A stretch of 64,000 nt of DNA, from the NCBI GenBank assembly GCA_964568145.1, contig CAZMOZ010000002.1:178849-242848 (forward strand). The letters run 5' to 3'. Under the pieces are notes generated by a model, which ran no database searches, was not told the DNA's origin, and saw nothing but the letters and a program-made list of their open reading frames with translations. This document shows, one piece after another, positions 1 to 64,000 of the stretch (position 1 is the stretch's first letter; every line of letters begins with the position of its first letter). A program made the translations under genes and the position numbers. The stretch comes from an uncultured Verrucomicrobiota bacterium. GTDB taxonomy: Bacteria; Verrucomicrobiota; Verrucomicrobiia; Limisphaerales; J093.

Positions 1-1761
1 GATCAGGTAACCGTGGTGGGGCTGGGGCAGGAGGTCTTCGCCGGGTTGGTGCTCGTCGCGCTGGCGGTGGCCCTGGCCCGGCGGCTGTTCTTCGCTCCGC
101 CCCATCTGCACCAGAGTCTGGACGCCTGCCTGATCCTGGCGCTAATCGGTTTTCTGATGCTGACGACGCTGTTCGGTTCGGCCTTCCGCATCGTAAGCGA
201 AGGCAGGGAAACCACCGCCTGGACGCCGCTGGGCGGTCCGTTGTCCAGGCTCTTCACCGCGATGCCGCCGGAGAACGCCCACGTGCTGGCCGCCGTCCTG
301 TGGTGGTTGCACATGCTCGGGGTGCTGGCCTTTCTGGTATACCTGCCGTACTCGAAGCACCTGCACCTGCTGGCCGCGCCGTTCAACGTCTTCTTCAGCC
401 AGGGCGCGACGCGGCCCGTGGGCGATCTGGAGGTGCGCGGCGCGAAGGAAGACTTCACGGCCGGTGCCTCGCGCTGGGAGGAACTCACCTGGAAACAGTT
501 GCTCAGCGGCTTCGCCTGCGCCGAATGCGGACGGTGCGACCGCGCGTGTCCGGCCGCGGCCTCGGGCCAACCGCTCCTGCCCCAGCGGCTTGTGCAGAAG
601 ATCAAACAGCATGTCCTGAAGACCGGACTGCGCCGGAACGGTTCCGCGAAAGGAGCACGACCGGCCGCGTTGGCGAACCGAGACGCGAAGGGCAAGTCTT
701 CCGCCGACGAACCCGTCAGTGCTTCGGGGGCAAAGGACAACTCGGAGAACGTGCCCCGACTTGCCGGCGACGTCATCACGCCGGCCGAGTTGTGGGCGTG
801 CGCGACCTGCCTGGCGTGCATGGAGCGCTGCGCCGTCTGGAACGAGCAGGTGCCGCTTCTCGTCACGTTGCGCCGGCGTCTGGTCAGCGAGGGGCAATTG
901 GACCGCGGCGCGCAGGACGCCCTCGCCAGCCTGCAGCGTTACGGCAACGCCTTCGGCAAATCCGAGCGGCTGCGTGCCCGCTGGGTGCAGGCCGCCGGTC
1001 TCACGCTGCGCGACGCCCGCCAGGCGCCCGTGGAGTACTTGTGGTTCGTGGGCGATTACGCCAGTTACGACCCGCGCTGCGAGGAGGCCACGAAGCAGAC
1101 GGCGCGGCTGTTTGTGCAGGCCGGTCTGGACTTCGGGCTGCTCTACGAGGCCGAACGCAACGCGGGCAACGACGTGCGCCGCTTGGGCGAGGAGGGCCTT
1201 TTCGAGATGCTGCGGGAGCGCAATCAGCAGACCTTCGCCCGGACGGCCTTCAAGACCATCGTCACCACAGACCCGCACACGCTCAACACGCTCAAAAATG
1301 AGTACGCTTGGAACGGTCGCCGCGTCCCGGTCAAACACCACACCGAGGTCCTCGACGAGCTGTGCGCCGCGGGGCGGCTGCCGTTGAAACGGCGGCTGAC
1401 CGGCCGCGTGACTTATCACGATCCGTGCTACTTGGGCCGCTACAACGGTGTTTACGACCCGCCGCGGCGCGTGCTCCGGGCGCTCGGGCTCGAAGTGGTC
1501 GAGATGCCGCGCTGCCGGGAGCGGAGTTATTGCTGCGGCGCGGGCGGCGGGCGCATCTGGATGGAAGACACCGAACGGCCAAGGGAACGGCCGGCGGAAA
1601 GCCGCGTCCGCGAGGCGGCGACATTGCCCGGTGTGAACACCCTGGTGGTCGCCTGCCCGAAGGACCTCGCGATGTTCCGCGACGCCGTGAAAACCACCGG
1701 CTGCGAGGACCGGCTGGCGGTGAAAGACCTGGCGGAGCTGGTCGCCGAAGCGGCGCTGTGA
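1..1761 (+). CDS. Membrane-anchored Fe-S oxidoreductase: NarI/DsrM-like TM domain fused to an HdrD/DsrK-like 2x[4Fe-4S] + 2xCCG module (5' partial)
   Basis: Frame +1 is open from nt 1, so the 5' end lies outside the window. Hydrophobic N-terminal helices carry a PYSKHLH motif. Fe-S motifs CAECGRCDRACP and CATCLACMERCAV. Two CCG motifs (HDPCYLGR, CCGAGGG). TGA stop at 1759-1761. Confidence 0.8.
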   Translation, partial: DQVTVVGLGQEVFAGLVLVALAVALARRLFFAPPHLHQSLDACLILALIGFLMLTTLFGSAFRIVSEGRETTAWTPLGGPLSRLFTAMPPENAHVLAAVLWWLHMLGVLAFLVYLPYSKHLHLLAAPFNVFFSQGATRPVGDLEVRGAKEDFTAGASRWEELTWKQLLSGFACAECGRCDRACPAAASGQPLLPQRLVQKIKQHVLKTGLRRNGSAKGARPAALANRDAKGKSSADEPVSASGAKDNSENVPRLAGDVITPAELWACATCLACMERCAVWNEQVPLLVTLRRRLVSEGQLDRGAQDALASLQRYGNAFGKSERLRARWVQAAGLTLRDARQAPVEYLWFVGDYASYDPRCEEATKQTARLFVQAGLDFGLLYEAERNAGNDVRRLGEEGLFEMLRERNQQTFARTAFKTIVTTDPHTLNTLKNEYAWNGRRVPVKHHTEVLDELCAAGRLPLKRRLTGRVTYHDPCYLGRYNGVYDPPRRVLRALGLEVVEMPRCRERSYCCGAGGGRIWMEDTERPRERPAESRVREAATLPGVNTLVVACPKDLAMFRDAVKTTGCEDRLAVKDLAELVAEAAL

Positions 1762-1949
1762 AATGAACTCCGAAAACCGAAATTCGAAAACCGAAGGGAA
1801 TCCGAGGCCCGAAATCCGAAAGAGGACGCGCGCCGTTGCCGGTCTTTTGGAGTTCGGTTCCCGGATTTCGGATTTGATCCGGCATTCGGCGTTCGGACTT
1901 CGCGCTTCGGATTTCAGCATTCACCCCCACTTGAACCCAAGGAAATCCC

Positions 1950-3155
1950 ATGGTCGCCACGCTGGAACCTGAAGTCTGCGCGCGGGACACCACGCTCGAC
2001 ACGATCCTCGCCACGCCGGAGGGCCGGCGCATCCTGGCCTGCATCCAGTGCGGCACCTGCTCGGGCACCTGCCCGTACGGCGAGCACATGGATTACACGC
2101 CCCGCCGCATCATCAACCTCCTGCGCCGGGGCCGCATCCAGGAGGTGTTCGGGTCCGACAGCCTGTTGCGGTGCGTTGCCTGCTACGCCTGCATGGCCAA
2201 GTGCCCACGCGGCATCCGGCTTTCGGACATCCTGCTGCCGCTGGTCAAGGAGCAGACGCTGGCGCACTCGCCGGAGATTCCGGCCGAGTTGCAGCGCTCG
2301 CTCCAGAACACCCTGCGCTACGGCAACCCGATGGGCGAATCCTCGCGCAAACGCGCCAACTGGGTGAGCACCGCCGGCACGCCGGTGCCCATCATGGCCG
2401 GCAGCCAGGAGCCGGTGGACGTGCTCTGGTTCGTCGAGTGCTACACGTCCTATTACCCGCGTGGCATTGACGGCAGCCGCGCCACCGCCCGGCTGTTCAA
2501 CGCGCTGGGCATTGACTTCGCCATCCTCGGCAACGAGGAGAAATGCGCCGGGGACTGCGGCCAGCTCACCTGGGAATCGGGCCTGTTCGAGACGCTCACG
2601 GATTACAACATGGAGATCTTCCGGAAGTACAAATTCAACCGCGTCGTCACCGGCGACACGCATGCCTTCAACGCCTTCCGCATCCGCTATCCGATGTACG
2701 GCTTCCACCACCGGGTCCAGCACACCCACCTGTTGCTGGCCGAATACCTGGCGGAGTTGCAGCCGAAACTCACCCGGCCGCTTCGCCGCGTCGTGACCTA
2801 CCACGACTCCTGCTGTCTGGGCCGGCGCGCGGGCTCTTATGACGAGCCGCGCCGCCTGCTCCAGGCCATCCCCGGCGTGAAGCTGGCGGAGATGGTGCAC
2901 AACCGGATGAACTCGATCTGTTGCGGCGGCGGCGGCGGCGGCATGTGGCTGGACACGTATTTCAAGTCCAAAGGCATGGAGCGCCTGTCCGAGCGCCGCG
3001 TGCGGGAGGCTGTGGCCACGGGCGCGGACGTGCTGGCCGTGTCCTGCCCGTACGAGATTTTCCGCTTCGAGGACGCGCTCAAGACCCTGGGCTGCGACCA
3101 GAAGATGGTGGTACGCGACGTGTCCGAACTGCTGGCGGAATCCCTGGGAGATTGA
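1950..3155 (+). CDS. HdrC/HdrB-like fusion (HdrD-type): 4Fe-4S dicluster plus two CCG domains, soluble
   Basis: ATG 1950 is preceded by AAGGAA. Motifs CIQCGTCSGTCP and CVACYACMAKCP are followed by two CCG motifs (HDSCCLGR, CCGGGGGG). Confidence 0.85.
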   Translation: MVATLEPEVCARDTTLDTILATPEGRRILACIQCGTCSGTCPYGEHMDYTPRRIINLLRRGRIQEVFGSDSLLRCVACYACMAKCPRGIRLSDILLPLVKEQTLAHSPEIPAELQRSLQNTLRYGNPMGESSRKRANWVSTAGTPVPIMAGSQEPVDVLWFVECYTSYYPRGIDGSRATARLFNALGIDFAILGNEEKCAGDCGQLTWESGLFETLTDYNMEIFRKYKFNRVVTGDTHAFNAFRIRYPMYGFHHRVQHTHLLLAEYLAELQPKLTRPLRRVVTYHDSCCLGRRAGSYDEPRRLLQAIPGVKLAEMVHNRMNSICCGGGGGGMWLDTYFKSKGMERLSERRVREAVATGADVLAVSCPYEIFRFEDALKTLGCDQKMVVRDVSELLAESLGD

Positions 3156-3158
3156 GCC

Positions 3159-5150
3159 ATGAAACGCGCCCCCCGCGACCACGTACGCATCGGGTTTTAC
3201 ATCTGCCATTGCGGCACCAACATCGCCGGCCTGGTGGACGTGGAGGCGGTGGCCCGCCACGCCGCGACGCTGCCCGGCGTGGCGCTCGCCCGCCACTACA
3301 AGTACATGTGCTCCGACCCGGGCCAGGAGCTCGTGATCAAGGACATCCTCGAGCACAAGCTCAACCGCGTGGTGGTGGCCGCCTGTTCGCCGCTGCTGCA
3401 CGAGCAGACTTTCCGCAAGGCGGTCGCCAAGGCGGGGCTCAATCCGTTCTTCCTCCAGATGGTCAACGTGCGCGAGCACAACGCCTGGGTGCACACGGAC
3501 GCCGGGGCGGCCACGCAAAAGGCGCAGGCCCTGGTCCACGCCGCCGTGCTGCGCGTGGCGCACCACAAGCCGTTGGAAATCCGCAAGGTGCCCGTGCTCC
3601 AAGACGTGCTGGTCGTGGGCGGCGGCATCGCCGGCATCCACGCCGCGCTCACGCTGGCCAACGGCGGCAAGAAGGTCTTCCTGGTCGAAAAGGAGCCGAC
3701 CATCGGCGGCCACATGGCCCGGTTCGACAAGACCTTCCCCACCCTGGATTGCGCCGCGTGCGTGTTGTCTCCGAAGATGGCCGCCGTTGGCACGCACCCG
3801 AACATCACGCTCTGGACCTGGTCGGAGGTCGTCCAGGTGGTGGGCTGCGTCGGCAACTACAAGGTCACCGTCCGCCGCAAGCCGCGGTACGTCATCGAGG
3901 ACCTCTGCACCGGCTGCCAGGAATGCGTGGACGCCTGCGTGTACCGCGAGCCGAAGTTTCCCGACGCCTTCAACCTCGGCCTGGGCAGGCGCAAGCCCGT
4001 TTTTCTCCCCTTCCCGCAGGCCGTGCCGCCCGTGGTCATCATTGACCCGGAGACCTGCATCGAACTGAAGACCGGCCGGTGCAAGAAGACGTGCGTCGAA
4101 GCCTGCGGCGACCGGCAGGCCATTGACCTGCAGATGCGGGAGGAAACAGTCGAGATCACCGTCGGCGCCATCATCATGGCCACCGGCTTCCAGATTTTCG
4201 ACGCCCGACGCGCGCCTTATTACGGCTACGGCGTCTTTCCGAACGTGTACAACGCGCTCGAGGTCGAACGGCTCATCAATGCCGCCGGTCCCACCGGCGG
4301 CGAACTGCTCCTGCGCGACGGCCGCATGCCCCGAACCGTGGCCATCGTCCATTGCGTGGGCTCGCGCGACGAGCACACCAATCCCTGGTGCTCGCGCGTG
4401 TGCTGCCTGTACTCGCTGAAGCTGGCGCACCTCATCCACGAACGGACCCGGGCCGAGGTGTACAACTTCTACATAGACATCCGCACCCCCGGCAAGGGCA
4501 TGGAGGAATTCTTCAAGCGCATCCAGGAGGAAGGCATGCACCTCATCCGCGGCAAGGTGGCCGACGTTTACCCCGTCCCCGGCGAGGGCGCGAACGGCCG
4601 GTTGATCGTCCAGGCCGAGGACACCTTGATGAACCAGATCCTCAAAGTGCCGGTGGACATGGTCGTGCTGGCCGTGGGCCTCGAGCCGCATCCCGAGGCG
4701 GAAAATCTCCGCCGGCTGTTCAACCTGAGCTGCAGCGCCGAAGGCTGGTTCCTCGAACGGCACCCCAAGCTCGCGCCGGTGAACACCTTCACCGACGGCA
4801 TCTTCCTGGCCGGTTGCTGTCAGGGACCGAAGGACATCCCCGACAGCGTGGCGCAGGCCGGGGCGGCGGCGGCCGAGGCCTATGCGCTCATCTGCAAAGG
4901 CCACGTCGAGCTGGAGCCCAACACCGCCTTTGTCCTGGACGACTGCTGCGGCTGCAAATCCTGCCTCCCGCTGTGCCCGTACACGGCCATCGCCTTCCAT
5001 GAAGGCCGGCGCAAGGCGGTCATCAACGACGCCTTGTGCAAAGGCTGCGGCACGTGCGTGGCGGCCTGCCCGTCCGGCTCCATCGTGCAGAACCTGTACG
5101 AAGACGAAGCCGTGTTCAGCGAGATCGATGGCGTGCTGGCCGAAAGCTGA
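3159..5150 (+). CDS. hdrA: Heterodisulfide reductase subunit A-like flavoprotein
   Basis: ATG lies 3 nt after the previous stop, with GGAG upstream. VVGGGIAGI FAD fold, HCVGSRD HdrA signature, and C-terminal CCGCKSCLPLCP and CKGCGTCVAACP ferredoxin motifs. Confidence 0.88.
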   Translation: MKRAPRDHVRIGFYICHCGTNIAGLVDVEAVARHAATLPGVALARHYKYMCSDPGQELVIKDILEHKLNRVVVAACSPLLHEQTFRKAVAKAGLNPFFLQMVNVREHNAWVHTDAGAATQKAQALVHAAVLRVAHHKPLEIRKVPVLQDVLVVGGGIAGIHAALTLANGGKKVFLVEKEPTIGGHMARFDKTFPTLDCAACVLSPKMAAVGTHPNITLWTWSEVVQVVGCVGNYKVTVRRKPRYVIEDLCTGCQECVDACVYREPKFPDAFNLGLGRRKPVFLPFPQAVPPVVIIDPETCIELKTGRCKKTCVEACGDRQAIDLQMREETVEITVGAIIMATGFQIFDARRAPYYGYGVFPNVYNALEVERLINAAGPTGGELLLRDGRMPRTVAIVHCVGSRDEHTNPWCSRVCCLYSLKLAHLIHERTRAEVYNFYIDIRTPGKGMEEFFKRIQEEGMHLIRGKVADVYPVPGEGANGRLIVQAEDTLMNQILKVPVDMVVLAVGLEPHPEAENLRRLFNLSCSAEGWFLERHPKLAPVNTFTDGIFLAGCCQGPKDIPDSVAQAGAAAAEAYALICKGHVELEPNTAFVLDDCCGCKSCLPLCPYTAIAFHEGRRKAVINDALCKGCGTCVAACPSGSIVQNLYEDEAVFSEIDGVLAES

Positions 5151-5287
5151 CGCCGGATGCGGCTGCCGTGGTGGCTGCTGTACTGTGGCCGCAGGCATCC
5201 CTGCCTGCGGTGGAGCCGGGCAACCTGCCCGGCGGCCCAGCGCTGGCAGTTCAGAGCGGGCGGTGTTTTCCAGCCGCGGTTTCGGTC

Positions 5288-5400
5288 GGCAGGATGCCGC
5301 CCTCCACGGCAGCCAGGAGGGCTGCCGCCACGGCGAGGGTAGATCGCCTCTCGCCGAGAGGCGATTCCTGCCGGCCTCTGAGCCAGGGGCCAGCTACCCG
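5288..5400. repeat. Composite intergenic repeat (R4 core 5288-5333 plus R2 hairpin and tail 5341-5400)
   Basis: GGCAGGATGCCGCCCTCCACGGCAGCCAGGAGGGCTGCCGCCACGG, then hairpin ATCGCCTCT-cgccg-AGAGGCGAT and tail CCTGCCGGCCTCTGAGCCAGGGGCCAGCTACCCG. Both parts recur elsewhere in the window. Confidence 0.6.
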
Positions 5401-5506
5401 TTTTCAGGCGGCCGGATGCCGGACGCCACCACCAGGAGCGCCATCGCGACTCTGCGCTTGCATCGAGCGCGGTTTGACCTAAACGAGTGCCGCACCGCGC
5501 CGCATC

Positions 5507-6301
5507 ATGCGCCAGTACCTCGACCTCCTCCGCCACGTGCTCGAGCACGGCCGTTTCAAGGCCGACCGCACGGGCACCGGCACGTACTCGATCTTCGGCG
5601 CCCAGACCCGGTACGACCTCCAGGCCGGTTTCCCGCTGGTCACCACCAAGAAGCTGCACCTCAAGTCCATCATCTACGAGTTGCTCTGGTTCCTGCGCGG
5701 CGAGACAAACGTCCGCTGGCTCCAGGAACGGGGCGTGACCATCTGGGACGAATGGGCCGACGCCAACGGCAACCTCGGCCGTGTGTACGGCGCCCAATGG
5801 TGCGACTGGCGCGCCGCCGACGGCCGCTCGATCCACCAGATTGACCGCGTGATCGAGGACATCCGTCACGACCCGGACAGCCGCCGCCTGATCGTCACGG
5901 CCTGGAACCCCGGCGAAATCGAGGGCATGGCCCTGCCGCCGTGCCACTGCCTGTTTCAGTTCTACGTGAGCGACGGCCGGCTGAGCTGCCAGCTTTACCA
6001 GCGCAGCGCGGACATCTTTCTGGGCGTGCCGTTTAACATCGCCAGCTATGCGCTGCTCACGCTGATGGTGGCGCAGGTTACCGGCCTCCAACCCGGCGAG
6101 TTCATCCACACCTTCGGCGACCTGCACCTGTACGCGAACCACGTCGAGCAGGCGAAGCTCCAGCTCAGCCGCGAGCCGCGTCCGTTGCCGGTGATGCGGC
6201 TCAACCCGGCCCGGACGGATATCCACGACTTCGTCTTCGAGGATTTCGAACTGGTGGGCTACGACCCGCACCCGGCCATCAAGGCGCCCGTGGCGGTATG
6301 A
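5507..6301 (+). CDS. thyA: Thymidylate synthase
   Basis: Full-length ThyA hallmarks: [16 protein letters not shown], active-site [18 protein letters not shown]. Confidence 0.97.
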
Positions 6302-6325
6302 AGCTCTCCGGCGAAGGCGGAGATT

Positions 6326-6392
6326 GACCCCAAACACCGAAGTTGGCTGTAGCCGCAGTGCGTCCCGCCTGCCGAGCTTCGGTTTTCGGGTT
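6326..6392. repeat. R1 REP-like hairpin element, copy 1
   Basis: accccaaacaccgaagttgg...gtgcgtcccgcctgcc...gagcttcggttttcgggtt. Complementary arms flank a conserved loop. Starts 25 nt after the thyA stop. Confidence 0.75.
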
Positions 6393-6437
6393 GAATCTTC
6401 ACCGCGGACTCGCCGCCGGACACACCCTGGCAAAGAG

Positions 6438-6468
6438 ACTCCCGCCCAGAATGGCGGGAGTTTTGAAA
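6438..6468 (+). terminator. Rho-independent terminator between convergent thyA and pseudopilin gene
   Basis: Stem ACTCCCGCC / GGCGGGAGT (6438-6461), loop cagaat, followed by TTTTGAAAA on the + strand. The reverse reading has a weaker U tract. Confidence 0.55.
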
Positions 6469-6494
6469 ACGGTGACGCCGCCGGAATGCCGGGC

Positions 6495-7388
6495 TCAGAA
6501 ATACCCCCCGATCGGGCTGTCCGGCGCGGCCCACAGTTCGTTGGGCAGCACGGCCGGGCGGAACATGGTGCCGCCCGCCACGCCCCCCGCCAGATCGTAG
6601 TATTTCTTGTAGGTGATGGTCATGGTGCCGCCGCTGATCAAGCCGACGGTGCCCTTGCCTTTGACATCCACGGTGACACTGATGGCCTTGCCGCCGCCGT
6701 GCCGCTGCGAGATGCCTTCATGCGGCTGGTTCCCGGCGTCATTGAAGAAAAACGGCGTGTACTCGTCCGCCTCCCACATCAAGTAGGACATCGGATTCAT
6801 CGAGGCGGCCTTGTGGGTGTTGCCGATGGGGGGCAGCGGCGAAGTGCGGGTGGAGTTGACCAAGTTGCCGTAGCTGATCACCGACCCATTCCACGTGTAG
6901 CTGGTCAGCTTGACGTCCCGCTGGCGGTACAGGTTCCTTTTCGCGCCGCGGGATTCCACCGCGTCTCTGGGGCAGATCAGCACTTTCTCGGTTTCGAGGT
7001 ACCGCCCCAACTGGCTTTGCCGGAAATAAGGCAACTGGTTCGTGTACTCCATGCTCCCCGCGGCGCTTCGCATCCAGCCCGGGCCCTCGATGTACGAAGC
7101 GTAGCACCAGTTGTTGGGGCCGTTGGCGCTGCTTCCGGACACGGTGCCCCAGCTCGGGTGCGGGAGATAGTCGTTGTTGTCACCCGTGTACATGGCCGTG
7201 GCGACCAGGATTTGTTTGTTGTTGCTCAGGTCCAGCGATGCCTGGGCTTTGTCCTTGGCCCGACTCAAGGCCGGCAGGAGCATGCCCGCCAGGATCGCAA
7301 TGATTGCGATGACCACCAGCAGCTCGATCAAGGTGAATCCGCTCGGCTGGCCGGGGCCAGCCCGCCGGTGAATTTCAGTCTTTGTCAT
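6495..7388 (-). CDS. Prepilin-type N-terminal cleavage/methylation domain protein (pseudopilin-like, PVC-type paralog family)
   Basis: Short basic leader followed by [28 protein letters not shown] at 7386-7388. Confidence 0.85.
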
Positions 7389-7446
7389 GAGCAGTCACGT
7401 AAAAGTTCGCTTGAGAACTAGTACCCGGCCCGCGCCCCGCAACAAG

Positions 7447-7464
7447 TGTGCTTTGCAGCGCACA
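7447..7464 (-). promoter_or_regulatory. Conserved leader palindrome TGTGC-N8-GCACA, 59 nt upstream of the pseudopilin start
   Basis: tgtgctttgcagcgcaca. The same palindrome with the same spacing sits upstream of the paralog at 8559-8576, inside a ~70-nt conserved leader. Confidence 0.3.
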
Positions 7465-7543
7465 GTCCGGCCGGGGTGAGAAGGTTTTTCCAGCAGCGGC
7501 CTTCCCGCACTTGGAATGCCCGGATTTCGGCCGGCCCCCCCGC

Positions 7544-7574
7544 AAAACGAAAACTCCCGCCTGGGCGGCGGGAG
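7544..7574 (-). terminator. Rho-independent terminator of pseudopilin paralog 2
   Basis: Minus strand reads CTCCCGCC-gccca-GGCGGGAG followed by TTTTCGTTTT, about 53 nt after the stop at 7627. Confidence 0.6.
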
Positions 7575-7626
7575 TTTCGCAGCGAAGACCCTCAGGCGGA
7601 CGCACCGGCACCGCCCGGAGACCGGT

Positions 7627-8499
7627 TCATCGGGCAAAGCCCGGACCGTTAAGAACTTCGTTGGGATACGGCGCGTTGAGGTAGCCCATGAATTTCTTCA
7701 TCTTGATGTACTGGGCCGTGCCTCCCACCGTGCCCACCATGGCGCCGCCGCCCCGCTCGGAGTTGTCCCGGTAAACGCCGCCGGCGTGGCGCTGGGACAC
7801 GATTTCACCCGCGGTCTGGGGGTTGTTGCCCGCGTCGTTGAAGTAGAACCCGTTCACCTCGTTCTGCTCCCACAGGATGATGTCCGTCGGGTTGAAGTCC
7901 GTCGTGCGGAACGTCTTGCCACTGGTGATGATGCCGGCCCGGGGACCGCAATAGCCGCCCACCGTGCCGTTCATGCAGTACGATGTGATCTTCACGTAGC
8001 GGTCTTTCCACCACTGCTTGAACTGCCCGCGCGAACGGTCCGCGATGTCCTTCGGACACCACATCACCTGGTGCGTGGCCAGAAACGGCCCAAGCTGGCC
8101 GATCTTGAAAAACTGCACCTGGTTGCTGAACTGCGCCGAATTCTCGAAGTAGCCCGCCGCGCTGGGAATGTACTGCGGTCCGCCAGGAAACCGGCCGTCG
8201 TTCCTGACCGCGTAGGCCCAGCCGTCGGGACCGCCGTTGGCCGTGCCATCCACCGAGCCCCAAGTCGGGTGCGGCAGGTAATCCCGGTTGTCCGTCGCGT
8301 ACATGTGGACAGCCAGGAGGATTTGTTTGACGTTGTTCACGTCAATTGTGGACTGGGCCCGGTCCTTGGCCCGTCCCAAGGCGGGCAGGAGCATGCCCGC
8401 CAGGATCGCGATGATCGCGATGACCACTAGCAGCTCAATCAGGGTGAATCCACCCGGATGGCTGGGACCGGTCCGTTTGGAGGTTTCAGGTTTTGTCAT
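7627..8499 (-). CDS. Prepilin-type N-terminal cleavage/methylation domain protein (paralog of 6495-7388)
   Basis: I chose the internal ATG at 8497-8499 ([41 protein letters not shown]). The track ORF start at 8565 adds 22 non-homologous residues. Confidence 0.85.
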
Positions 8500-8558
8500 A
8501 TGCAAGTAGCAAGGGTTCGCTGTGAGAAGTGGTAGCCGAGCCCCGGCCGCAACGCAAG

Positions 8559-8576
8559 TGTGCATTGCAACGCACA
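8559..8576 (-). promoter_or_regulatory. Conserved leader palindrome TGTGC-N8-GCACA, 60 nt upstream of the pseudopilin start
   Basis: tgtgcattgcaacgcaca, the paralogous copy of 7447-7464. Confidence 0.3.
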
Positions 8577-8657
8577 GGCGGGCGGGGTGCCGTCTCGCTT
8601 TCCTCGGGCGGAGCCCGGCACGGGGCAGCAGACGCCTGCCTGGCTGCCGCCCGTGAT

Positions 8658-8722
8658 TGGGATAGCCGGCCTTTGGCTCAAAGGCCGGAAGGCGTCGCCC
8701 CCCGGCGAGGGGCGACCTGCCG
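8658..8722. repeat. R2 hairpin and tail element, inverted copy
   Basis: gggatagccggcctttggctcaaaggccgg...GTCGCCCC-ccggcg-AGGGGCGAC. This is the reverse complement of the 10501-10562 type. Confidence 0.55.
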
Positions 8723-8792
8723 GAATGCAGAAAACAGAAACGGGCCCCGGGATTCAGATTGAGTTCGCCCCGCCAAAGCCAACACTCCCCTC

Positions 8793-10460
8793 ATGATCCC
8801 AATACGAATGCCCGACGTCGCCGCATCCGCCCGGTCTGAGTCGCACCGGCCCAGGCGTTTGCGCGGCCACCGGTTGTGGTCGCATTTCCGCCGGCTCGGC
8901 GCGGCCTGCCTGGGCCTGGCTTCGCTGGCGGTGGATGGTTTGCCGGCTGATTCCGACCCGGCGCCAGCGGAGGCGCCGCTGGTGGCCCGCGCGGGCGACC
9001 GCAGCGTGGTCTTGCACTGGCGGGCGTCTGGACGCCCGGCGGGCTTCAACGTCTTCCGCCAGGCGGGTGATGGGTCGCGGGTCCGGCTCACCGCGAAGCC
9101 ACTGCGGGTGCCGCGCTTTGCCGATCTGGCCGTCACAAACGGCGTCACGTATCGCTACGTCGTCACCGGCGGACCGGGCGGGCCGCTGGCCGTGGAGGCG
9201 ACGCCCCGGCCGTTCGCCAGCGACGCGGAATTCCTCGAACTGCTCCAGGCCACGGCCTTCGACTACTTCTGGCGCGAGGCGAATCCGGCGAACGGCCTGG
9301 TCAAGGACCGCAGCACGACCAACTCGTTTTGCAGCATCGCCGCGACCGGCTTCGGCCTGACCGCCCTCGGCATCGGCATTGACCACGGCTGGATCACACG
9401 CGAAGCGGGCCGGCAGCGCGCGCTCACCACTTTGAAGACTTTCCGGGAAGGCCCGCAGGGCGATGCGCCCGCGGGTGTCATCGGTCACCGCGGGTGGTTC
9501 TATCACTTCCTGGACATGCAGACGGCGACGCGGTTCAAGCGGGTGGAACTGTCCTCGATTGACACGGCGCTGTTCCTGGCCGGCGCGCTCGACGTCCGCG
9601 AGTACTTCGACGGCGAACATCCCGACGAGCGCGCCATCCGCGAGCTGGCGGACGCGTTGGTGGACCGCGTGGACTGGCGCTGGATGGCGGACGGCGGCGA
9701 CACGCTCACGATGGGCTGGCATCCGGAAAGCGGTTTCCTCCAGAGCCGCTGGGTGGGCTACAACGAGGCGATGATCCTTTACCTGCTGGCGCTGGGCGCG
9801 CGGCACGGGGCGCTGGGGCCGGAATTCTGGCAGGGCTGGACGCGCGGGTACCGCTGGGCGACGTATTACGGGCAGAGCTACATCGAGTTCGCGCCGTTGT
9901 TCGGGCACCAGTACTCGCATGGCTGGGTGGATTTCCGCGGCCTTGCGGACGCCTTCCTGCGCGGGCGCGGCATGGACTACTTCGAGAACTCGCGCCGCGC
10001 CACGCTGGCCAACCGCGCCTACTGCGTCGCAAATCCCAAGGGCTGGCGCGGCTACGGTCCGGACTGCTGGGGCCTGACCGCGTGCGACGGGCCCGGCTTC
10101 GCGCCGTACCACGCCTACAGGGCCCGCGGCGCGCCGCCGCCGGAAAACGACGACGGCACGATCGCGCCCACCGCGGCGGGCGGCTCGCTGCCCTTCGCGC
10201 CCGAGGTTTGTCTGCCGGCGCTGCGGCACTTTTACGACGCCCACCGTGAGCGGCTGTGGACGCCGTTCGGCTTTCGCGACGCCTTCAATCTCACCGCCGA
10301 CTGGTGGGACCCCGACGTGCTGGGCATTGACCAGGGACCGATTCTCATCATGGCGGAGAATCACCGCGCCGGCCGGGTCTGGCGGCGGTTCATGAAGAAC
10401 GAAATCATCCGCCGCGGCTTGGAGCGGGCGGGCTTCACGCGGATTGGGAACGAACGGTGA
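8793..10460 (+). CDS. Secreted glucoamylase-like (alpha/alpha)6 protein, GH144/PF10091-like (putative beta-1,2-glucanase family), with an N-terminal Fn3-like domain
   Basis: N-terminal hydrophobic signal region, then FDYFWREANPANGLVKDRS and later motifs I associate with the 'putative glucoamylase' family. Family call is from memory, not from a search. Confidence 0.65.
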   Translation: MIPIRMPDVAASARSESHRPRRLRGHRLWSHFRRLGAACLGLASLAVDGLPADSDPAPAEAPLVARAGDRSVVLHWRASGRPAGFNVFRQAGDGSRVRLTAKPLRVPRFADLAVTNGVTYRYVVTGGPGGPLAVEATPRPFASDAEFLELLQATAFDYFWREANPANGLVKDRSTTNSFCSIAATGFGLTALGIGIDHGWITREAGRQRALTTLKTFREGPQGDAPAGVIGHRGWFYHFLDMQTATRFKRVELSSIDTALFLAGALDVREYFDGEHPDERAIRELADALVDRVDWRWMADGGDTLTMGWHPESGFLQSRWVGYNEAMILYLLALGARHGALGPEFWQGWTRGYRWATYYGQSYIEFAPLFGHQYSHGWVDFRGLADAFLRGRGMDYFENSRRATLANRAYCVANPKGWRGYGPDCWGLTACDGPGFAPYHAYRARGAPPPENDDGTIAPTAAGGSLPFAPEVCLPALRHFYDAHRERLWTPFGFRDAFNLTADWWDPDVLGIDQGPILIMAENHRAGRVWRRFMKNEIIRRGLERAGFTRIGNER

Positions 10461-10500
10461 ATCTCAGCCGGAAAACAGGCTGGCCAGGACGCCAGCGGGG

Positions 10501-10562
10501 GCCTGTCGCCCCTCGCTGAGGGGCGACAGGCCCGGCTCCTGAGTCAGGGACCGGCTATCCGA
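10501..10562. repeat. R2 hairpin and tail element
   Basis: CCTGTCGCCCCTC-gctg-AGGGGCGACAGG followed by CCCGGCTCCTGAGTCAGGGACCGGCTATCCG. Confidence 0.6.
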
Positions 10563-10660
10563 AGCCGGTCACCACCCCGGCAGGCGATCCCGCAGGCACG
10601 GAATTGAGATGCGCTCCCGGCAACGGCCGGCGCAACCGTGGACTCCACGGCCGTGGTGGC

Positions 10661-12259
10661 TCACGGCTCCGGCACACGCGCCAGCACGACGCGGAAACCG
10701 AGGTCGCTGCACCGGTTGAGCACCCCGTAGCTGTCGCGGTTGGCCGAACGGCAGGTCCGCGCGGGATACAGCCACGAGCCGCCGCGCGCGACGCGCAAGG
10801 TGCCTTCGGGCAGCGTCACGCGGTTGGTCACCATGCCGCCCGGCAGGTTCCCGCGCCACGTGTCCAGGCACCATTCGAGCACGTTCCCATGCATGTCGTG
10901 GAGGCCCCACGGATTCGGCTTGCGCGTGCCGACCTGTTGCGGCGTGGAATCGCTGTTGTCGCCGAACCAGCCGTAGTCCGGCAGCGCCGTGGCGGCGGGA
11001 TCGTCGCCGTGGCTGAAGCGGCTGTGGGTACCCGCGCGGCAGGCGTATTCCCACTCCGCCTCGGTCGGCAACCGGTAAGTATGCGTTTCGGGCAGCCGGC
11101 CGGCGGCGCGCTCGCGCTCCGTGAGCCGCCGGCAATATTCCACCGCCTCGAACCACGTCACCCGCTCCACCGGCAGTTGACCGTGGCCGGCGTACCGGCT
11201 GGGGTTCGCGCCCATCAAGGCCTCGAAGGCGGCCTGCGTGACTTCGTGCCGGCCGATCCAGAACCCCGCCGGGAAAACGACGCGGGTCAACGGTCCTTCG
11301 TCCAAATCGCGGTCCTTTTCCTCGGGCGGACTGCCCATCGTGAACTCGCCGGGCGGAATCCACACCAGGTCGCCGGCCGGCGTCACGGCGGGGTCCGGCA
11401 GTCCGGCCTCGGGTCGCGCGCCGCCGCCCACGCCAATCCGCGCCAGAAGTTCGGGCGGCCAGGCGGCCACGCGGCGCAACCGCTCGAGGCGGCTCGCGTG
11501 GATGCGCCGTCGCGGCCCGGCAGCCATTTGAAATTCCAGGTCGGTTGCCATGAGGTTGGCGGTGAGCGTCCGCCCGTTCGTCAACACCAGCTCCACCCTG
11601 GCGGGCTGGGCGGACGAAAAGCTAGCCGCGGCGATTTCGCCTGACGCCCAGCGCAAGGCCGCGCCGCCGGCTTCGACGCAAAACGGGTCGCTCAGCAACT
11701 CGCCCGAGAAGAAGTCGCCGTTGCGAAGCTCGGCCAGCACGCCGGACGGTTGGGGCGCGACTTCGCCCGGCTGGCGGCGGACGGCCAGTTTCAAAAGGTC
11801 TTCCGCGCGGACCGCGACCGGCGCGTTCGACCCGGCCGGGTCGAACGAAAAGACCCGTTCGCCCGGAAACCCGCTGAGCCGGTCGTGGCGCCGGGTGACC
11901 ACGACGACCAGCCCGCTGGCGGCGTCGGTGAAATCCACGCCCGCGATCTCGTCGGCGGGAAACACCAGTTCGTCCTCGGCCACGCGGAGCCGGAACGCAT
12001 CAAGCCGCCACGCGCCTTCGCGGCGTTCGCCGGTGCGGAGCAGCAGCGTGTCGGCGTGGGGCAGGCGCGGCAGATTCAAGACCACGGCGGGCTCGCTTGC
12101 CGGCTTGTGGGCGGCGTCGCGCGGAACGTCGTTCGGCTCGGCCGCCAGCATGGCCGGCGATGCCGTCGCCATTGTTGCCGCGAGAATCGCCTTCCAGCTT
12201 TCGCAGCGGCTGGTCCGCGGTCGGCTGCGCGCGCAAAGTCTGACGACGCCGGGTTTCAT
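10661..12259 (-). CDS. Secreted protein with a C-terminal FGE/SUMF1-type (formylglycine-generating-enzyme-like) domain, probably non-catalytic
   Basis: Signal-like WKAILAATMATASPAMLAA. C-terminal WIPPGEFTMGSP...EAEWEYACRAG...NPWGLHDMHGNVLEW...RGGSW. ATG overlaps the upstream stop (ATGA). Confidence 0.85.
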   Translation of the reverse strand: MKPGVVRLCARSRPRTSRCESWKAILAATMATASPAMLAAEPNDVPRDAAHKPASEPAVVLNLPRLPHADTLLLRTGERREGAWRLDAFRLRVAEDELVFPADEIAGVDFTDAASGLVVVVTRRHDRLSGFPGERVFSFDPAGSNAPVAVRAEDLLKLAVRRQPGEVAPQPSGVLAELRNGDFFSGELLSDPFCVEAGGAALRWASGEIAAASFSSAQPARVELVLTNGRTLTANLMATDLEFQMAAGPRRRIHASRLERLRRVAAWPPELLARIGVGGGARPEAGLPDPAVTPAGDLVWIPPGEFTMGSPPEEKDRDLDEGPLTRVVFPAGFWIGRHEVTQAAFEALMGANPSRYAGHGQLPVERVTWFEAVEYCRRLTERERAAGRLPETHTYRLPTEAEWEYACRAGTHSRFSHGDDPAATALPDYGWFGDNSDSTPQQVGTRKPNPWGLHDMHGNVLEWCLDTWRGNLPGGMVTNRVTLPEGTLRVARGGSWLYPARTCRSANRDSYGVLNRCSDLGFRVVLARVPEP

Positions 12260-14037
12260 TTGGGCGGGTCGCGCGCGATGAAGAGGCCCAGCGTGGCCGC
12301 GCCCAGCGCCAGCGCGATGCCGTACAGCCAGGCCAGCGACGTGAGTTCGTCACGCAGGCTGGCCACACCACCCAGCACCTTGTCCATGGTCCGCACCATT
12401 TCGAGGTAGGACAGTTCCGGGAGGCCGGCGAAGTCGAACAGCAGGTTCGAGGCGTGCCACAAACCCGCCGCGCCCAGGATCGCGATCAGCGGGCTGCGCG
12501 AGATCACCAGCAGGAAGAGCGTGAGCGTGACCAGCAGGCAGGCGCAGCCCAGCACCTTCCCCAGCCCGATCAACATCCAGCGCGGCGTGACCGAGGTGGT
12601 GCGGGATTCGAGGTCGTCCACGCCGCGGCCGGTGAGGCTGTTGAGGAGGAGGTTGACGCGGTTGGTACGCTCCTCGCGCGGCGGCAGCACGATGCGGACA
12701 TCGGCGTCCTGGCCCAGCAGGCCGAGGGTGCCTTTGCCCTGGAAGCGGACGGTGGCGAAGTTGCAGGTGCGTCCCCAGCGGTCGGTCTGCGTCGTGGCGC
12801 CCAGCCGGTCCACCGTGGCGGTGAATTCGGTCTTGCCCACCGTGACGTACGCGGCCAGGCCGGTCTTCAGGCGCTTGAACTCCTCGAAGTCGTAGATCGG
12901 CAGCCGGACTTCGTACTCGTCCAGGCGGGCGAGGGTGAGCAGGTGCGCGCCAAGCGGCACGTGCTGGGCCGGCTGCACCAGACGCTCGGTCACGTAGCCC
13001 GACAACGGCGCGGTGACGGTGGCGTGCCCCAGCCGTTTGCGGGCCTCGCGCACGCGCGACTGCGCGTTCTCCACGAGGCGCTCCGTGGTGGCGATGGCGT
13101 CCTGCGCAATGCGGACCTGGTTCTCGGCGGTCTGCAAATCACGCTTGCGGGACCGCACCTCGGTCTCGCGGTCGGCCTGCTCGATGCGGCTCATCAGGTC
13201 CTTCGCCATGAGCGCGCGCTCGGCCCGGGCCAGGGCGTCCTCGACCTGGGCCACCACGCGCAAGGCGTCCTCATGGCGGCGCTGGGCGTTGCTGACCTCG
13301 TTGCGCGCGGTCTCCTCCGCGCGGCGTTCCGTCTCCAATTGATCGAACAGCAGCCGGTCGTCGAAGACCGCCAGCACGTCGCCGCTGTTCACGGCGTCGC
13401 CCACCTCGACCTTGACCTCGAGCAGCGTGCCGTCGGTGCCGGCGAAGACCTTGCGCGGATCCCAGGCTTCGATCTTGGCGTTGGTGGCCTTCGACAAGAC
13501 CTGGCCCGCCTCGGCGCGGAGCAACTGGTCCTGGCGGATCGCCCAGAACGACGCGGGGAGCAGCAGGCCGCCGATGAGCAACACCACCGCAAAACACCGC
13601 GCCAGCAGCTTGCCGCTCACGTACTCGCCGCGCGTCAGGCCACGGCTCAGGATGGCGTCGTTGAGACAGTCCTGCTCGCGGGCAAAGGCGCCGCCGGCGA
13701 TGAAGATCACCCCGTGCATCCACAGCAGCAGGTACGTGACGTACACCGCCTCGAGCATCTGGCTGGCCGCCCGGTGCTCCGCCTGCATGCCTTTCAAGGC
13801 CAGGACGGTCAGCAGGCCGCTGGCGATGAGAAAACCCCGTGCCAGCCAGGACTGGGCGATGGTTTCGAGGTCGGCCACCGCGAGCAACCGCACCGAGCGG
13901 AACCGCCCCGGGAGGCGCCGTCCCGCGCCCAGCGTCGGCAACACACCCGGCCCGGCCGCGGGGTTGATCCCGCCGGCGGCTGGCGCCTCGCCCGGCACCG
14001 GGCGCGGCTCAGGATTGGGCGGCGCGGAGGAAGCCAC
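12256..14037 (-). CDS. Polytopic membrane protein (presumed ABC permease partner, 3+3 TM) with an embedded HlyD/membrane-fusion-type adaptor domain
   Basis: Three hydrophobic helices, then VKVEVGDAVNSGDVLAVF, a long coiled coil and VTAPLSGYV, then three more helices. GTG start 14035-14037 overlaps the ATPase gene by 29 nt. Confidence 0.75.
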   Translation of the reverse strand: MASSAPPNPEPRPVPGEAPAAGGINPAAGPGVLPTLGAGRRLPGRFRSVRLLAVADLETIAQSWLARGFLIASGLLTVLALKGMQAEHRAASQMLEAVYVTYLLLWMHGVIFIAGGAFAREQDCLNDAILSRGLTRGEYVSGKLLARCFAVVLLIGGLLLPASFWAIRQDQLLRAEAGQVLSKATNAKIEAWDPRKVFAGTDGTLLEVKVEVGDAVNSGDVLAVFDDRLLFDQLETERRAEETARNEVSNAQRRHEDALRVVAQVEDALARAERALMAKDLMSRIEQADRETEVRSRKRDLQTAENQVRIAQDAIATTERLVENAQSRVREARKRLGHATVTAPLSGYVTERLVQPAQHVPLGAHLLTLARLDEYEVRLPIYDFEEFKRLKTGLAAYVTVGKTEFTATVDRLGATTQTDRWGRTCNFATVRFQGKGTLGLLGQDADVRIVLPPREERTNRVNLLLNSLTGRGVDDLESRTTSVTPRWMLIGLGKVLGCACLLVTLTLFLLVISRSPLIAILGAAGLWHASNLLFDFAGLPELSYLEMVRTMDKVLGGVASLRDELTSLAWLYGIALALGAATLGLFIARDPPK

Positions 14038-14980
14038 GGAATTCGTCGTCTGTGATGAGTTTGAGGTAGGCGTCCTCGAGCTGGCGCCCGAGGGAGTTCA
14101 CGCCTTCGATGGTGGCGCCGTGCTCGCGGGCCAGTTGCAGAAGCCCTTCGAGCACGACCGCCGCCGGCTCGTCGGGGCGCAGTTCCACGCGGATTTTGCC
14201 GCGCTCGAGCGAGAGGTCCGGCCGCCGCAGTTCCGCGAGCAGCGCGGCACGGAAGCCGTCGATCTCGCCGGCGACACGGAGTTCGAGCAGGCGCCTGGGC
14301 AGTTGCGCCTCGAGCTCGGACCGCGTGCCGTCGAACAGAAGCTGGCCCTGGTTCAGGATGAGCAGCCGGTCGCACACCCGGTCAATGTCGCCCAGGATGT
14401 GCGAACTGAGCACCACGGTCTTGCGCCCGCGCAGTTGCTCGAGCAGCTCGAGCGTCTGGCGACGGCTGATCGGGTCCAGCCCGGCCGTGGGCTCGTCCCA
14501 GACCAGCAACTCGGGGTCGTTCATCAGCGACGCCGCCACGCCGAGGCGCGTGCGCATGCCGGTCGAATAAGTGCCGATCCGCCGCCCCGCGTCCTCCGTG
14601 AGGCCGACCGCGCGCAACAGCGTGCCCATGCGGGCCTTGGCCTCGCGGTGGTCCAGCCCGAAGCACGCGGCCACGAATTCGAGGTAACGGATGGCGGTCA
14701 GGTCCTTCGGAAACGCCGGCTCGTCCGGCAGAAAGCCGACCCGCTGGCGCAGGCCCCGGGCACCGGGGCCCATGGGCTGGTCAAACACGCGGATGTCTCC
14801 GGCGCTGGCGGTGATGAGCCCCAGCGCGAGCCGCAGCAGCGTGGACTTGCCGGAGCCGTTCGCGCCCAGCAGGCCCACCGTGGAGCCCGGCGGCACCGAG
14901 AACGACACGTCCGCGAGGGCAATCTGGCGGCCCTGATAAACCTTCGTCACGCGCGCGAAACTGATGGCCGTGGCACTCAC
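14009..14980 (-). CDS. ABC transporter ATP-binding protein
   Basis: Walker A GANGSGKST, signature YSTGMRTRL, Walker B LLVWDEPTAGLD. GTG start. Confidence 0.93.
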   Translation of the reverse strand: MSATAISFARVTKVYQGRQIALADVSFSVPPGSTVGLLGANGSGKSTLLRLALGLITASAGDIRVFDQPMGPGARGLRQRVGFLPDEPAFPKDLTAIRYLEFVAACFGLDHREAKARMGTLLRAVGLTEDAGRRIGTYSTGMRTRLGVAASLMNDPELLVWDEPTAGLDPISRRQTLELLEQLRGRKTVVLSSHILGDIDRVCDRLLILNQGQLLFDGTRSELEAQLPRRLLELRVAGEIDGFRAALLAELRRPDLSLERGKIRVELRPDEPAAVVLEGLLQLAREHGATIEGVNSLGRQLEDAYLKLITDDEFRGFLRAAQS

Positions 14981-15431
14981 GGGGTCGGCGGTGACTTTGC
15001 GGCCAGCCGCGCCGGCGTGGCAAGGATTCCCAACGCAAGGAGATTCCCCGGTGCCTCAGCCGAAGGAGACGAGCACGAGCAGTTGAGCGGGCAAGCCGTC
15101 TCAAGAGCGGTCCTGGCTGACGGCAAGGTCCGCGTGTAGCTGTCTGACGAGTCGAGAACGGAGAACTGAAAAACCAGGCAGCAGCCGCCCGGGCCTCAGC
15201 CAAACCGTGTTAGTCATGCGGTTTGCACAAACTTACCTCACAAGTTGGCGACCCTCCTGGTCGGGCAGGAATCAATGTTTCAAGGAAATTTATTGACTTC
15301 TGCAGTATAGCTCATGTACTGTTTGCACCACTGGGAACAGCAGTCATGAACCGCCCTCTTTGCTCCCGAATTTGTGTTCCCGGTGGAGGTGAACTGGGCA
15401 GCAAAACAAACAGCCAGCAAAACCAAACAAC

Positions 15432-15905
15432 ATGAAGAAAACCACAGCCACACTGATCGGAGCCCTTGCGGTGTCCCTGATTGCCTTGATCCCAGCCCGT
15501 GCCGCGGTCGTCGTAAACGAGAAGATTGACCTCACCGGTTTCCTCGTCTTCGTGCCCTGTGCCGACGGCGGAGCGGGGGAACTGGTGGAGTTCGAGGGCA
15601 ACTTGCATGTCTTGATTGCCGAGACAGCCGACAACAAGGGTGGCTTCCATGTGAAGATGCACTTTCAGCCGCAGGGGTTGAGCGGCGTCGGTTTGTCCAC
15701 CGGAGACAGCTATCAGGCGACCGGAGTGACGCAGGATCACCTCAATCTGAAAGCGGGTGTAACTTACACCTACGTGAACAACTTCCGGATGATCGGTCAG
15801 GGACCGGGAAACAATTTCCTGGTTCACGACACGTACCACGTCACAGTGAACGCGAACGGCGAACTCACCGTGGAGCACATCAATTCCAGCGTGGAATGTA
15901 AGTAG
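15432..15905 (+). CDS. Small secreted hypothetical protein
   Basis: Signal peptide MKKTTATLIGALAVSLIALIPARA. Sits in a visibly AT-richer islet. I do not recognise the family. Confidence 0.6.
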   Translation: MKKTTATLIGALAVSLIALIPARAAVVVNEKIDLTGFLVFVPCADGGAGELVEFEGNLHVLIAETADNKGGFHVKMHFQPQGLSGVGLSTGDSYQATGVTQDHLNLKAGVTYTYVNNFRMIGQGPGNNFLVHDTYHVTVNANGELTVEHINSSVECK

Positions 15906-16228
15906 CCCGGACAGGAGCTGGCGCGGGGGGAGACGCGCGCCTTCCGCCCGCTTTCAACTGCGCGGTGGCTGCCGGAAGGTGGTAGCCGCCGCGTGGTCTT
16001 TCTTACGGTCGTGAATCAAGCGTTGGGGTGAACACCGGTCCTGTCCTGATACTGGCCGCGTTTCGCCGGCACCCCTTTAGCGGTCTTCGTCAGCTTGAGG
16101 TTGGACACAGCTCGATTCACGCGGGCGAAGGCGGGACAATTTTTCCGCCGCGAATTTTCAGGAGCGGCACTGCTTGAAGTGGCTCCTCCCGGCCGCCTCT
16201 AGGGCGGCGCGTGGATTCAAGCGCAAAT

Positions 16229-16789
16229 TCAATGCCCGGCCGGCGGCTCCGCGAAGGCCGCGCGCAACACCATCCCGACGAACGCCGCGAGGCCCGGCGC
16301 CTCCGAGGCCCGCGGCCCGGCCACGTTCAGCCGGCGCACCCGGTGACGCCGCACAAACTCGCGCAGCCGCGCCGCCGCGTTTCCGGCATCCCACGCGGCG
16401 GCCAGTTGCAGCACCGGTTTGCCCAGCAGCCGCGCGGTCTCGAGCGTCAATTGCGAGCCGCCGGCCAGCTCCGGGGTGGGCGAGAAGATCACTGTGGCGT
16501 CGCTGTCCCGCACGTTCAGCCGCGTGCGTTCCTCGTACGCGGCGGACGCAGTCTCGGTCAGCCGGTAACACGCCGGGATGACGCCGTCCTCGGCCTTGCG
16601 GCCGCGCGGGCACCAACCGCCGTGCGGGATGCCGTGCGCCCGCGCGAAATCCAGCGCCGCGCGGTCGGCGCCCGTCTGGCCGCCGGCCCAGATTTCGGCC
16701 GGGCAGTTGGCGGGCGGTTGCGCGCGCGCGCCAGCGGGCTTAGCGCCTTGCCGGGCGCGTCTTTGGCCTTGGGCCTTCGTCTCAGTCAT
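16229..16789 (-). CDS. YpsA-like SLOG-fold protein (putative molybdenum-carrier family, PF12694-like)
   Basis: GGQTGADRAALDFARAHGIPHGGWCPRGR motif. I chose the internal ATG at 16787-16789 (MTETKAQ). Confidence 0.7.
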   Translation of the reverse strand: MTETKAQGQRRARQGAKPAGARAQPPANCPAEIWAGGQTGADRAALDFARAHGIPHGGWCPRGRKAEDGVIPACYRLTETASAAYEERTRLNVRDSDATVIFSPTPELAGGSQLTLETARLLGKPVLQLAAAWDAGNAAARLREFVRRHRVRRLNVAGPRASEAPGLAAFVGMVLRAAFAEPPAGH

Positions 16790-17006
16790 TTGTGTAACCA
16801 CGAACGAACGCGAATGAACACGACTCCGCCCCACGCGGCAAAGCCACAATCCAAGGAGATGGCCGCAGAAAGGCGCAAGGAACGCGAGGGCGCCTGCTCA
16901 TGACTTCTTCTGCGCTTTTTGCGCCTCCTGGCGGCCAAATCTCACCGGTCGAGGAAAGTTGTGCGTGCGGGAGTCGCTGCGCCACGGACAACGCCGGCTT
17001 GCGGCT

Positions 17007-18356
17007 TCAATCCGCCGGCCCGGTGAGCGGCTCGGACTGGTCGCGCAGTTCGGGCAGCCGCAGCGCCACGAGCGCCGCCGGCAGGAACAGACAGCCCGCC
17101 AGCAGCAGCGTCAGGCGGTAATCCCCCACCTGGCCGAACAGGCCGAAGAACACCACGCCCACCGCCGACACCACGCGGCCGATGTTGTAGCAGAAGCCGG
17201 CGCCGGTGGTGCGCAGCAGCGTCGGAAACAACGGCGGCAGGTACATGGTGTAGAGCGCGAACAGGCCCTGGAAGAAGCCCGGCACGGCCAGCAGGTAGTA
17301 CAGCCGCGCGTGCGGCCACTCGACTGCGTAGCAGCCCAGCATCGCCAGAAAGTAGCCTAGCGACATGGCTGCGATGACGCGGCGGTAGCCGAAGTGCCGC
17401 GCGAACGCCGCCGCCACGAAGTTGCCCAGGATCGAGGACACGATCACCAGGTTGAGGATCGCCCGGCCCCAGTCCGCCTTCTCGCGGTCGCTGAGGCCGA
17501 TCACGTCCGGCAGGTTCTTGAACTGAATCTGGTTCCAGAACATGAACGCCCAATGACCGGTGAGGCCCAGCGCGCACACGGCGATCACCAGCCAGGTGGT
17601 GCGCCGCACCCCGCCGCGGAACAGGTCGCGCACGCGGGGCGTTTGCGCCGCGCGCTCGGCGCGGGCCCGGGCCGCCGTCCATTCCGCCGTCTCCGGCACG
17701 GCGCGGCGAATCCACAGCACGAGCAGAGCGGGCAGGATGCCCACCAGGAAGAGCCAGCGCGGTTGCTCGGCGACCAGCGGCGCCATGAGCAGGTGCGCCA
17801 GGACGGCCAGGAGGATGCCGACGTTGACGCCGGTTTGCAGCACGGCGGCGATCCACGGCCGCCAGTGCCGGGGCCAGGTCTCGGACAGCAACGACGCGCC
17901 CACCGCCCATTCGCCGCCGATGCCCAGCGCGGAGAGGAAGCGAAACAGGCCGAGCTGCCACCAGGTTTGCGCTGTGGCGGACAGGCCGGTGAAGACGGCG
18001 TAGGTCAGAATCGTGAGGCAGAGCGTCCGGCTGCGGCCCAGGCGGTCGCCGATGCGCCCGAAGAACCCGCCGCCCAGCGCCCAGCCCAGCAGGAAGAGCC
18101 CCTGGATGATCGAACCGTAATGGCCGACGGCGGGGTCCTTGGTGTTCGTCACGCCCAGCAACTCCGCCACGAACTGCACGTACACCAGCGTGTACAGGTG
18201 CATCTCCAGACCGTCGAAGGTCCAGCCCAGCCACGCGGCGATGCCGGAGCGCCATTGCTGCGACGAGAGATCGCGGAGGCGGCGGACCGGGCGGGTGGCG
18301 TCCGCGGGCTGCGGGGCGGCCGGGGCTGTGGGCTTGGGCACGCCGGAGGGAAGCAC
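17007..18356 (-). CDS. MFS transporter
   Basis: About 12 hydrophobic segments and a GRIGDRLGRSRTL motif-A-like loop. GTG start. Confidence 0.9.
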   Translation of the reverse strand: MLPSGVPKPTAPAAPQPADATRPVRRLRDLSSQQWRSGIAAWLGWTFDGLEMHLYTLVYVQFVAELLGVTNTKDPAVGHYGSIIQGLFLLGWALGGGFFGRIGDRLGRSRTLCLTILTYAVFTGLSATAQTWWQLGLFRFLSALGIGGEWAVGASLLSETWPRHWRPWIAAVLQTGVNVGILLAVLAHLLMAPLVAEQPRWLFLVGILPALLVLWIRRAVPETAEWTAARARAERAAQTPRVRDLFRGGVRRTTWLVIAVCALGLTGHWAFMFWNQIQFKNLPDVIGLSDREKADWGRAILNLVIVSSILGNFVAAAFARHFGYRRVIAAMSLGYFLAMLGCYAVEWPHARLYYLLAVPGFFQGLFALYTMYLPPLFPTLLRTTGAGFCYNIGRVVSAVGVVFFGLFGQVGDYRLTLLLAGCLFLPAALVALRLPELRDQSEPLTGPAD

Positions 18357-18500
18357 AAGACGGCGATTCGCTCAACCCCGGCCGGAAGCCGGGCCGGAAG
18401 CCAAAACTCAGGAGTTCGAATTTGGAAAGCAGGAAAGCAGGAAACTGAAATCCGAAGTCCGTAATCCAGAGTCCAAAGTCTGAAGTCCGAAACCTGACTC
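18222..18500. repeat. Direct repeat A (5' end of the MFS gene plus its upstream region)
   Basis: Near-identical to 22193-22446 from ccagcccagccacgcggcgatgccggagcgccattgctg through tttggaaa.caggaaagcagg, then degenerate. Confidence 0.85.
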
Positions 18501-18649
18501 AGCCGGAGCGATGCCATTGGACCGGGAAGCGCACCCGCCTCGGGTGCCTTGGCGGGCGAGGTGCCCGCCCCTCCAGCACGGCGGGTTTGGCGCACTGCTG
18601 GGCGGCTGAACCTGCCGGGCTTCAAGCCCCCTTCCTGCGGGGTTGAGTC

Positions 18650-19534
18650 TCAGTTGGCCGGCGGCTCGGCGCGCAGGCGGTAAAACCGAACCGGGTCGGG
18701 CGGAAGCGGCATGCTCCCCACGTTGGTCTTGCCCGGCGTCAGACCCGCCACCACCGGAACCCAGTCCGGGCTGTCCAGCGTTTCGGCTGCCTCGATGGAA
18801 TAGTCGGCGTCGGCCCAGACTCCGCTCCACGAGAACTGGATTTGCTCGCCCTGCCGCGTGGCGGACAAATACAGCATACCCGGACCCAACTCGCGAACGA
18901 CGGTGAAACCGAGGGCTGCGAAGGTTGTCTCCGCCCTCTCGGACGCCTCCGCCATCCACTGTTCAACCGCCGAGGGAATTGCATCCAGGTCGCCGGAGAT
19001 AACTTGGGGGAATCCCACCAACTCGACCACACGCCAGGACCACGCCGGAAAGCCCGGCCGATAGAAATCCCGGTTGCTCCAGTCACGGGTCTTCGCCACC
19101 CGGACATGAACAGTGACTCCCTTGTAGTGTGTGGGGGGATCGTCGGGAGGAGGTGGGTACGGCACGTAACGGGTGTTGAGGGGGTCCGTGGCAATCAGCC
19201 AGCGCGCGTGGGCGATGGCCTCCGGATCCGAGAGGGGCAGCACATACGATTCGGGGGGCCGCGCCCCGGGCACCGGAATGCGGGGAATCCGCTCGCCCAC
19301 CAGGAAATAAACGACCGGTTCGGTGCCTGCGGTGACCGCCTGCCCCCAGAGCAGCAGCAGGCCGCCGGCGGCCGCCAGCCGTCTCCACTTCCGGCTGGAA
19401 GGGGGTGTGCTGGGCCCGCGCGGGCTGGCCGGGGGCCGGGAAACCTCCCCGGGCGTGGGGATGCTCACGGGCACGTTGCTGCTCAACGTTGGCTTCCCCC
19501 GGGGAGCAGCTTCCGAGGACTGGGTTGCTTGCAT
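18650..19534 (-). CDS. Secreted hypothetical protein with a C-terminal FYR module
   Basis: ATG 19532-19534 lies 14 nt after the upstream stop, with a GAGGTGA RBS. Hydrophobic WRRLAAAGGLLLLWGQAVTAG. C-terminus ...DPVRFYRLRAEPPAN. Confidence 0.65.
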   Translation of the reverse strand: MQATQSSEAAPRGKPTLSSNVPVSIPTPGEVSRPPASPRGPSTPPSSRKWRRLAAAGGLLLLWGQAVTAGTEPVVYFLVGERIPRIPVPGARPPESYVLPLSDPEAIAHARWLIATDPLNTRYVPYPPPPDDPPTHYKGVTVHVRVAKTRDWSNRDFYRPGFPAWSWRVVELVGFPQVISGDLDAIPSAVEQWMAEASERAETTFAALGFTVVRELGPGMLYLSATRQGEQIQFSWSGVWADADYSIEAAETLDSPDWVPVVAGLTPGKTNVGSMPLPPDPVRFYRLRAEPPAN

Positions 19535-19548
19535 ACTTCACCTCTTGT

Positions 19549-20341
19549 TCAGGGCCACACCAGAAAGTTGCGGCTCCAGTAGAATCCGACGTTCTTGTAG
19601 CTGAAAAATGACTCGCCCACGCTCACCTGCGGTTCTGACGGCGTCCAGCCGTTGCTGCCGTAGGTGTATTCCACATAGCTGCCACCGACCATGCGCCGCA
19701 CCTTGTCGCCCTGCAACACCGGGAAGAGCAGATCGGTGGTCACCCGGCCCGCTTGGGGAATGATCGAGCTGCGAAGCGTCCACCCGTTGTCCACCGGGTT
19801 TGCCCCGTAGCCTTGAACCACCTGGCCGACGAAGGTTAACCCGGCCGGCCCGCCCGGCGGATTGCGGAAGAGAATGCCTTCACCGGGCGTCACGGTCATG
19901 TTCGGGTCGCTCCACTCACCAAGATCAAAAGTGTTGGCCGTCCAACCGGTCGGACCGTATTTGTAAACGGCCGTCCCATCGGGAACACCGGGAAACAGGG
20001 CAACCACCCGATTGTCAGCAGCCGAAAGCGGGTTGGCAATCAGCGCATCTCCCGCGGGGACGGACACGTCAACATAGCCGACGACATTGCATGAGTTTTG
20101 GCGCGGCGGGCCGGAAATCATCGCTCGGTAGAAGGCCTTGCCACCTGAGGCGCCGGAGTCAACATAGTCATAGCTTCCTGCACCAGAAAGAGTAACGTTG
20201 GCGTAACCGGGGACCCATGTCGCCAGATCAGCCGACCGGTCAACCCTTACCTGAGCCGACGCCGGGCCGAGAATTCGAGCACGGAATTGGCTTGCCGGAC
20301 GCTGCAACGTGTTGAGATCGAAGCTTAAACTGGGGGGGGGG
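19549..20341 (-). CDS. Frame-shifted C-terminal continuation of the subtilase (FYR module plus an unknown ~200-aa beta-rich domain)
   Basis: The reading frame becomes meaningful only after the C11 tract at 20332-20342 (APPPSLSFDLNTLQ...KAFYRAMISG...). There is no ATG or GTG with an RBS at the switch. The track ORF part upstream of 20342 overlaps the peptidase out of frame. Confidence 0.5.
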
Positions 20342-22049
20342 GCGCCGTGGGCGGCGGAAAGACCAGCCGGCAGGTGAGTTTGACGGTACCCGCTGCGCCG
20401 TTGTAACCATCCACCGCGACGTGATATGTGGTACCCGGGATCGGGTCGAAGTACACCCGGCTGGTACCACAGCCCCCGGCGTTCGAGGTCACCAAGGTCA
20501 AGGTGGAGACTGAAGTTCCGGTGTAAACCGCAAGCAAGGTGTTGAAACCACTGCCTTCGGTGGACAGCTCCGTGCAGCATTCTTTCCACGCGGTAAATCG
20601 AAACCAGACGGAGCGGCCCCCTGCGTTCCCGGTGTGGTTGGGTTCCCCGGGTTCTTTGGTGGCGTTGACGTTGTTTGCGACCGCCGTTACCCGATCGGCG
20701 TTGAACGGCTGGTTGATCCAGATTGCCTTGGGAAAGTTGTCATTGCCTGGTGGGCGCGGAGGCCAGGTAACCGCGAAGGCGCCGGACAGACTCAGGCGTC
20801 CACCGCTCTGGGAATTGGTCGCGGAGCCGGCGAGGGGATCAACCGTGCTGAGCAGCCGGTTTTTGTGTTCAAGGTACGATTCATACGGGAAGTAGCTCCT
20901 CACCAGCGCCAGCGCCCCGGTGACATGCGGGGCCGCCATTGAGGTGCCGTAAAACCAATCGTAGGCACTGGTCGTTGCGTGGGTCGTCGAATACACACCG
21001 TTCGTTCTGGGCGTGTTCTCCGGAGGCTTGTCACCTCCCGGCGCCCCAAGATGGGCATACGCGGTGCCATGTGCGGAGTAGCTGGCAAGGGTGTCATTGC
21101 GTGTGGTCGCAATGACAGTCAGGATGTTATCCACATGAAAACAAGCTGGCCAATTCCGGGCGTCGTCCAAGTCATATGAGTTGTTACCTGCTGCGGCCAC
21201 AAATAAAATCCCCTGGTTCCGGGCCGCTGCAATGGCCTCCCGGAGAGACTCACTTCCCGCGGTTCCCCAACTCGCGTTAATAATGTGAGCTCTCTTAGCT
21301 ATAGCGTAGTTTACGCACTCGATCGCGTCGGAGACGTCGCCTTCACCAGCTTGGTTCAAAAACTTCAATGCCATCAGTTGCACGCTCCAAGCCACTCCGA
21401 CTACACTGATTCCATCATTGCCACGGGCACCGACGATCCCCGCCACATGACTGCCGTGCCCGCGGTCGTCCATCGGATTACCACTACCAGTGATGGCGTT
21501 GATCCCATAAATGTCGTCCATATAGCCATTACCATCGTCGTCAACGCCGGGTGTCCCGTTCAGCTCGGCCGGGTTCTTCCACATGTTGGCCGCCAGGTCC
21601 TGATGATCATGGCGGATGCCGGAATCAATGACCGCCACGATGATGTTGCCGGCGTCGCGTTTCGTGTCCCAGCCTTCCGGGGCGTCAACGTCGGCGTCCG
21701 CCACCCCACCGTGCCGTCCGGTGTTGTGGAGATTCCACAGCGTCTGGTCGGTAAATTTGGGGTCGTTGGGGTATGTTGCCGCCTCAACGACAGCGTAATC
21801 CGGCTCGGCATACTCAACCAGACCGCTGCTGCGGAAGACGGCGAGGGCCTGTTCAACGGTCATCCCTCGGGGCAATTCCACCACTTCGATGTTACCTATT
21901 CGCTCCCATTTTCTGAGGATGCGCGTACCAAATCGGGTGTGCAAGTTCCCGAGGTTGGGCACGGCGGGTTTGACCAGAATCCGATCGGGGCGATACCGCA
22001 ATGTTTGTTGAGTTTCAGCGTCGAAGGGCAGCCCGAATACAGCAATCAA
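20325..22049 (-). CDS. Subtilisin-family (S8) serine peptidase, catalytic portion
   Basis: Catalytic triad contexts AVIDSGI (Asp), HGSHVAG (His) and GTSMAAPHVTG (Ser). The annotated start is TTG with no signal peptide (see frameshift findings). Confidence 0.85.
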   Translation of the reverse strand: MIAVFGLPFDAETQQTLRYRPDRILVKPAVPNLGNLHTRFGTRILRKWERIGNIEVVELPRGMTVEQALAVFRSSGLVEYAEPDYAVVEAATYPNDPKFTDQTLWNLHNTGRHGGVADADVDAPEGWDTKRDAGNIIVAVIDSGIRHDHQDLAANMWKNPAELNGTPGVDDDGNGYMDDIYGINAITGSGNPMDDRGHGSHVAGIVGARGNDGISVVGVAWSVQLMALKFLNQAGEGDVSDAIECVNYAIAKRAHIINASWGTAGSESLREAIAAARNQGILFVAAAGNNSYDLDDARNWPACFHVDNILTVIATTRNDTLASYSAHGTAYAHLGAPGGDKPPENTPRTNGVYSTTHATTSAYDWFYGTSMAAPHVTGALALVRSYFPYESYLEHKNRLLSTVDPLAGSATNSQSGGRLSLSGAFAVTWPPRPPGNDNFPKAIWINQPFNADRVTAVANNVNATKEPGEPNHTGNAGGRSVWFRFTAWKECCTELSTEGSGFNTLLAVYTGTSVSTLTLVTSNAGGCGTSRVYFDPIPGTTYHVAVDGYNGAAGTVKLTCRLVFPPPTAPPPPV

Positions 22050-22192
22050 CAGTGCCGCTACGGCTGCCCGGGGGGTACACTCTTTTCATAGCACCAAATT
22101 TCTGTATGTGCGGAGGAATGTACAAAACAACCGGTAATCGTCAATGGTTTTTTGTAAGTAGATCTGGAGCAATTGGAGATCCCCGGTACCCA

Positions 22193-22327
22193 CCAGCCCA
22201 GCCACGCGGCGATGCCGGAGCGCCATTGCTGCGACGAGAGGTCGCGCAGGCGGCGGACCGGGCGGGTGGCGTCCGCGGGCTGCGGGGCGGCCGGGGCTGT
22301 GGGCTTGGGCACGCCGGAGGGAAGCAC
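22193..22327 (-). pseudogene. Truncated duplicate of the MFS transporter 5' end (first ~43 codons)
   Basis: MLPSGVPKPTAPAAPQPADATRPVRRLRDLSSQQWRSGIAAWLGW is identical to the start of the 17007-18356 product. Homology stops at 22193. Confidence 0.8.
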
Positions 22328-22446
22328 AAGCTGGCGATTCGCTCAACCCCGGCCGGAGACCGGGCCGGAAGCCGAAACTCAGAAACTCAGGAGTTCGAAT
22401 TTGGAAATCAGGAAAGCAGGCAGACGAAGTCCAAAATCCGAACCTG
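22193..22446. repeat. Direct repeat B (copy of the MFS 5' end plus upstream region)
   Basis: Aligns to 18222-18500. By-eye differences are a few substitutions and an 8-nt aaactcag duplication. Confidence 0.85.
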
Positions 22447-22470
22447 GTGGGGCGAGACTCCGTCGAGCCC
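22446..22470 (+). repeat. R3 core GGTGGGGCGAGACTCCGTCGAGCCC
   Basis: Exact 25-mer, also at 47038-47062, inverted at 36752-36776, and near-exact at 46938-46961 and 56790-56813. Followed by a GGTTCGT-type word tail. Confidence 0.6.
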
Positions 22471-22580
22471 TGCTGCTATGGTACCTGGTACGTGGTTCGT
22501 TGGAGGCGGATACCGGATGCCGGCTTTAGGGGACGCGGACGGCCACGTCCGCGGGCTTTGTTTTTGGCGGGCACCTACTC

Positions 22581-22645
22581 AGCCCGAAAACCGAAGTTGG
22601 CTGTGGCGTTGGGCGTCCCGCCAGCCCAACTTCGGTTTTCCGGTT
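22581..22645. repeat. R1 REP-like hairpin element, copy 2
   Basis: agcccgaaaaccgaagttgg...gggcgtcccgcc...ccaacttcggttttccggtt. Abuts the GH16 stop codon. Confidence 0.75.
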
Positions 22646-23532
22646 CAGCGGGTACCAGGCGGTGGCGGGGCCGGTTTCTTCTTATAGACCTTCACGTAAT
22701 CCACGATGAAGACGTCGGGGAAGACGGTGTGGCGGATTTCCTCCTCGCGGGAGGGAATCTCCATGCTGAGGATCAGGTATTCCTCGATGTGCGACAGGCC
22801 CTGCGTGACCTCGTAATACCGGTAGCCATCCACGAAGAAGACGTACTTCTCGGGGGTCCATTCGAGCGCAAACGTGTGGAAGCCCTCGCTTACGCCCGGC
22901 CGGTGGCTTTGCATGCCGCGTGTGGTCTTCTGGTTCGGCCCGTAAGCCCAGTGGACGTTGTGCGAGACGATGTCGGTGCCCAGCTTGCGGAAAAATTCCA
23001 TGATGTCTATTTCGGCGCCGTACACGGCGGGGTCCTCGCCCTTGGCGATGTCCGGGGACTGGATCCAGAACGCGGCCCAGATGCCCGGCGAGCGCTGGAG
23101 CTGCGCCCGGCACTCGAAGTAGCCGTAACGGGTCTGGAACCGCCCCTGCGTGCCCACCGCCCCGAGCAGGATGCGGCCGTTCTTGCGCAGGGCGCTGAGC
23201 TTCAAAAAGCCATCCTCGACCGCCACGGCCTCCGGCGAGACAAAGCCCAGGGCGCGCGGGCCGACGCCCCGGACTTCCCATTTTTGCGGATCGAGCGCGG
23301 TGCCGTTGAAGTCGTCCTGCCAGAAAAGTTCGTAGCCGAGTTCCCCGGGTGTTTGGCGCGTCTCCGACATCGGGTTTTGCGCGGGCCGTTGCGCATGATA
23401 GTCGGGCAGGCCAGGCCACGCCGCCAGCACCAAGCCGGCAAGAATGGGAAGCAGACAATGCACGCGCGCGAGCCGCCCCCGCCGGAGGCTGCGCGCACAC
23501 GCGACGGAAGACTGGCGGTGGACGCTCGTCAT
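22645..23532 (-). CDS. Glycoside hydrolase family 16 (laminarinase-type beta-glucanase)
   Basis: I chose the start MTSVHRQ at 23530-23532, which gives a signal/anchor LLPILAGLVLAAW. Catalytic AEIDIMEF (ExDxxE). The rest of the track ORF up to 24309 overlaps the giant gene. Confidence 0.88.
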   Translation of the reverse strand: MTSVHRQSSVACARSLRRGRLARVHCLLPILAGLVLAAWPGLPDYHAQRPAQNPMSETRQTPGELGYELFWQDDFNGTALDPQKWEVRGVGPRALGFVSPEAVAVEDGFLKLSALRKNGRILLGAVGTQGRFQTRYGYFECRAQLQRSPGIWAAFWIQSPDIAKGEDPAVYGAEIDIMEFFRKLGTDIVSHNVHWAYGPNQKTTRGMQSHRPGVSEGFHTFALEWTPEKYVFFVDGYRYYEVTQGLSHIEEYLILSMEIPSREEEIRHTVFPDVFIVDYVKVYKKKPAPPPPGTR

Positions 23533-23696
23533 GTGAGGAGTGTGATCTGGCGCGAAAGTGCCCGACCAGCCGGAAGGCCGGCAAGGCCAAAGGCGACGGG
23601 CACACTCGTGGGAACCGGCCGGCAGAGATGCCGGCGTTCCCCGTCCAAGCCAGTGCTGGGCAAAACCGGATTGCTGCTCGATTTTGCGAACCCGGC

Positions 23697-26600
23697 TCAG
23701 GGCAGCAGCACGATCCGGTAGTACTGGGCCGGCGCGCCGTTGTGGCCGGTGTCGGTGAAGGCGGCCTCGGGCCCGGTGGCCGTGACCTGGCCGGCGTTCC
23801 GCCACGGGTCGCTGGCGAGCGCCGCGGCGGCTTCGACGCGATAGCCCCGGCCCGCCACCGCGGTCCAGCGGAGCGTGACTTCGCCCGCCTGCCCAAGCTG
23901 GATGCCGGTCACCCGCGGCGTTTGCGGCGGGGCTGTCTGGTTTGCGGCGCCCGGCGTGGGCGAGCCCAGCTTTGCCGCCATGGAATCCTCGAGGCGTGGC
24001 GCCGGGTAACCGAAGGACTGGTCGGCGCCCAGGCCGGAATATTCGAGGAAGTCCACGACCGCCGGCTGGCCGTTTTGCAGCCGCGACAGCACAACCACGC
24101 CGGCCGGCACGGCGAGGCGGAAGTTCGTGTGCCACTCGGCGGCGGTCGTTTCGCCCTGCTCGGCGTCGGCCCACACCAGCTTGAACTGGCCGGCGGCGAG
24201 GCTGGCGCCGGGTGGGAACGGCCATTTCGCGAGCGCCGCGTAGCTGTCGGACAGATACCACCCGTCCAGCACCGCCGGGGCGGCGCCGTAGTTCGCGAGT
24301 TCGATCCACGGATCGCGGTCGCCGGCGTTGTCGCGGATGCCGGTCTGGTTCACCGCGAGGACTTCGTTGAGGCCGACCGCCGGGAACGGCTCGAGCTTGC
24401 CACGCACGGAATTGGCGTAGCCGGGTGTGTAGCTTTCCCGGCGGACTTCGAGCACGTCCACGCTCACGCCAAAGACGATGTCCGAGCTGCCGGGGTTGGT
24501 CTGGTGGACTTCCACCGCCAGCACGTTCTCGCCGGCGCGCAGGTTGTCCACGGGGATGGTGAACGGCCCTTCGTAGGCTGCGTCGCCGACGGTGCGCGTG
24601 GCCGGGGTGTCGCGTTGCGGAATCTCGCCTTCGGCCATGCCCAGCCAGTAGATCGGCCTGCCGTTGAGGTAGAAGACCGCACCGTCATCGAGCACCGTGT
24701 TGAGCACGAGTGAGGCGCCTTCGGGATTGCCGTCGAAGTTGAACCGGGCGCGGAAGAGATAGCTCATCTGGCCGAGGGTGAGCGGGGTGTTCTTGGCCGC
24801 GGGCAAATCGGCGCCTTCGACGTACAGGAGCGCTTTGCCGCTGGGCCAGGCGGTGTCGCTGTACCCGCGGTTGGTCCAGCCGGGGGCCGGGTCCTCCGCC
24901 GCCTCCCAGTAACGCCAGCCGGCCTCGATGGGGATGAGGTTGCGCGAGGCGTTGGTGCTCTGGCGGGTGACCGCCGCCCAGTTGGCGACGCGCGCGTTGT
25001 CCTGGGCGGGGTCAATCAACTGGAGCGACGGCCCCTGGCCGTTGGCCGCGGCGGGCCACGGCGCCGTGGCGCGGAAGGCCACGCGGTCCACACGCGTTTC
25101 TGGCGTGGGCGCGCTGGAACGGTACAGTTCGATGACGCCGCCGTCCGGGCCGAGTTCGTTCACGTAGTTGCCCAGCAGATTGGTCCGGGCGCCGTAGGCG
25201 GTGGTGAACCTCGCGGTGTCCCGCGCCACGACCAGGAAGCCGCTCGGTGTCAGCCGTGTGCCGGCCGGGAACAGATAGCGCGTGCCGGTGAGCAGCCAGC
25301 CGGACAAATCCCAGGTCGTGTTGGTGGACGCGTTGTGGAGTTCGACGTACTCGGCGCCAGTCACCGCCGGCCGGTACATGATTTCGTTGATGACGATCTT
25401 CGGCTCGGCCACGACCACGACGGTGAACGTCTGGCTGGCCGTCTTGACGTCCTCGGCGTCGTCGGTCACGCGCACGGTGATGACATTGGTGCCCGGACCG
25501 GCGTCGGCGCCGATGGCCCAGGTGAGCACGCCCGAGTTCGCGTCAATGCCGGCGCCGGCGGGCGCGCCGGGCGCGAGGCTGAAGGTGAGCCGTTGCGGCG
25601 GCAGGTCGCTGTCGGTCGCCGTGTTGGTGATGACCAGCAACGTGCCTTCCGACACCGTGCGATCCGCGATGGGCGCGAGCGCCGGCGCTTCGTTGAGTTC
25701 GCGCACGTTCACGCTGAAGGTGCGGGCGGTGGTCTGGTTCGGCGGGTTCACCTCGCTGACGCGCACGACAAAGATGGCGTTCGTGGGGCCGTTGGCTTCA
25801 GAAGTCGGCCAGGTGATGAGTCCGGTGTCCGGATGAATCGAAGCCCCGGACGGCGCCTGGTCGAAGGAGAACCGCAGCGGGCTCGGCGGCATGTCCGGAT
25901 CCGTGGCCGTGACCTGAAGCTGGAAGGTCGCGCCTTCGTCCACGAACTGCGGGTCAATGAATGGCACGTCCGGCGGATTCGGGATTTCGCGGACGGCGAT
26001 CAGAAACGTGCGCGCATCGCTCAACGGCGGCTGGCCGTCATCGGTGACGCGCACGTTGACGTTGGTGGTGCTGCTGCCCAGCGCCTCGGACGGGGTCCAG
26101 GCAAAGCCGCCGTCCTCGCTCAGCGTGGCGCCTTCCGGCGCGTTCGGGCCGAGTGAAAACACGAGCCGGTTCGGTGGCAGGTCGGGATCGCTGGCGGCGA
26201 GTTGCAGCGTGAACAGCGTGCCTTCGTCGGCCACCTGGTCCGGGATGACGGGCAGGACCGGCGGCAGATTGACCTCGGCCACGTCCACCGCGACGCGGAC
26301 CGAGCCGATGCGTTGCGGCGTGCCGTTGTCCGTGGCGAAAATGAGGAAACTGACACGGCCGGGGCCGTCAGCTTCGGCCGGCGTCCACACGAACTGGCCG
26401 GTCACCTCGTCAATCGTGGCGGCGGGCGGGGCGTCGGGCCCGAGGCTGTAGCGCAGGGTTTGTCCGGCGTCGGGGTCGTTGGCCTTGGCGGTGAAGCGCA
26501 GGGCCGCGCCTTCGCCGACCGCCTGGGCGGGGATGGCGGTGAAGACCGGCGGGCGGTTGCCGCCTTCGAGGTAGTTCGGCTGGCGCGGCGTGGGCGTGGC

Positions 26601-29600
26601 CATCTCGAACAGCGGTTCGGCCGCGCCGTCCGGGTAGCGGCCAATGCTCACGTCGTCTGCCTGCCCGCCAAAGGTCACGGCATCCACCAGCACGCCGTTG
26701 AGGTCGAAGAGCCCCAGTTGCTCGCCGTCGCGCGCCAGGCTGAAGTTCACGTGCAGCTCGCGGCCGGGGGCATTCTGGCCCGTTTCGCCATCGGCCCAGA
26801 CGAGCAGGAAGCCGCCCGCCGGAATCACGGTGCCGGGCGGGATCGTGTATCGCCCCGGCGCATCCAGCGCGTCGGTCAGCGTGTAGCCGCTGAGGTCGGC
26901 CGGGGCGGCGCCGGCGTTGTACAGCTCGAACCAGTCGTCGAAGTCCTCGTCGGCCGGATCCGCGAGCGTCCGGGTGTTGGCGGCCATGATCTCGTTGAGG
27001 CGCACCAGCAGCGTGGGCAGGGCCGGGTTGTTGGCCGCGCCGGGCGTGACTTCGACAAACTGCCGCCGCTGCCGCGGCTCGCCGTCCGGGTAGGAACCGA
27101 CGCTCCGGCCGGCGGACAACTGCGTGTACTCGACGTAATCCATGACCGCCGGAGCGGTGGGCGAACCCTGCTGGCGGGTGAACGCAACCACGCCGGTGGC
27201 GGGCGCGAGACGGAAATTGGTGTGGAGTTCACCGGGCTTGGACTCCGCCGGCTCGCCGTCGGCCCACACCACCAGGAACTGGCCGGGGCCGAGCGTGGTG
27301 CCGGCCGGAAACTGCCAGCGCATGAGGCTGGTGTACGAATCCGTCAGGTAGAACGGCGAGAGGTCCACGGCGTTGGTGCCGGCGTTGTACAACTCGATCC
27401 ACGGATCGCGGTCGCCCGCGCCGTCGCGCGGCCCGGCGACGTTGTTGGGCTGAACTTCGTTGAGCCAGACCGGCGGGAACGCGGGGAGCGTCTGTGCGAT
27501 CGAGTTGGCGCGGCCGGGGGTCGTGCGGTCCGTCGCGTTCGCGGCGGTGGCCGCCCAGTTGGCCACGCGCCAGGAGCCTTGATCGGGGTCCACCAGTTGC
27601 AGCGACGGTCCGAGGCCCGCGGCGTTGGTCGGCCAGGGGAGGCGATCCCAGTAGCGCAGGTCGGTAATGAGCCGGTCCGGTTGTTGCGCGACGCCGGGCT
27701 TGATCAGCGCCAGGCGCTCGCCGTCGTTGTCCAGCGAGCCGGTGAATTCGGCGAAGACCGGGAGGTTGCGGCCGTACACCGCCTCGAAGCCGGCGCGGTT
27801 GCCGACCAGCAGCAGATACGACCGCGGCGCAATGATGGCGCCGGCCGGGAAGGTGTAGCCGACACCCTGGAGGACGCAGCCGCTCAGGTCAAACGGCGTG
27901 TTGAAGGAGCGGTTGAACAGCTCGATGAACGTCGAAGCCAGCTCGCCCGCAGCGGCGTCGTAATGGACTTCGTTGATGACCACGAAGTCCTCCAACCGCT
28001 CGATCGCGCCGGTGTAGCGGACTTCGATGGTATCGCTGGCGCCGGCCACGACGTTGCCACGGAGGTCCTTGCCGACCAGTGTCAGCCGGTTGGTCACGCC
28101 GGTGAGCGGCACGGTGAGATTGAAAGTGCGCACATTGGACCAGGTAAGCGGGTACGGGATGCCGTTGACCTCGATGGTGGCCACGGCAAACGGCGCCGAG
28201 CCGCCGAGCGTGACGGTGGGGCTGGGTGACTCGAAATCCGCGCCGCCGTTGGTGGTGATTTCAAAGACCTTCGCATCCGCGGCGTTGAGCTGGTTGGCGA
28301 TGACGTTGCGGCGGCTGTTGATCCAGGTGGTGATGGCGGTGGGGCCGGTGATGCCCGTGACACCGTTTTTCACCAGGGCCGAACGGCGCGCGTCAATCTG
28401 CGGCTGGAAGTTCTCGGGCAGGAACGGCCCGTTGATGGTGTCCTGGTAGGCGCGCCAGTTCATGCGCTGGAAGGCGGGCGTGGTGTACGCGCGGCTCATG
28501 GTGGGATCCTGGCCGCCGCCCCGCAGCGGCGCGCTGGTGCCGTCGCCGAGGCCGAAGACGAAATCAATGTCCCAGGGAATCAGCACCCAGCGCTGCGCGG
28601 CCGGGCGGTACAGGTACATGTTCTGGCCCACGTTGTAGGTCCAGGCGTCCCAGTTGCCCATCGCGTAGTCGAAGCAGAACGCCCGCATCCATTGCTCCAT
28701 GTCGGCCTGCTGCAACACCCGCGGCACGTAGCTGCCGGAGGTGTCGTTGATGGCGCTGACGAGGTCGAAGAACTGCGCGAAGTTGTTCGCGTCGCCGTCG
28801 TTCGAGCGGCGCTGCCAGTTCCAGCGGTAACGCGCCAGCTTGTAGGCGCCGCCAGTGGTGGTGAACCGCTGGATGGTGGCGCCGGTGGCGTTGAAGCCGC
28901 GGTTGTCATCGTTGAACTCGAACCAAACCGCGACCTTGTACAGGTCGCCCTCGTCGTCGGTCGGGAACCACTTTTCGGCGTAATCGTGATTCGGCTGCTC
29001 CAGGTCTTCCATGATGTCCGGCCGGAACGGCCGGCCGTTGAAATACAGCCGCATGTAATGCGCGTGCAGATACGGGATGCCCAGTTGTTGCGCGTACCAG
29101 GCGGCGAGCTGGCTGCGGATGCCGGTGGATTCGGAGCCGCCGTTGCCGGTCGAGGCGAACACCCGGTCGAAGGTGCCCAGCAACGGCTCATCCCGCGGCG
29201 TGGTCGCCGCAATGTCGCCCGCGCCGCCGTGGTACGGGCTGCCCTTGTCGCGGAAGCCGGTGTTGTAGATCACCCGGTAATTGCCATAGACCAGCGTGCA
29301 ATCGCGCCAGGTGTTGTCCAGGGCGTTCTGGCGCGCGTTGCCCGTGGCCTGGGTGTGCCAGAGATGGTAATGCGCAAACGTCCCGAACGGGATGACCTCG
29401 CCCCAGCGGACCAGGCACTCCTGGCCTTGCGTCCCCGCTTCGGTGAACCGGCCCGCCGGGAAAGTGCTGCTGGCCGGCGTGCCCGCGGCATCCGTGGCAA
29501 TGATGCGGAAGGCCACCAAGGTGCCGTCGCCCCGCCCCGGCAACAGGCCGGAGTAGATGCCGTCGCCCGCCAATTCATCCCCCTGCGTGCCGTTGTCGCG

Positions 29601-32600
29601 CAGGGTCACCGTGGTCAGCGTCGTGGCGGGATCGAGCCGGTAGCGCAGTTGCACTGACGCGATGCCGTCGGGGTCGGAGACGCGGCAGGTCACGCGCACC
29701 TGCTCGTTGGCGGCGGGCAATGGCGGGTTGTGGGCGACGTCGTAGATGGCCGGGCCGGCGTTGGCCACGCGGCGGCTGTTGGCCTGGCCGGGCGTGCCCA
29801 GATTACGCGGCACCGTGAGGTTCGCCGCCAGTTCGAGGCCGTTGCCGTGCAGGCGGAACAGCGCCTGCGGCCAGCCGGCCAGCCAGCGGACCCTGGCCCG
29901 GAGGGTGACTTCCGAATTGCCCGGCAACGTGCTGCGCAGGGAGTTGCGGAGCGAGTTCGGGCCGGGGTCGCCATCGCCCTGGGCGCGGACGCGCAAGCAG
30001 TTGGCGCCGCTGGCCGCGCCCGAGGACACCACGGCGGAGGTGCTGTGGTTCCCGCTCAACACCCAGCCGGTGGTGCCGTTTTCAAAGCCGCCGTTGTTGA
30101 CCACATTGGTGCTGCCCACGCGGAAGGCCTCGATGTCATCCACCAGGCACTCGCCCGCGCCGAGCAAGGTCACGTGCAGACGGTTGGCCGTGCCATTGGC
30201 GTTGTCCACCCGGCCAGTAAACTCGACGGTCGTCCACGGCGCTTTGGCCGTCTCGTCGCTGTCCGCCCAGTTCGCCGGCTGAAGCAGGTCGGCGCGCGGG
30301 TCAATCAGTTCCAAGCTCGACCCGCCGCCGTCGGCCCACTCCCCCCACCGGCCGCCATCGCCGTAAGTGACCTCGGATACCACGACGTGGATGAGGTTGG
30401 TTTCCACCTGGCCGACGGTGTTGGTGGTCAGGATCGTGACCGGCTTGCCGAGGGCCAGCCGCTCGCCGCGGTTGCTCAACTGCCCGGCGTAGTCGCCAAG
30501 GCAGTTGGCAGTGGTCAACTGCGGATAGTTCGCCCGCAACTGCGCGGCGTTCTTCGCCACCACGAGGTAACCGCCGGCCGGCAGCGTCGTGTTGTTCGGG
30601 AAGGTGTAATCCACGCCGGTCACGAACCGCCAGCCGGCCAGGATGACGGGCGTGGCGCCGCGGTTGTGCAGCTCGATGAACTCGTCGTTGTTCTCGCCCG
30701 TGATCGGGTTGTACATCAGCTCGTTGATGACCACGGCGTCCGCGCGCCACGCGGCGTTGGCCGCGCCCGGCGTGGGTTGCGCCAGCCGCCGGATCGTGGC
30801 CGCGCCGTCTGGCGAGCGCCCGCTGGCGACGCCGTTTTCCTGGCCGCCAAAGCGGAGGGCATCCAGCACGCGGGTGCCGGCGGCGTTGACGAGGTAAATC
30901 GTCTCGCCCGCGGCGTTCAGCGCGAAGCCAAGCTGGCTCTGGTCCACGGACAGAAAACCACGCGGCTCGAGGAACGTGCCGGCGGGGAAGCGGAAGCGGT
31001 TCGTGGCCGGGTCATCGGTCAAGACCATGCCGGACACGTCCACCCGCTCGTTGGAGCGGTTGTGCAGCTCGATGAAGTCCAGCACCGGATCGTCCGTGTG
31101 GGCGAGGAATTCGTTGATGACCACGCGGGTTTCGGGCGCGGGAACGGTGGGGTCGAGCGTGCCCGGCGACCCGCCGATGAACTCGCAGGCCGCCCAGGCG
31201 CGCGGGTCGTTTTCGCCGTAGCTGGGCCGGGCGAGCACGAGCGAGTGGCCGGCACCGTCGGCCGACACCGGCCAGGGCGGGTTGTCCGAGTACTCGACTT
31301 CGAGCCGGATGGCGTTGGCGTTGTTCCGCAGGCGGATCAGGCCGCCTTCGTTGGCCAGCGCGCCCGTGTAAGGCCCGAGCACGTTCGTGATGCCGTACAC
31401 GGCCTTGAGGTCGTCCGGAACCGCGGCGATGACGACGGTTTCGCCGGCCTGGAGGCGGAACCCGGCGGGGAAGTCGAAGTTCACCTCGCCGGTGATCCGC
31501 CAGCCGGTCAGGTCTTCGAACACGGAGCGCGCGTTGTGGACTTCCAGAAACTCGAGGTTGCGGCCGTCGGTTCTCGGCGCGGGGTGGTACATGATCTCGC
31601 TGAAGATCATGCCGGTGGCGCGGCTGGACGGGCCGACCGGCTCCTTGGTCAGACCCGGGGCGCCGGTGGTGGCACTCACTGTGGGGCCGATGTCGCGGAA
31701 CCGCGCTGTGGCGAGCACCTTCTCGTTGTCGCTGCTGACCGCGAAGCCGAGGTACACGCTGTTCGGCACGCCGGTGAGCGTGGCCGAGCCGAGCAGCGTC
31801 CAGACACGGCCGTCCAGGCTGGCGTAGCCGGTGAAGGTGTTGCCCACGCGCTGCAGCCGCAGCCAGGTGTGCGGGTAGTTCACCGGAAAACCGTTGCGGG
31901 GCGCGGCGGTGGTGGCGCTGGCGCCCAACGTGCCCCGCGATTCAAAGAAACAACCCAGTTGCGGCGAGGACGCGAACGCCGCAGCAAACCGGACGTTGGC
32001 CTCGAGGCTCTCCCGCGCCATGAGCCCGGCGTGGAGAAACGGGTCGCTGATCGTGACGCCTTCGAGCCGCGCCTGGAAATCGAAGTTCCCGGACCGTTGC
32101 TGCCAGCCGAACTGGAACTGGTCCGCGGTGCCGCCGATCGTCTTGCCCGCGCCGGTCACATCCACGCCGCCGGGCACCGAAAGCGTGTTGCCGGCCAGGG
32201 TGGGCGAGCCGATGTCCACCGGCGCGTACTCGGCCGCCACGAAGGTGATCTTCGAGTTCGGGGCGATGGTGTTCGGGGTCTGGGCGTTGTCCCTCACGTT
32301 GTTCACGGTGAGCGTGTAAGTCGTGCCGTAGGTCATGGCCGACGTGACCAGCACCACCGTGTCCGGGCTGGCACCCGGGCTGGCGCCGCTCACCGTGACG
32401 CCGTTGTTGAGCTGGTAATTGCCGGGCTGGGTGGCCGAAGCCGCCTGGACGGCCTCGCTGAAGGTCACGACCAGTTGCGTGGTGCCCACATTTTGGACAC
32501 CCGCCAGCGTCGGCGGGATGGTGTCCGGCGTGACGGTCAACACGGCTTCCGAACTGGTTGCCGTGCCGAGGTTGTTGGTCACGACACAGCGAAACCGTGC

Positions 32601-33359
32601 GTTGTGGTCTGTCATTTTGACCGGGCCGTAAGCCAAGTCGGGCGAGGTGGCTCCGGCAATCGGCGAGCCGTTCCGCTGCCACTGGTAGCTGTAAAGCCCC
32701 ACTGTGGAAAGCCGCACGCGGAAGCTGGCGATGCCGCCCTCGACCACGGTTGTGTTGGTGGGGTGCTCCGTGATGACCGGCGCGGAGAAACTGACGCCGT
32801 ACGGCAGGAGGTTCGTGGCCACAATCGGCGCCTGGTCGGTGCCGTCCGGCATTCGCCAGCGCACGGCCAGGTTGTCGCCGCCCCAGCCTTCCTTCATCAG
32901 GGCGGAGATGTAGTAGGCCCTGCCCGCCTGCAGTGTGATGGACTGGGATTGCTGGTTGGGCTCCCGGGTCCATTCCCGCGAGGAGGTCCAGCCGGACACC
33001 CAGGCGATCTCCCGCGCCTTGGCCGGGTCTTCATCCGTGCTGAGCAGCAGTGACCCGGCGTCGTCGCTGGCGATCCAGAAGGTGTAACCGCCGGTCCGCG
33101 GAGCGATGATGTAGCCGTGCAGCCGCTGGCCGTATTCGTCCAGCACGTCGGTGGGCGCCTCAAAGAGGTCGGTGACGTAATTCGTGGTGGTGGGGCGGTT
33201 TGGGAAGTCCGGATGGCCGGTCAGGTCGGTCATGACGACGCCCGGGATGCCCATCCAGACCTCGCGCAACACGCCGTTGGCCGGCGGGTTGGCGGCGTGG
33301 GTGGCGGCGGCTGAAAACAGCAACAATCCGATGGCGGTCAAGCGGTTCAGATGCTTCAT
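23697..33359 (-). CDS. Giant (~3,220 aa) secreted multidomain protein: PA14-like, Ig-like, at least 8 lamin-tail domains, CotH kinase-like domain, 4 cadherin/dystroglycan-type repeats, jelly-roll, C-terminal FYR module
   Basis: Start MKHLNRLTAIGLLLFSAAATHA at 33357-33359. PA14-like region ~32850-33285. CotH ~28540-29425 (YMRLYFNG, WDIDFVFG). LTD motif INE...ELxN...L.GW.L repeated. Cadherin-like region ~25420-26570. Confidence 0.9.
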   Translation of the reverse strand: MKHLNRLTAIGLLLFSAAATHAANPPANGVLREVWMGIPGVVMTDLTGHPDFPNRPTTTNYVTDLFEAPTDVLDEYGQRLHGYIIAPRTGGYTFWIASDDAGSLLLSTDEDPAKAREIAWVSGWTSSREWTREPNQQSQSITLQAGRAYYISALMKEGWGGDNLAVRWRMPDGTDQAPIVATNLLPYGVSFSAPVITEHPTNTTVVEGGIASFRVRLSTVGLYSYQWQRNGSPIAGATSPDLAYGPVKMTDHNARFRCVVTNNLGTATSSEAVLTVTPDTIPPTLAGVQNVGTTQLVVTFSEAVQAASATQPGNYQLNNGVTVSGASPGASPDTVVLVTSAMTYGTTYTLTVNNVRDNAQTPNTIAPNSKITFVAAEYAPVDIGSPTLAGNTLSVPGGVDVTGAGKTIGGTADQFQFGWQQRSGNFDFQARLEGVTISDPFLHAGLMARESLEANVRFAAAFASSPQLGCFFESRGTLGASATTAAPRNGFPVNYPHTWLRLQRVGNTFTGYASLDGRVWTLLGSATLTGVPNSVYLGFAVSSDNEKVLATARFRDIGPTVSATTGAPGLTKEPVGPSSRATGMIFSEIMYHPAPRTDGRNLEFLEVHNARSVFEDLTGWRITGEVNFDFPAGFRLQAGETVVIAAVPDDLKAVYGITNVLGPYTGALANEGGLIRLRNNANAIRLEVEYSDNPPWPVSADGAGHSLVLARPSYGENDPRAWAACEFIGGSPGTLDPTVPAPETRVVINEFLAHTDDPVLDFIELHNRSNERVDVSGMVLTDDPATNRFRFPAGTFLEPRGFLSVDQSQLGFALNAAGETIYLVNAAGTRVLDALRFGGQENGVASGRSPDGAATIRRLAQPTPGAANAAWRADAVVINELMYNPITGENNDEFIELHNRGATPVILAGWRFVTGVDYTFPNNTTLPAGGYLVVAKNAAQLRANYPQLTTANCLGDYAGQLSNRGERLALGKPVTILTTNTVGQVETNLIHVVVSEVTYGDGGRWGEWADGGGSSLELIDPRADLLQPANWADSDETAKAPWTTVEFTGRVDNANGTANRLHVTLLGAGECLVDDIEAFRVGSTNVVNNGGFENGTTGWVLSGNHSTSAVVSSGAASGANCLRVRAQGDGDPGPNSLRNSLRSTLPGNSEVTLRARVRWLAGWPQALFRLHGNGLELAANLTVPRNLGTPGQANSRRVANAGPAIYDVAHNPPLPAANEQVRVTCRVSDPDGIASVQLRYRLDPATTLTTVTLRDNGTQGDELAGDGIYSGLLPGRGDGTLVAFRIIATDAAGTPASSTFPAGRFTEAGTQGQECLVRWGEVIPFGTFAHYHLWHTQATGNARQNALDNTWRDCTLVYGNYRVIYNTGFRDKGSPYHGGAGDIAATTPRDEPLLGTFDRVFASTGNGGSESTGIRSQLAAWYAQQLGIPYLHAHYMRLYFNGRPFRPDIMEDLEQPNHDYAEKWFPTDDEGDLYKVAVWFEFNDDNRGFNATGATIQRFTTTGGAYKLARYRWNWQRRSNDGDANNFAQFFDLVSAINDTSGSYVPRVLQQADMEQWMRAFCFDYAMGNWDAWTYNVGQNMYLYRPAAQRWVLIPWDIDFVFGLGDGTSAPLRGGGQDPTMSRAYTTPAFQRMNWRAYQDTINGPFLPENFQPQIDARRSALVKNGVTGITGPTAITTWINSRRNVIANQLNAADAKVFEITTNGGADFESPSPTVTLGGSAPFAVATIEVNGIPYPLTWSNVRTFNLTVPLTGVTNRLTLVGKDLRGNVVAGASDTIEVRYTGAIERLEDFVVINEVHYDAAAGELASTFIELFNRSFNTPFDLSGCVLQGVGYTFPAGAIIAPRSYLLLVGNRAGFEAVYGRNLPVFAEFTGSLDNDGERLALIKPGVAQQPDRLITDLRYWDRLPWPTNAAGLGPSLQLVDPDQGSWRVANWAATAANATDRTTPGRANSIAQTLPAFPPVWLNEVQPNNVAGPRDGAGDRDPWIELYNAGTNAVDLSPFYLTDSYTSLMRWQFPAGTTLGPGQFLVVWADGEPAESKPGELHTNFRLAPATGVVAFTRQQGSPTAPAVMDYVEYTQLSAGRSVGSYPDGEPRQRRQFVEVTPGAANNPALPTLLVRLNEIMAANTRTLADPADEDFDDWFELYNAGAAPADLSGYTLTDALDAPGRYTIPPGTVIPAGGFLLVWADGETGQNAPGRELHVNFSLARDGEQLGLFDLNGVLVDAVTFGGQADDVSIGRYPDGAAEPLFEMATPTPRQPNYLEGGNRPPVFTAIPAQAVGEGAALRFTAKANDPDAGQTLRYSLGPDAPPAATIDEVTGQFVWTPAEADGPGRVSFLIFATDNGTPQRIGSVRVAVDVAEVNLPPVLPVIPDQVADEGTLFTLQLAASDPDLPPNRLVFSLGPNAPEGATLSEDGGFAWTPSEALGSSTTNVNVRVTDDGQPPLSDARTFLIAVREIPNPPDVPFIDPQFVDEGATFQLQVTATDPDMPPSPLRFSFDQAPSGASIHPDTGLITWPTSEANGPTNAIFVVRVSEVNPPNQTTARTFSVNVRELNEAPALAPIADRTVSEGTLLVITNTATDSDLPPQRLTFSLAPGAPAGAGIDANSGVLTWAIGADAGPGTNVITVRVTDDAEDVKTASQTFTVVVVAEPKIVINEIMYRPAVTGAEYVELHNASTNTTWDLSGWLLTGTRYLFPAGTRLTPSGFLVVARDTARFTTAYGARTNLLGNYVNELGPDGGVIELYRSSAPTPETRVDRVAFRATAPWPAAANGQGPSLQLIDPAQDNARVANWAAVTRQSTNASRNLIPIEAGWRYWEAAEDPAPGWTNRGYSDTAWPSGKALLYVEGADLPAAKNTPLTLGQMSYLFRARFNFDGNPEGASLVLNTVLDDGAVFYLNGRPIYWLGMAEGEIPQRDTPATRTVGDAAYEGPFTIPVDNLRAGENVLAVEVHQTNPGSSDIVFGVSVDVLEVRRESYTPGYANSVRGKLEPFPAVGLNEVLAVNQTGIRDNAGDRDPWIELANYGAAPAVLDGWYLSDSYAALAKWPFPPGASLAAGQFKLVWADAEQGETTAAEWHTNFRLAVPAGVVVLSRLQNGQPAVVDFLEYSGLGADQSFGYPAPRLEDSMAAKLGSPTPGAANQTAPPQTPRVTGIQLGQAGEVTLRWTAVAGRGYRVEAAAALASDPWRNAGQVTATGPEAAFTDTGHNGAPAQYYRIVLLP

Positions 33360-33605
33360 GGCAATTCCGAAATCCCGGGGACCGTATGATCCCTGGCGGC
33401 GTCCGAGTGCGTCACGCGGCTGTAACACAATGTCGGAAAACAGCAAGTCACAAGCCAGGAAACCCGCCTGAGCCGGTTTGAGCGGCGTGCGTCCGGCGGA
33501 AAGCCCGGTCAGGCTCGCATCCGGATTCTTCATTGGGCGGACGGGGTAAAACAACCCTCCTTGCGACACCCGCCGCACCGGCGTGTAAACGGGAAATAAA
33601 AGGTA

Positions 33606-33633
33606 TTGACTCCTGTATGCGGAGCGGTAATTT
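33606..33633 (+). promoter_or_regulatory. Candidate sigma70-type promoter of PEP-CTERM gene 1
   Basis: TTGACT, 16 nt, TAATTT, about 55 nt upstream of the ATG. The layout is paralogous to 34564-34591. Confidence 0.3.
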
Positions 33634-33688
33634 CCACGCCGTAGTTAACGGAGCGTTGTGGCCAACGCCGCAACCAAGGGAACAAACT

Positions 33689-34177
33689 ATGAACCTAAAA
33701 CACCTAGCACTCGGCGCGGCGCTGGCCACCACCAGCAGCTTTGCCGGGATCATCATTCAGGAAGCCGATGCGGCGACCACGTTCGCATTGACCCTGAAAT
33801 GGAGTCCGGAAAGTCCGAATCCGGAGTCAACGTCAGATGCGACCGGCGCCTGGCACTGGGACGTGAAGTTCACCAAGACCGCGACCCATGTCATCGCCGA
33901 CTTCAACGGCACGCATGTGCTTCCGCTCGGCCAGACGTTCAGCACCACGCTGAGCGTTCCGCTGACCGGTGGTTCGGCGGCGGACTTCGACATCCTGGAC
34001 GACATCACCAGCTACGACGCTTGGAATGCCAGCCTGCAGCGGAATCCCCAGTTCCTGCCGCTGGTGTTCAACGTTGGCGCGGGACATGTCATTGTGCCGG
34101 AAGCGCGGGAATACGCCCTCCTTGCCGGGCTCGGTCTGGTGGGCTTCGGCGCCTGGCGCCGTTTCCGCAAGTCTTAA
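33689..34177 (+). CDS. PEP-CTERM-type sorting-domain protein (PEA variant), paralog 1
   Basis: Signal MNLKHLALGAALATTSSFAG. C-terminus VPEAREYALLAGLGLVGFGAWRRFRKS. ATG at 33689 (the track ORF starts upstream at 33533). Confidence 0.8.
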   Translation: MNLKHLALGAALATTSSFAGIIIQEADAATTFALTLKWSPESPNPESTSDATGAWHWDVKFTKTATHVIADFNGTHVLPLGQTFSTTLSVPLTGGSAADFDILDDITSYDAWNASLQRNPQFLPLVFNVGAGHVIVPEAREYALLAGLGLVGFGAWRRFRKS

Positions 34178-34211
34178 GCGCGGTCCGTCAACACGCACTT
34201 GAGATTTTCAC

Positions 34212-34243
34212 GGCGCGGGTTCTGACCCGCGCCTTTTGCTTTT
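34212..34243 (+). terminator. Rho-independent terminator
   Basis: GGCGCGGG-ttctga-CCCGCGCC followed by TTTTGCTTTT. Confidence 0.65.
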
Positions 34244-34286
34244 CTGGCGGGGTTCGCCGGCTGACCCGGCTGCGGCAAGGCGGTTC

Positions 34287-34351
34287 AACCCGAACGCCGA
34301 GGTTGGCCGTAGCGCAGTGCGTCCCGCCTGCTCAACTTCGGTTTTCGGGTT
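34287..34351. repeat. R1 REP-like hairpin element, copy 3
   Basis: aacccgaacgccgaggttggccgtagcgcagtgcgtcccgcctgctcaacttcggttttcgggtt. Confidence 0.75.
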
Positions 34352-34563
34352 CAAACCGCCGGCCTTGGGCGGAGCACTTGGGACCGCTCGCAAGAGGTTT
34401 TCCGGGGCGGCTGCGCTGAGTGGAATCGCCGTCTGCCACCCCTGTCGTTGCCGTTCACCCGCCCATTGATCCGCTAAAGGGATTGTCCGTGTGGTGGTTA
34501 CCTCATTTCAAACAACGCTCATCCGGGGCCATCATCAACGATTTACTTCATGAATAAAATAAG

Positions 34564-34591
34564 TTGACAGACCCCAGCCAGTGATTACTTT
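34564..34591 (+). promoter_or_regulatory. Candidate sigma70-type promoter of PEP-CTERM gene 2
   Basis: TTGACA, 16 nt, TACTTT in an AT-rich patch, about 52 nt upstream of the ATG. Confidence 0.35.
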
Positions 34592-34643
34592 ACGCGGCGT
34601 GTGACGGACCGTTGCGGCCTTAACGCAACCAAGGGAACAAACT

Positions 34644-35135
34644 ATGAACCTAAAACAACTAGCACTCGGCGTGGCGCTGGCGACCACCAGCAGCCTCGCG
34701 GGAATCATCATTCAGGAGAGCGATGCGGCAAACACGTTAGCGCTGACCCTGAAATGGAGTCCGGAAAGTCCGAATCCGGAATCAACGTCAGATGCGACCG
34801 GTGCCTGGCACTGGGACGTGAAGTTCACCAAGACCGCGACCCATGTCATCGCCGACTTCAACGGCACGCATGTGCTTCCGCTCGGCCCGACGTTCAGCAC
34901 CACGCTGAGCGTCCCGCTGACCGGTGGTACCGACGCGGACTTCGACGTCCTTCTTGATCCGCCGTGGGGCTATGACATCTGGAACGCCAGCCTGCAACGG
35001 AATCCAAGTTTCCTGCCGTTGGTGTTCAACGTCGGAGCGGCGCAGGTCATTGTGCCAGAAGCGCAGGAATACGCGCTGCTTGCGGGGCTTGGCTTGGTGG
35101 GTTTCGGCGCCTGGCGCCGTTTCCGCAAGGCCTGA
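34644..35135 (+). CDS. PEP-CTERM-type sorting-domain protein (PEA variant), paralog 2
   Basis: Roughly 85% identical to paralog 1 by eye. C-terminus VPEAQEYALLAGLGLVGFGAWRRFRKA. Confidence 0.8.
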   Translation: MNLKQLALGVALATTSSLAGIIIQESDAANTLALTLKWSPESPNPESTSDATGAWHWDVKFTKTATHVIADFNGTHVLPLGPTFSTTLSVPLTGGTDADFDVLLDPPWGYDIWNASLQRNPSFLPLVFNVGAAQVIVPEAQEYALLAGLGLVGFGAWRRFRKA

Positions 35136-35166
35136 CCCCAGCACGTCAACTCATTTGAACACGCAC

Positions 35167-35199
35167 GGCGCGGGCTTTGGCCCGCGCCCTTTTTGTTTT
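35167..35199 (+). terminator. Rho-independent terminator
   Basis: GGCGCGGGC-tttg-GCCCGCGCC followed by CTTTTTGTTTT. Confidence 0.7.
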
Positions 35200-35274
35200 C
35201 GACCGCTCGCCGGAAAACGTTCAAGTCCAAGCCAGAACGCGGCCGCCGGCCTCCGCGGTGGCGCGAAACCGGTT

Positions 35275-35544
35275 GAACCCGAAAGCCGAAGCTGGCCGTG
35301 GCGCCAGCTTTCTAGCGGGCAGGCGCATTTCACTTCTTTTGCAGCCCGACAAAACAGCCAGACGCCATCGGGGGTAGCGGCAGCCATCCCTGGCTGCCGT
35401 AAAGGGCGGCATCCTGCCGCCCGGAACCCGCATCAGACGCGCCGCCCGCCGGGCTGGAGGCCGGCCGCTACCCCGGCGGGAGGTGTCGCCGCCCAAAAAA
35501 CTGAGATGCGCCCCGTCCGACTCAACTCCGGTTTTCGGGTTGAG
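35275..35544. repeat. R1 REP-like element, copy 4, split by a ~190-nt nested insertion
   Basis: Left arm gaacccgaaagccgaagctggccgtggcgcc (35275-~35312) and right arm ctcaactccggttttcgggttgag (~35507-35544). The insert contains an inverted R4 core (35373-35418). Confidence 0.55.
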
Positions 35545-35575
35545 CGCGGCTGTGGCTGCCGGCTAGCCTCCCGCG

Positions 35576-36082
35576 ATGACCAAGGCTGCCCAGTACGCCG
35601 AAGTCCGGGCGCACATCAGCAGCTTGATCGCGGGCGAGACCGATGAAATCGCGATCCTGGCCACCGTCGTGGCCGAACTTTACCACGCCTTCGACCATTT
35701 CGACTGGGTGGGGTTTTATCGCGTGACCGCTCCCGGCCTGCTGAAAGTGGGTCCGTACCAAGGCCGGCACGGGTGCCTGACGATCCCGTTCGACCGCGGG
35801 GTGTGCGGGAAGTGCGCCCGCGAACGCGTCGCGCAGGTGGTGGCCGACGTCCGCGCAATCCCCTACCACATCGCTTGTTCGAACTCGACGCGCTCCGAGA
35901 TCGTGGTGCCGGTGCTCGATGCCCGGGGCGGGTTGCGCGCGGTGCTGGACGTGGATTCCGACGAGCCGGCCGCCTTCGACGCGGTGGACCGCGAGCACCT
36001 CGAAGCCTTGTGCCGCGTAATCGGCCAAGTGTACCCCCCGCCGGACACTGCGGCCCCGCCCCAGCCCGGAAACGCCGTTTGA
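35576..36082 (+). CDS. GAF domain protein (free methionine-(R)-sulfoxide reductase-like)
   Basis: WVGFYRV...VGPYQG...GVCG...HIACS..SEIVVPV pattern typical of the YebR/MsrC-type single-GAF family. Confidence 0.85.
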   Translation: MTKAAQYAEVRAHISSLIAGETDEIAILATVVAELYHAFDHFDWVGFYRVTAPGLLKVGPYQGRHGCLTIPFDRGVCGKCARERVAQVVADVRAIPYHIACSNSTRSEIVVPVLDARGGLRAVLDVDSDEPAAFDAVDREHLEALCRVIGQVYPPPDTAAPPQPGNAV

Positions 36083-36146
36083 TCCTGAAAACCGAAGCTG
36101 CCTGTAGCGCCGGATTCCCACCCAGCCAACTCCGGCTTTCGGGTGG
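36081..36146. repeat. R1 REP-like hairpin element, copy 5 (loop variant GGCGCCGGATTCCC)
   Basis: gatcctgaaaaccgaagctgcctgtagcgccggattcccacccagccaactccggctttcgggtgg. Starts inside the GAF gene TGA. Confidence 0.6.
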
Positions 36147-36172
36147 TTGGCCCGCAAAAGCGGGGTGCTGGA

Positions 36173-36592
36173 TCACTCGCCGATGATTTTCACCAACACC
36201 CGCTTGCGGCGGCGGCCGTCGAACTCGCCGTAAAAAATCTGCTCCCACGGCCCGAGGTCCAGCCGGCCCGCAGTGATGGCGACCACCACTTCGCGGCCCA
36301 TGATCTGGCGCTTGAGGTGGGCGTCGGCGTTGTCCTCGCCAGTGCGGTTGTGCCGGTACTGGGCCACCGGCTCGTGCGGCGCGAGTTTCTCCAGCCACAC
36401 GTCGTAATCGCGCAGCAGGCCGTCCTCGGCGTCGTTGATGTACACGCTGGCGGTGATGTGCATGGCGTTGACCAGACACAGCCCTTCCTGGACGCCGCTG
36501 CGGCGCACCAGGCCGGCGACGGTGTCCGTGATGTTGAGGTAGCCGCGCCGGTCCGGCACGTGGAACCAGAGGTATTCGGTGAGCGATTTCAT
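36173..36592 (-). CDS. YjbQ/UPF0047 family protein (secondary thiamine-phosphate synthase-like)
   Basis: I chose the start MKSLTEY at 36590-36592. [14 protein letters not shown]...[33 protein letters not shown]. Confidence 0.9.
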
Positions 36593-36751
36593 GCCGCCAT
36601 TCCACGCGGAAGCCCCGCGCCCGCCAATCGGAAAGCGTGAGCGATCGGTTGCGCGCCGCCGCGCGAGCCAGCTCCGGCCCGGGCGCGTCGGGTTGAAGGC
36701 CGAAGGTCGGAGGCCGGAACAACGAACCAAGAAACCAAGAACCAAATAACA

Positions 36752-36776
36752 GGGCTCGACGGAGTCTCGCCCCACC
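36752..36776 (-). repeat. R3 core (inverted copy) with a GGTTCTTGGTT word tail
   Basis: gggctcgacggagtctcgccccacc is the reverse complement of GGTGGGGCGAGACTCCGTCGAGCCC. Confidence 0.6.
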
Positions 36777-36833
36777 ACGTCAAGGCTGAACCGGCACAAA
36801 AGCAGGAGCGCCCCCGTGTGGCGCGTTGACCGA

Positions 36834-39572
36834 TCAGGCCGATTCCCGGCCATCCGCGCCCTGGCCGTCGAGGTCAATCAGGATGTCCCGCGGCTCGGCG
36901 CCCTTGCTGGGGCCGACGATCCCGCGGTTTTCCAGCTCGTCCATGATGCGCGCGGCGCGGGTGTAGCCCAGCCGGAGGCGGCGCTGGAGCAGCGACACGC
37001 TGGCCTTTTGCTCGCTGCGGATGACCTCGATGCACTGCTGGATCAGGTCCTCGTCCTCGTCGCAGCCGCCGTTGTCGTCCAGCGCGCCGGCCGGCGCGGA
37101 GAGTTGCTTGTGGATTTCGAGGTCGTAGTTGGGCTTGCCCTGGCGGGCGATGAAGTTCACCACGCCCTGGATTTCCGGGTCGGTCACCAGCGCGCCCTGC
37201 GCGCGGATGAGCTTCGCGGAGCCGGGCGGCAGGTAGAGCATGTCGCCCTTGCCGAGCAATTTGTCCGCGCCCATCGCGTCGAGGATCGTGCGCGAGTCCA
37301 CGCGCGAGGCGACCTGGAAGGCGATGCGGGCCGGGATGTTTGCCTTGATGACGCCGGTGATGACGTCCACCGACGGGCGCTGGGTGGCCACGATGCAGTG
37401 GATGCCCGCCGCGCGCGCCATCTGGGTGATGCGCGCGATGGCCATCTCCACGTCCGCCGGCGCCACGAGCATCAGGTCCGCCAGCTCGTCAATGATGACC
37501 ACGATGTAGCTGAGCTTGTCCGGGATGACGATGTCCTCGTCCTCGGTGACGGTGATGTCTTCGTCCACCTGCACGGCGAAGCCGTCCGCACTGGCCTCGA
37601 TCTTCTCCTTCTTGGCGGTCAAAGGCAGTTCCGGCTCGCGGACGGGCAGGGGTTTGTCCTTCGGGCGTTCGTTGAAGGCCTTGATGTTCCGGACGCCGAC
37701 GCGGGCGAAGATTTGGTAGCGCTTCTCCATTTCGCTCACCACCCAGCGCAGCGCGAGGATGACCTTCTTGGGGTCGGTGACCACCGGCACGACCAGGTGC
37801 GGCAGGGTGTTGTACTGCTGGAGCTCGACCACCTTCGGGTCAATCATGACGAAGCGGAGCTGGTCCGGCGCAAACTTGTAGAGCAGCGACGCCACGAGGG
37901 CGTTGATGCACACCGATTTGCCCGAGCCGGTGCTGCCGGCGATGAGCAGGTGCGGCATGTCCGCCAGGTCGCCGATCAACGGGTGGCCGTACACGTCCTT
38001 GCCCAAGGCCAGCGGGATGCGGGCCTTGGTGGCGCGCCACTCCTCGGACTCGAGCAGCTCGCGCAGGATGACCTTCGACTTGACCCGGTTCGGCACCTCG
38101 ACGCCCACCGAGCTTTTGCCCGGCACCGGCGCGAGGATGTGGATGCGCTCGGCCTTGAGCGCGGCGGCAATGTTGTTGGTGAGCGCGGTGATCTTTTCGA
38201 GCTTCACGCCGGGGGCCGGGTGCAGCTCGTAACGCGTGATGGTGGGGCCCTTGGTGATGTCGCCGGGCGAAACCTGAATGTCGAACTGCGCGAGCGTCTG
38301 CTGCATGAGCCGCGCGTTGGCCATGAGTTCTTCCTTGGACTCGGTGGGCTTGACCGTGAGGTCCGGCAAGGCCAGCAGGTCCAGCGGCGGGAGCTTGTAA
38401 TCGCCGATCTGGGGCGGACGCGAGACGGCGAGCGGCCTGGGCTTGGGTTTGGGCGGCGGACTCGGCCGGGGCGGAACCGGTGTCGGTGCCGGGGCGCTCG
38501 GAGCCGCCACCGTGTCTTGAGCGGGCGGCGTCACCGGCGGCGCTTCGTCTGAGGCGGCTTCGGCGGCAGCGGCAGCCGCGGGCGCCAGGGCATTGGCTTT
38601 GCCGAGAATGTCCACGGTGGTGGCGGCCGCCACCTCGCGGGCGGGAATGACTTCGTTGATCTCCGGCTCTTCGTCGGCTGCCGCGCCAGCCGCAGGCGGC
38701 GAAACAGCGGCGGGCCTGGCGGGCTTGGTCTTGTCCGCCGGCGTGCGCAATTGCGGCACGCTCAGGTCGCGCACGGTCGGCTCGGGCACCGGCTTGAGGT
38801 CGGGCCCCAGGCCGGCCCGGGCGGCGGCGGGGGCGGCGGGCGCCTTGCCGTTTTGGGCGAGGGTGCGGTCGAGTTCGGCCTGCAGGCGGCGGGCTTCCTT
38901 TTCGAGTTCGCGCGTGCGCTTTTCGAGACTCTTGTCATCGCCGGGGATGACTTCAGTCGGCGCGCGCCAGCGGGCCCAGAGTTCCCGCGCCCAGTCGCCG
39001 AGCTGGAAGTTCGTGAGGCCGTACAGGCCGATCAGATAGAGGCACGAGTACAGGATTGCGGAGCCCACGCCGCCAAAGTAGCCGAACACGTAATCATTCA
39101 GGCTCCGGCCCAGCACGCCGCCCGCGCCGGGCGCGTGCAGGCTGAGCGCCAGGTGCTCCAGGAAGCCCGCGCCCATCGCGCGCGGATTGCGCGCCAGATG
39201 ATTCAGCGCTACGTGGTCGGTGGCCAGGTCCAGCCCGCCCGCGCAGGTGACCACCAGCAGCAGCGCCCAGGGCCACTTGCGGCGCAGGTAGCCGAGCGCG
39301 CGGAGAAATTGCGCCAGTCCGAAGCCCAGCAGCAGCACCGGGAGCAGATACGCGCCCGCGCCAAGCGTGAAAAACAGGCTGTACCCCATGCGGGCGCCGA
39401 ACTGGCCCACCCAGTTGTGCGGCGGGTCGTTCGGCGGCGTGCGCACGGCCGCGAGGTCGTACTTGTCGAACGAAAACAACGCGGCGAAAAGCAGCAAGGC
39501 CAGCCCCAGCAGGAGAATGCCCAGGATGTCGTTGCCGCCGCGCGCGCCGTTGTTGGGGTCCTTCCGAGCCAC
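36834..39572 (-). CDS. ftsK: DNA translocase FtsK/SpoIIIE
   Basis: N-terminal TM helices, Pro/Ala-rich linker, Walker [13 protein letters not shown], and a C-terminal gamma winged helix [26 protein letters not shown] start. Confidence 0.95.
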
Positions 39573-39882
39573 GGACGCAATCTAGGAACCTCCCCCCGGA
39601 CTGCAATGCGGAAAAGGCGCCGCGCGGCCGCGGATTATCCACCCTTTCACCCGGTTTGCGCCAGACTAGTCGCGCGCGGAACAGCGACGGGGTGCGGACG
39701 TTCACCTACCCGATGAGCAGGAAGGAGCGGGGGCTCGCGGCACCCGCCCCTCCGGAGACTTTTCGGAGGGAGGAATTCTGCAACGCCCAACCGGAACCGG
39801 GAATGGACTGGAGCGCCGCCGGCAACCAGTTCGTTCGTTCGCGTCGGTTGGCGTGTCTGGCGGGCAAAAGTCGGATTCTGGA

Positions 39883-39952
39883 TTCAATCCGAAAACCGAA
39901 GCTGGGCAGGCGGGACGCACTGCGCTGCGGCCAACTTCGGTTTTCGGAATCA
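39883..39952. repeat. R1 REP-like hairpin element, copy 6 (inverted loop)
   Basis: caatccgaaaaccgaagctgggcaggcgggacgcactgcgctgcggccaacttcggttttcggaatc. Overlaps the stop of the 39950-40846 gene. Confidence 0.75.
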
Positions 39953-40846
39953 AGGATGCGCCACGCGGAAGTACGCCCGCTCCCAACCCGCCGGCGCCGG
40001 CCACGCGAAGTCGTCCGTCTCGGACACCGCCTGGCCGGCCGGCGCCCACGTCAGCAAATCCCGACTCGATTCCACCGCGTATGCCTGCCCCGGCACGCCC
40101 GGCCAGCGCAACGTCCCCGCCGGCTCCAGCGTCACCGCCACCGGGCGCACGAGCGCGACCGCCGCCAGTTCCACCTCCGCCGCCGCGGACGTGGTGTCGT
40201 CGCCGAGGAAGACGAAGTTCGCTGTCTCGTACACGTCCGGGAAGCCGTTGAAGGCCGTGTAGTCGCGCACCGGGCCGGTCAGCAGCGGCGCGCGGTTCAC
40301 GAAGAGCGTGTAGTGCGCGGCGCGCAGGCTCAGCACCGCGTCCACCCAGCCGGCATCGAAACGGTGCGACGCCTCCTCGCCGCGGGTGAACAAAGGCTGA
40401 TCCGCCTGCGCGAACACCTGGTCCTGCCAGAAGCCCAGCTCGATGCCGCGGCGCCCGGCGTCGAGCACGATCACCGAAAAGCCGGCGCGGTCGTTGCGCG
40501 CGTGCCGCTCGACGGGCAGGCGAAACCGGAAGGCGAGGTTGAAGCCCGCGTGGCGGTCCAGCGCCGGGGTGATAACCCGCGCATAGCCGGCCGCCTCGGC
40601 ATTCGCGGCGGTGGTCGCCAACCGCACCGCGTCGCCGGTGTGACTCTGCTGGGCCAGGCCGGGCAGCGCCGCATACGACCAGCCTTGCGCGGCGGGCAAT
40701 GTGCCCAGCCGGCCGTCCAGCAACACCTGGCCTTGGGCCGGCAGCGTCACGGCGAGCAGAACACCCGGCAGGCATTTGAAGGCTGGCTTCACCGCGCGGG
40801 ATCTGCGGGTGGCTCGGGCGGGGCGCAAGGTCACCGGCATGGCCAT
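39950..40846 (-). CDS. Secreted hypothetical protein (jelly-roll/lectin-like) with a C-terminal FYR module
   Basis: Signal-like CLPGVLLAVTLPAQG. C-terminus LRWPGVPGQAYAVESSRDLLTW...ERAYFRVAHP. Confidence 0.6.
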   Translation of the reverse strand: MAMPVTLRPARATRRSRAVKPAFKCLPGVLLAVTLPAQGQVLLDGRLGTLPAAQGWSYAALPGLAQQSHTGDAVRLATTAANAEAAGYARVITPALDRHAGFNLAFRFRLPVERHARNDRAGFSVIVLDAGRRGIELGFWQDQVFAQADQPLFTRGEEASHRFDAGWVDAVLSLRAAHYTLFVNRAPLLTGPVRDYTAFNGFPDVYETANFVFLGDDTTSAAAEVELAAVALVRPVAVTLEPAGTLRWPGVPGQAYAVESSRDLLTWAPAGQAVSETDDFAWPAPAGWERAYFRVAHP

Positions 40847-40880
40847 GATTCTGGCGTTCGGCTACGCGCCCCCTGGTGGT

Positions 40881-41741
40881 TCACTTGCCCGTCAGGCCGC
40901 AAAGGTAGGCAAAGATCAGGTCGGGCAACTGCCGGCTGTAGCCGCCTTCCAGCACGCTGAACACCGGCACACCCAGCGAGCGAAACGCCTCGCCCAGCCA
41001 GGCGAAATCCTCCTCCTCGAGCGCGGCGTCGCTCAACGGGTCTTCGCGGAAGGCGTCGAACCCTGCGGAGACCCCGACCAGGGCGGGCTGGTAGCGGCGG
41101 AGATCGTCCAAGGCGGCGGCCAGTTCCGCGCGGTATTCCTCGCGGCTGGCACCGGGCGGCACCGGGTAGTTGTGCGCGTTCTGGTGCGAGCTTTCGCCCG
41201 TGCCCGGATAGGCGGGGAACTGGTGGACCGAAAAGAAGGCGCAATCGGGCCGGCCGCGGAGGATGTCCTCGGTGCCGTTGCCGTGGTGCACGTCGAAGTC
41301 GAACACGGCCACGCGGCGCACGCCGCGGCAGAGCGCCTCGAGCGTGGCGACGGCGATGGAGTTGAGGTAGCAAAAGCCCATCGCGCGGGTCTGCGTGGCG
41401 TGGTGGCCGGGCGGGCGCAGCAGGCTGAACACCTGCCGGCCTTCGCGGGCCAGGTGCAGGGCCTTGAGCGCGCCGCCCACGCTGCGTTCCGCGTGCGCGC
41501 GGATGTCCGGGTACGCCGGGGTGTCGGCGTCGAAATCCACCGGCATGGCCAGGCGGCTGAGCAGGCTGGGGGAATGGGCGCGGAGCAACTGCTCTTGGCG
41601 CGCCGGCCCCGGCGCGGCCCAGGTGATGGGCAGCCGGGTCTGCTCGCGGAGTTTCTCGACGGTGCGCGCCACCCGCGCCGGGCGTTCGGGATGCCCCGGC
41701 TGATGGTAGGCGGCGCACCGCTCATCAGTAATGACAATCAT
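40881..41741 (-). CDS. Histone deacetylase-family amidohydrolase (class II HDAC/AcuC-like)
   Basis: RPPGHH and DFDVHHGNGT motifs. I chose the start MIVITDE at 41739-41741. Confidence 0.88.
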   Translation of the reverse strand: MIVITDERCAAYHQPGHPERPARVARTVEKLREQTRLPITWAAPGPARQEQLLRAHSPSLLSRLAMPVDFDADTPAYPDIRAHAERSVGGALKALHLAREGRQVFSLLRPPGHHATQTRAMGFCYLNSIAVATLEALCRGVRRVAVFDFDVHHGNGTEDILRGRPDCAFFSVHQFPAYPGTGESSHQNAHNYPVPPGASREEYRAELAAALDDLRRYQPALVGVSAGFDAFREDPLSDAALEEEDFAWLGEAFRSLGVPVFSVLEGGYSRQLPDLIFAYLCGLTGK

Positions 41742-41946
41742 GCCGTTTGGTTCCAAGGATGTCTTCGAGCGCGGTCTTGTACCATCGGCCCCCGGAGTCG
41801 CAAGCCTCAAAGCCCGGCTGGCCGATGCGGGTGCGGGGTGGAACGGCCGGCCAAGCTTTCAAATGCGGAAGGCAGAATTGGTTCGTGGTTCGTGGAGAAC
41901 GGATGCCGGATGCCAGATGCCGGCCTTGGCCCTTCGACTTTGAACT

Positions 41947-42002
41947 TGGAACTTGGGACTTGGAACTTGGGACTTGGAACTTGGGACTTGGAACTTGGGA
42001 CT
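41947..42002. repeat. Perfect tandem repeat, 4 x 14-mer TGGAACTTGGGACT
   Basis: Read directly. Preceded by a partial unit and followed by a GGACTTCGGATTTCGG word array extending to ~42046. Confidence 0.9.
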
Positions 42003-42168
42003 CAAACACGGACTTCGGATTTCGGACTTCCGATTTTGGATTTCGGCCTGCTGCCGCGCGGTCCCCGGCGCCACGCCTCCCCGCCACAGAGCGCGTTCGC
42101 TCAAAGAATTGCCTTTTTGATTGAATACCGGCAGCGTGCGCCAATCTAAACGTTGTACGTCTGAACCG

Positions 42169-42864
42169 ATGAACATGAAAACTTGGTTTGAATCCCTGAG
42201 CCCCATCACCCTCGCCTTGGGCGCCGCGTTCGCCCTCGCCACCGCCGCCCACGCGGCGGACGCGGAACTCGCGCCGCTGCCCTTGAAACTGCCCATCCCC
42301 GCCTTCATGGGCACGCCCACCGACATCCCGCTGGGCGACCACATCGAAAAGCCATCCGACAAGCCGCGCCCGCCCTTCATGGCGCCCAAGGGCGTGCAGA
42401 ACCTTTCGCTGGGCAAGAGGGTCACCAGCAGCGACAAGTCGCCCATCACCGGCTCGCTCGAACTGGTCACGGACGGCGACAAGGAGTCAAACGACAACAG
42501 CTTCGTCGAGCTGCACCGGCGCACCCAGTGGGTGCAGATTGACCTCGAAAAGCGCGCCCGGATTTACGCCATCATCATCTGGCATGCCCACAACACCTTC
42601 CAAGTGTACCACGACGTGATCGTGCAGGTGTCCGACGACCCCGACTTCACCCAGGGCGTGAAGACCGTGTACAACAACGACTACGACAACAGCTCCGGCC
42701 TGGGCGTAGGCACGGACAAGGAGTATTTCGAGACCTACGAGGGCCGGCTGATTGACGCGAAGGGCGTCGAAGGCCGCTACGTGCGGTGCTACAGCCGGGG
42801 CAGCACGTACAGCGCGCTGAACCGCTACACCGAGGTGGAAGTCTGGGGCGTCCCGGCCGAGTGA
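42169..42864 (+). CDS. Secreted F5/8 type C (discoidin)/galactose-binding-like domain protein
   Basis: Start MNMKTWF at 42169, signal ...ALATAAHA. LVTDGDK...WVQIDLEKRARIYAIIIWH pattern. Confidence 0.75.
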   Translation: MNMKTWFESLSPITLALGAAFALATAAHAADAELAPLPLKLPIPAFMGTPTDIPLGDHIEKPSDKPRPPFMAPKGVQNLSLGKRVTSSDKSPITGSLELVTDGDKESNDNSFVELHRRTQWVQIDLEKRARIYAIIIWHAHNTFQVYHDVIVQVSDDPDFTQGVKTVYNNDYDNSSGLGVGTDKEYFETYEGRLIDAKGVEGRYVRCYSRGSTYSALNRYTEVEVWGVPAE

Positions 42865-43052
42865 TTCGCGGCTCCAACGCGGCAACCGGTCTTCCGGATG
42901 ACCCTGGAGCCTCCAACCGCAACCCCTGTCCTGATCGCCAGCGCGGCGGGCGCCCGCCCTCGCGCTGGTTTTGCTTTCCCCGGCCCGGCCCGGGCGGGAT
43001 GGCGCGGGGAGGTTTGCGGACAGCGGAGTCGCCCCAACCTGGAGGCCGGCGC

Positions 43053-44642
43053 GTGAACCGCTGGATCGTGGCCGGTCTGTTGCTGGCGCTGGCGCTCGGC
43101 GCCGCCTTGCGCCTGCCGCGCCTCGAGGAGCGGCCGTTGCACACCGACGAGTCGGTCCACGCCTACAAGTTCGCCGGGCTCTGGGACCGCGGCGAGTACC
43201 GTTACGACCCGGACGAATACCACGGTCCGAGCCTGTATTACGCCACGCTGCCGTTTGCCTGGTTGAGCGGCGCGGCGAACTCCGACGAACTCCGCGAAGC
43301 CACGCTGCGGCTGGTGCCGCTGTTCTTTGGCCTCGCGCTGATCCTGCTCGTGGTTTTGATGGCCGATGCGCTGGGACCGCCGGGCGCCGTGACCGCCGGC
43401 CTGTTGACCGCGGTTTCGACAGCCTTCGCCTTCTACAGCCGTTATTACATCCACGAGATGCTGCTGGTGTTCTTTGCCGGTCTGTTGGGCGCGGCGCTGT
43501 GGCGGTACACGCGCCGCCCGGCCTGGGGTTGGGCGGCGCTGGCGGGCGTGGCGCTGGGCTTGATGCACGCCACGAAGGAAACCTTCGTCCTCAACCTGGC
43601 CGCGATGGCCGTGGCCGGCGTCGCGGTGCTGGCGTTGGACCCAGATCGCCACGAAGCCTGGCTCCGGCTGCGCGCATCAGGCCGGCCGGGGCACCTGGCC
43701 CTGGCCGCGGGAGTGGCGCTGGCCGTTTCGGTGACGTTCTTCACCTCGTTTTTCCAGCACGCCGGCGGGCCGCTCGATTCGCTGCGCACGTACCTGCCCT
43801 GGCTCCAACGCGCGGGCGGCGCCTCGCCGCATCTGCATCCGTGGACGTTTTACCTCGAACGCCTGTTCTGGTTCCGCCCGGCGGCCGGACCGGTCTTCAG
43901 CGAATTGTTGATCGGCATCCTGGCGCTGGTCGGCGCGGCGGCGGCGTTCCTGCCGGACCGCTTCCCGCCGTTCCACCGCGGGCTGGCGCGGTTCCTGACT
44001 ATTTACACCGTGGTTCTCATCGGCCTGTACTCGGTCATCGGCTACAAGACGCCGTGGTGCGTGCTGGGCTTCCTGCACGGCCTGATCCTGCTGGCGGGCG
44101 TGGGCGTGGCGGCGTTGTTCCGGTGGGCGCGCCTGCCGTGGCTGCGCGGGGTGTTGGCCGCGCTGCTGCTGGCCGCCGCGGCGCAGTTGGCCACACAGGC
44201 GCGCCGGGCCAACGGCGCATTCAGCACCGATCAGCGCAATCCGTGGGTGTACGCCCACACCTCGAAGGACCTGCTGCGGCTGGTGGACCGCGTGCTGGGC
44301 GTCGCCCGCACCCACGGCGACCCCGCGCGGATGGAGATAAACGTCCTGGCCACCGGCGGCGATTACTGGCCGCTGCCCTGGTACCTGCGCAGCCTCAAGG
44401 AAACCCGCTGGGCGGACGGCATCCCGGCCGATCCGTTTGCGCCGGTGGTGATCGCCAGCGCGCGGCTCCACGCCAGCCTCGACGAGAAATCCGACAAACG
44501 CTGGATCAGCGCCGGCTACTACGAACACCGGCCGCGCGTGTTTCTGGAGCTGTTCGTCGAACTCGAGCTGTGGAAGCGCTACCTGGCCAGCCTGCCGCCG
44601 CCGCGAGACGACGAGGAAGACGTCGCGGACAACCGCCGCTGA
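43053..44642 (+). CDS. Polytopic membrane protein, TIGR03663/GT39 (PMT_2, ArnT-like) family
   Basis: GTG at 43053 lies 7 nt after GGAGG. RPLHTDESVHAYKF...YRYDPDEYHGPSLYY and more than 10 hydrophobic segments. The upstream part of the track ORF overlaps the discoidin gene. Confidence 0.7.
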   Translation: MNRWIVAGLLLALALGAALRLPRLEERPLHTDESVHAYKFAGLWDRGEYRYDPDEYHGPSLYYATLPFAWLSGAANSDELREATLRLVPLFFGLALILLVVLMADALGPPGAVTAGLLTAVSTAFAFYSRYYIHEMLLVFFAGLLGAALWRYTRRPAWGWAALAGVALGLMHATKETFVLNLAAMAVAGVAVLALDPDRHEAWLRLRASGRPGHLALAAGVALAVSVTFFTSFFQHAGGPLDSLRTYLPWLQRAGGASPHLHPWTFYLERLFWFRPAAGPVFSELLIGILALVGAAAAFLPDRFPPFHRGLARFLTIYTVVLIGLYSVIGYKTPWCVLGFLHGLILLAGVGVAALFRWARLPWLRGVLAALLLAAAAQLATQARRANGAFSTDQRNPWVYAHTSKDLLRLVDRVLGVARTHGDPARMEINVLATGGDYWPLPWYLRSLKETRWADGIPADPFAPVVIASARLHASLDEKSDKRWISAGYYEHRPRVFLELFVELELWKRYLASLPPPRDDEEDVADNRR

Positions 44643-44946
44643 GTCCCGAGCCCCACGCTCCAAGCTCCAAGTCCACGTGTTGGGTTGCTCGCGTTATCCG
44701 GCCTGCCGCTGCACGATGAAGGCCGAGAACGCCGTGTCCTGAGGAGCCGAGCCGCTGGTTCGCTTCTCGCGCGGTGGACTCGCCTCGCCGGCTGTTCCGG
44801 CTTGGCGCCATTCCGACCCGGCTGTGTGCGGATTGCTTTCGCGTCCGGGTTCGCATTAGCTCCGGCGCGTGCCGCAGGTAAAACCGCGGCATCGCGGCGC
44901 GCCCCGGACCGTGTGGGTTGCCGAAACCGGCGTCGCCCCGCCCAAC

Positions 44947-46398
44947 ATGTTCAAGCACCGGCGAAAATGGCTGCGGGCCCTGCGCTGGACCGCCCTCGCG
45001 GCGGGTCTGGCGACCCTGGTCGTTTTGTACGGCTGGCGGTACGGCTTCAGCGCGCTGCCCGAGCCGGGGCCGGGCCCGGCCTTCGATGCCGGCGAGTTCT
45101 TCGCGCCCGAAGACCCGCCGCCCTCCAACTTCTGGCATCACGTGCGCGCGCTGGCGCTCAAGCGGCCCTGGCAACCCAGGGCGGGCCGGCGGCCGGCCGG
45201 GGCGGCGCCATTGTCCCCCACGTCTTACGGGGTGGAATGGAACGAGCACCCCGCCGTGCGGGCCGCGATGGAGGCGGCGTTGACCGCCAGCGACTGGCGG
45301 CCGCCGCGCGCGTTGACCTCGGACGATCAGACCGCGCTCAGGTTGTTGCACCTCGCCGCCCGGCAACGCGCGGCGACCGCGGCGGACGATGCGGCCACAG
45401 CCTTGACTCTCTGGTTGGACGCGTGGCGCCTGCAGGCGGCGGTGGTGCCGGCCGCGGAGTTCCCGGCGTTTTTCGATGAACGGGGCCTGGAGGAACTGAA
45501 TGCCTTTGAGGCCCGGATGTTCCGGCATCGGGCGCTTACGGGTCCGCGGCTGTCCTTGCCAGCCACGCGTCAGTTGCTCGATGGGCTGGCGGCGGTGGGG
45601 CGGCGGGCGAGCCGGCCGGCGGCGTCGTACGCGCGCCAGGTGCAGCAGGCGGCCGGGATGTTGCGGGCGGCGCGCCGCGCGGACTGGAGCCGGGTGGGGC
45701 GCGCCACGCGCGTGGCCGGGATGCTGATCCGGCAGGACGCCGTGCGGCTGGTCACGGACGTGCTGGACAGCATCAGCGGCTGGCGACAGCGGGGCGAGCC
45801 GGATTACCACGGCGCTGCGCACGTGCTGCGGCCGCTGGGGGAACTGTTCGCGGTGCTGCAAACCCTGGTGGCGCGCGAAGCGGACTTCGCCCGGATGGAA
45901 GCCGCGTGCGTTGGCCGCGCGCTCGCCGCCTTGCGCGAGCTGGCGTTGCCCGGGGCCGGCTCGGCGCCGTCCTGGCTGCCTGGACCGGCCAGCCCGCGGT
46001 CGTGGTGGCGGCGCGCCTTCGACCGCCCGGCGGTGTGGCGGGTGCCGCATCTGTTGCCCAATCCTCACGCCACGCTGGAAAGCTGGCAGCAATGGCAGTT
46101 GTACCTGGAATCCTGCCGCCTGACCCTGGCCTTGCGGGCGTTCCGCGATGCGCATGGCCGCTGGCCCGATCAACTCGACGAGCTGGTTCCGGAAATCCTC
46201 GAGGCCGTGCCGCGCGATCCGTTTGGCGCGGGCGCGCCGTTGCGTTACGCGCGCACGGGTGACACCTGGCGGTTCTGGTCGGTGGGCCCGGCGGGACGCG
46301 ATCCGGCGCCCGAGGCGTCGGATGGCTCTCCGCAGTGGGTTTTCCGGTCCTCGGAACCGGACGCAACGCCGGCTAGCGGCGGCCGCTTCGGACGGTGA
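44947..46398 (+). CDS. Membrane-anchored hypothetical protein
   Basis: I chose the start MFKHRRKWLRALRWTALAAGLATLVVLYGW. I do not recognise the family. C-terminal DPFG...LRY...G..W.FWSVGP resembles pseudopilin C-termini only loosely. Confidence 0.5.
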   Translation: MFKHRRKWLRALRWTALAAGLATLVVLYGWRYGFSALPEPGPGPAFDAGEFFAPEDPPPSNFWHHVRALALKRPWQPRAGRRPAGAAPLSPTSYGVEWNEHPAVRAAMEAALTASDWRPPRALTSDDQTALRLLHLAARQRAATAADDAATALTLWLDAWRLQAAVVPAAEFPAFFDERGLEELNAFEARMFRHRALTGPRLSLPATRQLLDGLAAVGRRASRPAASYARQVQQAAGMLRAARRADWSRVGRATRVAGMLIRQDAVRLVTDVLDSISGWRQRGEPDYHGAAHVLRPLGELFAVLQTLVAREADFARMEAACVGRALAALRELALPGAGSAPSWLPGPASPRSWWRRAFDRPAVWRVPHLLPNPHATLESWQQWQLYLESCRLTLALRAFRDAHGRWPDQLDELVPEILEAVPRDPFGAGAPLRYARTGDTWRFWSVGPAGRDPAPEASDGSPQWVFRSSEPDATPASGGRFGR

Positions 46399-46693
46399 GA
46401 CGGGGTTTGAGCCGCAGGCGGTTTGAGCGCGCGGATGATGAGGAAGACCGACGCAAGTGCAGCGCGGCCGTGAGTTTGCGGCGGCTCCAACCGCTGATCA
46501 CCCGGCCGTCCACGACCGTGATCGGCAGCACTTTGCGGTAGCCGAGCACGACCTTGGCCAGAGACTTGGGTCGGGTCAGCACGTTGACTTCGTGGAAGGC
46601 GACGCGGTGTCGGCGGAGGAAGGCGCGGAGGCGGCGGCACAACAGACAACCGGGCAGCGTGTACAGCGTGACTGGCGGAGCGTCTGGGGCCAT
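46373..46693 (-). CDS. Glutaredoxin/NrdH-like small redoxin
   Basis: [31 protein letters not shown] (CxxC in a thioredoxin-fold context). The low-complexity C-terminal tail overlaps the convergent gene by 26 nt. Confidence 0.6.
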
Positions 46694-46724
46694 GGCGGTG
46701 CCGGCCGGGTTGTCTGCCGGAGGG

Positions 46725-46800
46725 TGGTGGAGCCGAGGGGAGTCGAACCCCTGACCTTCTCATTGCGAACGAGACGCTCTACCAACTGAGCTACGACCCC
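46725..46800 (-). tRNA. tRNA-Ala (anticodon CGC), CCA encoded
   Basis: Hand-folded cloverleaf: acceptor GGGGTCG/CGGCTCC with a G3:U70 pair, anticodon loop TTCGCAA, T-loop TTCGACT. Confidence 0.95.
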
Positions 46801-46937
46801 GACCCTCTCCGGTGGCGGCGGTGGTTGCCGCGGCCACGCGGCTGACTATGCGGGCCCGTCCACGCGCCGCAAGCGCAAATCGGGCGCGGTTCAACGAGCG
46901 GGCGCATCGTGCGTGTGTGCCGGTCTGGTCATGACTT

Positions 46938-46961
46938 GATGGGGTGAGACTCCGTCGAGCC
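46938..46961 (+). repeat. R3 core, degenerate copy
   Basis: gatggggtgagactccgtcgagcc followed by ggttcgtggttcatgaacc words. Confidence 0.55.
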
Positions 46962-47037
46962 AGGCTGTTTGGGCTCCGGTTCGTGGTTCATGAACCGAGG
47001 ACTCAGGGCTGCGGATTCCGCGGCCGCAATTCGCGTC

Positions 47038-47062
47038 GGTGGGGCGAGACTCCGTCGAGCCC
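47038..47062 (+). repeat. R3 core GGTGGGGCGAGACTCCGTCGAGCCC
   Basis: Exact 25-mer, about 100 nt after the previous copy. Confidence 0.6.
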
Positions 47063-47095
47063 TGACCTTCCAGGGCTGCGGTCATCAATCCGCGG

Positions 47096-47189
47096 TCCCC
47101 GCGCGGGCGGGTCGCCCGCGGCACGGACCCAGGCGAGGTTGCCTGGGCCGCCACGGCCCGTCTGCCGCCGGCATGAAATTGAAATGCGC
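47096..47189. repeat. R5 element (~95 nt) upstream of the pseudopilin gene
   Basis: ccccgcgcgggcgggtcgcccgcgg...cccaggcgaggttgcctgggcc...gccggcatgaaattgaaatgcgcc. About 80% identical by eye to 51890-51981. Confidence 0.55.
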
Positions 47190-47269
47190 CGCGGACGCGC
47201 CATCCGCGCAAGTTTGCTTCCCTCGCCGCCGCGCCTGCGCTAGTTTGCCGCCGTCAGCACTTCCAAGTC

Positions 47270-48079
47270 ATGCGACCGCGCGCGCTTCAGCGATCAGCCG
47301 TCCGGGCCGGGACACCGTCCGGCTGGCATTGGCGGCTGTCCACCGCCGGCCCTGATCCGGCTCGCAGCCGGCCAGGCCAGCACGGATTCACCTTGATCGA
47401 ATTGCTGGTGGTGATCGCGATCATCGCCGTGCTGGCGGGCTTGCTGTTGCCGGCCCTGGGCCGGGCAAAGGCGCGGGCCCAGGTGACCTTCTGCCAGAAC
47501 AACGAACGCCAGCTTGCGTTGGCGCTGACGCTTTACGCGCACGACCACCGCGGGGTGTTCCCGCCGCGCGCCGACCAGAACCGCTGGCCCACACAGCTCC
47601 AGCCCGGCTACCAGGATGTGAAGGTGCTGCTCTGTCCGAACGATGCGACCAACCGCGCCCGCCGCGCCGCCAGTCCCGGCGCGCGGCCGCCCGCGCCGGA
47701 CGCGGCGCCGCGCAGCTTCATCATCAATGGCTGGAACGATTACTTCCAGGAGGTGCTGCGTCTGCCCTTTTCGGCCATCGGCGGCAAGAGCATAACCGAG
47801 AGCGCCATCACCAAACCCGGCGAGACCATCGTCTTCGGCGAGAAGGTCACGGGCTCGGAGCATTTTTACATGGATTGCTTCGAGGGCCAGGGCAACGACG
47901 TGGACCAGATCGAACGCGCGCGGCACCTGAGCGGTGGCCGGCAGTCGAATGTGGGTTACTCGAATTACGCCTTCGCCGACGGCAGTTCGCGGCTCGTGAA
48001 GCGCGGCCAGCTTCTTTACCCGCTCAATCTCTGGATGGTCACCGATTACTGGCGCACCAACCGCGTCTTCAGCAAATAG
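47270..48079 (+). CDS. Prepilin-type N-terminal cleavage/methylation domain protein (DUF1559-like, H-X9-DG-type C-terminus)
   Basis: [25 protein letters not shown] and a C-terminal ...[13 protein letters not shown]. Confidence 0.8.
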
Positions 48080-48128
48080 CCCCCGGGCGGCCGGTGGTTT
48101 TCCCAAACCTGTTCAATTTCCACGACAC

Positions 48129-48995
48129 ATGAACAACCCCCACCCATTCCCCACCCTTGCCCCCGCCACACTGGCCGGCCTCGCGGTCTGCCTGTGGTTG
48201 TCCAGTCCGGCACACGGTGCCGAGCCGCCGGCGACCGCCGCGTTGCGCGCCGGCACGAATTTCATTGCCACGCCGGTGTTTTCCGCCGAGGCCGACGCCG
48301 CGCTGCTCAAACACTTCGAGGGCCTGCGTGTGGCCGATGTGTGCGACGGCATGGACGCCGTGGGCCTGCCCAACCGCGGCCTCATGTCGCCCGACATCCA
48401 TCCGCTCTGGCGCGACACCGAGCGGTACACACACCGGTTCGTGGGCATCGCCGTCACCACGCGCTACATCCCGACGCAGCTCCCGCACGCCGGCCAGATG
48501 AAGATCGAGGACTACGACAAGTGGGCGGGCGAGTGGTACACCCGGCGCTCGCCCGAGCCGTTCATGAACCTGTTGCGGCCCGGCTCCGCGCTGGTGATCG
48601 AAGACGCGCCGGACAGCGACGTGGGTTCCATCGGGTCGAACAACATCCTGGCGTGGAAACTCCGGGGCTGCGTCGGTGTCGTCACCAGCGCCACCGCGCG
48701 CGACACCGACGAAATCATCACCGAGAAGATTCCGCTGTACTTCAAGCGACCGGGACGCGGCATCCGGCCGGGGCGCAACGAAATCGAGTCCGTCAACCGC
48801 CCCGTGGTGGTGGGCGGCGTCACCGTCGTGCCCGGCGACGTGATCGTTGCCGACAGCGACGGCGTGATCGTGGTGCCGCGGGCGCGGGCGGAGGAGGTGG
48901 CGCGTTACGCGCGGAAGATTCTCGACGGCGACAAGGCCGGCCGCCGCAGCCTGTACGAAAAGCTCGGTCTGCCGCCGGACGAATCCGTGAAGTGA
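48129..48995 (+). CDS. RraA-family (RraA / HMG-CHA aldolase fold) protein with an N-terminal signal peptide
   Basis: Signal LAGLAVCLWLSSPAHGA. GSNNILAWKLRGCVGVVTSATARDTDEI and VVPGDVIVADSDGVIVVP motifs. Confidence 0.8.
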   Translation: MNNPHPFPTLAPATLAGLAVCLWLSSPAHGAEPPATAALRAGTNFIATPVFSAEADAALLKHFEGLRVADVCDGMDAVGLPNRGLMSPDIHPLWRDTERYTHRFVGIAVTTRYIPTQLPHAGQMKIEDYDKWAGEWYTRRSPEPFMNLLRPGSALVIEDAPDSDVGSIGSNNILAWKLRGCVGVVTSATARDTDEIITEKIPLYFKRPGRGIRPGRNEIESVNRPVVVGGVTVVPGDVIVADSDGVIVVPRARAEEVARYARKILDGDKAGRRSLYEKLGLPPDESVK

Positions 48996-49333
48996 CACGC
49001 CCGGCGCGAGAGCCGTACCACGCGCCTTGTCGCGTGGTTGAACAGACGAGCCTGTAGCCAACCCGGTTGGCCGGCGGTGGGGCGGCCAACCGTCCACCGC
49101 AATGCGAAGCCGGCTCCAACGCAGCGCTCAAGGGGGTAATCCGCAAAACTGGTTGCCATGCCGGGCGGGGTTGCCATACTCGACCCCGCTTGGGCGGCAC
49201 CGGCAGACGTTCCCAACCGGGCTGGAGGATTGACAACGCAGGCCGAGAACCAGGCTTGCTTGACCAAGGTCCAAGTGGTGACAGCCGGTTTCCCCAGCCG
49301 AAGGGGGCGCTTCGGTTCACCGCCGCGCTGGCA

Positions 49334-49408
49334 GCCAGTGTAGCTCAGTGGCAGAGCAACGGTTTCGTAAACCGTAGGTCGTCGGTTCGACCCCGACCAC
49401 TGGCTCCA
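49334..49408 (+). tRNA. tRNA-Thr (anticodon CGU), CCA encoded
   Basis: Hand-folded: acceptor GCCAGTG/CACTGGC, anticodon stem ACGGT/ACCGT with loop TTCGTAA, T-arm GTCGG-TTCGACC-CCGAC. Confidence 0.95.
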
Positions 49409-49576
49409 TATTAATTGCTTTTACATAAAGGAGTTGCGTAGGCGGTGGCAGGCAACTTGTCTGCAAGACTTCAGCGAACTCGTTGTCCGGCACCGACTGG
49501 CCCGTCACTGGAACTCACAGCCCCACCACGGTCCGCGTCCCGCATTCAGCCTTGTTCAGGCTCTTCTGCAAAGAGC

Positions 49577-49640
49577 GATGAAACCGAAGTTGGGCAGGCG
49601 GGATGCACTGCGCTACGGCCAACTTCGGTTTCCGGGATGA
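49577..49640. repeat. R1 REP-like hairpin element, copy 7 (inverted loop)
   Basis: gatgaaaccgaagttgggcaggcgggatgcactgcgctacggccaacttcggtttccgggatga. Confidence 0.7.
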
Positions 49641-49775
49641 ACCAAGGCGGCGACGCTGGATCATTCCCACATCGTGCCGGTCTGTGAAGTGGGCGAGGTA
49701 GGGAGGCGGCTCTTTCTCACAATGCGCTTCGTCGAGGGAGGGACACTTGCGCAACGTGTGATGGCAGCGGGCAAT
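49641..49775 (+). pseudogene. Orphan fragment of a Hanks-type Ser/Thr protein kinase (subdomains IV-V only)
   Basis: Translates to TKAATLDHSHIVPVCEVGEVGRRLFLTMRFVEGGTLAQRV, matching the LxHPNIVxVYxxGE...YxVMEYVxGxxL region. A stop lies immediately upstream (inside the R1 copy), and no catalytic HRDLKP follows. Confidence 0.55.
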
Positions 49776-49927
49776 CCGAGGCGGGAGCGCCCCGGGTCGG
49801 CAGGGCGAGGCCGCCGGGCGCCACCGCAATCCAGCGCGCTTCCTCATAAAAGCAGCGACGTGTCCCGGAATGGCGCGCGCACTCCGCGCTTGCCTGCGGC
49901 CCGGCCGCCCGCATTCTGCGCGTGACC

Positions 49928-51778
49928 ATGCAATCCCCCTCCTGGAAGGAGCGGTTGAGCGAGAAACTGGCGGATTACCCGCTCTTGCGGACGTTGCTGC
50001 TCAACCCGTGGTTTGCCCTGGCGTTCTTTGCGGTCGCCCTGCTCGGCCTGGGCACCGCCGTCTGCCTGCCCAAGGTGTGGCTGACCACCCCGCCGGACTT
50101 CACGCCGGTCATCAAGATCAGCATCCTGGACATGATCCAGGCGCGCTCGCTGCGGGCCTCGGCGCGCCGGCACGCCGAGGCGGGCCGGCACCGCGAGGCG
50201 GCCATCGCCTGGCAGTCCGCCACGGCCAACGACCCCGGCAACCTCGAGCTGCACCGGGCGCTGTTTCGTCATCTGGCGCAGGCGCCGGTAATGCCGCTGT
50301 CCCAAGTGAACCGCGCTTTTCGGGGCATCGCCTGGATGCTGCAACTTGGCGCGACCAACCAGACGGACCTCGAATTGGTGGCCACGGCGCTGGACCGGTA
50401 CGGCCTTTCGGAAGATGTGTTCACCCTGTTGTCGCCGCAGGCCGGCCGGCTTTCGCCGTCGCTCGAAGCGGCTTACTTGAAGGCGCTGTTCCAGGTGGGG
50501 CGGTACGACGAGTTTGGCCGGCGCTGGGAGCGGGTGCAACCGCAGGTTGCCGCCGATGCCGAACTGGCGCTCTGCCACGCCGCGTACGTGGCCGGCTGGG
50601 GGTCGTTGGAAGACGCCGCCACCGCCCGCCAGCAGGTGCAGCAGGCCCTGGACGATCCCCGGCTGGGGACTTACGCCTGCCGGCTGGAGATGTCCGTGTG
50701 CGCGCAACGCCTCGACGTGACGGGGTACCAGGAGGCGTTGCGGCGGTTGCAGGCCGGCTCCCACGACCGGGTGCTGGACCACGTCCGCTACTGGCGGCTG
50801 TTGCACGCCACCGGCCGGACGGCCGAGGCACGCGCGCGCGCGAACACCTTCAACCGCCCGCCGCAGTCGGGTCACGAGGTGGTGCAAATGGCGGAGGTCT
50901 TGATCGCCCTGGGGCTCAACGCCGAGTGCCTCGATTTCCTGCAACGCCAGGTGCGGGAGTTCGGCCGGAGCTACAGCATCTGGAGCGTCGCCGTCTGGGC
51001 GGCGTACGCGGATGTCCTGATCGCCGGGCGGAACTGGGAGCAGTTGAAGGAAGTCGCCCTGGAGATGCGCGCCCTGCCGGCCGGGGCGCAGGCGGCGCTG
51101 GGCGGCTTCAGCCAGTTCCTGGAAGGCCGGGTGGCGTACGTGCAAGGCTCGCCGGCCGCCGCCCGGGCGGCGTTCACCGAGGCGGTGCGGCTGGGCTTCC
51201 CGCTCGGCCGGGTGGGGGTGCGCGTGGCCCGGCAGCTCAATCAAATGGGCTTCGCGGACCTCGCGCTCGAGACGTTGCGGCCGCTGGAGCCGCGCTTCGA
51301 GAACGACCTGTTATACTGGAAGGTGGTCTTCGACGCCAGCTACGCCCTGCGGGCGGACGACACGCTGCTGCTGCGCGCCGCCGCGCGGGCTTACGAACTG
51401 GCGCCGCAAAGCACGGAATGGAAGTTCAACTACGCCGCCGCGCTGCTCATCGGCCGGCGCCGCCCCGAGCAGGCGCTGAGCCTGACGCTGGACCTGCTCG
51501 AAACAGACGGTCGCACCCCCGGCGGCCTCATCAACCACGCCATCGCCCTGAGCCTCAATCATCGTTACGACGACGCGGCGGAAATCCTCCGGGAGATCAA
51601 CCCCGAGCGCCTGAACGAACCCCAGCGCGTGGCCTACCAGATGGCTTGGCTGGACATCTACTACGAAGCCGACAATTGGGCGGGGGTGCGGGAAAGCCTG
51701 CGTCACGTTGACCCCGCCGGGCTTTTCCCCTGCCAACAACGGTGGATTGAGGAAATCCGCCAGGCGATGCCCAAGTAG
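49928..51778 (+). CDS. Membrane-anchored TPR-like helical-repeat protein
   Basis: ATG at 49928 (a GTG at 49922 is also possible). TM FALAFFAVALLGLGTAVCL, then Ala/Leu/Arg-rich helical repeats. Confidence 0.55.
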   Translation: MQSPSWKERLSEKLADYPLLRTLLLNPWFALAFFAVALLGLGTAVCLPKVWLTTPPDFTPVIKISILDMIQARSLRASARRHAEAGRHREAAIAWQSATANDPGNLELHRALFRHLAQAPVMPLSQVNRAFRGIAWMLQLGATNQTDLELVATALDRYGLSEDVFTLLSPQAGRLSPSLEAAYLKALFQVGRYDEFGRRWERVQPQVAADAELALCHAAYVAGWGSLEDAATARQQVQQALDDPRLGTYACRLEMSVCAQRLDVTGYQEALRRLQAGSHDRVLDHVRYWRLLHATGRTAEARARANTFNRPPQSGHEVVQMAEVLIALGLNAECLDFLQRQVREFGRSYSIWSVAVWAAYADVLIAGRNWEQLKEVALEMRALPAGAQAALGGFSQFLEGRVAYVQGSPAAARAAFTEAVRLGFPLGRVGVRVARQLNQMGFADLALETLRPLEPRFENDLLYWKVVFDASYALRADDTLLLRAAARAYELAPQSTEWKFNYAAALLIGRRRPEQALSLTLDLLETDGRTPGGLINHAIALSLNHRYDDAAEILREINPERLNEPQRVAYQMAWLDIYYEADNWAGVRESLRHVDPAGLFPCQQRWIEEIRQAMPK

Positions 51779-51796
51779 CGGTCTGCCGGCGGCGGT

Positions 51797-51865
51797 TGAA
51801 CCCGAAAACCGAAGTTGCGCGTGGCGCCGGATTCCCCTTCGGCTCAACTGCGGTTTTCGGATTCG
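51797..51865. repeat. R1 REP-like hairpin element, copy 8 (loop variant GGCGCCGGATTCCCC)
   Basis: gaacccgaaaaccgaagttgcgcgtggcgccggattccccttcggctcaactgcggttttcggattc. Starts 19 nt after the TPR gene stop. Confidence 0.6.
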
Positions 51866-51889
51866 GGGCTCCAGTCGGTAGAGCGCAGA

Positions 51890-51981
51890 CCCCGCGGGCG
51901 TGTCGCCCGCGGCCCGGCCCCAGGCGTGGTCGCTTGGGCCACTCTGGCCCACCCGCTGCCGGCACGAAACTGATGTGCGCC
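51890..51981. repeat. R5 element upstream of fba
   Basis: ccccgcgggcgtgtcgcccgcgg...ccccaggcgtggtcgcttgggcc...gccggcacgaaactgatgtgcgcc. Contains a perfect hairpin CCGCGGGCG-tgt-CGCCCGCGG. Confidence 0.55.
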
Positions 51982-52087
51982 CGGCGCCCGGAGCAGCCCA
52001 CCTTTAGGCTTTGCGGAGCTTCCGGCCCGGTTATACTACGCGACGGGTCGCTTTGCCGCGCCCCGAGTGCAATCAACCACCAAAATT

Positions 52088-53053
52088 ATGCCACTCACAC
52101 ACACCCGAGACCTGTTCGCCAAGGCCCTCAAGAGCAAATACGCCCTGGGCGCCTTCAACGTGAACAACATGGAATTGCTCCAGGCCATCGTCGAGGCCTG
52201 CGAGGAGGAAAAGGCGCCTGTCATCCTGCAAATCTCCAAGGGTGCCCGCCAGTACGCCAACCCGGTGTACCTGAGGAAGCTCATCGAAGCCGCCATCAGC
52301 GTCACCAACATCCCCATCGCCGTCCACCTTGACCACGGCGACTCCTTCGAGCTGTGCAAACAGTGCATTGATGAAGGTTTCACCAGCGTCATGATTGACG
52401 GCAGCCACCTGCCCTTCGACAAGAACGTCGAACTCTGCAAGCGGGTCGTGGAATACGCCCACAAGCACAACTGCGTGGTGGAAGGCGAGCTGGGCCAGCT
52501 CGTGGGCGCTCAGCACGACGACGGCGAGGAAGGCGGCGGTTACTCGAAGGGCGGCGTGTACACGCACCCGGACGAGGCGGTGCAGTTCGTGAAGCTGACC
52601 GGCGTGGACTCGCTCGCCGTGGCCATCGGCAACTCGCACGGCGCGTACAAATTCAAAGGCGAGCAACACCTCGACATCGAGCGGCTCAAGGCCATCAAGA
52701 AGGCCCTCATTGACGCCGGCCTGGGCGATTACCCGCTCGTCCTGCACGGCGCCTCCAGCGTGCCGAAGGACATCGTCCGCGAGATCAACCAGCACGGCGG
52801 CAAGCTGGGCGAAGACACGGCCGGCGTGCCCGAGGCTGACATCGAGATTGCCCGCCGCACCGGCTGCACCAAGGTGAACATTGACACCGACCTGCGGCTG
52901 GCCATGACCGCCGCCATCCGGCGGGTCTTTGCGGAAAACCCGAAGGAGTTCGATCCGCGCAAGTACCTCGCCCCCGCCCGGCAGAAGGTGAAGGAACTGG
53001 TCCGGCACAAGGTCAAGAACGTCCTGTGCTGCGCCGGCCACGCGTTTGACTGA
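52088..53053 (+). CDS. fba: Fructose-bisphosphate aldolase, class II
   Basis: GAFNVNNME, VILQISKGA, VHLDHG, VEGELG and GNSHGAYKF motifs. I prefer the ATG at 52088 over the GTG at 52067. Confidence 0.93.
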   Translation: MPLTHTRDLFAKALKSKYALGAFNVNNMELLQAIVEACEEEKAPVILQISKGARQYANPVYLRKLIEAAISVTNIPIAVHLDHGDSFELCKQCIDEGFTSVMIDGSHLPFDKNVELCKRVVEYAHKHNCVVEGELGQLVGAQHDDGEEGGGYSKGGVYTHPDEAVQFVKLTGVDSLAVAIGNSHGAYKFKGEQHLDIERLKAIKKALIDAGLGDYPLVLHGASSVPKDIVREINQHGGKLGEDTAGVPEADIEIARRTGCTKVNIDTDLRLAMTAAIRRVFAENPKEFDPRKYLAPARQKVKELVRHKVKNVLCCAGHAFD

Positions 53054-53086
53054 GCCGGTCGCGCCTGCTTGCAGGCCTGTAAAGTT

Positions 53087-53118
53087 GAGGGCGGGAGCAA
53101 TCCCGTCCTCTTCTTTTT
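53087..53118 (+). terminator. Rho-independent terminator of fba
   Basis: GAGGGCGGGA-gcaa-TCCCGTCCTC (one G-U pair) followed by TTCTTTTT. Confidence 0.65.
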
Positions 53119-53185
53119 AACCCGAACACCGAAGCTGGCCCTAGCGCAGTGCGTCCCGTCTGCCCCACTTCGGCTTTCGGGTTTA
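53119..53185. repeat. R1 REP-like hairpin element, copy 9
   Basis: aacccgaacaccgaagctggccctagcgcagtgcgtcccgtctgccccacttcggctttcgggttt. Confidence 0.75.
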
Positions 53186-53236
53186 AGGTTCATGAAAGGA
53201 ACACGACGCGCCACGGGCGGGGGGCAGATTGCCGCC

Positions 53237-56200
53237 TCACTCCGGCCGCACCCGCAAGCGGTAGAACCTCTCGGCGGCCCCCGCCGGGTCGAGCAGTTGG
53301 AACGCCGTGTCCCCGCCGGACACACCATTGGTCAGCGCGGGCCATGGTGGTGAGGCGAACAGGCGGTCGCTGTATTCCACGGTGTACACGCGGTTGCTCA
53401 GGCTGAAAAACTCCAGGCGAACCGCAGCCTCGCCGGGCACGGGAGTGATGGTCAGCCGCAGCACAGAGACGGGCTCGAGCGGCCATGTCCCGGCGTAAAA
53501 CTCCTCCAGATTGGTCGCGCCGTCCCGGTCAGGATCGTCACCGGCGTCCTTCAGCACTGGATTCAGCCCGTGCTCCCACTCCCAGCCGTCTGGCATCCCG
53601 TCGCGGTCCGAGTCAGCTTCTGAGTGCATCATCTCGTAAGCGCCCAGGTCCGGCGCGGCGACACCGTCGTTGTTCCCGTCGAGAGGGCGGCGCACGAGCC
53701 TGAGGTCGTGCGCCGAGGCGTAAAGCGGATCGCCGGCGTCAAGGCACGGCGAGTCCGGGCGCAAGCGCCAGTCGCCGTTGCCGGTGAAGCCGGGCGGCAC
53801 GCTGAGGTCCGTGGCGCCAGCGGGCAGGTTCACGTAATCCTGACGCTGGTTTGCGAGGTTGTTGCGCGCGAGCACGGGCCGGGCCAGCGGTGTCGAGGGA
53901 ATCTGGTAAAGACCGGACGAATTCGAGGCAAAAATGTTGTTGGCGATGACGAGGCGTTCCGGGTTCGCCGTCAGCACGAAAGCGAGGCCGCCGCCCATTT
54001 CGGAGAACAGGTTCGTCGCCACGTTCCCGGCGATGGTGTTGTGGACGATGGACACCGTGCCGGTGGCGCCCGGCAGCACGCTCCAGTAGATGCCGCCGCC
54101 CATGCCGCCAAACGAGGTTGGGTCGTAGGCGCGGTTGTCGAGGATCAGGTTGTTCTGAACGCGCCCCTCCGGGCAACCGGCGGCGTGAATCGCGGCCCCG
54201 GTGCCGGCGACGTTGCCGCGAAACGTGTTGGCTTCGATCAGGCAACTGTCGTTTTGGAGCAGCGTCACCGCGCCCTGGTTCGCGCCTAGGTACAGCGGCA
54301 GCGGGTACGTGTTGTAGAACGCGTTGCTCTCGATCAGGTTGCCGCGCAGGACCGGAGCGGAATGGAGGGAGTACACGGCGGGGCCGTAGGGCGCCTGGTT
54401 GCGCCGCAGCGTGTTGCCCTCGATCAGCGGTTGGGAATAGCGCTCGCAGTAGATGCCGCCGCCGCGGCCGTCGAAGGTGTTCAGGATTTCGTTGTCCTGA
54501 ATCGTGTTGCTGCTGATGAGCGGATAACTGGTCCGGCAGTAAATGCCCGCGCCGAGCGACGCCTGCCCCGGCGGGGGCGTCACGTTGTCGTGGGCGAGCG
54601 AGTTGGATCTGATGAGGTTGTGGCGGATGTTCGGGCTGGAAAGGTTGAGGTGCAGCCCGCCGCCGTTGCCGCCGCGGCCGTACTTGTTCAGCCCCGCCCC
54701 GCCGGTGTGCCGGCCGCCGCCGGTGACCGTGAACCCGTCCAGCGTGCTCACCCGGAAGCCGGAGTTCTGGAACACCACCACGTTGGGAAGTTCGTTGCCG
54801 TGGATGACCGTTGGCCGCGTCTGCGGGTCCCGCTCCGCCCGACCGGTTTCCGTCCCGGCGAATCCGCCGTACAGGTGGACGAAGGCCGGCACGATCAGGT
54901 GTTCGCGGTATGCGCCCGCAGCCACCCAGATTTCGCCCCCGCGCAGCTTGGCGTGATCAATCGTCGCCTGAAGCGACTTCCTGGCGGTCGCCCAAGACAA
55001 TCCGTCCGCGGCGTCGTCGCCGTCCGGGCGGACGTGGAATCGCGCCAGAACGGTGCTCCACGTCTCGCCCGCAGATTCATCCGCGCCGATGTCCATGCGG
55101 CCGCCGGCGACGCGCGGCTGCTCGTCAATGTCCTGCCAGTCCGCAGCCCCGACGAGGTTGGTGCCCGCGTTGACGCACGGCGAATCCGGCTGCAGGTGGA
55201 AGTCACCGCCCTCCACGCTGGCCAGTTTGGGACCGGCGGAAATGTTGCCATCCCGCCCGGTGCGGGAGGCCAGCCCGGTGTAGTCCGTCGCCTCGTCGAA
55301 GAGCCGGTTGCCGATGACGCAGTTGAACTCGATCACGGCGTTGGTGGGCGTGCCGGGCGCCAGTTCCAGGCCCCAGGGATTGAAGGCCACGAGGTTGTTC
55401 CGCAAGACCGGCAGCAGCGCCACCAGTGGCGCGGCGGCACTGCCCCAGAAAATCCCCGCGCCGTTGTTGGCGACAATCGTGTTGTTGAGCACCTGCGGCA
55501 CGCCGCCGTTTGAGTCAATCAAGGCGATCCCGCCGCCCTTCCAGCCACCGTTGGCGGCCACGACGTTGTTGCGCAGCACCGGCGAACTCATCGCGGTGGG
55601 ATGCGGCCGGCCGTCCAGATCATCGGCGGTGGCGAAGATGCCGCCGCCGCCCACCGGCACCGCCACGCCGTCGAGGGTGAACGCCGTGTTCGCGGAAATG
55701 ACGTTGTTGGCAATCAGCGGCGAGGAATCGCGCCAGCAACTGATGCCGCCGCCGTTCTGCCGGGCGAAGTTCCACGCGATGACGTTGTGCAGGATGCGCG
55801 GCGAGGCGTCAATGCACGCGATGCCGCCGCCGTCGTAGGCGTAATTGTACACGATCACGTTGCGCTCGAGGGTCGCGACGGCGTTCGTGGCGAGGTTCTT
55901 GACCGACACGCCCGCGCCGTAGGCCAGCGCCGCCGTGCTTTGGTTGTCGCGGATGACGTTGTGCCGCACGACCGCCGCGGTGTTCACAAGCCGGACGCCC
56001 GCGCCGGCGCCGCGGCGGATCGTGAAGCCGTCCAGGATCGTGCCCGGGCCGCCGGCGGAGATCAGCACCACGATCCCGTTGGTGGTGCCGTCCAGCACGG
56101 TCGTGTGCCGCACCCAGTCCCGGGCGGCGAGGTCAGTTTCGTTCCCGGCAAAACCGCCATACAAGGCCACATCCGGCTTCAGTTCGACGTGCTCGGCGTA

Positions 56201-56416
56201 CGTCCCGGCGGCCACCCACACCTCGTCGCCGGCTTTCGCTGCCGCCAGCGCCTGGCCCACGGTGCGCCTGGCCTGATCCCAGGTCGCGCCCGAGTTGGCG
56301 TCGTTGCCGGTGGGACTGACTTTCCAGGCGGCGGCCCGGGCGGAACCACCCAGCAGGTCCGCGGCCAGAGCACAGATTCCGGTGAAACGAAGCAGGGAAG
56401 GAAGCGTGGCTTTCAT
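53237..56416 (-). CDS. Secreted protein with two tandem right-handed beta-helix (choice-of-anchor-Q-like) modules, a TSP3-like Ca-binding segment and a C-terminal FYR module
   Basis: Start MKATLPSLL at 56414-56416. Duplicated head motif (GDEVWVAAGTYAEHV...LYGGFAGNE and GGEIWVAAGAYREHL...LYGGFAGTE). Many GGG(I/L)-type beta-helix rungs. DSDRDGMPDGWE...DPDRDGATNLEE. Ends ...AERFYRLRVRPE. Confidence 0.85.
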   Translation of the reverse strand: MKATLPSLLRFTGICALAADLLGGSARAAAWKVSPTGNDANSGATWDQARRTVGQALAAAKAGDEVWVAAGTYAEHVELKPDVALYGGFAGNETDLAARDWVRHTTVLDGTTNGIVVLISAGGPGTILDGFTIRRGAGAGVRLVNTAAVVRHNVIRDNQSTAALAYGAGVSVKNLATNAVATLERNVIVYNYAYDGGGIACIDASPRILHNVIAWNFARQNGGGISCWRDSSPLIANNVISANTAFTLDGVAVPVGGGGIFATADDLDGRPHPTAMSSPVLRNNVVAANGGWKGGGIALIDSNGGVPQVLNNTIVANNGAGIFWGSAAAPLVALLPVLRNNLVAFNPWGLELAPGTPTNAVIEFNCVIGNRLFDEATDYTGLASRTGRDGNISAGPKLASVEGGDFHLQPDSPCVNAGTNLVGAADWQDIDEQPRVAGGRMDIGADESAGETWSTVLARFHVRPDGDDAADGLSWATARKSLQATIDHAKLRGGEIWVAAGAYREHLIVPAFVHLYGGFAGTETGRAERDPQTRPTVIHGNELPNVVVFQNSGFRVSTLDGFTVTGGGRHTGGAGLNKYGRGGNGGGLHLNLSSPNIRHNLIRSNSLAHDNVTPPPGQASLGAGIYCRTSYPLISSNTIQDNEILNTFDGRGGGIYCERYSQPLIEGNTLRRNQAPYGPAVYSLHSAPVLRGNLIESNAFYNTYPLPLYLGANQGAVTLLQNDSCLIEANTFRGNVAGTGAAIHAAGCPEGRVQNNLILDNRAYDPTSFGGMGGGIYWSVLPGATGTVSIVHNTIAGNVATNLFSEMGGGLAFVLTANPERLVIANNIFASNSSGLYQIPSTPLARPVLARNNLANQRQDYVNLPAGATDLSVPPGFTGNGDWRLRPDSPCLDAGDPLYASAHDLRLVRRPLDGNNDGVAAPDLGAYEMMHSEADSDRDGMPDGWEWEHGLNPVLKDAGDDPDRDGATNLEEFYAGTWPLEPVSVLRLTITPVPGEAAVRLEFFSLSNRVYTVEYSDRLFASPPWPALTNGVSGGDTAFQLLDPAGAAERFYRLRVRPE

Positions 56417-56789
56417 GACGGGTAGCAATTGAGCGCGCCTTTGACGGCATGACCAGTTCGCGTCCCCGCGGTTCCGAAACCTCGCAGCCGGCGAGCGACG
56501 CGCTGCCGAGCGAGTGGCGGCGCCGGCGTGAGTTCATCGCTGTGGGGAGTCTCAGGACTACTAACCCTGGACGGTCATTTGTGCAAGGCCGGCTTTTGCG
56601 AAGCACCTGGCGGGAGCATCCCCGTTTCGCGCAGGTCGTTCTTGCCCTGGTGGAGCGGAACTCGTCGAGCCAGCAGTTAAACGCGGAAAGCGGATTATGT
56701 TCCTGGTTCTTGGTTCTTGGTTCCTGATCTGAAAACTGAGGACTGAGGACTGAAGATTGCGGACTACGGCCTTGGGCCTTCGACTTCCC

Positions 56790-56813
56790 GGTGGGGCGAG
56801 ACTCCGTCGAGCC
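56790..56813 (+). repeat. R3 core copy abutting the aroC-end remnant
   Basis: ggtggggcgagactccgtcgagcc, preceded by GGTTCTTGGTTCTTGGTTCC and GAGGACTGAGGACTGAAG word arrays. Confidence 0.6.
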
Positions 56814-56821
56814 ATGCCTTT

Positions 56822-56908
56822 TCACCCGCACTGGGCGTGGTGCCGCAGGGCGTGGTCGGCCAGCACCAGCTCGGTCATGGCCTCCACCATCGCCACGGCG
56901 CGGGACAG
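56822..56908 (-). pseudogene. Displaced duplicate of the aroC 3' end (last ~28 codons plus stop)
   Basis: 87 nt align to 57949-58035 with 5 mismatches (hand alignment), beginning exactly at the stop codon. Encodes ...[23 protein letters not shown]. Confidence 0.8.
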
Positions 56909-56973
56909 GGTGGGCGCGTTCACCTCACTGGCTCGCCAAGCCAAGCGCTTCCGACGGCGATCGGAACTTGAAG

Positions 56974-57897
56974 TCAAAACTCCAGCGTCCGGCACTTTTC
57001 GTCGAGCGCGGCGATGATGCGCTGAACCTGCGCGGGCTCGAGCTTGTGCGGCCGGCCTCGCAGGTAACCTGCCAGATACTTGTCGTTCATGGTTCTGGCC
57101 ACGCTTGACGACGAGGCTTGTTCAACATACCAGCCAGGCACAACCACCAGCGCCTCCGCCACGACTTGCTCGCCGGTTTTCCTGGTCAGGTACTGAGCCA
57201 CTCAGCGAGCGTTGCGCACCGCTTGAGGGATTGTCTTGCGGTCTTCCCAGTTGGGAAACGACAGCCTGTCGCCATTCTGGACGACCTTGTATTGCGGCTT
57301 GCCGGCGCGGGAGAGCGGCTTGCTCCGCGTTTTCGTCTCAAGCACAAACACCCCTCGTGTACCGACACAGACATGATCCACGTTCCAGTCCCCGTCGCCA
57401 GGCAGGTCGTGGAACGTTCGATAACCTTCATCGGCCACTTCCGCCAGGATCTCCCCCACCGCCTGCTCCCCGCGCAACCCTAGCCGCAACTGTCGAGTTT
57501 CATTCCTTAGCCGCACCAAGCGAATGAGTAGCCAGGTGCCAAGCCCAATGAAGAAAAGTATCATGACCAACGACACCAGGCCGATCTTGTGGACCAAGAG
57601 GAATCGGGTAGCCGGTAGCAATGCCGGCAACGAGCCGACGGCAATACCCCAGCAACCGAGTGCGGCCAACAGCCAAACGGTAAATTTGTCGAACACCTCG
57701 TCGAGTCGCAGCATCAGGGAATAGCCCGGGGGTCGGAGTAGCTTCTGAGTGGTGGGTGGGTTTCGCTGTTTGTCCCGATGCTTGTCCACTACCTCAATTT
57801 TGAGCCAAATCGCAACAAGTGGTACGGACAAACCAACCAAAAAGGGCAGGCCGGCTTTCAATTGGGCCGGCCAGTCAAACGCAGCTAGTGTTGTCAT
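56974..57897 (-). pseudogene. Membrane-anchored NERD (nuclease-related domain) protein gene interrupted by an in-frame TGA
   Basis: MTTLAAFDW... with three hydrophobic helices, then the NERD core GEQAVGEILAEVADEGYRTFHDLPGDGDWNVDHVCVGTRGVFVLETK. A TGA at 57202-57204 is followed in the same frame by 75 more codons (VVVPGWYV...). Confidence 0.75.
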
Positions 57898-57948
57898 GCC
57901 GGGCGGACTTTCCGAAACACACCCGGCTGAGGAAAGCAAACTGTTGGA

Positions 57949-59028
57949 TCACCCGCACTGGGCGTGGTGCCGCAAGGCGTGGTCGGCCAGCACCAGCGCG
58001 GTCATGGCCTCCACCATCGGCACGGCGCGCGGCAGCACACAGGGATCATGGCGGCCGCGGCCTTTGAGGGTGGTGTTCTGGAGGTTCACGTCCACCGTGT
58101 CCTGCTCGTGCATGATGGTGGCCACGGGCTTGAACGCGACGCGGAAGTAGATCGTCTCCCCGTTGCTGATGCCGCCCTGCACGCCGCCGCTGCGGTTGGT
58201 CACGGTGCGCACGCGGCCGCCCACGTTGCGGAAGGCGTCGTTGTGCTCGCGGCCGGTCAGCCGGATGCCCTCGAAGCCCGAGCCGAGGTCGAAGCCCTTC
58301 GCGGCCGGCAGGCTGAGCAGGGCCTTGGCGAGGTCGGCCTCCAGCCGGTCGAACACCGGCTCGCCCCAGCCGGGCGGCACGCCTCGCGCCACGCCCAGCA
58401 CGATGCCGCCCACCGAATCACCTTCCGCGCGCCGCTGCTCGATGAGTTCGATCATGTGTTGCGCGGCCGCCGCGTCCGGGCAGCGCACAATGTTCGACTC
58501 GATCGCGTCGAAGCTCACCTTCTCCGGGTCCACCTCGGCCCGGAGGTCCTGCACTTGCATGACGCAGGCCAGGATTTCCACGCCCCAGCGTTCGCGCAGG
58601 AGTTTCCTGGCGATGGCGCCGGCGGCCACGCGCCCCACCGTCTCACGCGCGCTGCTGCGTCCGCCGCCCGGCCAGGCGCGGATGCCGTATTTGGCCTGGT
58701 AGGTGTAGTCCGCGTGCGAAGGGCGGAACTTGGCGGCCATCTCCGCGTAGGCCTCGGCGCGGGCGTCCTCGTTTTTCACCCACAAGGCGATGGGCGTGCC
58801 GAGCGTGAGCCCCTCGAACGTGCCGGACAGGATTTGCACGGTGTCGCTCTCCTTGCGGGGCGTGACGATCTTCGACTGCCCCGGCCGGCGGCGGTCGAGG
58901 TCCGGCTGGATGTCCGCCTCGGTCAACGGCAGGCGCGGCGGGCAGCCGTCCACCACCGCGCCCACGCCGCCGCCGTGGGATTCGCCCCAGGTGGTGACGC
59001 GGAAGAGGTGGCCGAAGGTGTTTGCCAT
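57949..59028 (-). CDS. aroC: Chorismate synthase
   Basis: [23 protein letters not shown]... full-length AroC pattern. Confidence 0.96.
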
Positions 59029-59082
59029 GACCGCAGGGTGCGCGAAAGCGCCGGCGCGGTCAAACCCCGGTCCGCGCCCGGC

Positions 59083-60111
59083 CTACGGCGGGCAGCGGCG
59101 CAGGTGGTCCAGGAGTTCGGCAAAGTCGCACGTGGCCAGCGCGCAGTATTTGTCCCCGGCGCCGTAATAGACGAACAGCGTGCCGTCCTTCACCACGGTG
59201 CCGCACGGGAAGCAGACTCCGCGATAGAAGCCTTCGATTTCGTAATCGGCCTCGGGCTGCATCAGCCAGTCCGGCGTGCGGTGCCGCACACGGGCCGGAT
59301 CCTCGAGGTCGAGCAGCAACGCGCCCAGGCGGTAGAACTTGTCCGCGCCCACCGCGTGGTAAAGCGTGAACCAGCCGTGCGGCGTCTTGAGGGGCGGCGT
59401 GTTGAGACCCAGCTTGTTTGTCTCCCACGCGAAACGCTGCTTGATGAGCAGCCGGCTGGGCGCGGCGGGCAGGCCCATGAGGTCGTCGGCGCACTTGATC
59501 CAGGCGCAGGCGTGTTCGGTGCCGTATTGCGGGCCCACCCATTCGAGCGGCCGGTGCGCCAGCCAGAACTTCCCGCCGATCTTCTCCGGGAACAGGATCG
59601 CGTCGCGGTCGTCCAGCAGCGGGTCGGTGATCCAGCCGGCGCGGATCCAGTGCCGGAAATCGCGCGTCAGCGCCAGGCCGGTAAGTGTGGCGTTGGCGCG
59701 CAGGTAATGCGGAAACTCCGGCGCCGCCCCGGCCGGCCGCGCGTAGTGGTCGCGGCCGCCCGGCACCCAGAACTGGCCGAAGGGATAGTGCCGGCAGGCA
59801 TAGGTCACGTAGAACCAGTCGCCCAGCTTCACGATCCGCGGATCCTGGATGGTCGCGCCGTCGAAGCCCTCGCCGCTCGGGCTCAAGGCGGGCTGGTCGC
59901 TCACGCGCTCGAAGTGGTACCCGTCCCGGCTTCTTGCCAGGCCGAACCAGCATTTGTACTCCGGGCCGGACTCGGCGGCGCGGTACAGCAGGATCACCTC
60001 GCCGGTGGCCTCGTCCAGCCACGCGGCGGGATTGAACACCGCCAGGTCCTCCCACGGATGGTCCGGATGAGGCGACAGGATCGGGTTGCCGGCGAAACGC
60101 TGCAATTTCAT
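59083..60111 (-). CDS. Glycoside hydrolase family 130 (beta-mannoside phosphorylase/DUF377-type glycosidase)
   Basis: NPILSP...WEDLAVFNPAAW...DPRIVKLGDWFYVTY...GADKFYRLGALLLDLEDP pattern of the 5-bladed propeller GH130 family, as I recognise it. Confidence 0.85.
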   Translation of the reverse strand: MKLQRFAGNPILSPHPDHPWEDLAVFNPAAWLDEATGEVILLYRAAESGPEYKCWFGLARSRDGYHFERVSDQPALSPSGEGFDGATIQDPRIVKLGDWFYVTYACRHYPFGQFWVPGGRDHYARPAGAAPEFPHYLRANATLTGLALTRDFRHWIRAGWITDPLLDDRDAILFPEKIGGKFWLAHRPLEWVGPQYGTEHACAWIKCADDLMGLPAAPSRLLIKQRFAWETNKLGLNTPPLKTPHGWFTLYHAVGADKFYRLGALLLDLEDPARVRHRTPDWLMQPEADYEIEGFYRGVCFPCGTVVKDGTLFVYYGAGDKYCALATCDFAELLDHLRRCPP

Positions 60112-60354
60112 CGCCGCAGCGTGGCAACGGCCGCCCCAGCCGGCAAGCGCGGTGGGATGCGGCTGGTGGAAACCACGAAGACGCCAAGGACACGAAGGGG
60201 CGAAGCCATAAACTCATCGGGCCTTGGAAGACGGTCTGTCTCCGGCGGTTGTGCCCGGCAGGGCGAACGGCGAAGCGAGGGCCGGTCTTTATTCGTGCGG
60301 ATTCGTGTCCATTCGTGATCCCGGCGAACGGCTCCCACCGAGCCGCCGGCGCGT

Positions 60355-61656
60355 TCAGCGCTCCGCCACCACCGGCGCCAAGTCCAGGCAGGCGCCTTCT
60401 TTGGTGCTGCGCGCAAAGATGCGGCCGCCGCTGACGGTCGGGTGGTTCCAGCACTTGCCCGCGACGGCCTTGGTCCGTGCGATTTCCTTGTATCCGGATG
60501 GCTGCGGGTCCACGAGCACCACCTCGCCGCGGTCGTTCAAGGCCACGAGCACACCGCCGGCCAGCACCACCCCGCCGGGGCCGAAGTCGGGCGCCGACCA
60601 GACCTCCCGGCCGGCTGCCAGCTCGACGCACTTGAGCGCGCCTTTGCCGTATTCCTTGAAGCTGAACATGCCGTACAGGTGGCCGTCCCGGACCACCGGC
60701 GTGCTCCAATGGTTCGCCAGGTCGTTGCCGGTCTTGCGCCACAACTCGGCGGACGTCCACGCCTCGCCCTCCCGGCTGATGCGGTAGGCCCCCGCGCCCA
60801 CGCCGTAGCCGGCCGAGCAGTACACGATGTCGCCGTCCACGACCGGTGACGCCGCGGTGGACACGCTGAAGCGGTACGGCTGCCGCCAGAGCACCCGGCC
60901 CGAGGCGGCCTCGCAGGACACCAGCCCCGACTGGGCGAAGAAGATCACCTGCCGCACACCGTGGATCGTGGCGAACGTGGGCGTGACGTGGGTGGGCGTC
61001 TCGGTCCCGCCCTTCCAGGCCACGGAACCGTCGGCCTGCCGGAACGCCAGCAGCGACTGCCCCGGCCCGCCGCCAGCCACGAACACCAAGCCGTCCTCGA
61101 GCAGCGGTGACGCGGCGTTCTGCCACGCGATCATCTTGCCGCCAAAATCCGCGAGCAGGTCCTTGGTCCACAAGGTCCGGCCGTCCGCGGCGTTCAGGCA
61201 GTGCAGCTTGAACCGGCTGTCGAAGACGAACACCCGGTCGCCCGCCACGGAGGGCGTGCTGCGCGGGCCGTCGCCACCCTTGTTGTCCGGCGCGCCGGAG
61301 TCGCCGCCGCCGTCGTACTTGGCGGAGTTCAACGGCGCGGCCCACAGCTCCCGGCCGGTGGCGGCGTCCAGCGCCAGGCAGACCTCGTGCTTCACGCCGT
61401 CCACCTCGCGGGCGACGACGGTGAAGGCGCGGTTGCCGGCCACGGCCAGGATGCTGAAGCCAGCCGGGGTCGGCGTCTTCCAGACCACCTTCGGTCCGCC
61501 GGCGGGCCAGGCGGTGGCGAGGCGGCTGGTGGTCTTGCCGTCGTGGCTCGGGCCGCGGTACTGCAGCCAGTCGGCCCGGAGCGGGGTGGCGGCGAGGCAG
61601 ACAACGGCGGCGCCCGCCAGGAGGCGCGCAAGGCGGCGGTTCAAAACGTCGTTCAT
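60355..61656 (-). CDS. PQQ-like beta-propeller repeat protein (BamB-like fold), secreted
   Basis: Signal LLAGAAVVCLAATPLRA, then DWLQYRGPSHDG and a repeated G..LW pattern. Confidence 0.85.
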   Translation of the reverse strand: MNDVLNRRLARLLAGAAVVCLAATPLRADWLQYRGPSHDGKTTSRLATAWPAGGPKVVWKTPTPAGFSILAVAGNRAFTVVAREVDGVKHEVCLALDAATGRELWAAPLNSAKYDGGGDSGAPDNKGGDGPRSTPSVAGDRVFVFDSRFKLHCLNAADGRTLWTKDLLADFGGKMIAWQNAASPLLEDGLVFVAGGGPGQSLLAFRQADGSVAWKGGTETPTHVTPTFATIHGVRQVIFFAQSGLVSCEAASGRVLWRQPYRFSVSTAASPVVDGDIVYCSAGYGVGAGAYRISREGEAWTSAELWRKTGNDLANHWSTPVVRDGHLYGMFSFKEYGKGALKCVELAAGREVWSAPDFGPGGVVLAGGVLVALNDRGEVVLVDPQPSGYKEIARTKAVAGKCWNHPTVSGGRIFARSTKEGACLDLAPVVAER

Positions 61657-61758
61657 GCGGGTGCGAGTTTGCCCGCAAACCGCGCGACGTCAAATCGGGC
61701 TGGCGCGCTTTGTCCGGGCGGAAGTCGTAGCGCCGGCTAACAAGCCGGCACCTTGGGT

Positions 61759-61812
61759 GGGTCGCCCCTCGCTGAGAGGCGACGCTTCCCGGCCTCTGGG
61801 CCGGAGGCCGGC
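61759..61812. repeat. R2 hairpin and tail element, partial copy
   Basis: GTCGCCCCTC-gctg-AGAGGCGAC followed by cttcccggcctctgggccggaggccgg. Confidence 0.5.
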
Positions 61813-61869
61813 CAACGCGCAGCGGCGCCGTGCCGGCACAGTGAAATCCGGCTGGCTAGAAGCATCCCT

Positions 61870-62661
61870 TCAGCCGGCGGCGGTCCGGGCGGCCAGCCGC
61901 GCGAGGACTTCCTGGGTCAGCACTTCGTAAGCCGCCGCGCCGGCGCTGTACGGGTCGTACACGATGATCGGCTGGCCGTAGCTGGGCGCCTCGGCCAGGC
62001 GCGTGGTGCGCGGGATGACCGTGTCGAAGACGATGTCCTTGAAATGCTCGCGCACCTCGCTCACGACCTGCTGCGAGAGCCGGGTGCGGCCGTCGAACAT
62101 GGTCATGACCACGCCGAGCAGTTCGAGCCGCGGATTCGTCCCGCCGCCGCGCAACTGGTCGAGCAGCCGCGTCAGCATCGAGATGCCTTCGAGGGCGTAA
62201 TACTCGCATTGCAGCGGCACCAGCAGGTGATCGGCCGCGGCGAAGGCGTTCAAGGTCAGAATGCCCAGCGAGGGCGGGCAGTCCACGAGGATCAGGTCGC
62301 GCGTGGCCTCGGCACGGATGGGCGCGAGCGCCGTCGCGAGCCGGCGCAGGTGGTGGTCCAGGCGTGGCAGCTCGACGTCGGCGCCGCACATGTCGAGTTC
62401 GCTGGGAATCATCTCGAGCCGCTCAAACGCGGTGGGTTTGATGCGCGGGGCCAGCGGCTCCTCGCCAAGCAGGGCCGCATAGGCGCTGGCGCCGGGAGTT
62501 TTCTCGAGGCCGAGGCCGCTGGTCGCGTTGGCCTGCGGGTCGAGGTCGAGCAGGAGCACGCGCCGGCCGGCGGCGGCGAGGCAGGCGGCGAGATTCACGG
62601 CGGTGGTGGTCTTGCCGACGCCGCCCTTCTGGTTGGCGACCGCGAGCACGGTGGTTGGCAC
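61870..62661 (-). CDS. parA: ParA/Soj-family partition ATPase
   Basis: GTG at 62659-62661 gives (M)PTTVLAVANQKGGVGKTT. The full ParA pattern runs through to DPYSAGAAAYEVL. The track ORF extends a further 113 non-homologous codons. Confidence 0.88.
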   Translation of the reverse strand: MPTTVLAVANQKGGVGKTTTAVNLAACLAAAGRRVLLLDLDPQANATSGLGLEKTPGASAYAALLGEEPLAPRIKPTAFERLEMIPSELDMCGADVELPRLDHHLRRLATALAPIRAEATRDLILVDCPPSLGILTLNAFAAADHLLVPLQCEYYALEGISMLTRLLDQLRGGGTNPRLELLGVVMTMFDGRTRLSQQVVSEVREHFKDIVFDTVIPRTTRLAEAPSYGQPIIVYDPYSAGAAAYEVLTQEVLARLAARTAAG

Positions 62662-63005
62662 AGCGGGATTTAAGGCGTCCGCCCGGCGGGCTTCAAGGCT
62701 TTCACCGTGGTCAGGATGCCGCGTCCCGAGTACAGCCGCGGCTGTAGTGGCGCAGACGCCCGCGCCTGTGGATGTCACGCGGGCGACCAGCCCGCAACCG
62801 CCGTGGACGTGGAAGTCCGCGCCCCAAGGCTGGGCGTCGGGGAACTCCGCCCTCCGAAACCAGCAATGCTGCCGCTGAGGTTGCAGCGCTCGCCGGCTTC
62901 TCTCCCCACCCGCACAGGGCTGACCTGTGAAACTGAGATTCGCCAATCCCCCGCGCCGGATTTCCCGCTTGCCGGGCCGCCGTGTGGACGGGATAACCAC
63001 GCGCC

Positions 63006-64000
63006 GTGGATGGGTTGCCGCAAGCCGACGCCGCCCTGTTCCGGTTCATCAACCTCTCGCTGAGCCACCCCCTCCTCGACGCCGTCATGCCGTGGTTCAG
63101 CGGGAACAAGGCGTTCATTCCCGCCCTGCTGCTCGCGCTGGCCCTGCTGGTCTGGCGCGGCGGCGCGCGCGGCCGTGTCTGCGCGGCGCTGCTGGTGCTC
63201 CTGCTGGCGCTGGGCAACACGATCTTCGATCTGCTCAAGGAAGTGTTCGCCCGGCCGCGGCCGTTTGTGGATTTGCCGGACGCGCGGGTGCTGCTTGGCC
63301 GGGGGGGCAGCGGAAGCCTGCCGTCGGCTCACGCGGGCAATTGGTTTCTCGGCCTGGCCGTGCTCGCCCGGTATTACCCGCGCACGTGCTGGGTGATGCT
63401 GGCGCTGGCCGTGGCGGTGAGCTTCTCGCGGGTGTACTGCGGCGTGCATTACCCGGCGGACGTGCTGGCCGGCGCCGCGCTCGGACTCGCAATCGGCTGG
63501 GGCGGCGTGCTCCTCGCGGACCGCCTCTGGCGCGCGGCCGGCCGGCGGTGGTTCCCGCTGTGGTGGCGGCAACTGCCCTCGCTGCGCGCCCCGGTGTTCC
63601 ACCCCGACCCGCTTGCCTGGCAGCCGGACGCCCCCCCGGTGCGCGACCCGGCGGTGGTGGCCGACCGCCAATGGCTGCGGCTCGGCTGCCTGTGCATCGC
63701 TGCGCTGTTCGTGTTCCGCCTGGGTTACATCGCATCCGACACCATCGAACTCAGCGAGGACGAGGCCTATCAGTGGCTGTGGTCGAAACACCTCGCGCTC
63801 TCGTACTACAGCAAACCGCCGATGATCGCGTACCTCCAATGGCTGGGCACGCGCTTGTGGGGTGACACGGAACTGGGCGTGCGCTTCATGTCCCCGGTGA
63901 TCGCGGCGGGGATCGCGTGGCTGCTGTTGCGGTTTTTCGCGGCGCACGTGAGCGCGCGGGCCGGCTTCTGGCTGGTGGTCATGCTGAGCGTGACGCCGCT
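63006..64000 (+). CDS. PAP2 phosphatase domain fused to a GT39 (ArnT/PMT_2-like) glycosyltransferase membrane domain, 3' partial. Absent from the supplied ORF track
   Basis: My own translation from GTG 63006 (in-frame TAA at 62994). PAP2 motifs KEVFARPRP, PSAH and SRVYCGVHYPADV, then SEDEAYQWLWSKHLALSYYSKPPMIAYL. The frame is open to nt 64000. Confidence 0.8.
   Translation, partial: MDGLPQADAALFRFINLSLSHPLLDAVMPWFSGNKAFIPALLLALALLVWRGGARGRVCAALLVLLLALGNTIFDLLKEVFARPRPFVDLPDARVLLGRGGSGSLPSAHAGNWFLGLAVLARYYPRTCWVMLALAVAVSFSRVYCGVHYPADVLAGAALGLAIGWGGVLLADRLWRAAGRRWFPLWWRQLPSLRAPVFHPDPLAWQPDAPPVRDPAVVADRQWLRLGCLCIAALFVFRLGYIASDTIELSEDEAYQWLWSKHLALSYYSKPPMIAYLQWLGTRLWGDTELGVRFMSPVIAAGIAWLLLRFFAAHVSARAGFWLVVMLSVTP

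Follow-up and report, generated by a model that had tools for sequence, protein, structure and literature searches.

An 87-nt duplication of the aroC gene end around a NERD-domain gene in an uncultured Verrucomicrobiota bacterium

The duplicated aroC end and its insert

The window analysed here is a 64,000-nt stretch of DNA from an uncultured Verrucomicrobiota bacterium, in which the last 87 nt of the chorismate synthase gene aroC occur a second time, on the far side of a 1,040-nt insert (56909-57948). Read from aroC towards the next conserved gene, fba, the features of the locus are as follows.

57949-59028, minus strand: aroC (chorismate synthase), intact, 359 aa; full-length match to Pfam PF01264 (Chorismate_synt), E 4.7e-135
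57949-58035, minus strand: proximal repeat copy (copy B), the functional last 28 codons of aroC and its stop, from the repeat alignment
57898-57948, minus strand: 51-nt spacer from the aroC stop to the NERD ATG, the proximal end of the insert, from ORF coordinates
56974-57897, minus strand: gene for a NERD-domain membrane protein, 307 codons with one in-frame stop; Pfam PF08378, 50.6 bits, the match spanning the stop
57202-57204, minus strand: in-frame TGA at codon 232 of the NERD gene, where at least 90% of homologues have Trp
56909-56973, minus strand: 65 nt from the NERD stop to the distal copy, the distal end of the insert, without a terminator-like site or unusual fold
56822-56908, minus strand: distal repeat copy (copy A), the old aroC 3' end, displaced and now decaying, with five differences from copy B
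56789-56821, minus strand: native downstream flank of aroC, including the 24-nt motif GGCTCGACGGAGTCTCGCCCCACC at 56790-56813; aligns to the flank of the relatives L168, L170 and L171
53237-56428, minus strand: 1,063-aa ORF (1,059 aa in the JGI call) for a parallel beta-helix surface-type protein; Pfam Beta_helix, NosD and DUF1565
52067-53053, plus strand: fba (class II fructose-bisphosphate aldolase), the far boundary of the gap, convergent with aroC; Pfam PF01116, E 6e-100

The two repeat copies have the same orientation, a start-to-start spacing of 1127 nt and 82 identities over 87 positions, compared with 49/87 for the best chance match in a scan with shuffled tails, and the first letters of both are TCA, the complement of the aroC stop codon. 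The GC content of the insert is 58.9% (aroC 70.8%, window 67.3%), a value this low being found in 1.9% of 1,040-nt windows; 60-nt samples from the insert and from aroC gave 48.3% and 63.3%. The NERD gene is both the sole ORF and the sole Pfam match of the insert. Transposons and insertion sequences are recognised by a transposase, terminal inverted repeats and a target duplication of 2-15 bp; here there is no transposase, the ends lack terminal inverted repeats and the duplication measures 87 nt. Scans of the locus with Rfam and for tRNAs and terminators returned no matches, and the predicted folding of 56780-56990 is unremarkable (z = -1.0). At the junction 56908/56909 identity is visible at the CTG/CAG level only. 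The original prediction, made from the letters alone, had described an 87-nt repeat with five mismatches, homology that starts at the stop codon in both copies, and an AT-richer insert holding a single gene for a three-TM NERD protein close to the aroC stop and no integrase; in all these points it was accurate.

The arrangement of repeat and insert is confirmed as real and is present in independent assemblies. The Logan assembly of run SRR12687342 (L176) is 100% identical to the window over 58005-54202, a reach that takes in part of the proximal copy, the entire insert and the distal copy. L082, a JGI contig of a different sample, runs from aroC into the insert with no difference from the window and ends there.

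The score of the NERD domain compares with a gathering cut-off of 22.1 bits for PF08378, and the protein begins with three long hydrophobic helices. Intact homologues are 297-307 aa long; of 54 positions conserved in the family the window gene retains 52, and the D...ExK residues D174, E187 and K189 are conserved in the domain. Its GC content is 58.5% and its GC3 69.5%, against a GC3 of 93.3% in aroC. The TGA at codon 232 recurs in the Logan contig and in the gene calls of both JGI and NCBI, and its position at a conserved Trp marks the gene as a recent pseudogene. Recoding of TGA is ruled out: the aroC stop codon is likewise TGA, and the residue conserved at the site is Trp, not Cys or Sec. 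The cargo is a NERD gene, as had been proposed, though with an in-frame stop that had been missed. In the AlphaFold2 model (pLDDT 89) the stop would remove 75 residues, corresponding to two predicted strands and two predicted helices of the domain. Foldseek comparison of the model with the PDB gave weak matches (best E 0.013), mostly to PD-(D/E)xK nucleases, and a PDB sequence-profile search gave nothing relevant. The protein has no match in PADLOC or NCBIfam; phage records gave no member of its family, and plasmid records a single distant match.

The aroC-fba gap and the NERD gene in related genomes

The gap between aroC and fba is variable, with different cargo or none between conserved genes. 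The aroC protein is 95-97% identical in amino acid sequence to those of L168, L170 and L171, and the closest relatives have in common the gene order PQQ, GH130, aroC ... fba, 616-aa gene, fba being syntenic in all three. In L168/169 the gap is empty: 205 nt separate aroC from fba, and the native flank adjoins the stop codon. In L171 it holds a DarT-DarG module (DarT and Macro; DarT Pfam match E 4e-53), of which L170 has a decayed and deleted version; repeats flanking the module were sought and not found. The window gap holds the NERD gene and the beta-helix gene, 3.7 kb where L168 has 172 nt and L171 has DarTG, and the beta-helix gene forms a second gap segment without a counterpart in these relatives. 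Empty sites were found only in these closer relatives, which were reached by protein search; among species representatives, the 80 genomes whose aroC is most similar have no NERD gene and no gene order in common with the window and thus gave no empty site.

Alignment to these genomes identifies the copy that adjoins the native flank. Copy A, together with 20-33 nt past its stop, aligns to the aroC tail and downstream flank of L168, L170 and L171, and at copy B the similarity to empty-site relatives ends exactly at the aroC stop codon. As aroC in the relatives runs directly into the flank that lies beyond the distal copy in the window, the arrangement is an insertion with displacement of the native 3' end.

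The NERD gene shows a close association with aroC outside the window as well. All located members of the closest NERD subclade (8/8) lie 33-69 nt after an aroC stop codon and share its strand, their wider surroundings being of three kinds, and members of the broader NERD family are never linked to aroC. The linkage occurs in two aroC clades, and presence contrasts with absence between close relatives, namely the window versus L170/171 and L094 versus L173 (94.7% nucleotide identity). Within aroC clade N, the trees of NERD and aroC agree, and the identity of 61-64% between the NERD proteins of the window and of the L083 group is close to the 60% between the syntenic L083 and L087. A search for a donor of the insert gave a nearest NERD homologue of 64% identity and no native aroC-NERD pair from clade W. 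No second aroC tail follows the NERD gene in the six other carriers searched, and a database search for a full-length L094-type NERD sequence for the distal junction found none. In each carrier genome, including the apparently vertical ones, the NERD gene lies ~6-12 GC points below aroC, so its low GC is no sign of recent foreign arrival and is ruled out as such a mark. The aroC linkage of the closest NERD homologues, present in them without a repeat, suggests from sequence comparison a homology-guided transfer and not an att site.

Origin of the duplication

The differences between the two copies indicate which of them is under constraint. At all five mismatch sites copy B has the state of the closest relatives (CGCCT), which encodes conserved residues. 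In copy A, four of the five differences fall at first or second codon positions, and they alter three amino acids that do not vary among the relatives (P>S, P>A and A>E). All five lie in the first 61 nt of the repeat; over the last 26 nt the copies are identical and both resemble clade W. Both copies also have a synonymous G at aroC nt 1017 that is absent from L168, L170 and L171. Over the last 400 nt, aroC is 96-99% identical to L170/171 and 84-93% to clade N, which rules out a clade-N donor tract inside the gene. The common synonymous G and the 96-99% identity of the tail indicate that the duplicated sequence came from this lineage or from a conspecific.

We propose, with moderate confidence, an integrase-independent, homology-driven insertion through the aroC tail into the variable aroC-fba gap. 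We infer its steps from the repeat, the gap states, the position of the flank, the common variant, the nonsense codon, the aroC linkage and the lack of a recombinase gene among the ORFs scanned, each of which is observed directly. The incoming DNA would be that of a closely related strain whose aroC already had the NERD gene as its immediate downstream neighbour, an arrangement proposed on the basis that all located members of the closest subclade have it, and would have recombined through the highly conserved aroC tail. We know of no natural transformation in these Verrucomicrobiota. Recombination may have taken the form of a single (Campbell-type) crossover with a circularised fragment of ~1.1 kb, or of an event with one homologous and one illegitimate end; both would yield the order aroC body, tail, spacer, NERD, 65 nt, second tail, native flank. 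The aroC gene would remain intact and the displaced tail would drift, acquiring its five substitutions, and the NERD gene would have been retained for a time and then recently knocked out by a TGG>TGA change. Later precise deletion of the insert by homologous recombination between the 87-nt repeats may be possible, and would help to explain the differences in presence among close relatives. Two points weigh against the proposal: 87 nt offers little length for RecA-type recombination, which should make these events rare, and the donor search gave no NERD homologue above 64% identity.

A second duplication in the window bears on this proposal.

18222-18461, minus strand: proximal copy, the first 135 nt of the MFS coding sequence (17007-18356) and ~105 nt upstream, from the repeat alignment
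22193-22440, minus strand: distal copy, ~95% identical and followed by the 24-nt motif (22446-22469), from the repeat alignment

These copies (240 nt) bracket 3.7 kb of 61.5% GC with a subtilase gene and two unknown ORFs. The L173 genome has a subtilase gene behind aroC, and its product has 25% identity to the subtilase in the window, the two being related at the family level only. The original prediction had ascribed the same architecture to both loci and was mistaken in this, as the MFS/subtilase locus duplicates a 5' end and upstream sequence, and has no sequence in common with the aroC repeat or insert; a core sequence or ends common to both duplications or inserts were sought and not found. 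A second duplication without a common core fits a generic homology-based route. The 24-nt motif occurs five times in the window against 0.01 expected, with a diverged copy at the orthologous position in L168. The distal copies of both loci end within 10 nt of it, in an orientation relative to the insert that differs between the two. Its place beside both distal copies is not predicted by a purely generic mechanism and counts against one.

An unlikely alternative is a miniature integrative element without an integrase of its own (CIME-like or a decayed island), in which the 87-nt repeats would be attL and attR, produced by a tyrosine or serine recombinase acting in trans, and the carried aroC end would regenerate the gene. 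It would account for direct repeats that bound the insert, one of them being the 3' end of a housekeeping gene, for the empty sites in relatives, and for the recurrence of the NERD subclade at this exact position in two aroC clades with variable presence among close relatives. The restriction of the mismatches to the first 61 nt would fit a crossover near the stop codon, but is equally explained by in-place decay of a non-coding copy. Recombinase or transposase domains are, however, found neither in the insert nor in the scanned GC3-supported ORFs of the window, and recombinase families are absent from the 25 commonest Pfam families among 120 ORFs downstream of aroC in ~75 relatives. The lack of a second tail in the six other carriers and the presence of DarTG in the same gap without repeats also argue against it, and the second locus, a 5'-end duplication without a common core, would need a different recombinase. 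A site-specific integrase is not supported by any evidence here. The regeneration of the gene end that had been predicted thus stands as an insertion with a displaced copy, on the evidence of the relatives' flanks, and less probably as a site-specific integrative element, no recombinase domain having been found in the insert or in the window ORFs scanned.

A further and rather doubtful reading is that aroC tail, spacer and NERD gene together form a recombinase-free cassette, a 1,127-bp circle that would loop out through the 87-nt repeats and re-enter related genomes through the conserved aroC tail. The same process would also have given rise to the MFS/subtilase duplication, and the 24-nt motif might mark a recombination-prone site. 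Such a cassette would account for the confinement of the NERD subclade to the position behind aroC, even where the genomes are otherwise rearranged, and for its variable presence between close relatives in two clades.

It is improbable that the aroC-NERD pair and the tail duplication are ancestral, with the NERD gene lost from NERD-less relatives by recombination between the repeats, the distal repeat decayed in the other carriers, and the copies kept similar in the window by gene conversion. The matching trees of clade N are consistent with long vertical co-inheritance, the NERD identity between the window and the L083 group resembles that of a syntenic pair, and direct repeats would offer a route for precise loss. 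Copies A and B, however, differ by only 5.7%, and their common synonymous change places the duplication after the split from L168, L170 and L171, unless gene conversion has occurred. The six carriers searched retain no trace of a second tail after NERD, and several independent precise losses (L168, L170/171, L172 and L173/L001) would be needed.

We consider it very improbable that the target was duplicated in place, by breaks with a stagger of 87 nt (240 nt at the second locus), to which the vicinity of the 24-nt motif may be prone, with capture of foreign DNA and fill-in by repair synthesis. Such an origin would agree with the derivation of both copies from the lineage's own sequence and with the end of both duplications within 10 nt of a motif so far above its expected frequency. 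Against this, we know of no bacterial mechanism that makes target duplications of 87-240 nt, the orientation of the motif is not constant, and the choice of a NERD subclade that is always linked to aroC as cargo would be left unexplained. An assembly or binning artefact, for which one might cite the metagenomic source of the contig and the end of L082 inside the insert, is practically negligible, since an independent run and assembler reproduced both junctions and since copies that differ at five sites and have at most 26 consecutive identical bases would not be collapsed or chained by assemblers.

Known systems and significance

The locus is a real but fairly ordinary recombination scar, and several known systems resemble the homology-driven insertion that we propose. 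Defence hotspots flanked by core genes hold varied cassettes between conserved genes, and one alternative cassette of the aroC-fba gap is likewise a known defence system, DarTG. The suggestion that the insert carries defence-type cargo gains circumstantial support because a sister genome has DarT-DarG in the same gap; the cargo itself is a pseudogene and has no PADLOC match.

In Escherichia coli conjugation, single crossovers of circular DNA through short homology give duplications of 109-950 bp that flank the insert, and are commoner than true homology-facilitated illegitimate recombination (PMC3240628). These Campbell-type lacZ duplications resemble the aroC case in that ~100-950 bp of host-homologous sequence is directly duplicated, no recombinase is needed from the element, and the target gene can stay intact (PMC3240628). 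The aroC case differs in being natural, in having only 87 nt of homology and in that its donor circle is hypothetical. For T6SS effector-immunity arrays and Rhs loci, one-ended recombination has been proposed as a source of displaced 3' ends: a conserved segment would serve as anchor and the old 3' end would be pushed downstream as an orphan, without an integrase (PMC5361080). There the new 3' end is a different toxin domain, whereas at aroC it is the same housekeeping tail, followed by a separate cargo gene.

The minimal mobile elements of Neisseria likewise occupy a gap between two conserved genes with varied cassettes or none, lack mobility genes, and are presumed to be exchanged by homologous recombination in the flanks (PMC3787668). 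Classical cases have no duplication, unlike the aroC locus, where a one-sided event would have left a scar. CIMEs and integrase-less remnants share with the insert a small size, the lack of an integrase and an att-like direct repeat that includes a gene 3' end (PMC5704250); unlike them, aroC has yielded no cognate element with an integrase, and the other carriers of the cargo are without repeats.

For the cargo itself, the nearest comparison is ZwsA, a NERD defence RNA endonuclease, and NERD proteins are reportedly frequent in defence islands (bioRxiv 10.64898/2026.04.06.716636). The insert protein has in common with ZwsA the retained D...ExK residues of its NERD domain. ZwsA is, however, large and soluble, with VHS, DUF647, NERD and S4 domains, whereas the insert protein has 307 aa and three N-terminal membrane helices.

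The locus offers a clean natural example of the gain of a single gene without harm to the neighbouring essential gene and without obvious mobile-element machinery at the site, and for comparison it provides the junctions, an unoccupied site and a different cargo (DarTG). A further lesson is that a gene-end duplication around low-GC cargo is not in itself evidence for an integrase. As it stands, the aroC-NERD case is a useful annotated example and not a surprising one. Were the borrowed-homology cassette to prove true, the aroC tail would be a portable landing pad, and thus a simple and possibly widespread route of gene flow in uncultured lineages.

The aroC tail repeat and its support in independent assemblies

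The last 87 nt of aroC, stop codon included, match a downstream segment at 82 of 87 positions, and the tail duplication described in the original prediction is real; a scan with shuffled tails gave a best chance match of 49/87. The two copies start 1127 nt apart and bracket a 1,040-nt insert carrying an interrupted NERD gene.

Features of the aroC locus.
57949-59028, minus strand: aroC, full-length Pfam Chorismate_synt match (E 4.7e-135)
57949-58035: tail B, the proximal copy and functional aroC 3' end
57897 down to 56974, minus strand: NERD (PF08378) gene
56822-56908: tail A, the distal copy
53237-56428, minus strand: beta-helix gene, a 1,063-aa ORF (1,059 aa in the JGI gene call) for a parallel beta-helix protein that includes a choice-of-anchor Q domain

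In gene direction, the aroC body and tail B are followed by a 51-nt spacer, the NERD gene, 65 nt, tail A, a 33-nt flank with the motif GGCTCGACGGAGTCTCGCCCCACC, about 360 nt, the beta-helix gene, a REP-like palindrome and fba (class II fructose-bisphosphate aldolase), which is convergent with aroC. At 58.9% GC the insert lies below both aroC (70.8%) and the window as a whole (67.3%), and only 1.9% of equally long windows are as low; the two 60-nt samples of the original prediction were reproduced at 48.3% and 63.3%.

The window corresponds to a 246-kb JGI contig (L081), and a contig from a different JGI sample (L082) is identical to it from aroC into the insert. The chance that the repeat is an artefact is negligible given an independent contig from the Logan assembly of SRR12687342 (L176), which is 100% identical across window 58005-54202; it begins within tail B with B-specific bases and continues through the NERD gene and tail A into the beta-helix gene. 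The longest identical run common to both tails is 26 bases.

The aroC-fba gap and the NERD gene in related genomes

Among species representatives, the 80 genomes nearest to the window in aroC (89% amino acid identity or less) had no gene order in common with it and were of no help; closer aroC sequences (92-97%) came from a protein search.

Gene order at aroC in the window and in loci of other genomes (L handles); percentages are aroC identity to the window.
Window: GH130, aroC, NERD, tail A
L168/169 (95%): PQQ, carB, GH130, aroC, then 205 nt to fba and a 616-aa gene; empty site (L168 gap 9081-9285)
L171 (96%): gap (6355-8112) with DarT (Pfam E 4e-53) and a Macro-domain (DarG-like) gene
L170 (97%): as L171, minus 720 bp (deletion); gap 6205-7520
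L172 (92%): synteny with the window absent
L083/84: thyA, aroC, NERD, rpmE, prfA
L087: aroC, NERD, rpmE, prfA
L175: aroC, NERD, rpmE (contig end within rpmE)
L085: M50, aroC, NERD, tRNA, gcvH
L174: aroC, NERD, tRNA (contig end within tRNA)
L094: M50, aroC, NERD

The empty aroC site sought among relatives is thus found in L168/169, where aroC is followed by 205 nt to fba. In L168, L170 and L171, similarity to the window extends up to and including the aroC stop codon and restarts at tail A and its flank, covering the 87-nt tail plus 20-33 nt further; the distal copy therefore sits on native flank. Compared with the empty site, the window has a surplus of exactly one repeat unit and the 1,040-nt insert. 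The empty sites support the predicted insertion with a regenerated gene end, and these alignments show the aroC-fba gap as a variable site that received an insertion. A second difference in the gap is the beta-helix segment, 3.7 kb in the window versus 172 nt in L168; its ORF is native-like in GC (67.8%), is not present in L168, L170 or L171, and shows no repeats of its own. The DarT and Macro-domain (DarTG) module is likewise flanked by no repeats.

The NERD family is widespread in Verrucomicrobiota and occurs in many unrelated contexts. All eight located members of the closest NERD subclade lie 33-69 nt past the aroC stop on the same strand. No second tail was found in the six other carriers open to examination, the best match (42/87) being at null level. 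The aroC tree places the window in clade W with NERD-less L168, L170, L171 and P0122 (a protein sequence), while all other NERD carriers fall in its sister, clade N, together with NERD-less L172, L173 and L001; within clade N the NERD tree agrees with the aroC tree. NERD has a GC content of 58.5-62.6% versus 68-72% for aroC in every carrier, so low GC belongs to the gene itself and does not indicate that it arrived recently; the GC argument is weak.

L094 offers a second presence/absence case for aroC-linked NERD when compared with L173, L001 and L003, whose DNA is 92-95% identical. L173 and L094 share 94.7% nucleotide identity over 4.9 kb, with similarity ending 5 nt past the aroC stop codon; where L094 has NERD, L173 has a subtilase of 1,044 aa, 467 nt downstream of aroC, and the L094 contig ends within NERD. 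In L085 (about 7010-7090) and L174 (contig end) a tRNA gene follows NERD within ~90 nt.

Decay of the NERD gene and of tail A

An in-frame TGA at codon 232 (57202-57204, minus strand) interrupts the 307-codon NERD frame and is also present in independent assemblies and gene calls; the remaining frame is intact, and the Pfam NERD match extends across the stop. Intact homologues are 297-307 aa long and at least 90% of sequences have Trp at this position, hence the change is TGG to TGA. The window gene is a pseudogene, and its knock-out looks recent because, of the 54 positions that at least 90% of 47 homologues share, it retains 52, D174, E187 and K189 among them. P0001, an orthologue with 64% identity, has an AlphaFold model (pLDDT 89) with an alpha/beta domain besides three long N-terminal helices; W232 lies within a core helix, and the 75 residues lost downstream form two strands and two helices of the alpha/beta domain. 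A Foldseek search of this model against the PDB gave weak matches (best E 0.013), mostly to PD-(D/E)xK nucleases, while PADLOC, NCBIfam and a PDB sequence search gave no match for the NERD protein. The cargo appears to be a recently inactivated gene, and the case for a defence role is circumstantial only, drawing on reports that NERD proteins are frequent in defence islands (bioRxiv 10.64898/2026.04.06.716636) and on DarTG in the same gap of a sister genome.

The five mismatches between the tails are at positions 4, 6, 16, 38 and 61 (gene orientation); at each of them copy B agrees with L168, L170 and L171. The changes in copy A fall at codon positions 1st, 3rd, 1st, 2nd and 1st and alter three residues invariant in relatives (P>S, P>A and A>E), which is how a sequence changes once it is no longer translated. 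Third-position identity of aroC to L170/171 is 0.90, and the 5.7% drift of copy A approximates the whole lineage-specific neutral divergence, which argues that the event is not very recent.

Origin of the duplication

We propose, at roughly even chances, a homology-driven, integrase-independent insertion at the aroC tail. The anatomy seen would result if a circle with the aroC tail, spacer, NERD and 65 nt entered the chromosome by a single crossover, or if a linear fragment integrated by one homologous and one illegitimate end. We favour this reading because the donor arrangement it needs, NERD directly behind the aroC tail, is the organization of NERD's closest relatives, because the tail is strongly conserved in nucleotide sequence (other lineages match 74-85 of copy B's 87 nt), and because there are published precedents. 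Most E. coli clones first taken as candidates for illegitimate recombination proved to be single crossovers with a duplicated homologous segment, 109-950 bp there as against 87 nt at aroC (PMC3240628). At T6SS and Rhs loci, one-ended recombination has been suggested as the source of orphaned 3' ends, which resemble the displaced tail A (PMC5361080), and Neisseria minimal mobile elements place alternative cassettes between conserved genes without mobility genes, as in the aroC-fba gap (PMC3787668).

A trans-acting site-specific recombinase moving a CIME-like (integrase-less, cis-mobilizable) element is unlikely, though it would fit the recurrence of NERD at aroC and the restriction of all mismatches to the tail's first 61 nt. 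Pfam scans of the window's GC3-supported ORFs, all but two short ones, gave no integrase, recombinase or transposase, only FtsK, and no recombinase was among the 25 commonest Pfam families in 120 ORFs up to 3.5 kb downstream of aroC in ~75 related genomes; the integrative-element mechanism originally put forward is not supported.

Less probable still is an ancient duplication followed by several precise losses.

A synonymous G (aroC nt 1017) is common to both copies and seen in none of the three closest relatives, although the more distant L004 has it, and the last 26 nt of both copies are clade-W-like. Over its last 400 nt, aroC shows 96-99% identity to L170/171 versus 84-93% to the NERD-bearing clade, which rules out a foreign tract within aroC. 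The duplicated sequence therefore came from this lineage or a conspecific. On the simplest reading, barring gene conversion or parallel change as the source of the shared G, the duplication would postdate the split from L170/171.

The original prediction gave the MFS/subtilase locus the same architecture. A real direct repeat (18222-18461 and 22193-22440; 240 nt, ~95% identical) does bracket a 3.7-kb cargo of 61.5% GC, with a subtilase (20325-22049) and two ORFs without Pfam matches, but what it duplicates is a 5' end rather than a 3' end, namely the initial 135 nt of the MFS transporter gene (17007-18356, minus strand) and ~105 nt upstream. No sequence is common to the two repeats or the two inserts. 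The only shared element is a 24-nt motif in native flank, at most 10 nt from each distal copy. This motif, GGCTCGACGGAGTCTCGCCCCACC or its complement, is sharply bounded (24-26 nt) and dispersed, with five copies in the window versus 0.01 expected (22446-22469, 36753-36776, 46941-46961, 47038-47061 and 56790-56813). A long in-place target duplication near it is quite improbable. The motif points in different directions with respect to the insert at the two loci, a diverged version occupies the orthologous position in L168, and as an exact 19-mer it is absent from loci of other genomes.

The window also holds an intergenic palindromic REP- or MITE-like family (…AACCCGAAAACCGAAGTTGGC…GCCAACTTCGGTTTTCGGGTT…) of ~50-70 nt elements, at 6325, 22578, 34284, 35267, 36073, 39883, 49581, 51796 and 53116; one adjoins each insertion locus, and L171 has a similar element. 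A tandem duplication at 33669-35150 (period ~955 nt; identity 94% over 300 nt and 82% over 182 nt) has a REP-like element in each unit and a 163-aa ORF without Pfam match. Other features are a 3,293-aa ORF (23697-33578, minus strand) with eight lamin-tail domains, CotH, PA14 and a Rib-like domain, and three genes with N-terminal methylation (pilin-like) motifs (6495-8565 and 47270-48079), two of them tandem paralogues sharing a 254-nt stretch at 76% identity.

The aroC-NERD insertion is a fresh example of a type of event already known; the exclusive linkage of this NERD subclade to aroC is the one feature worth pursuing.
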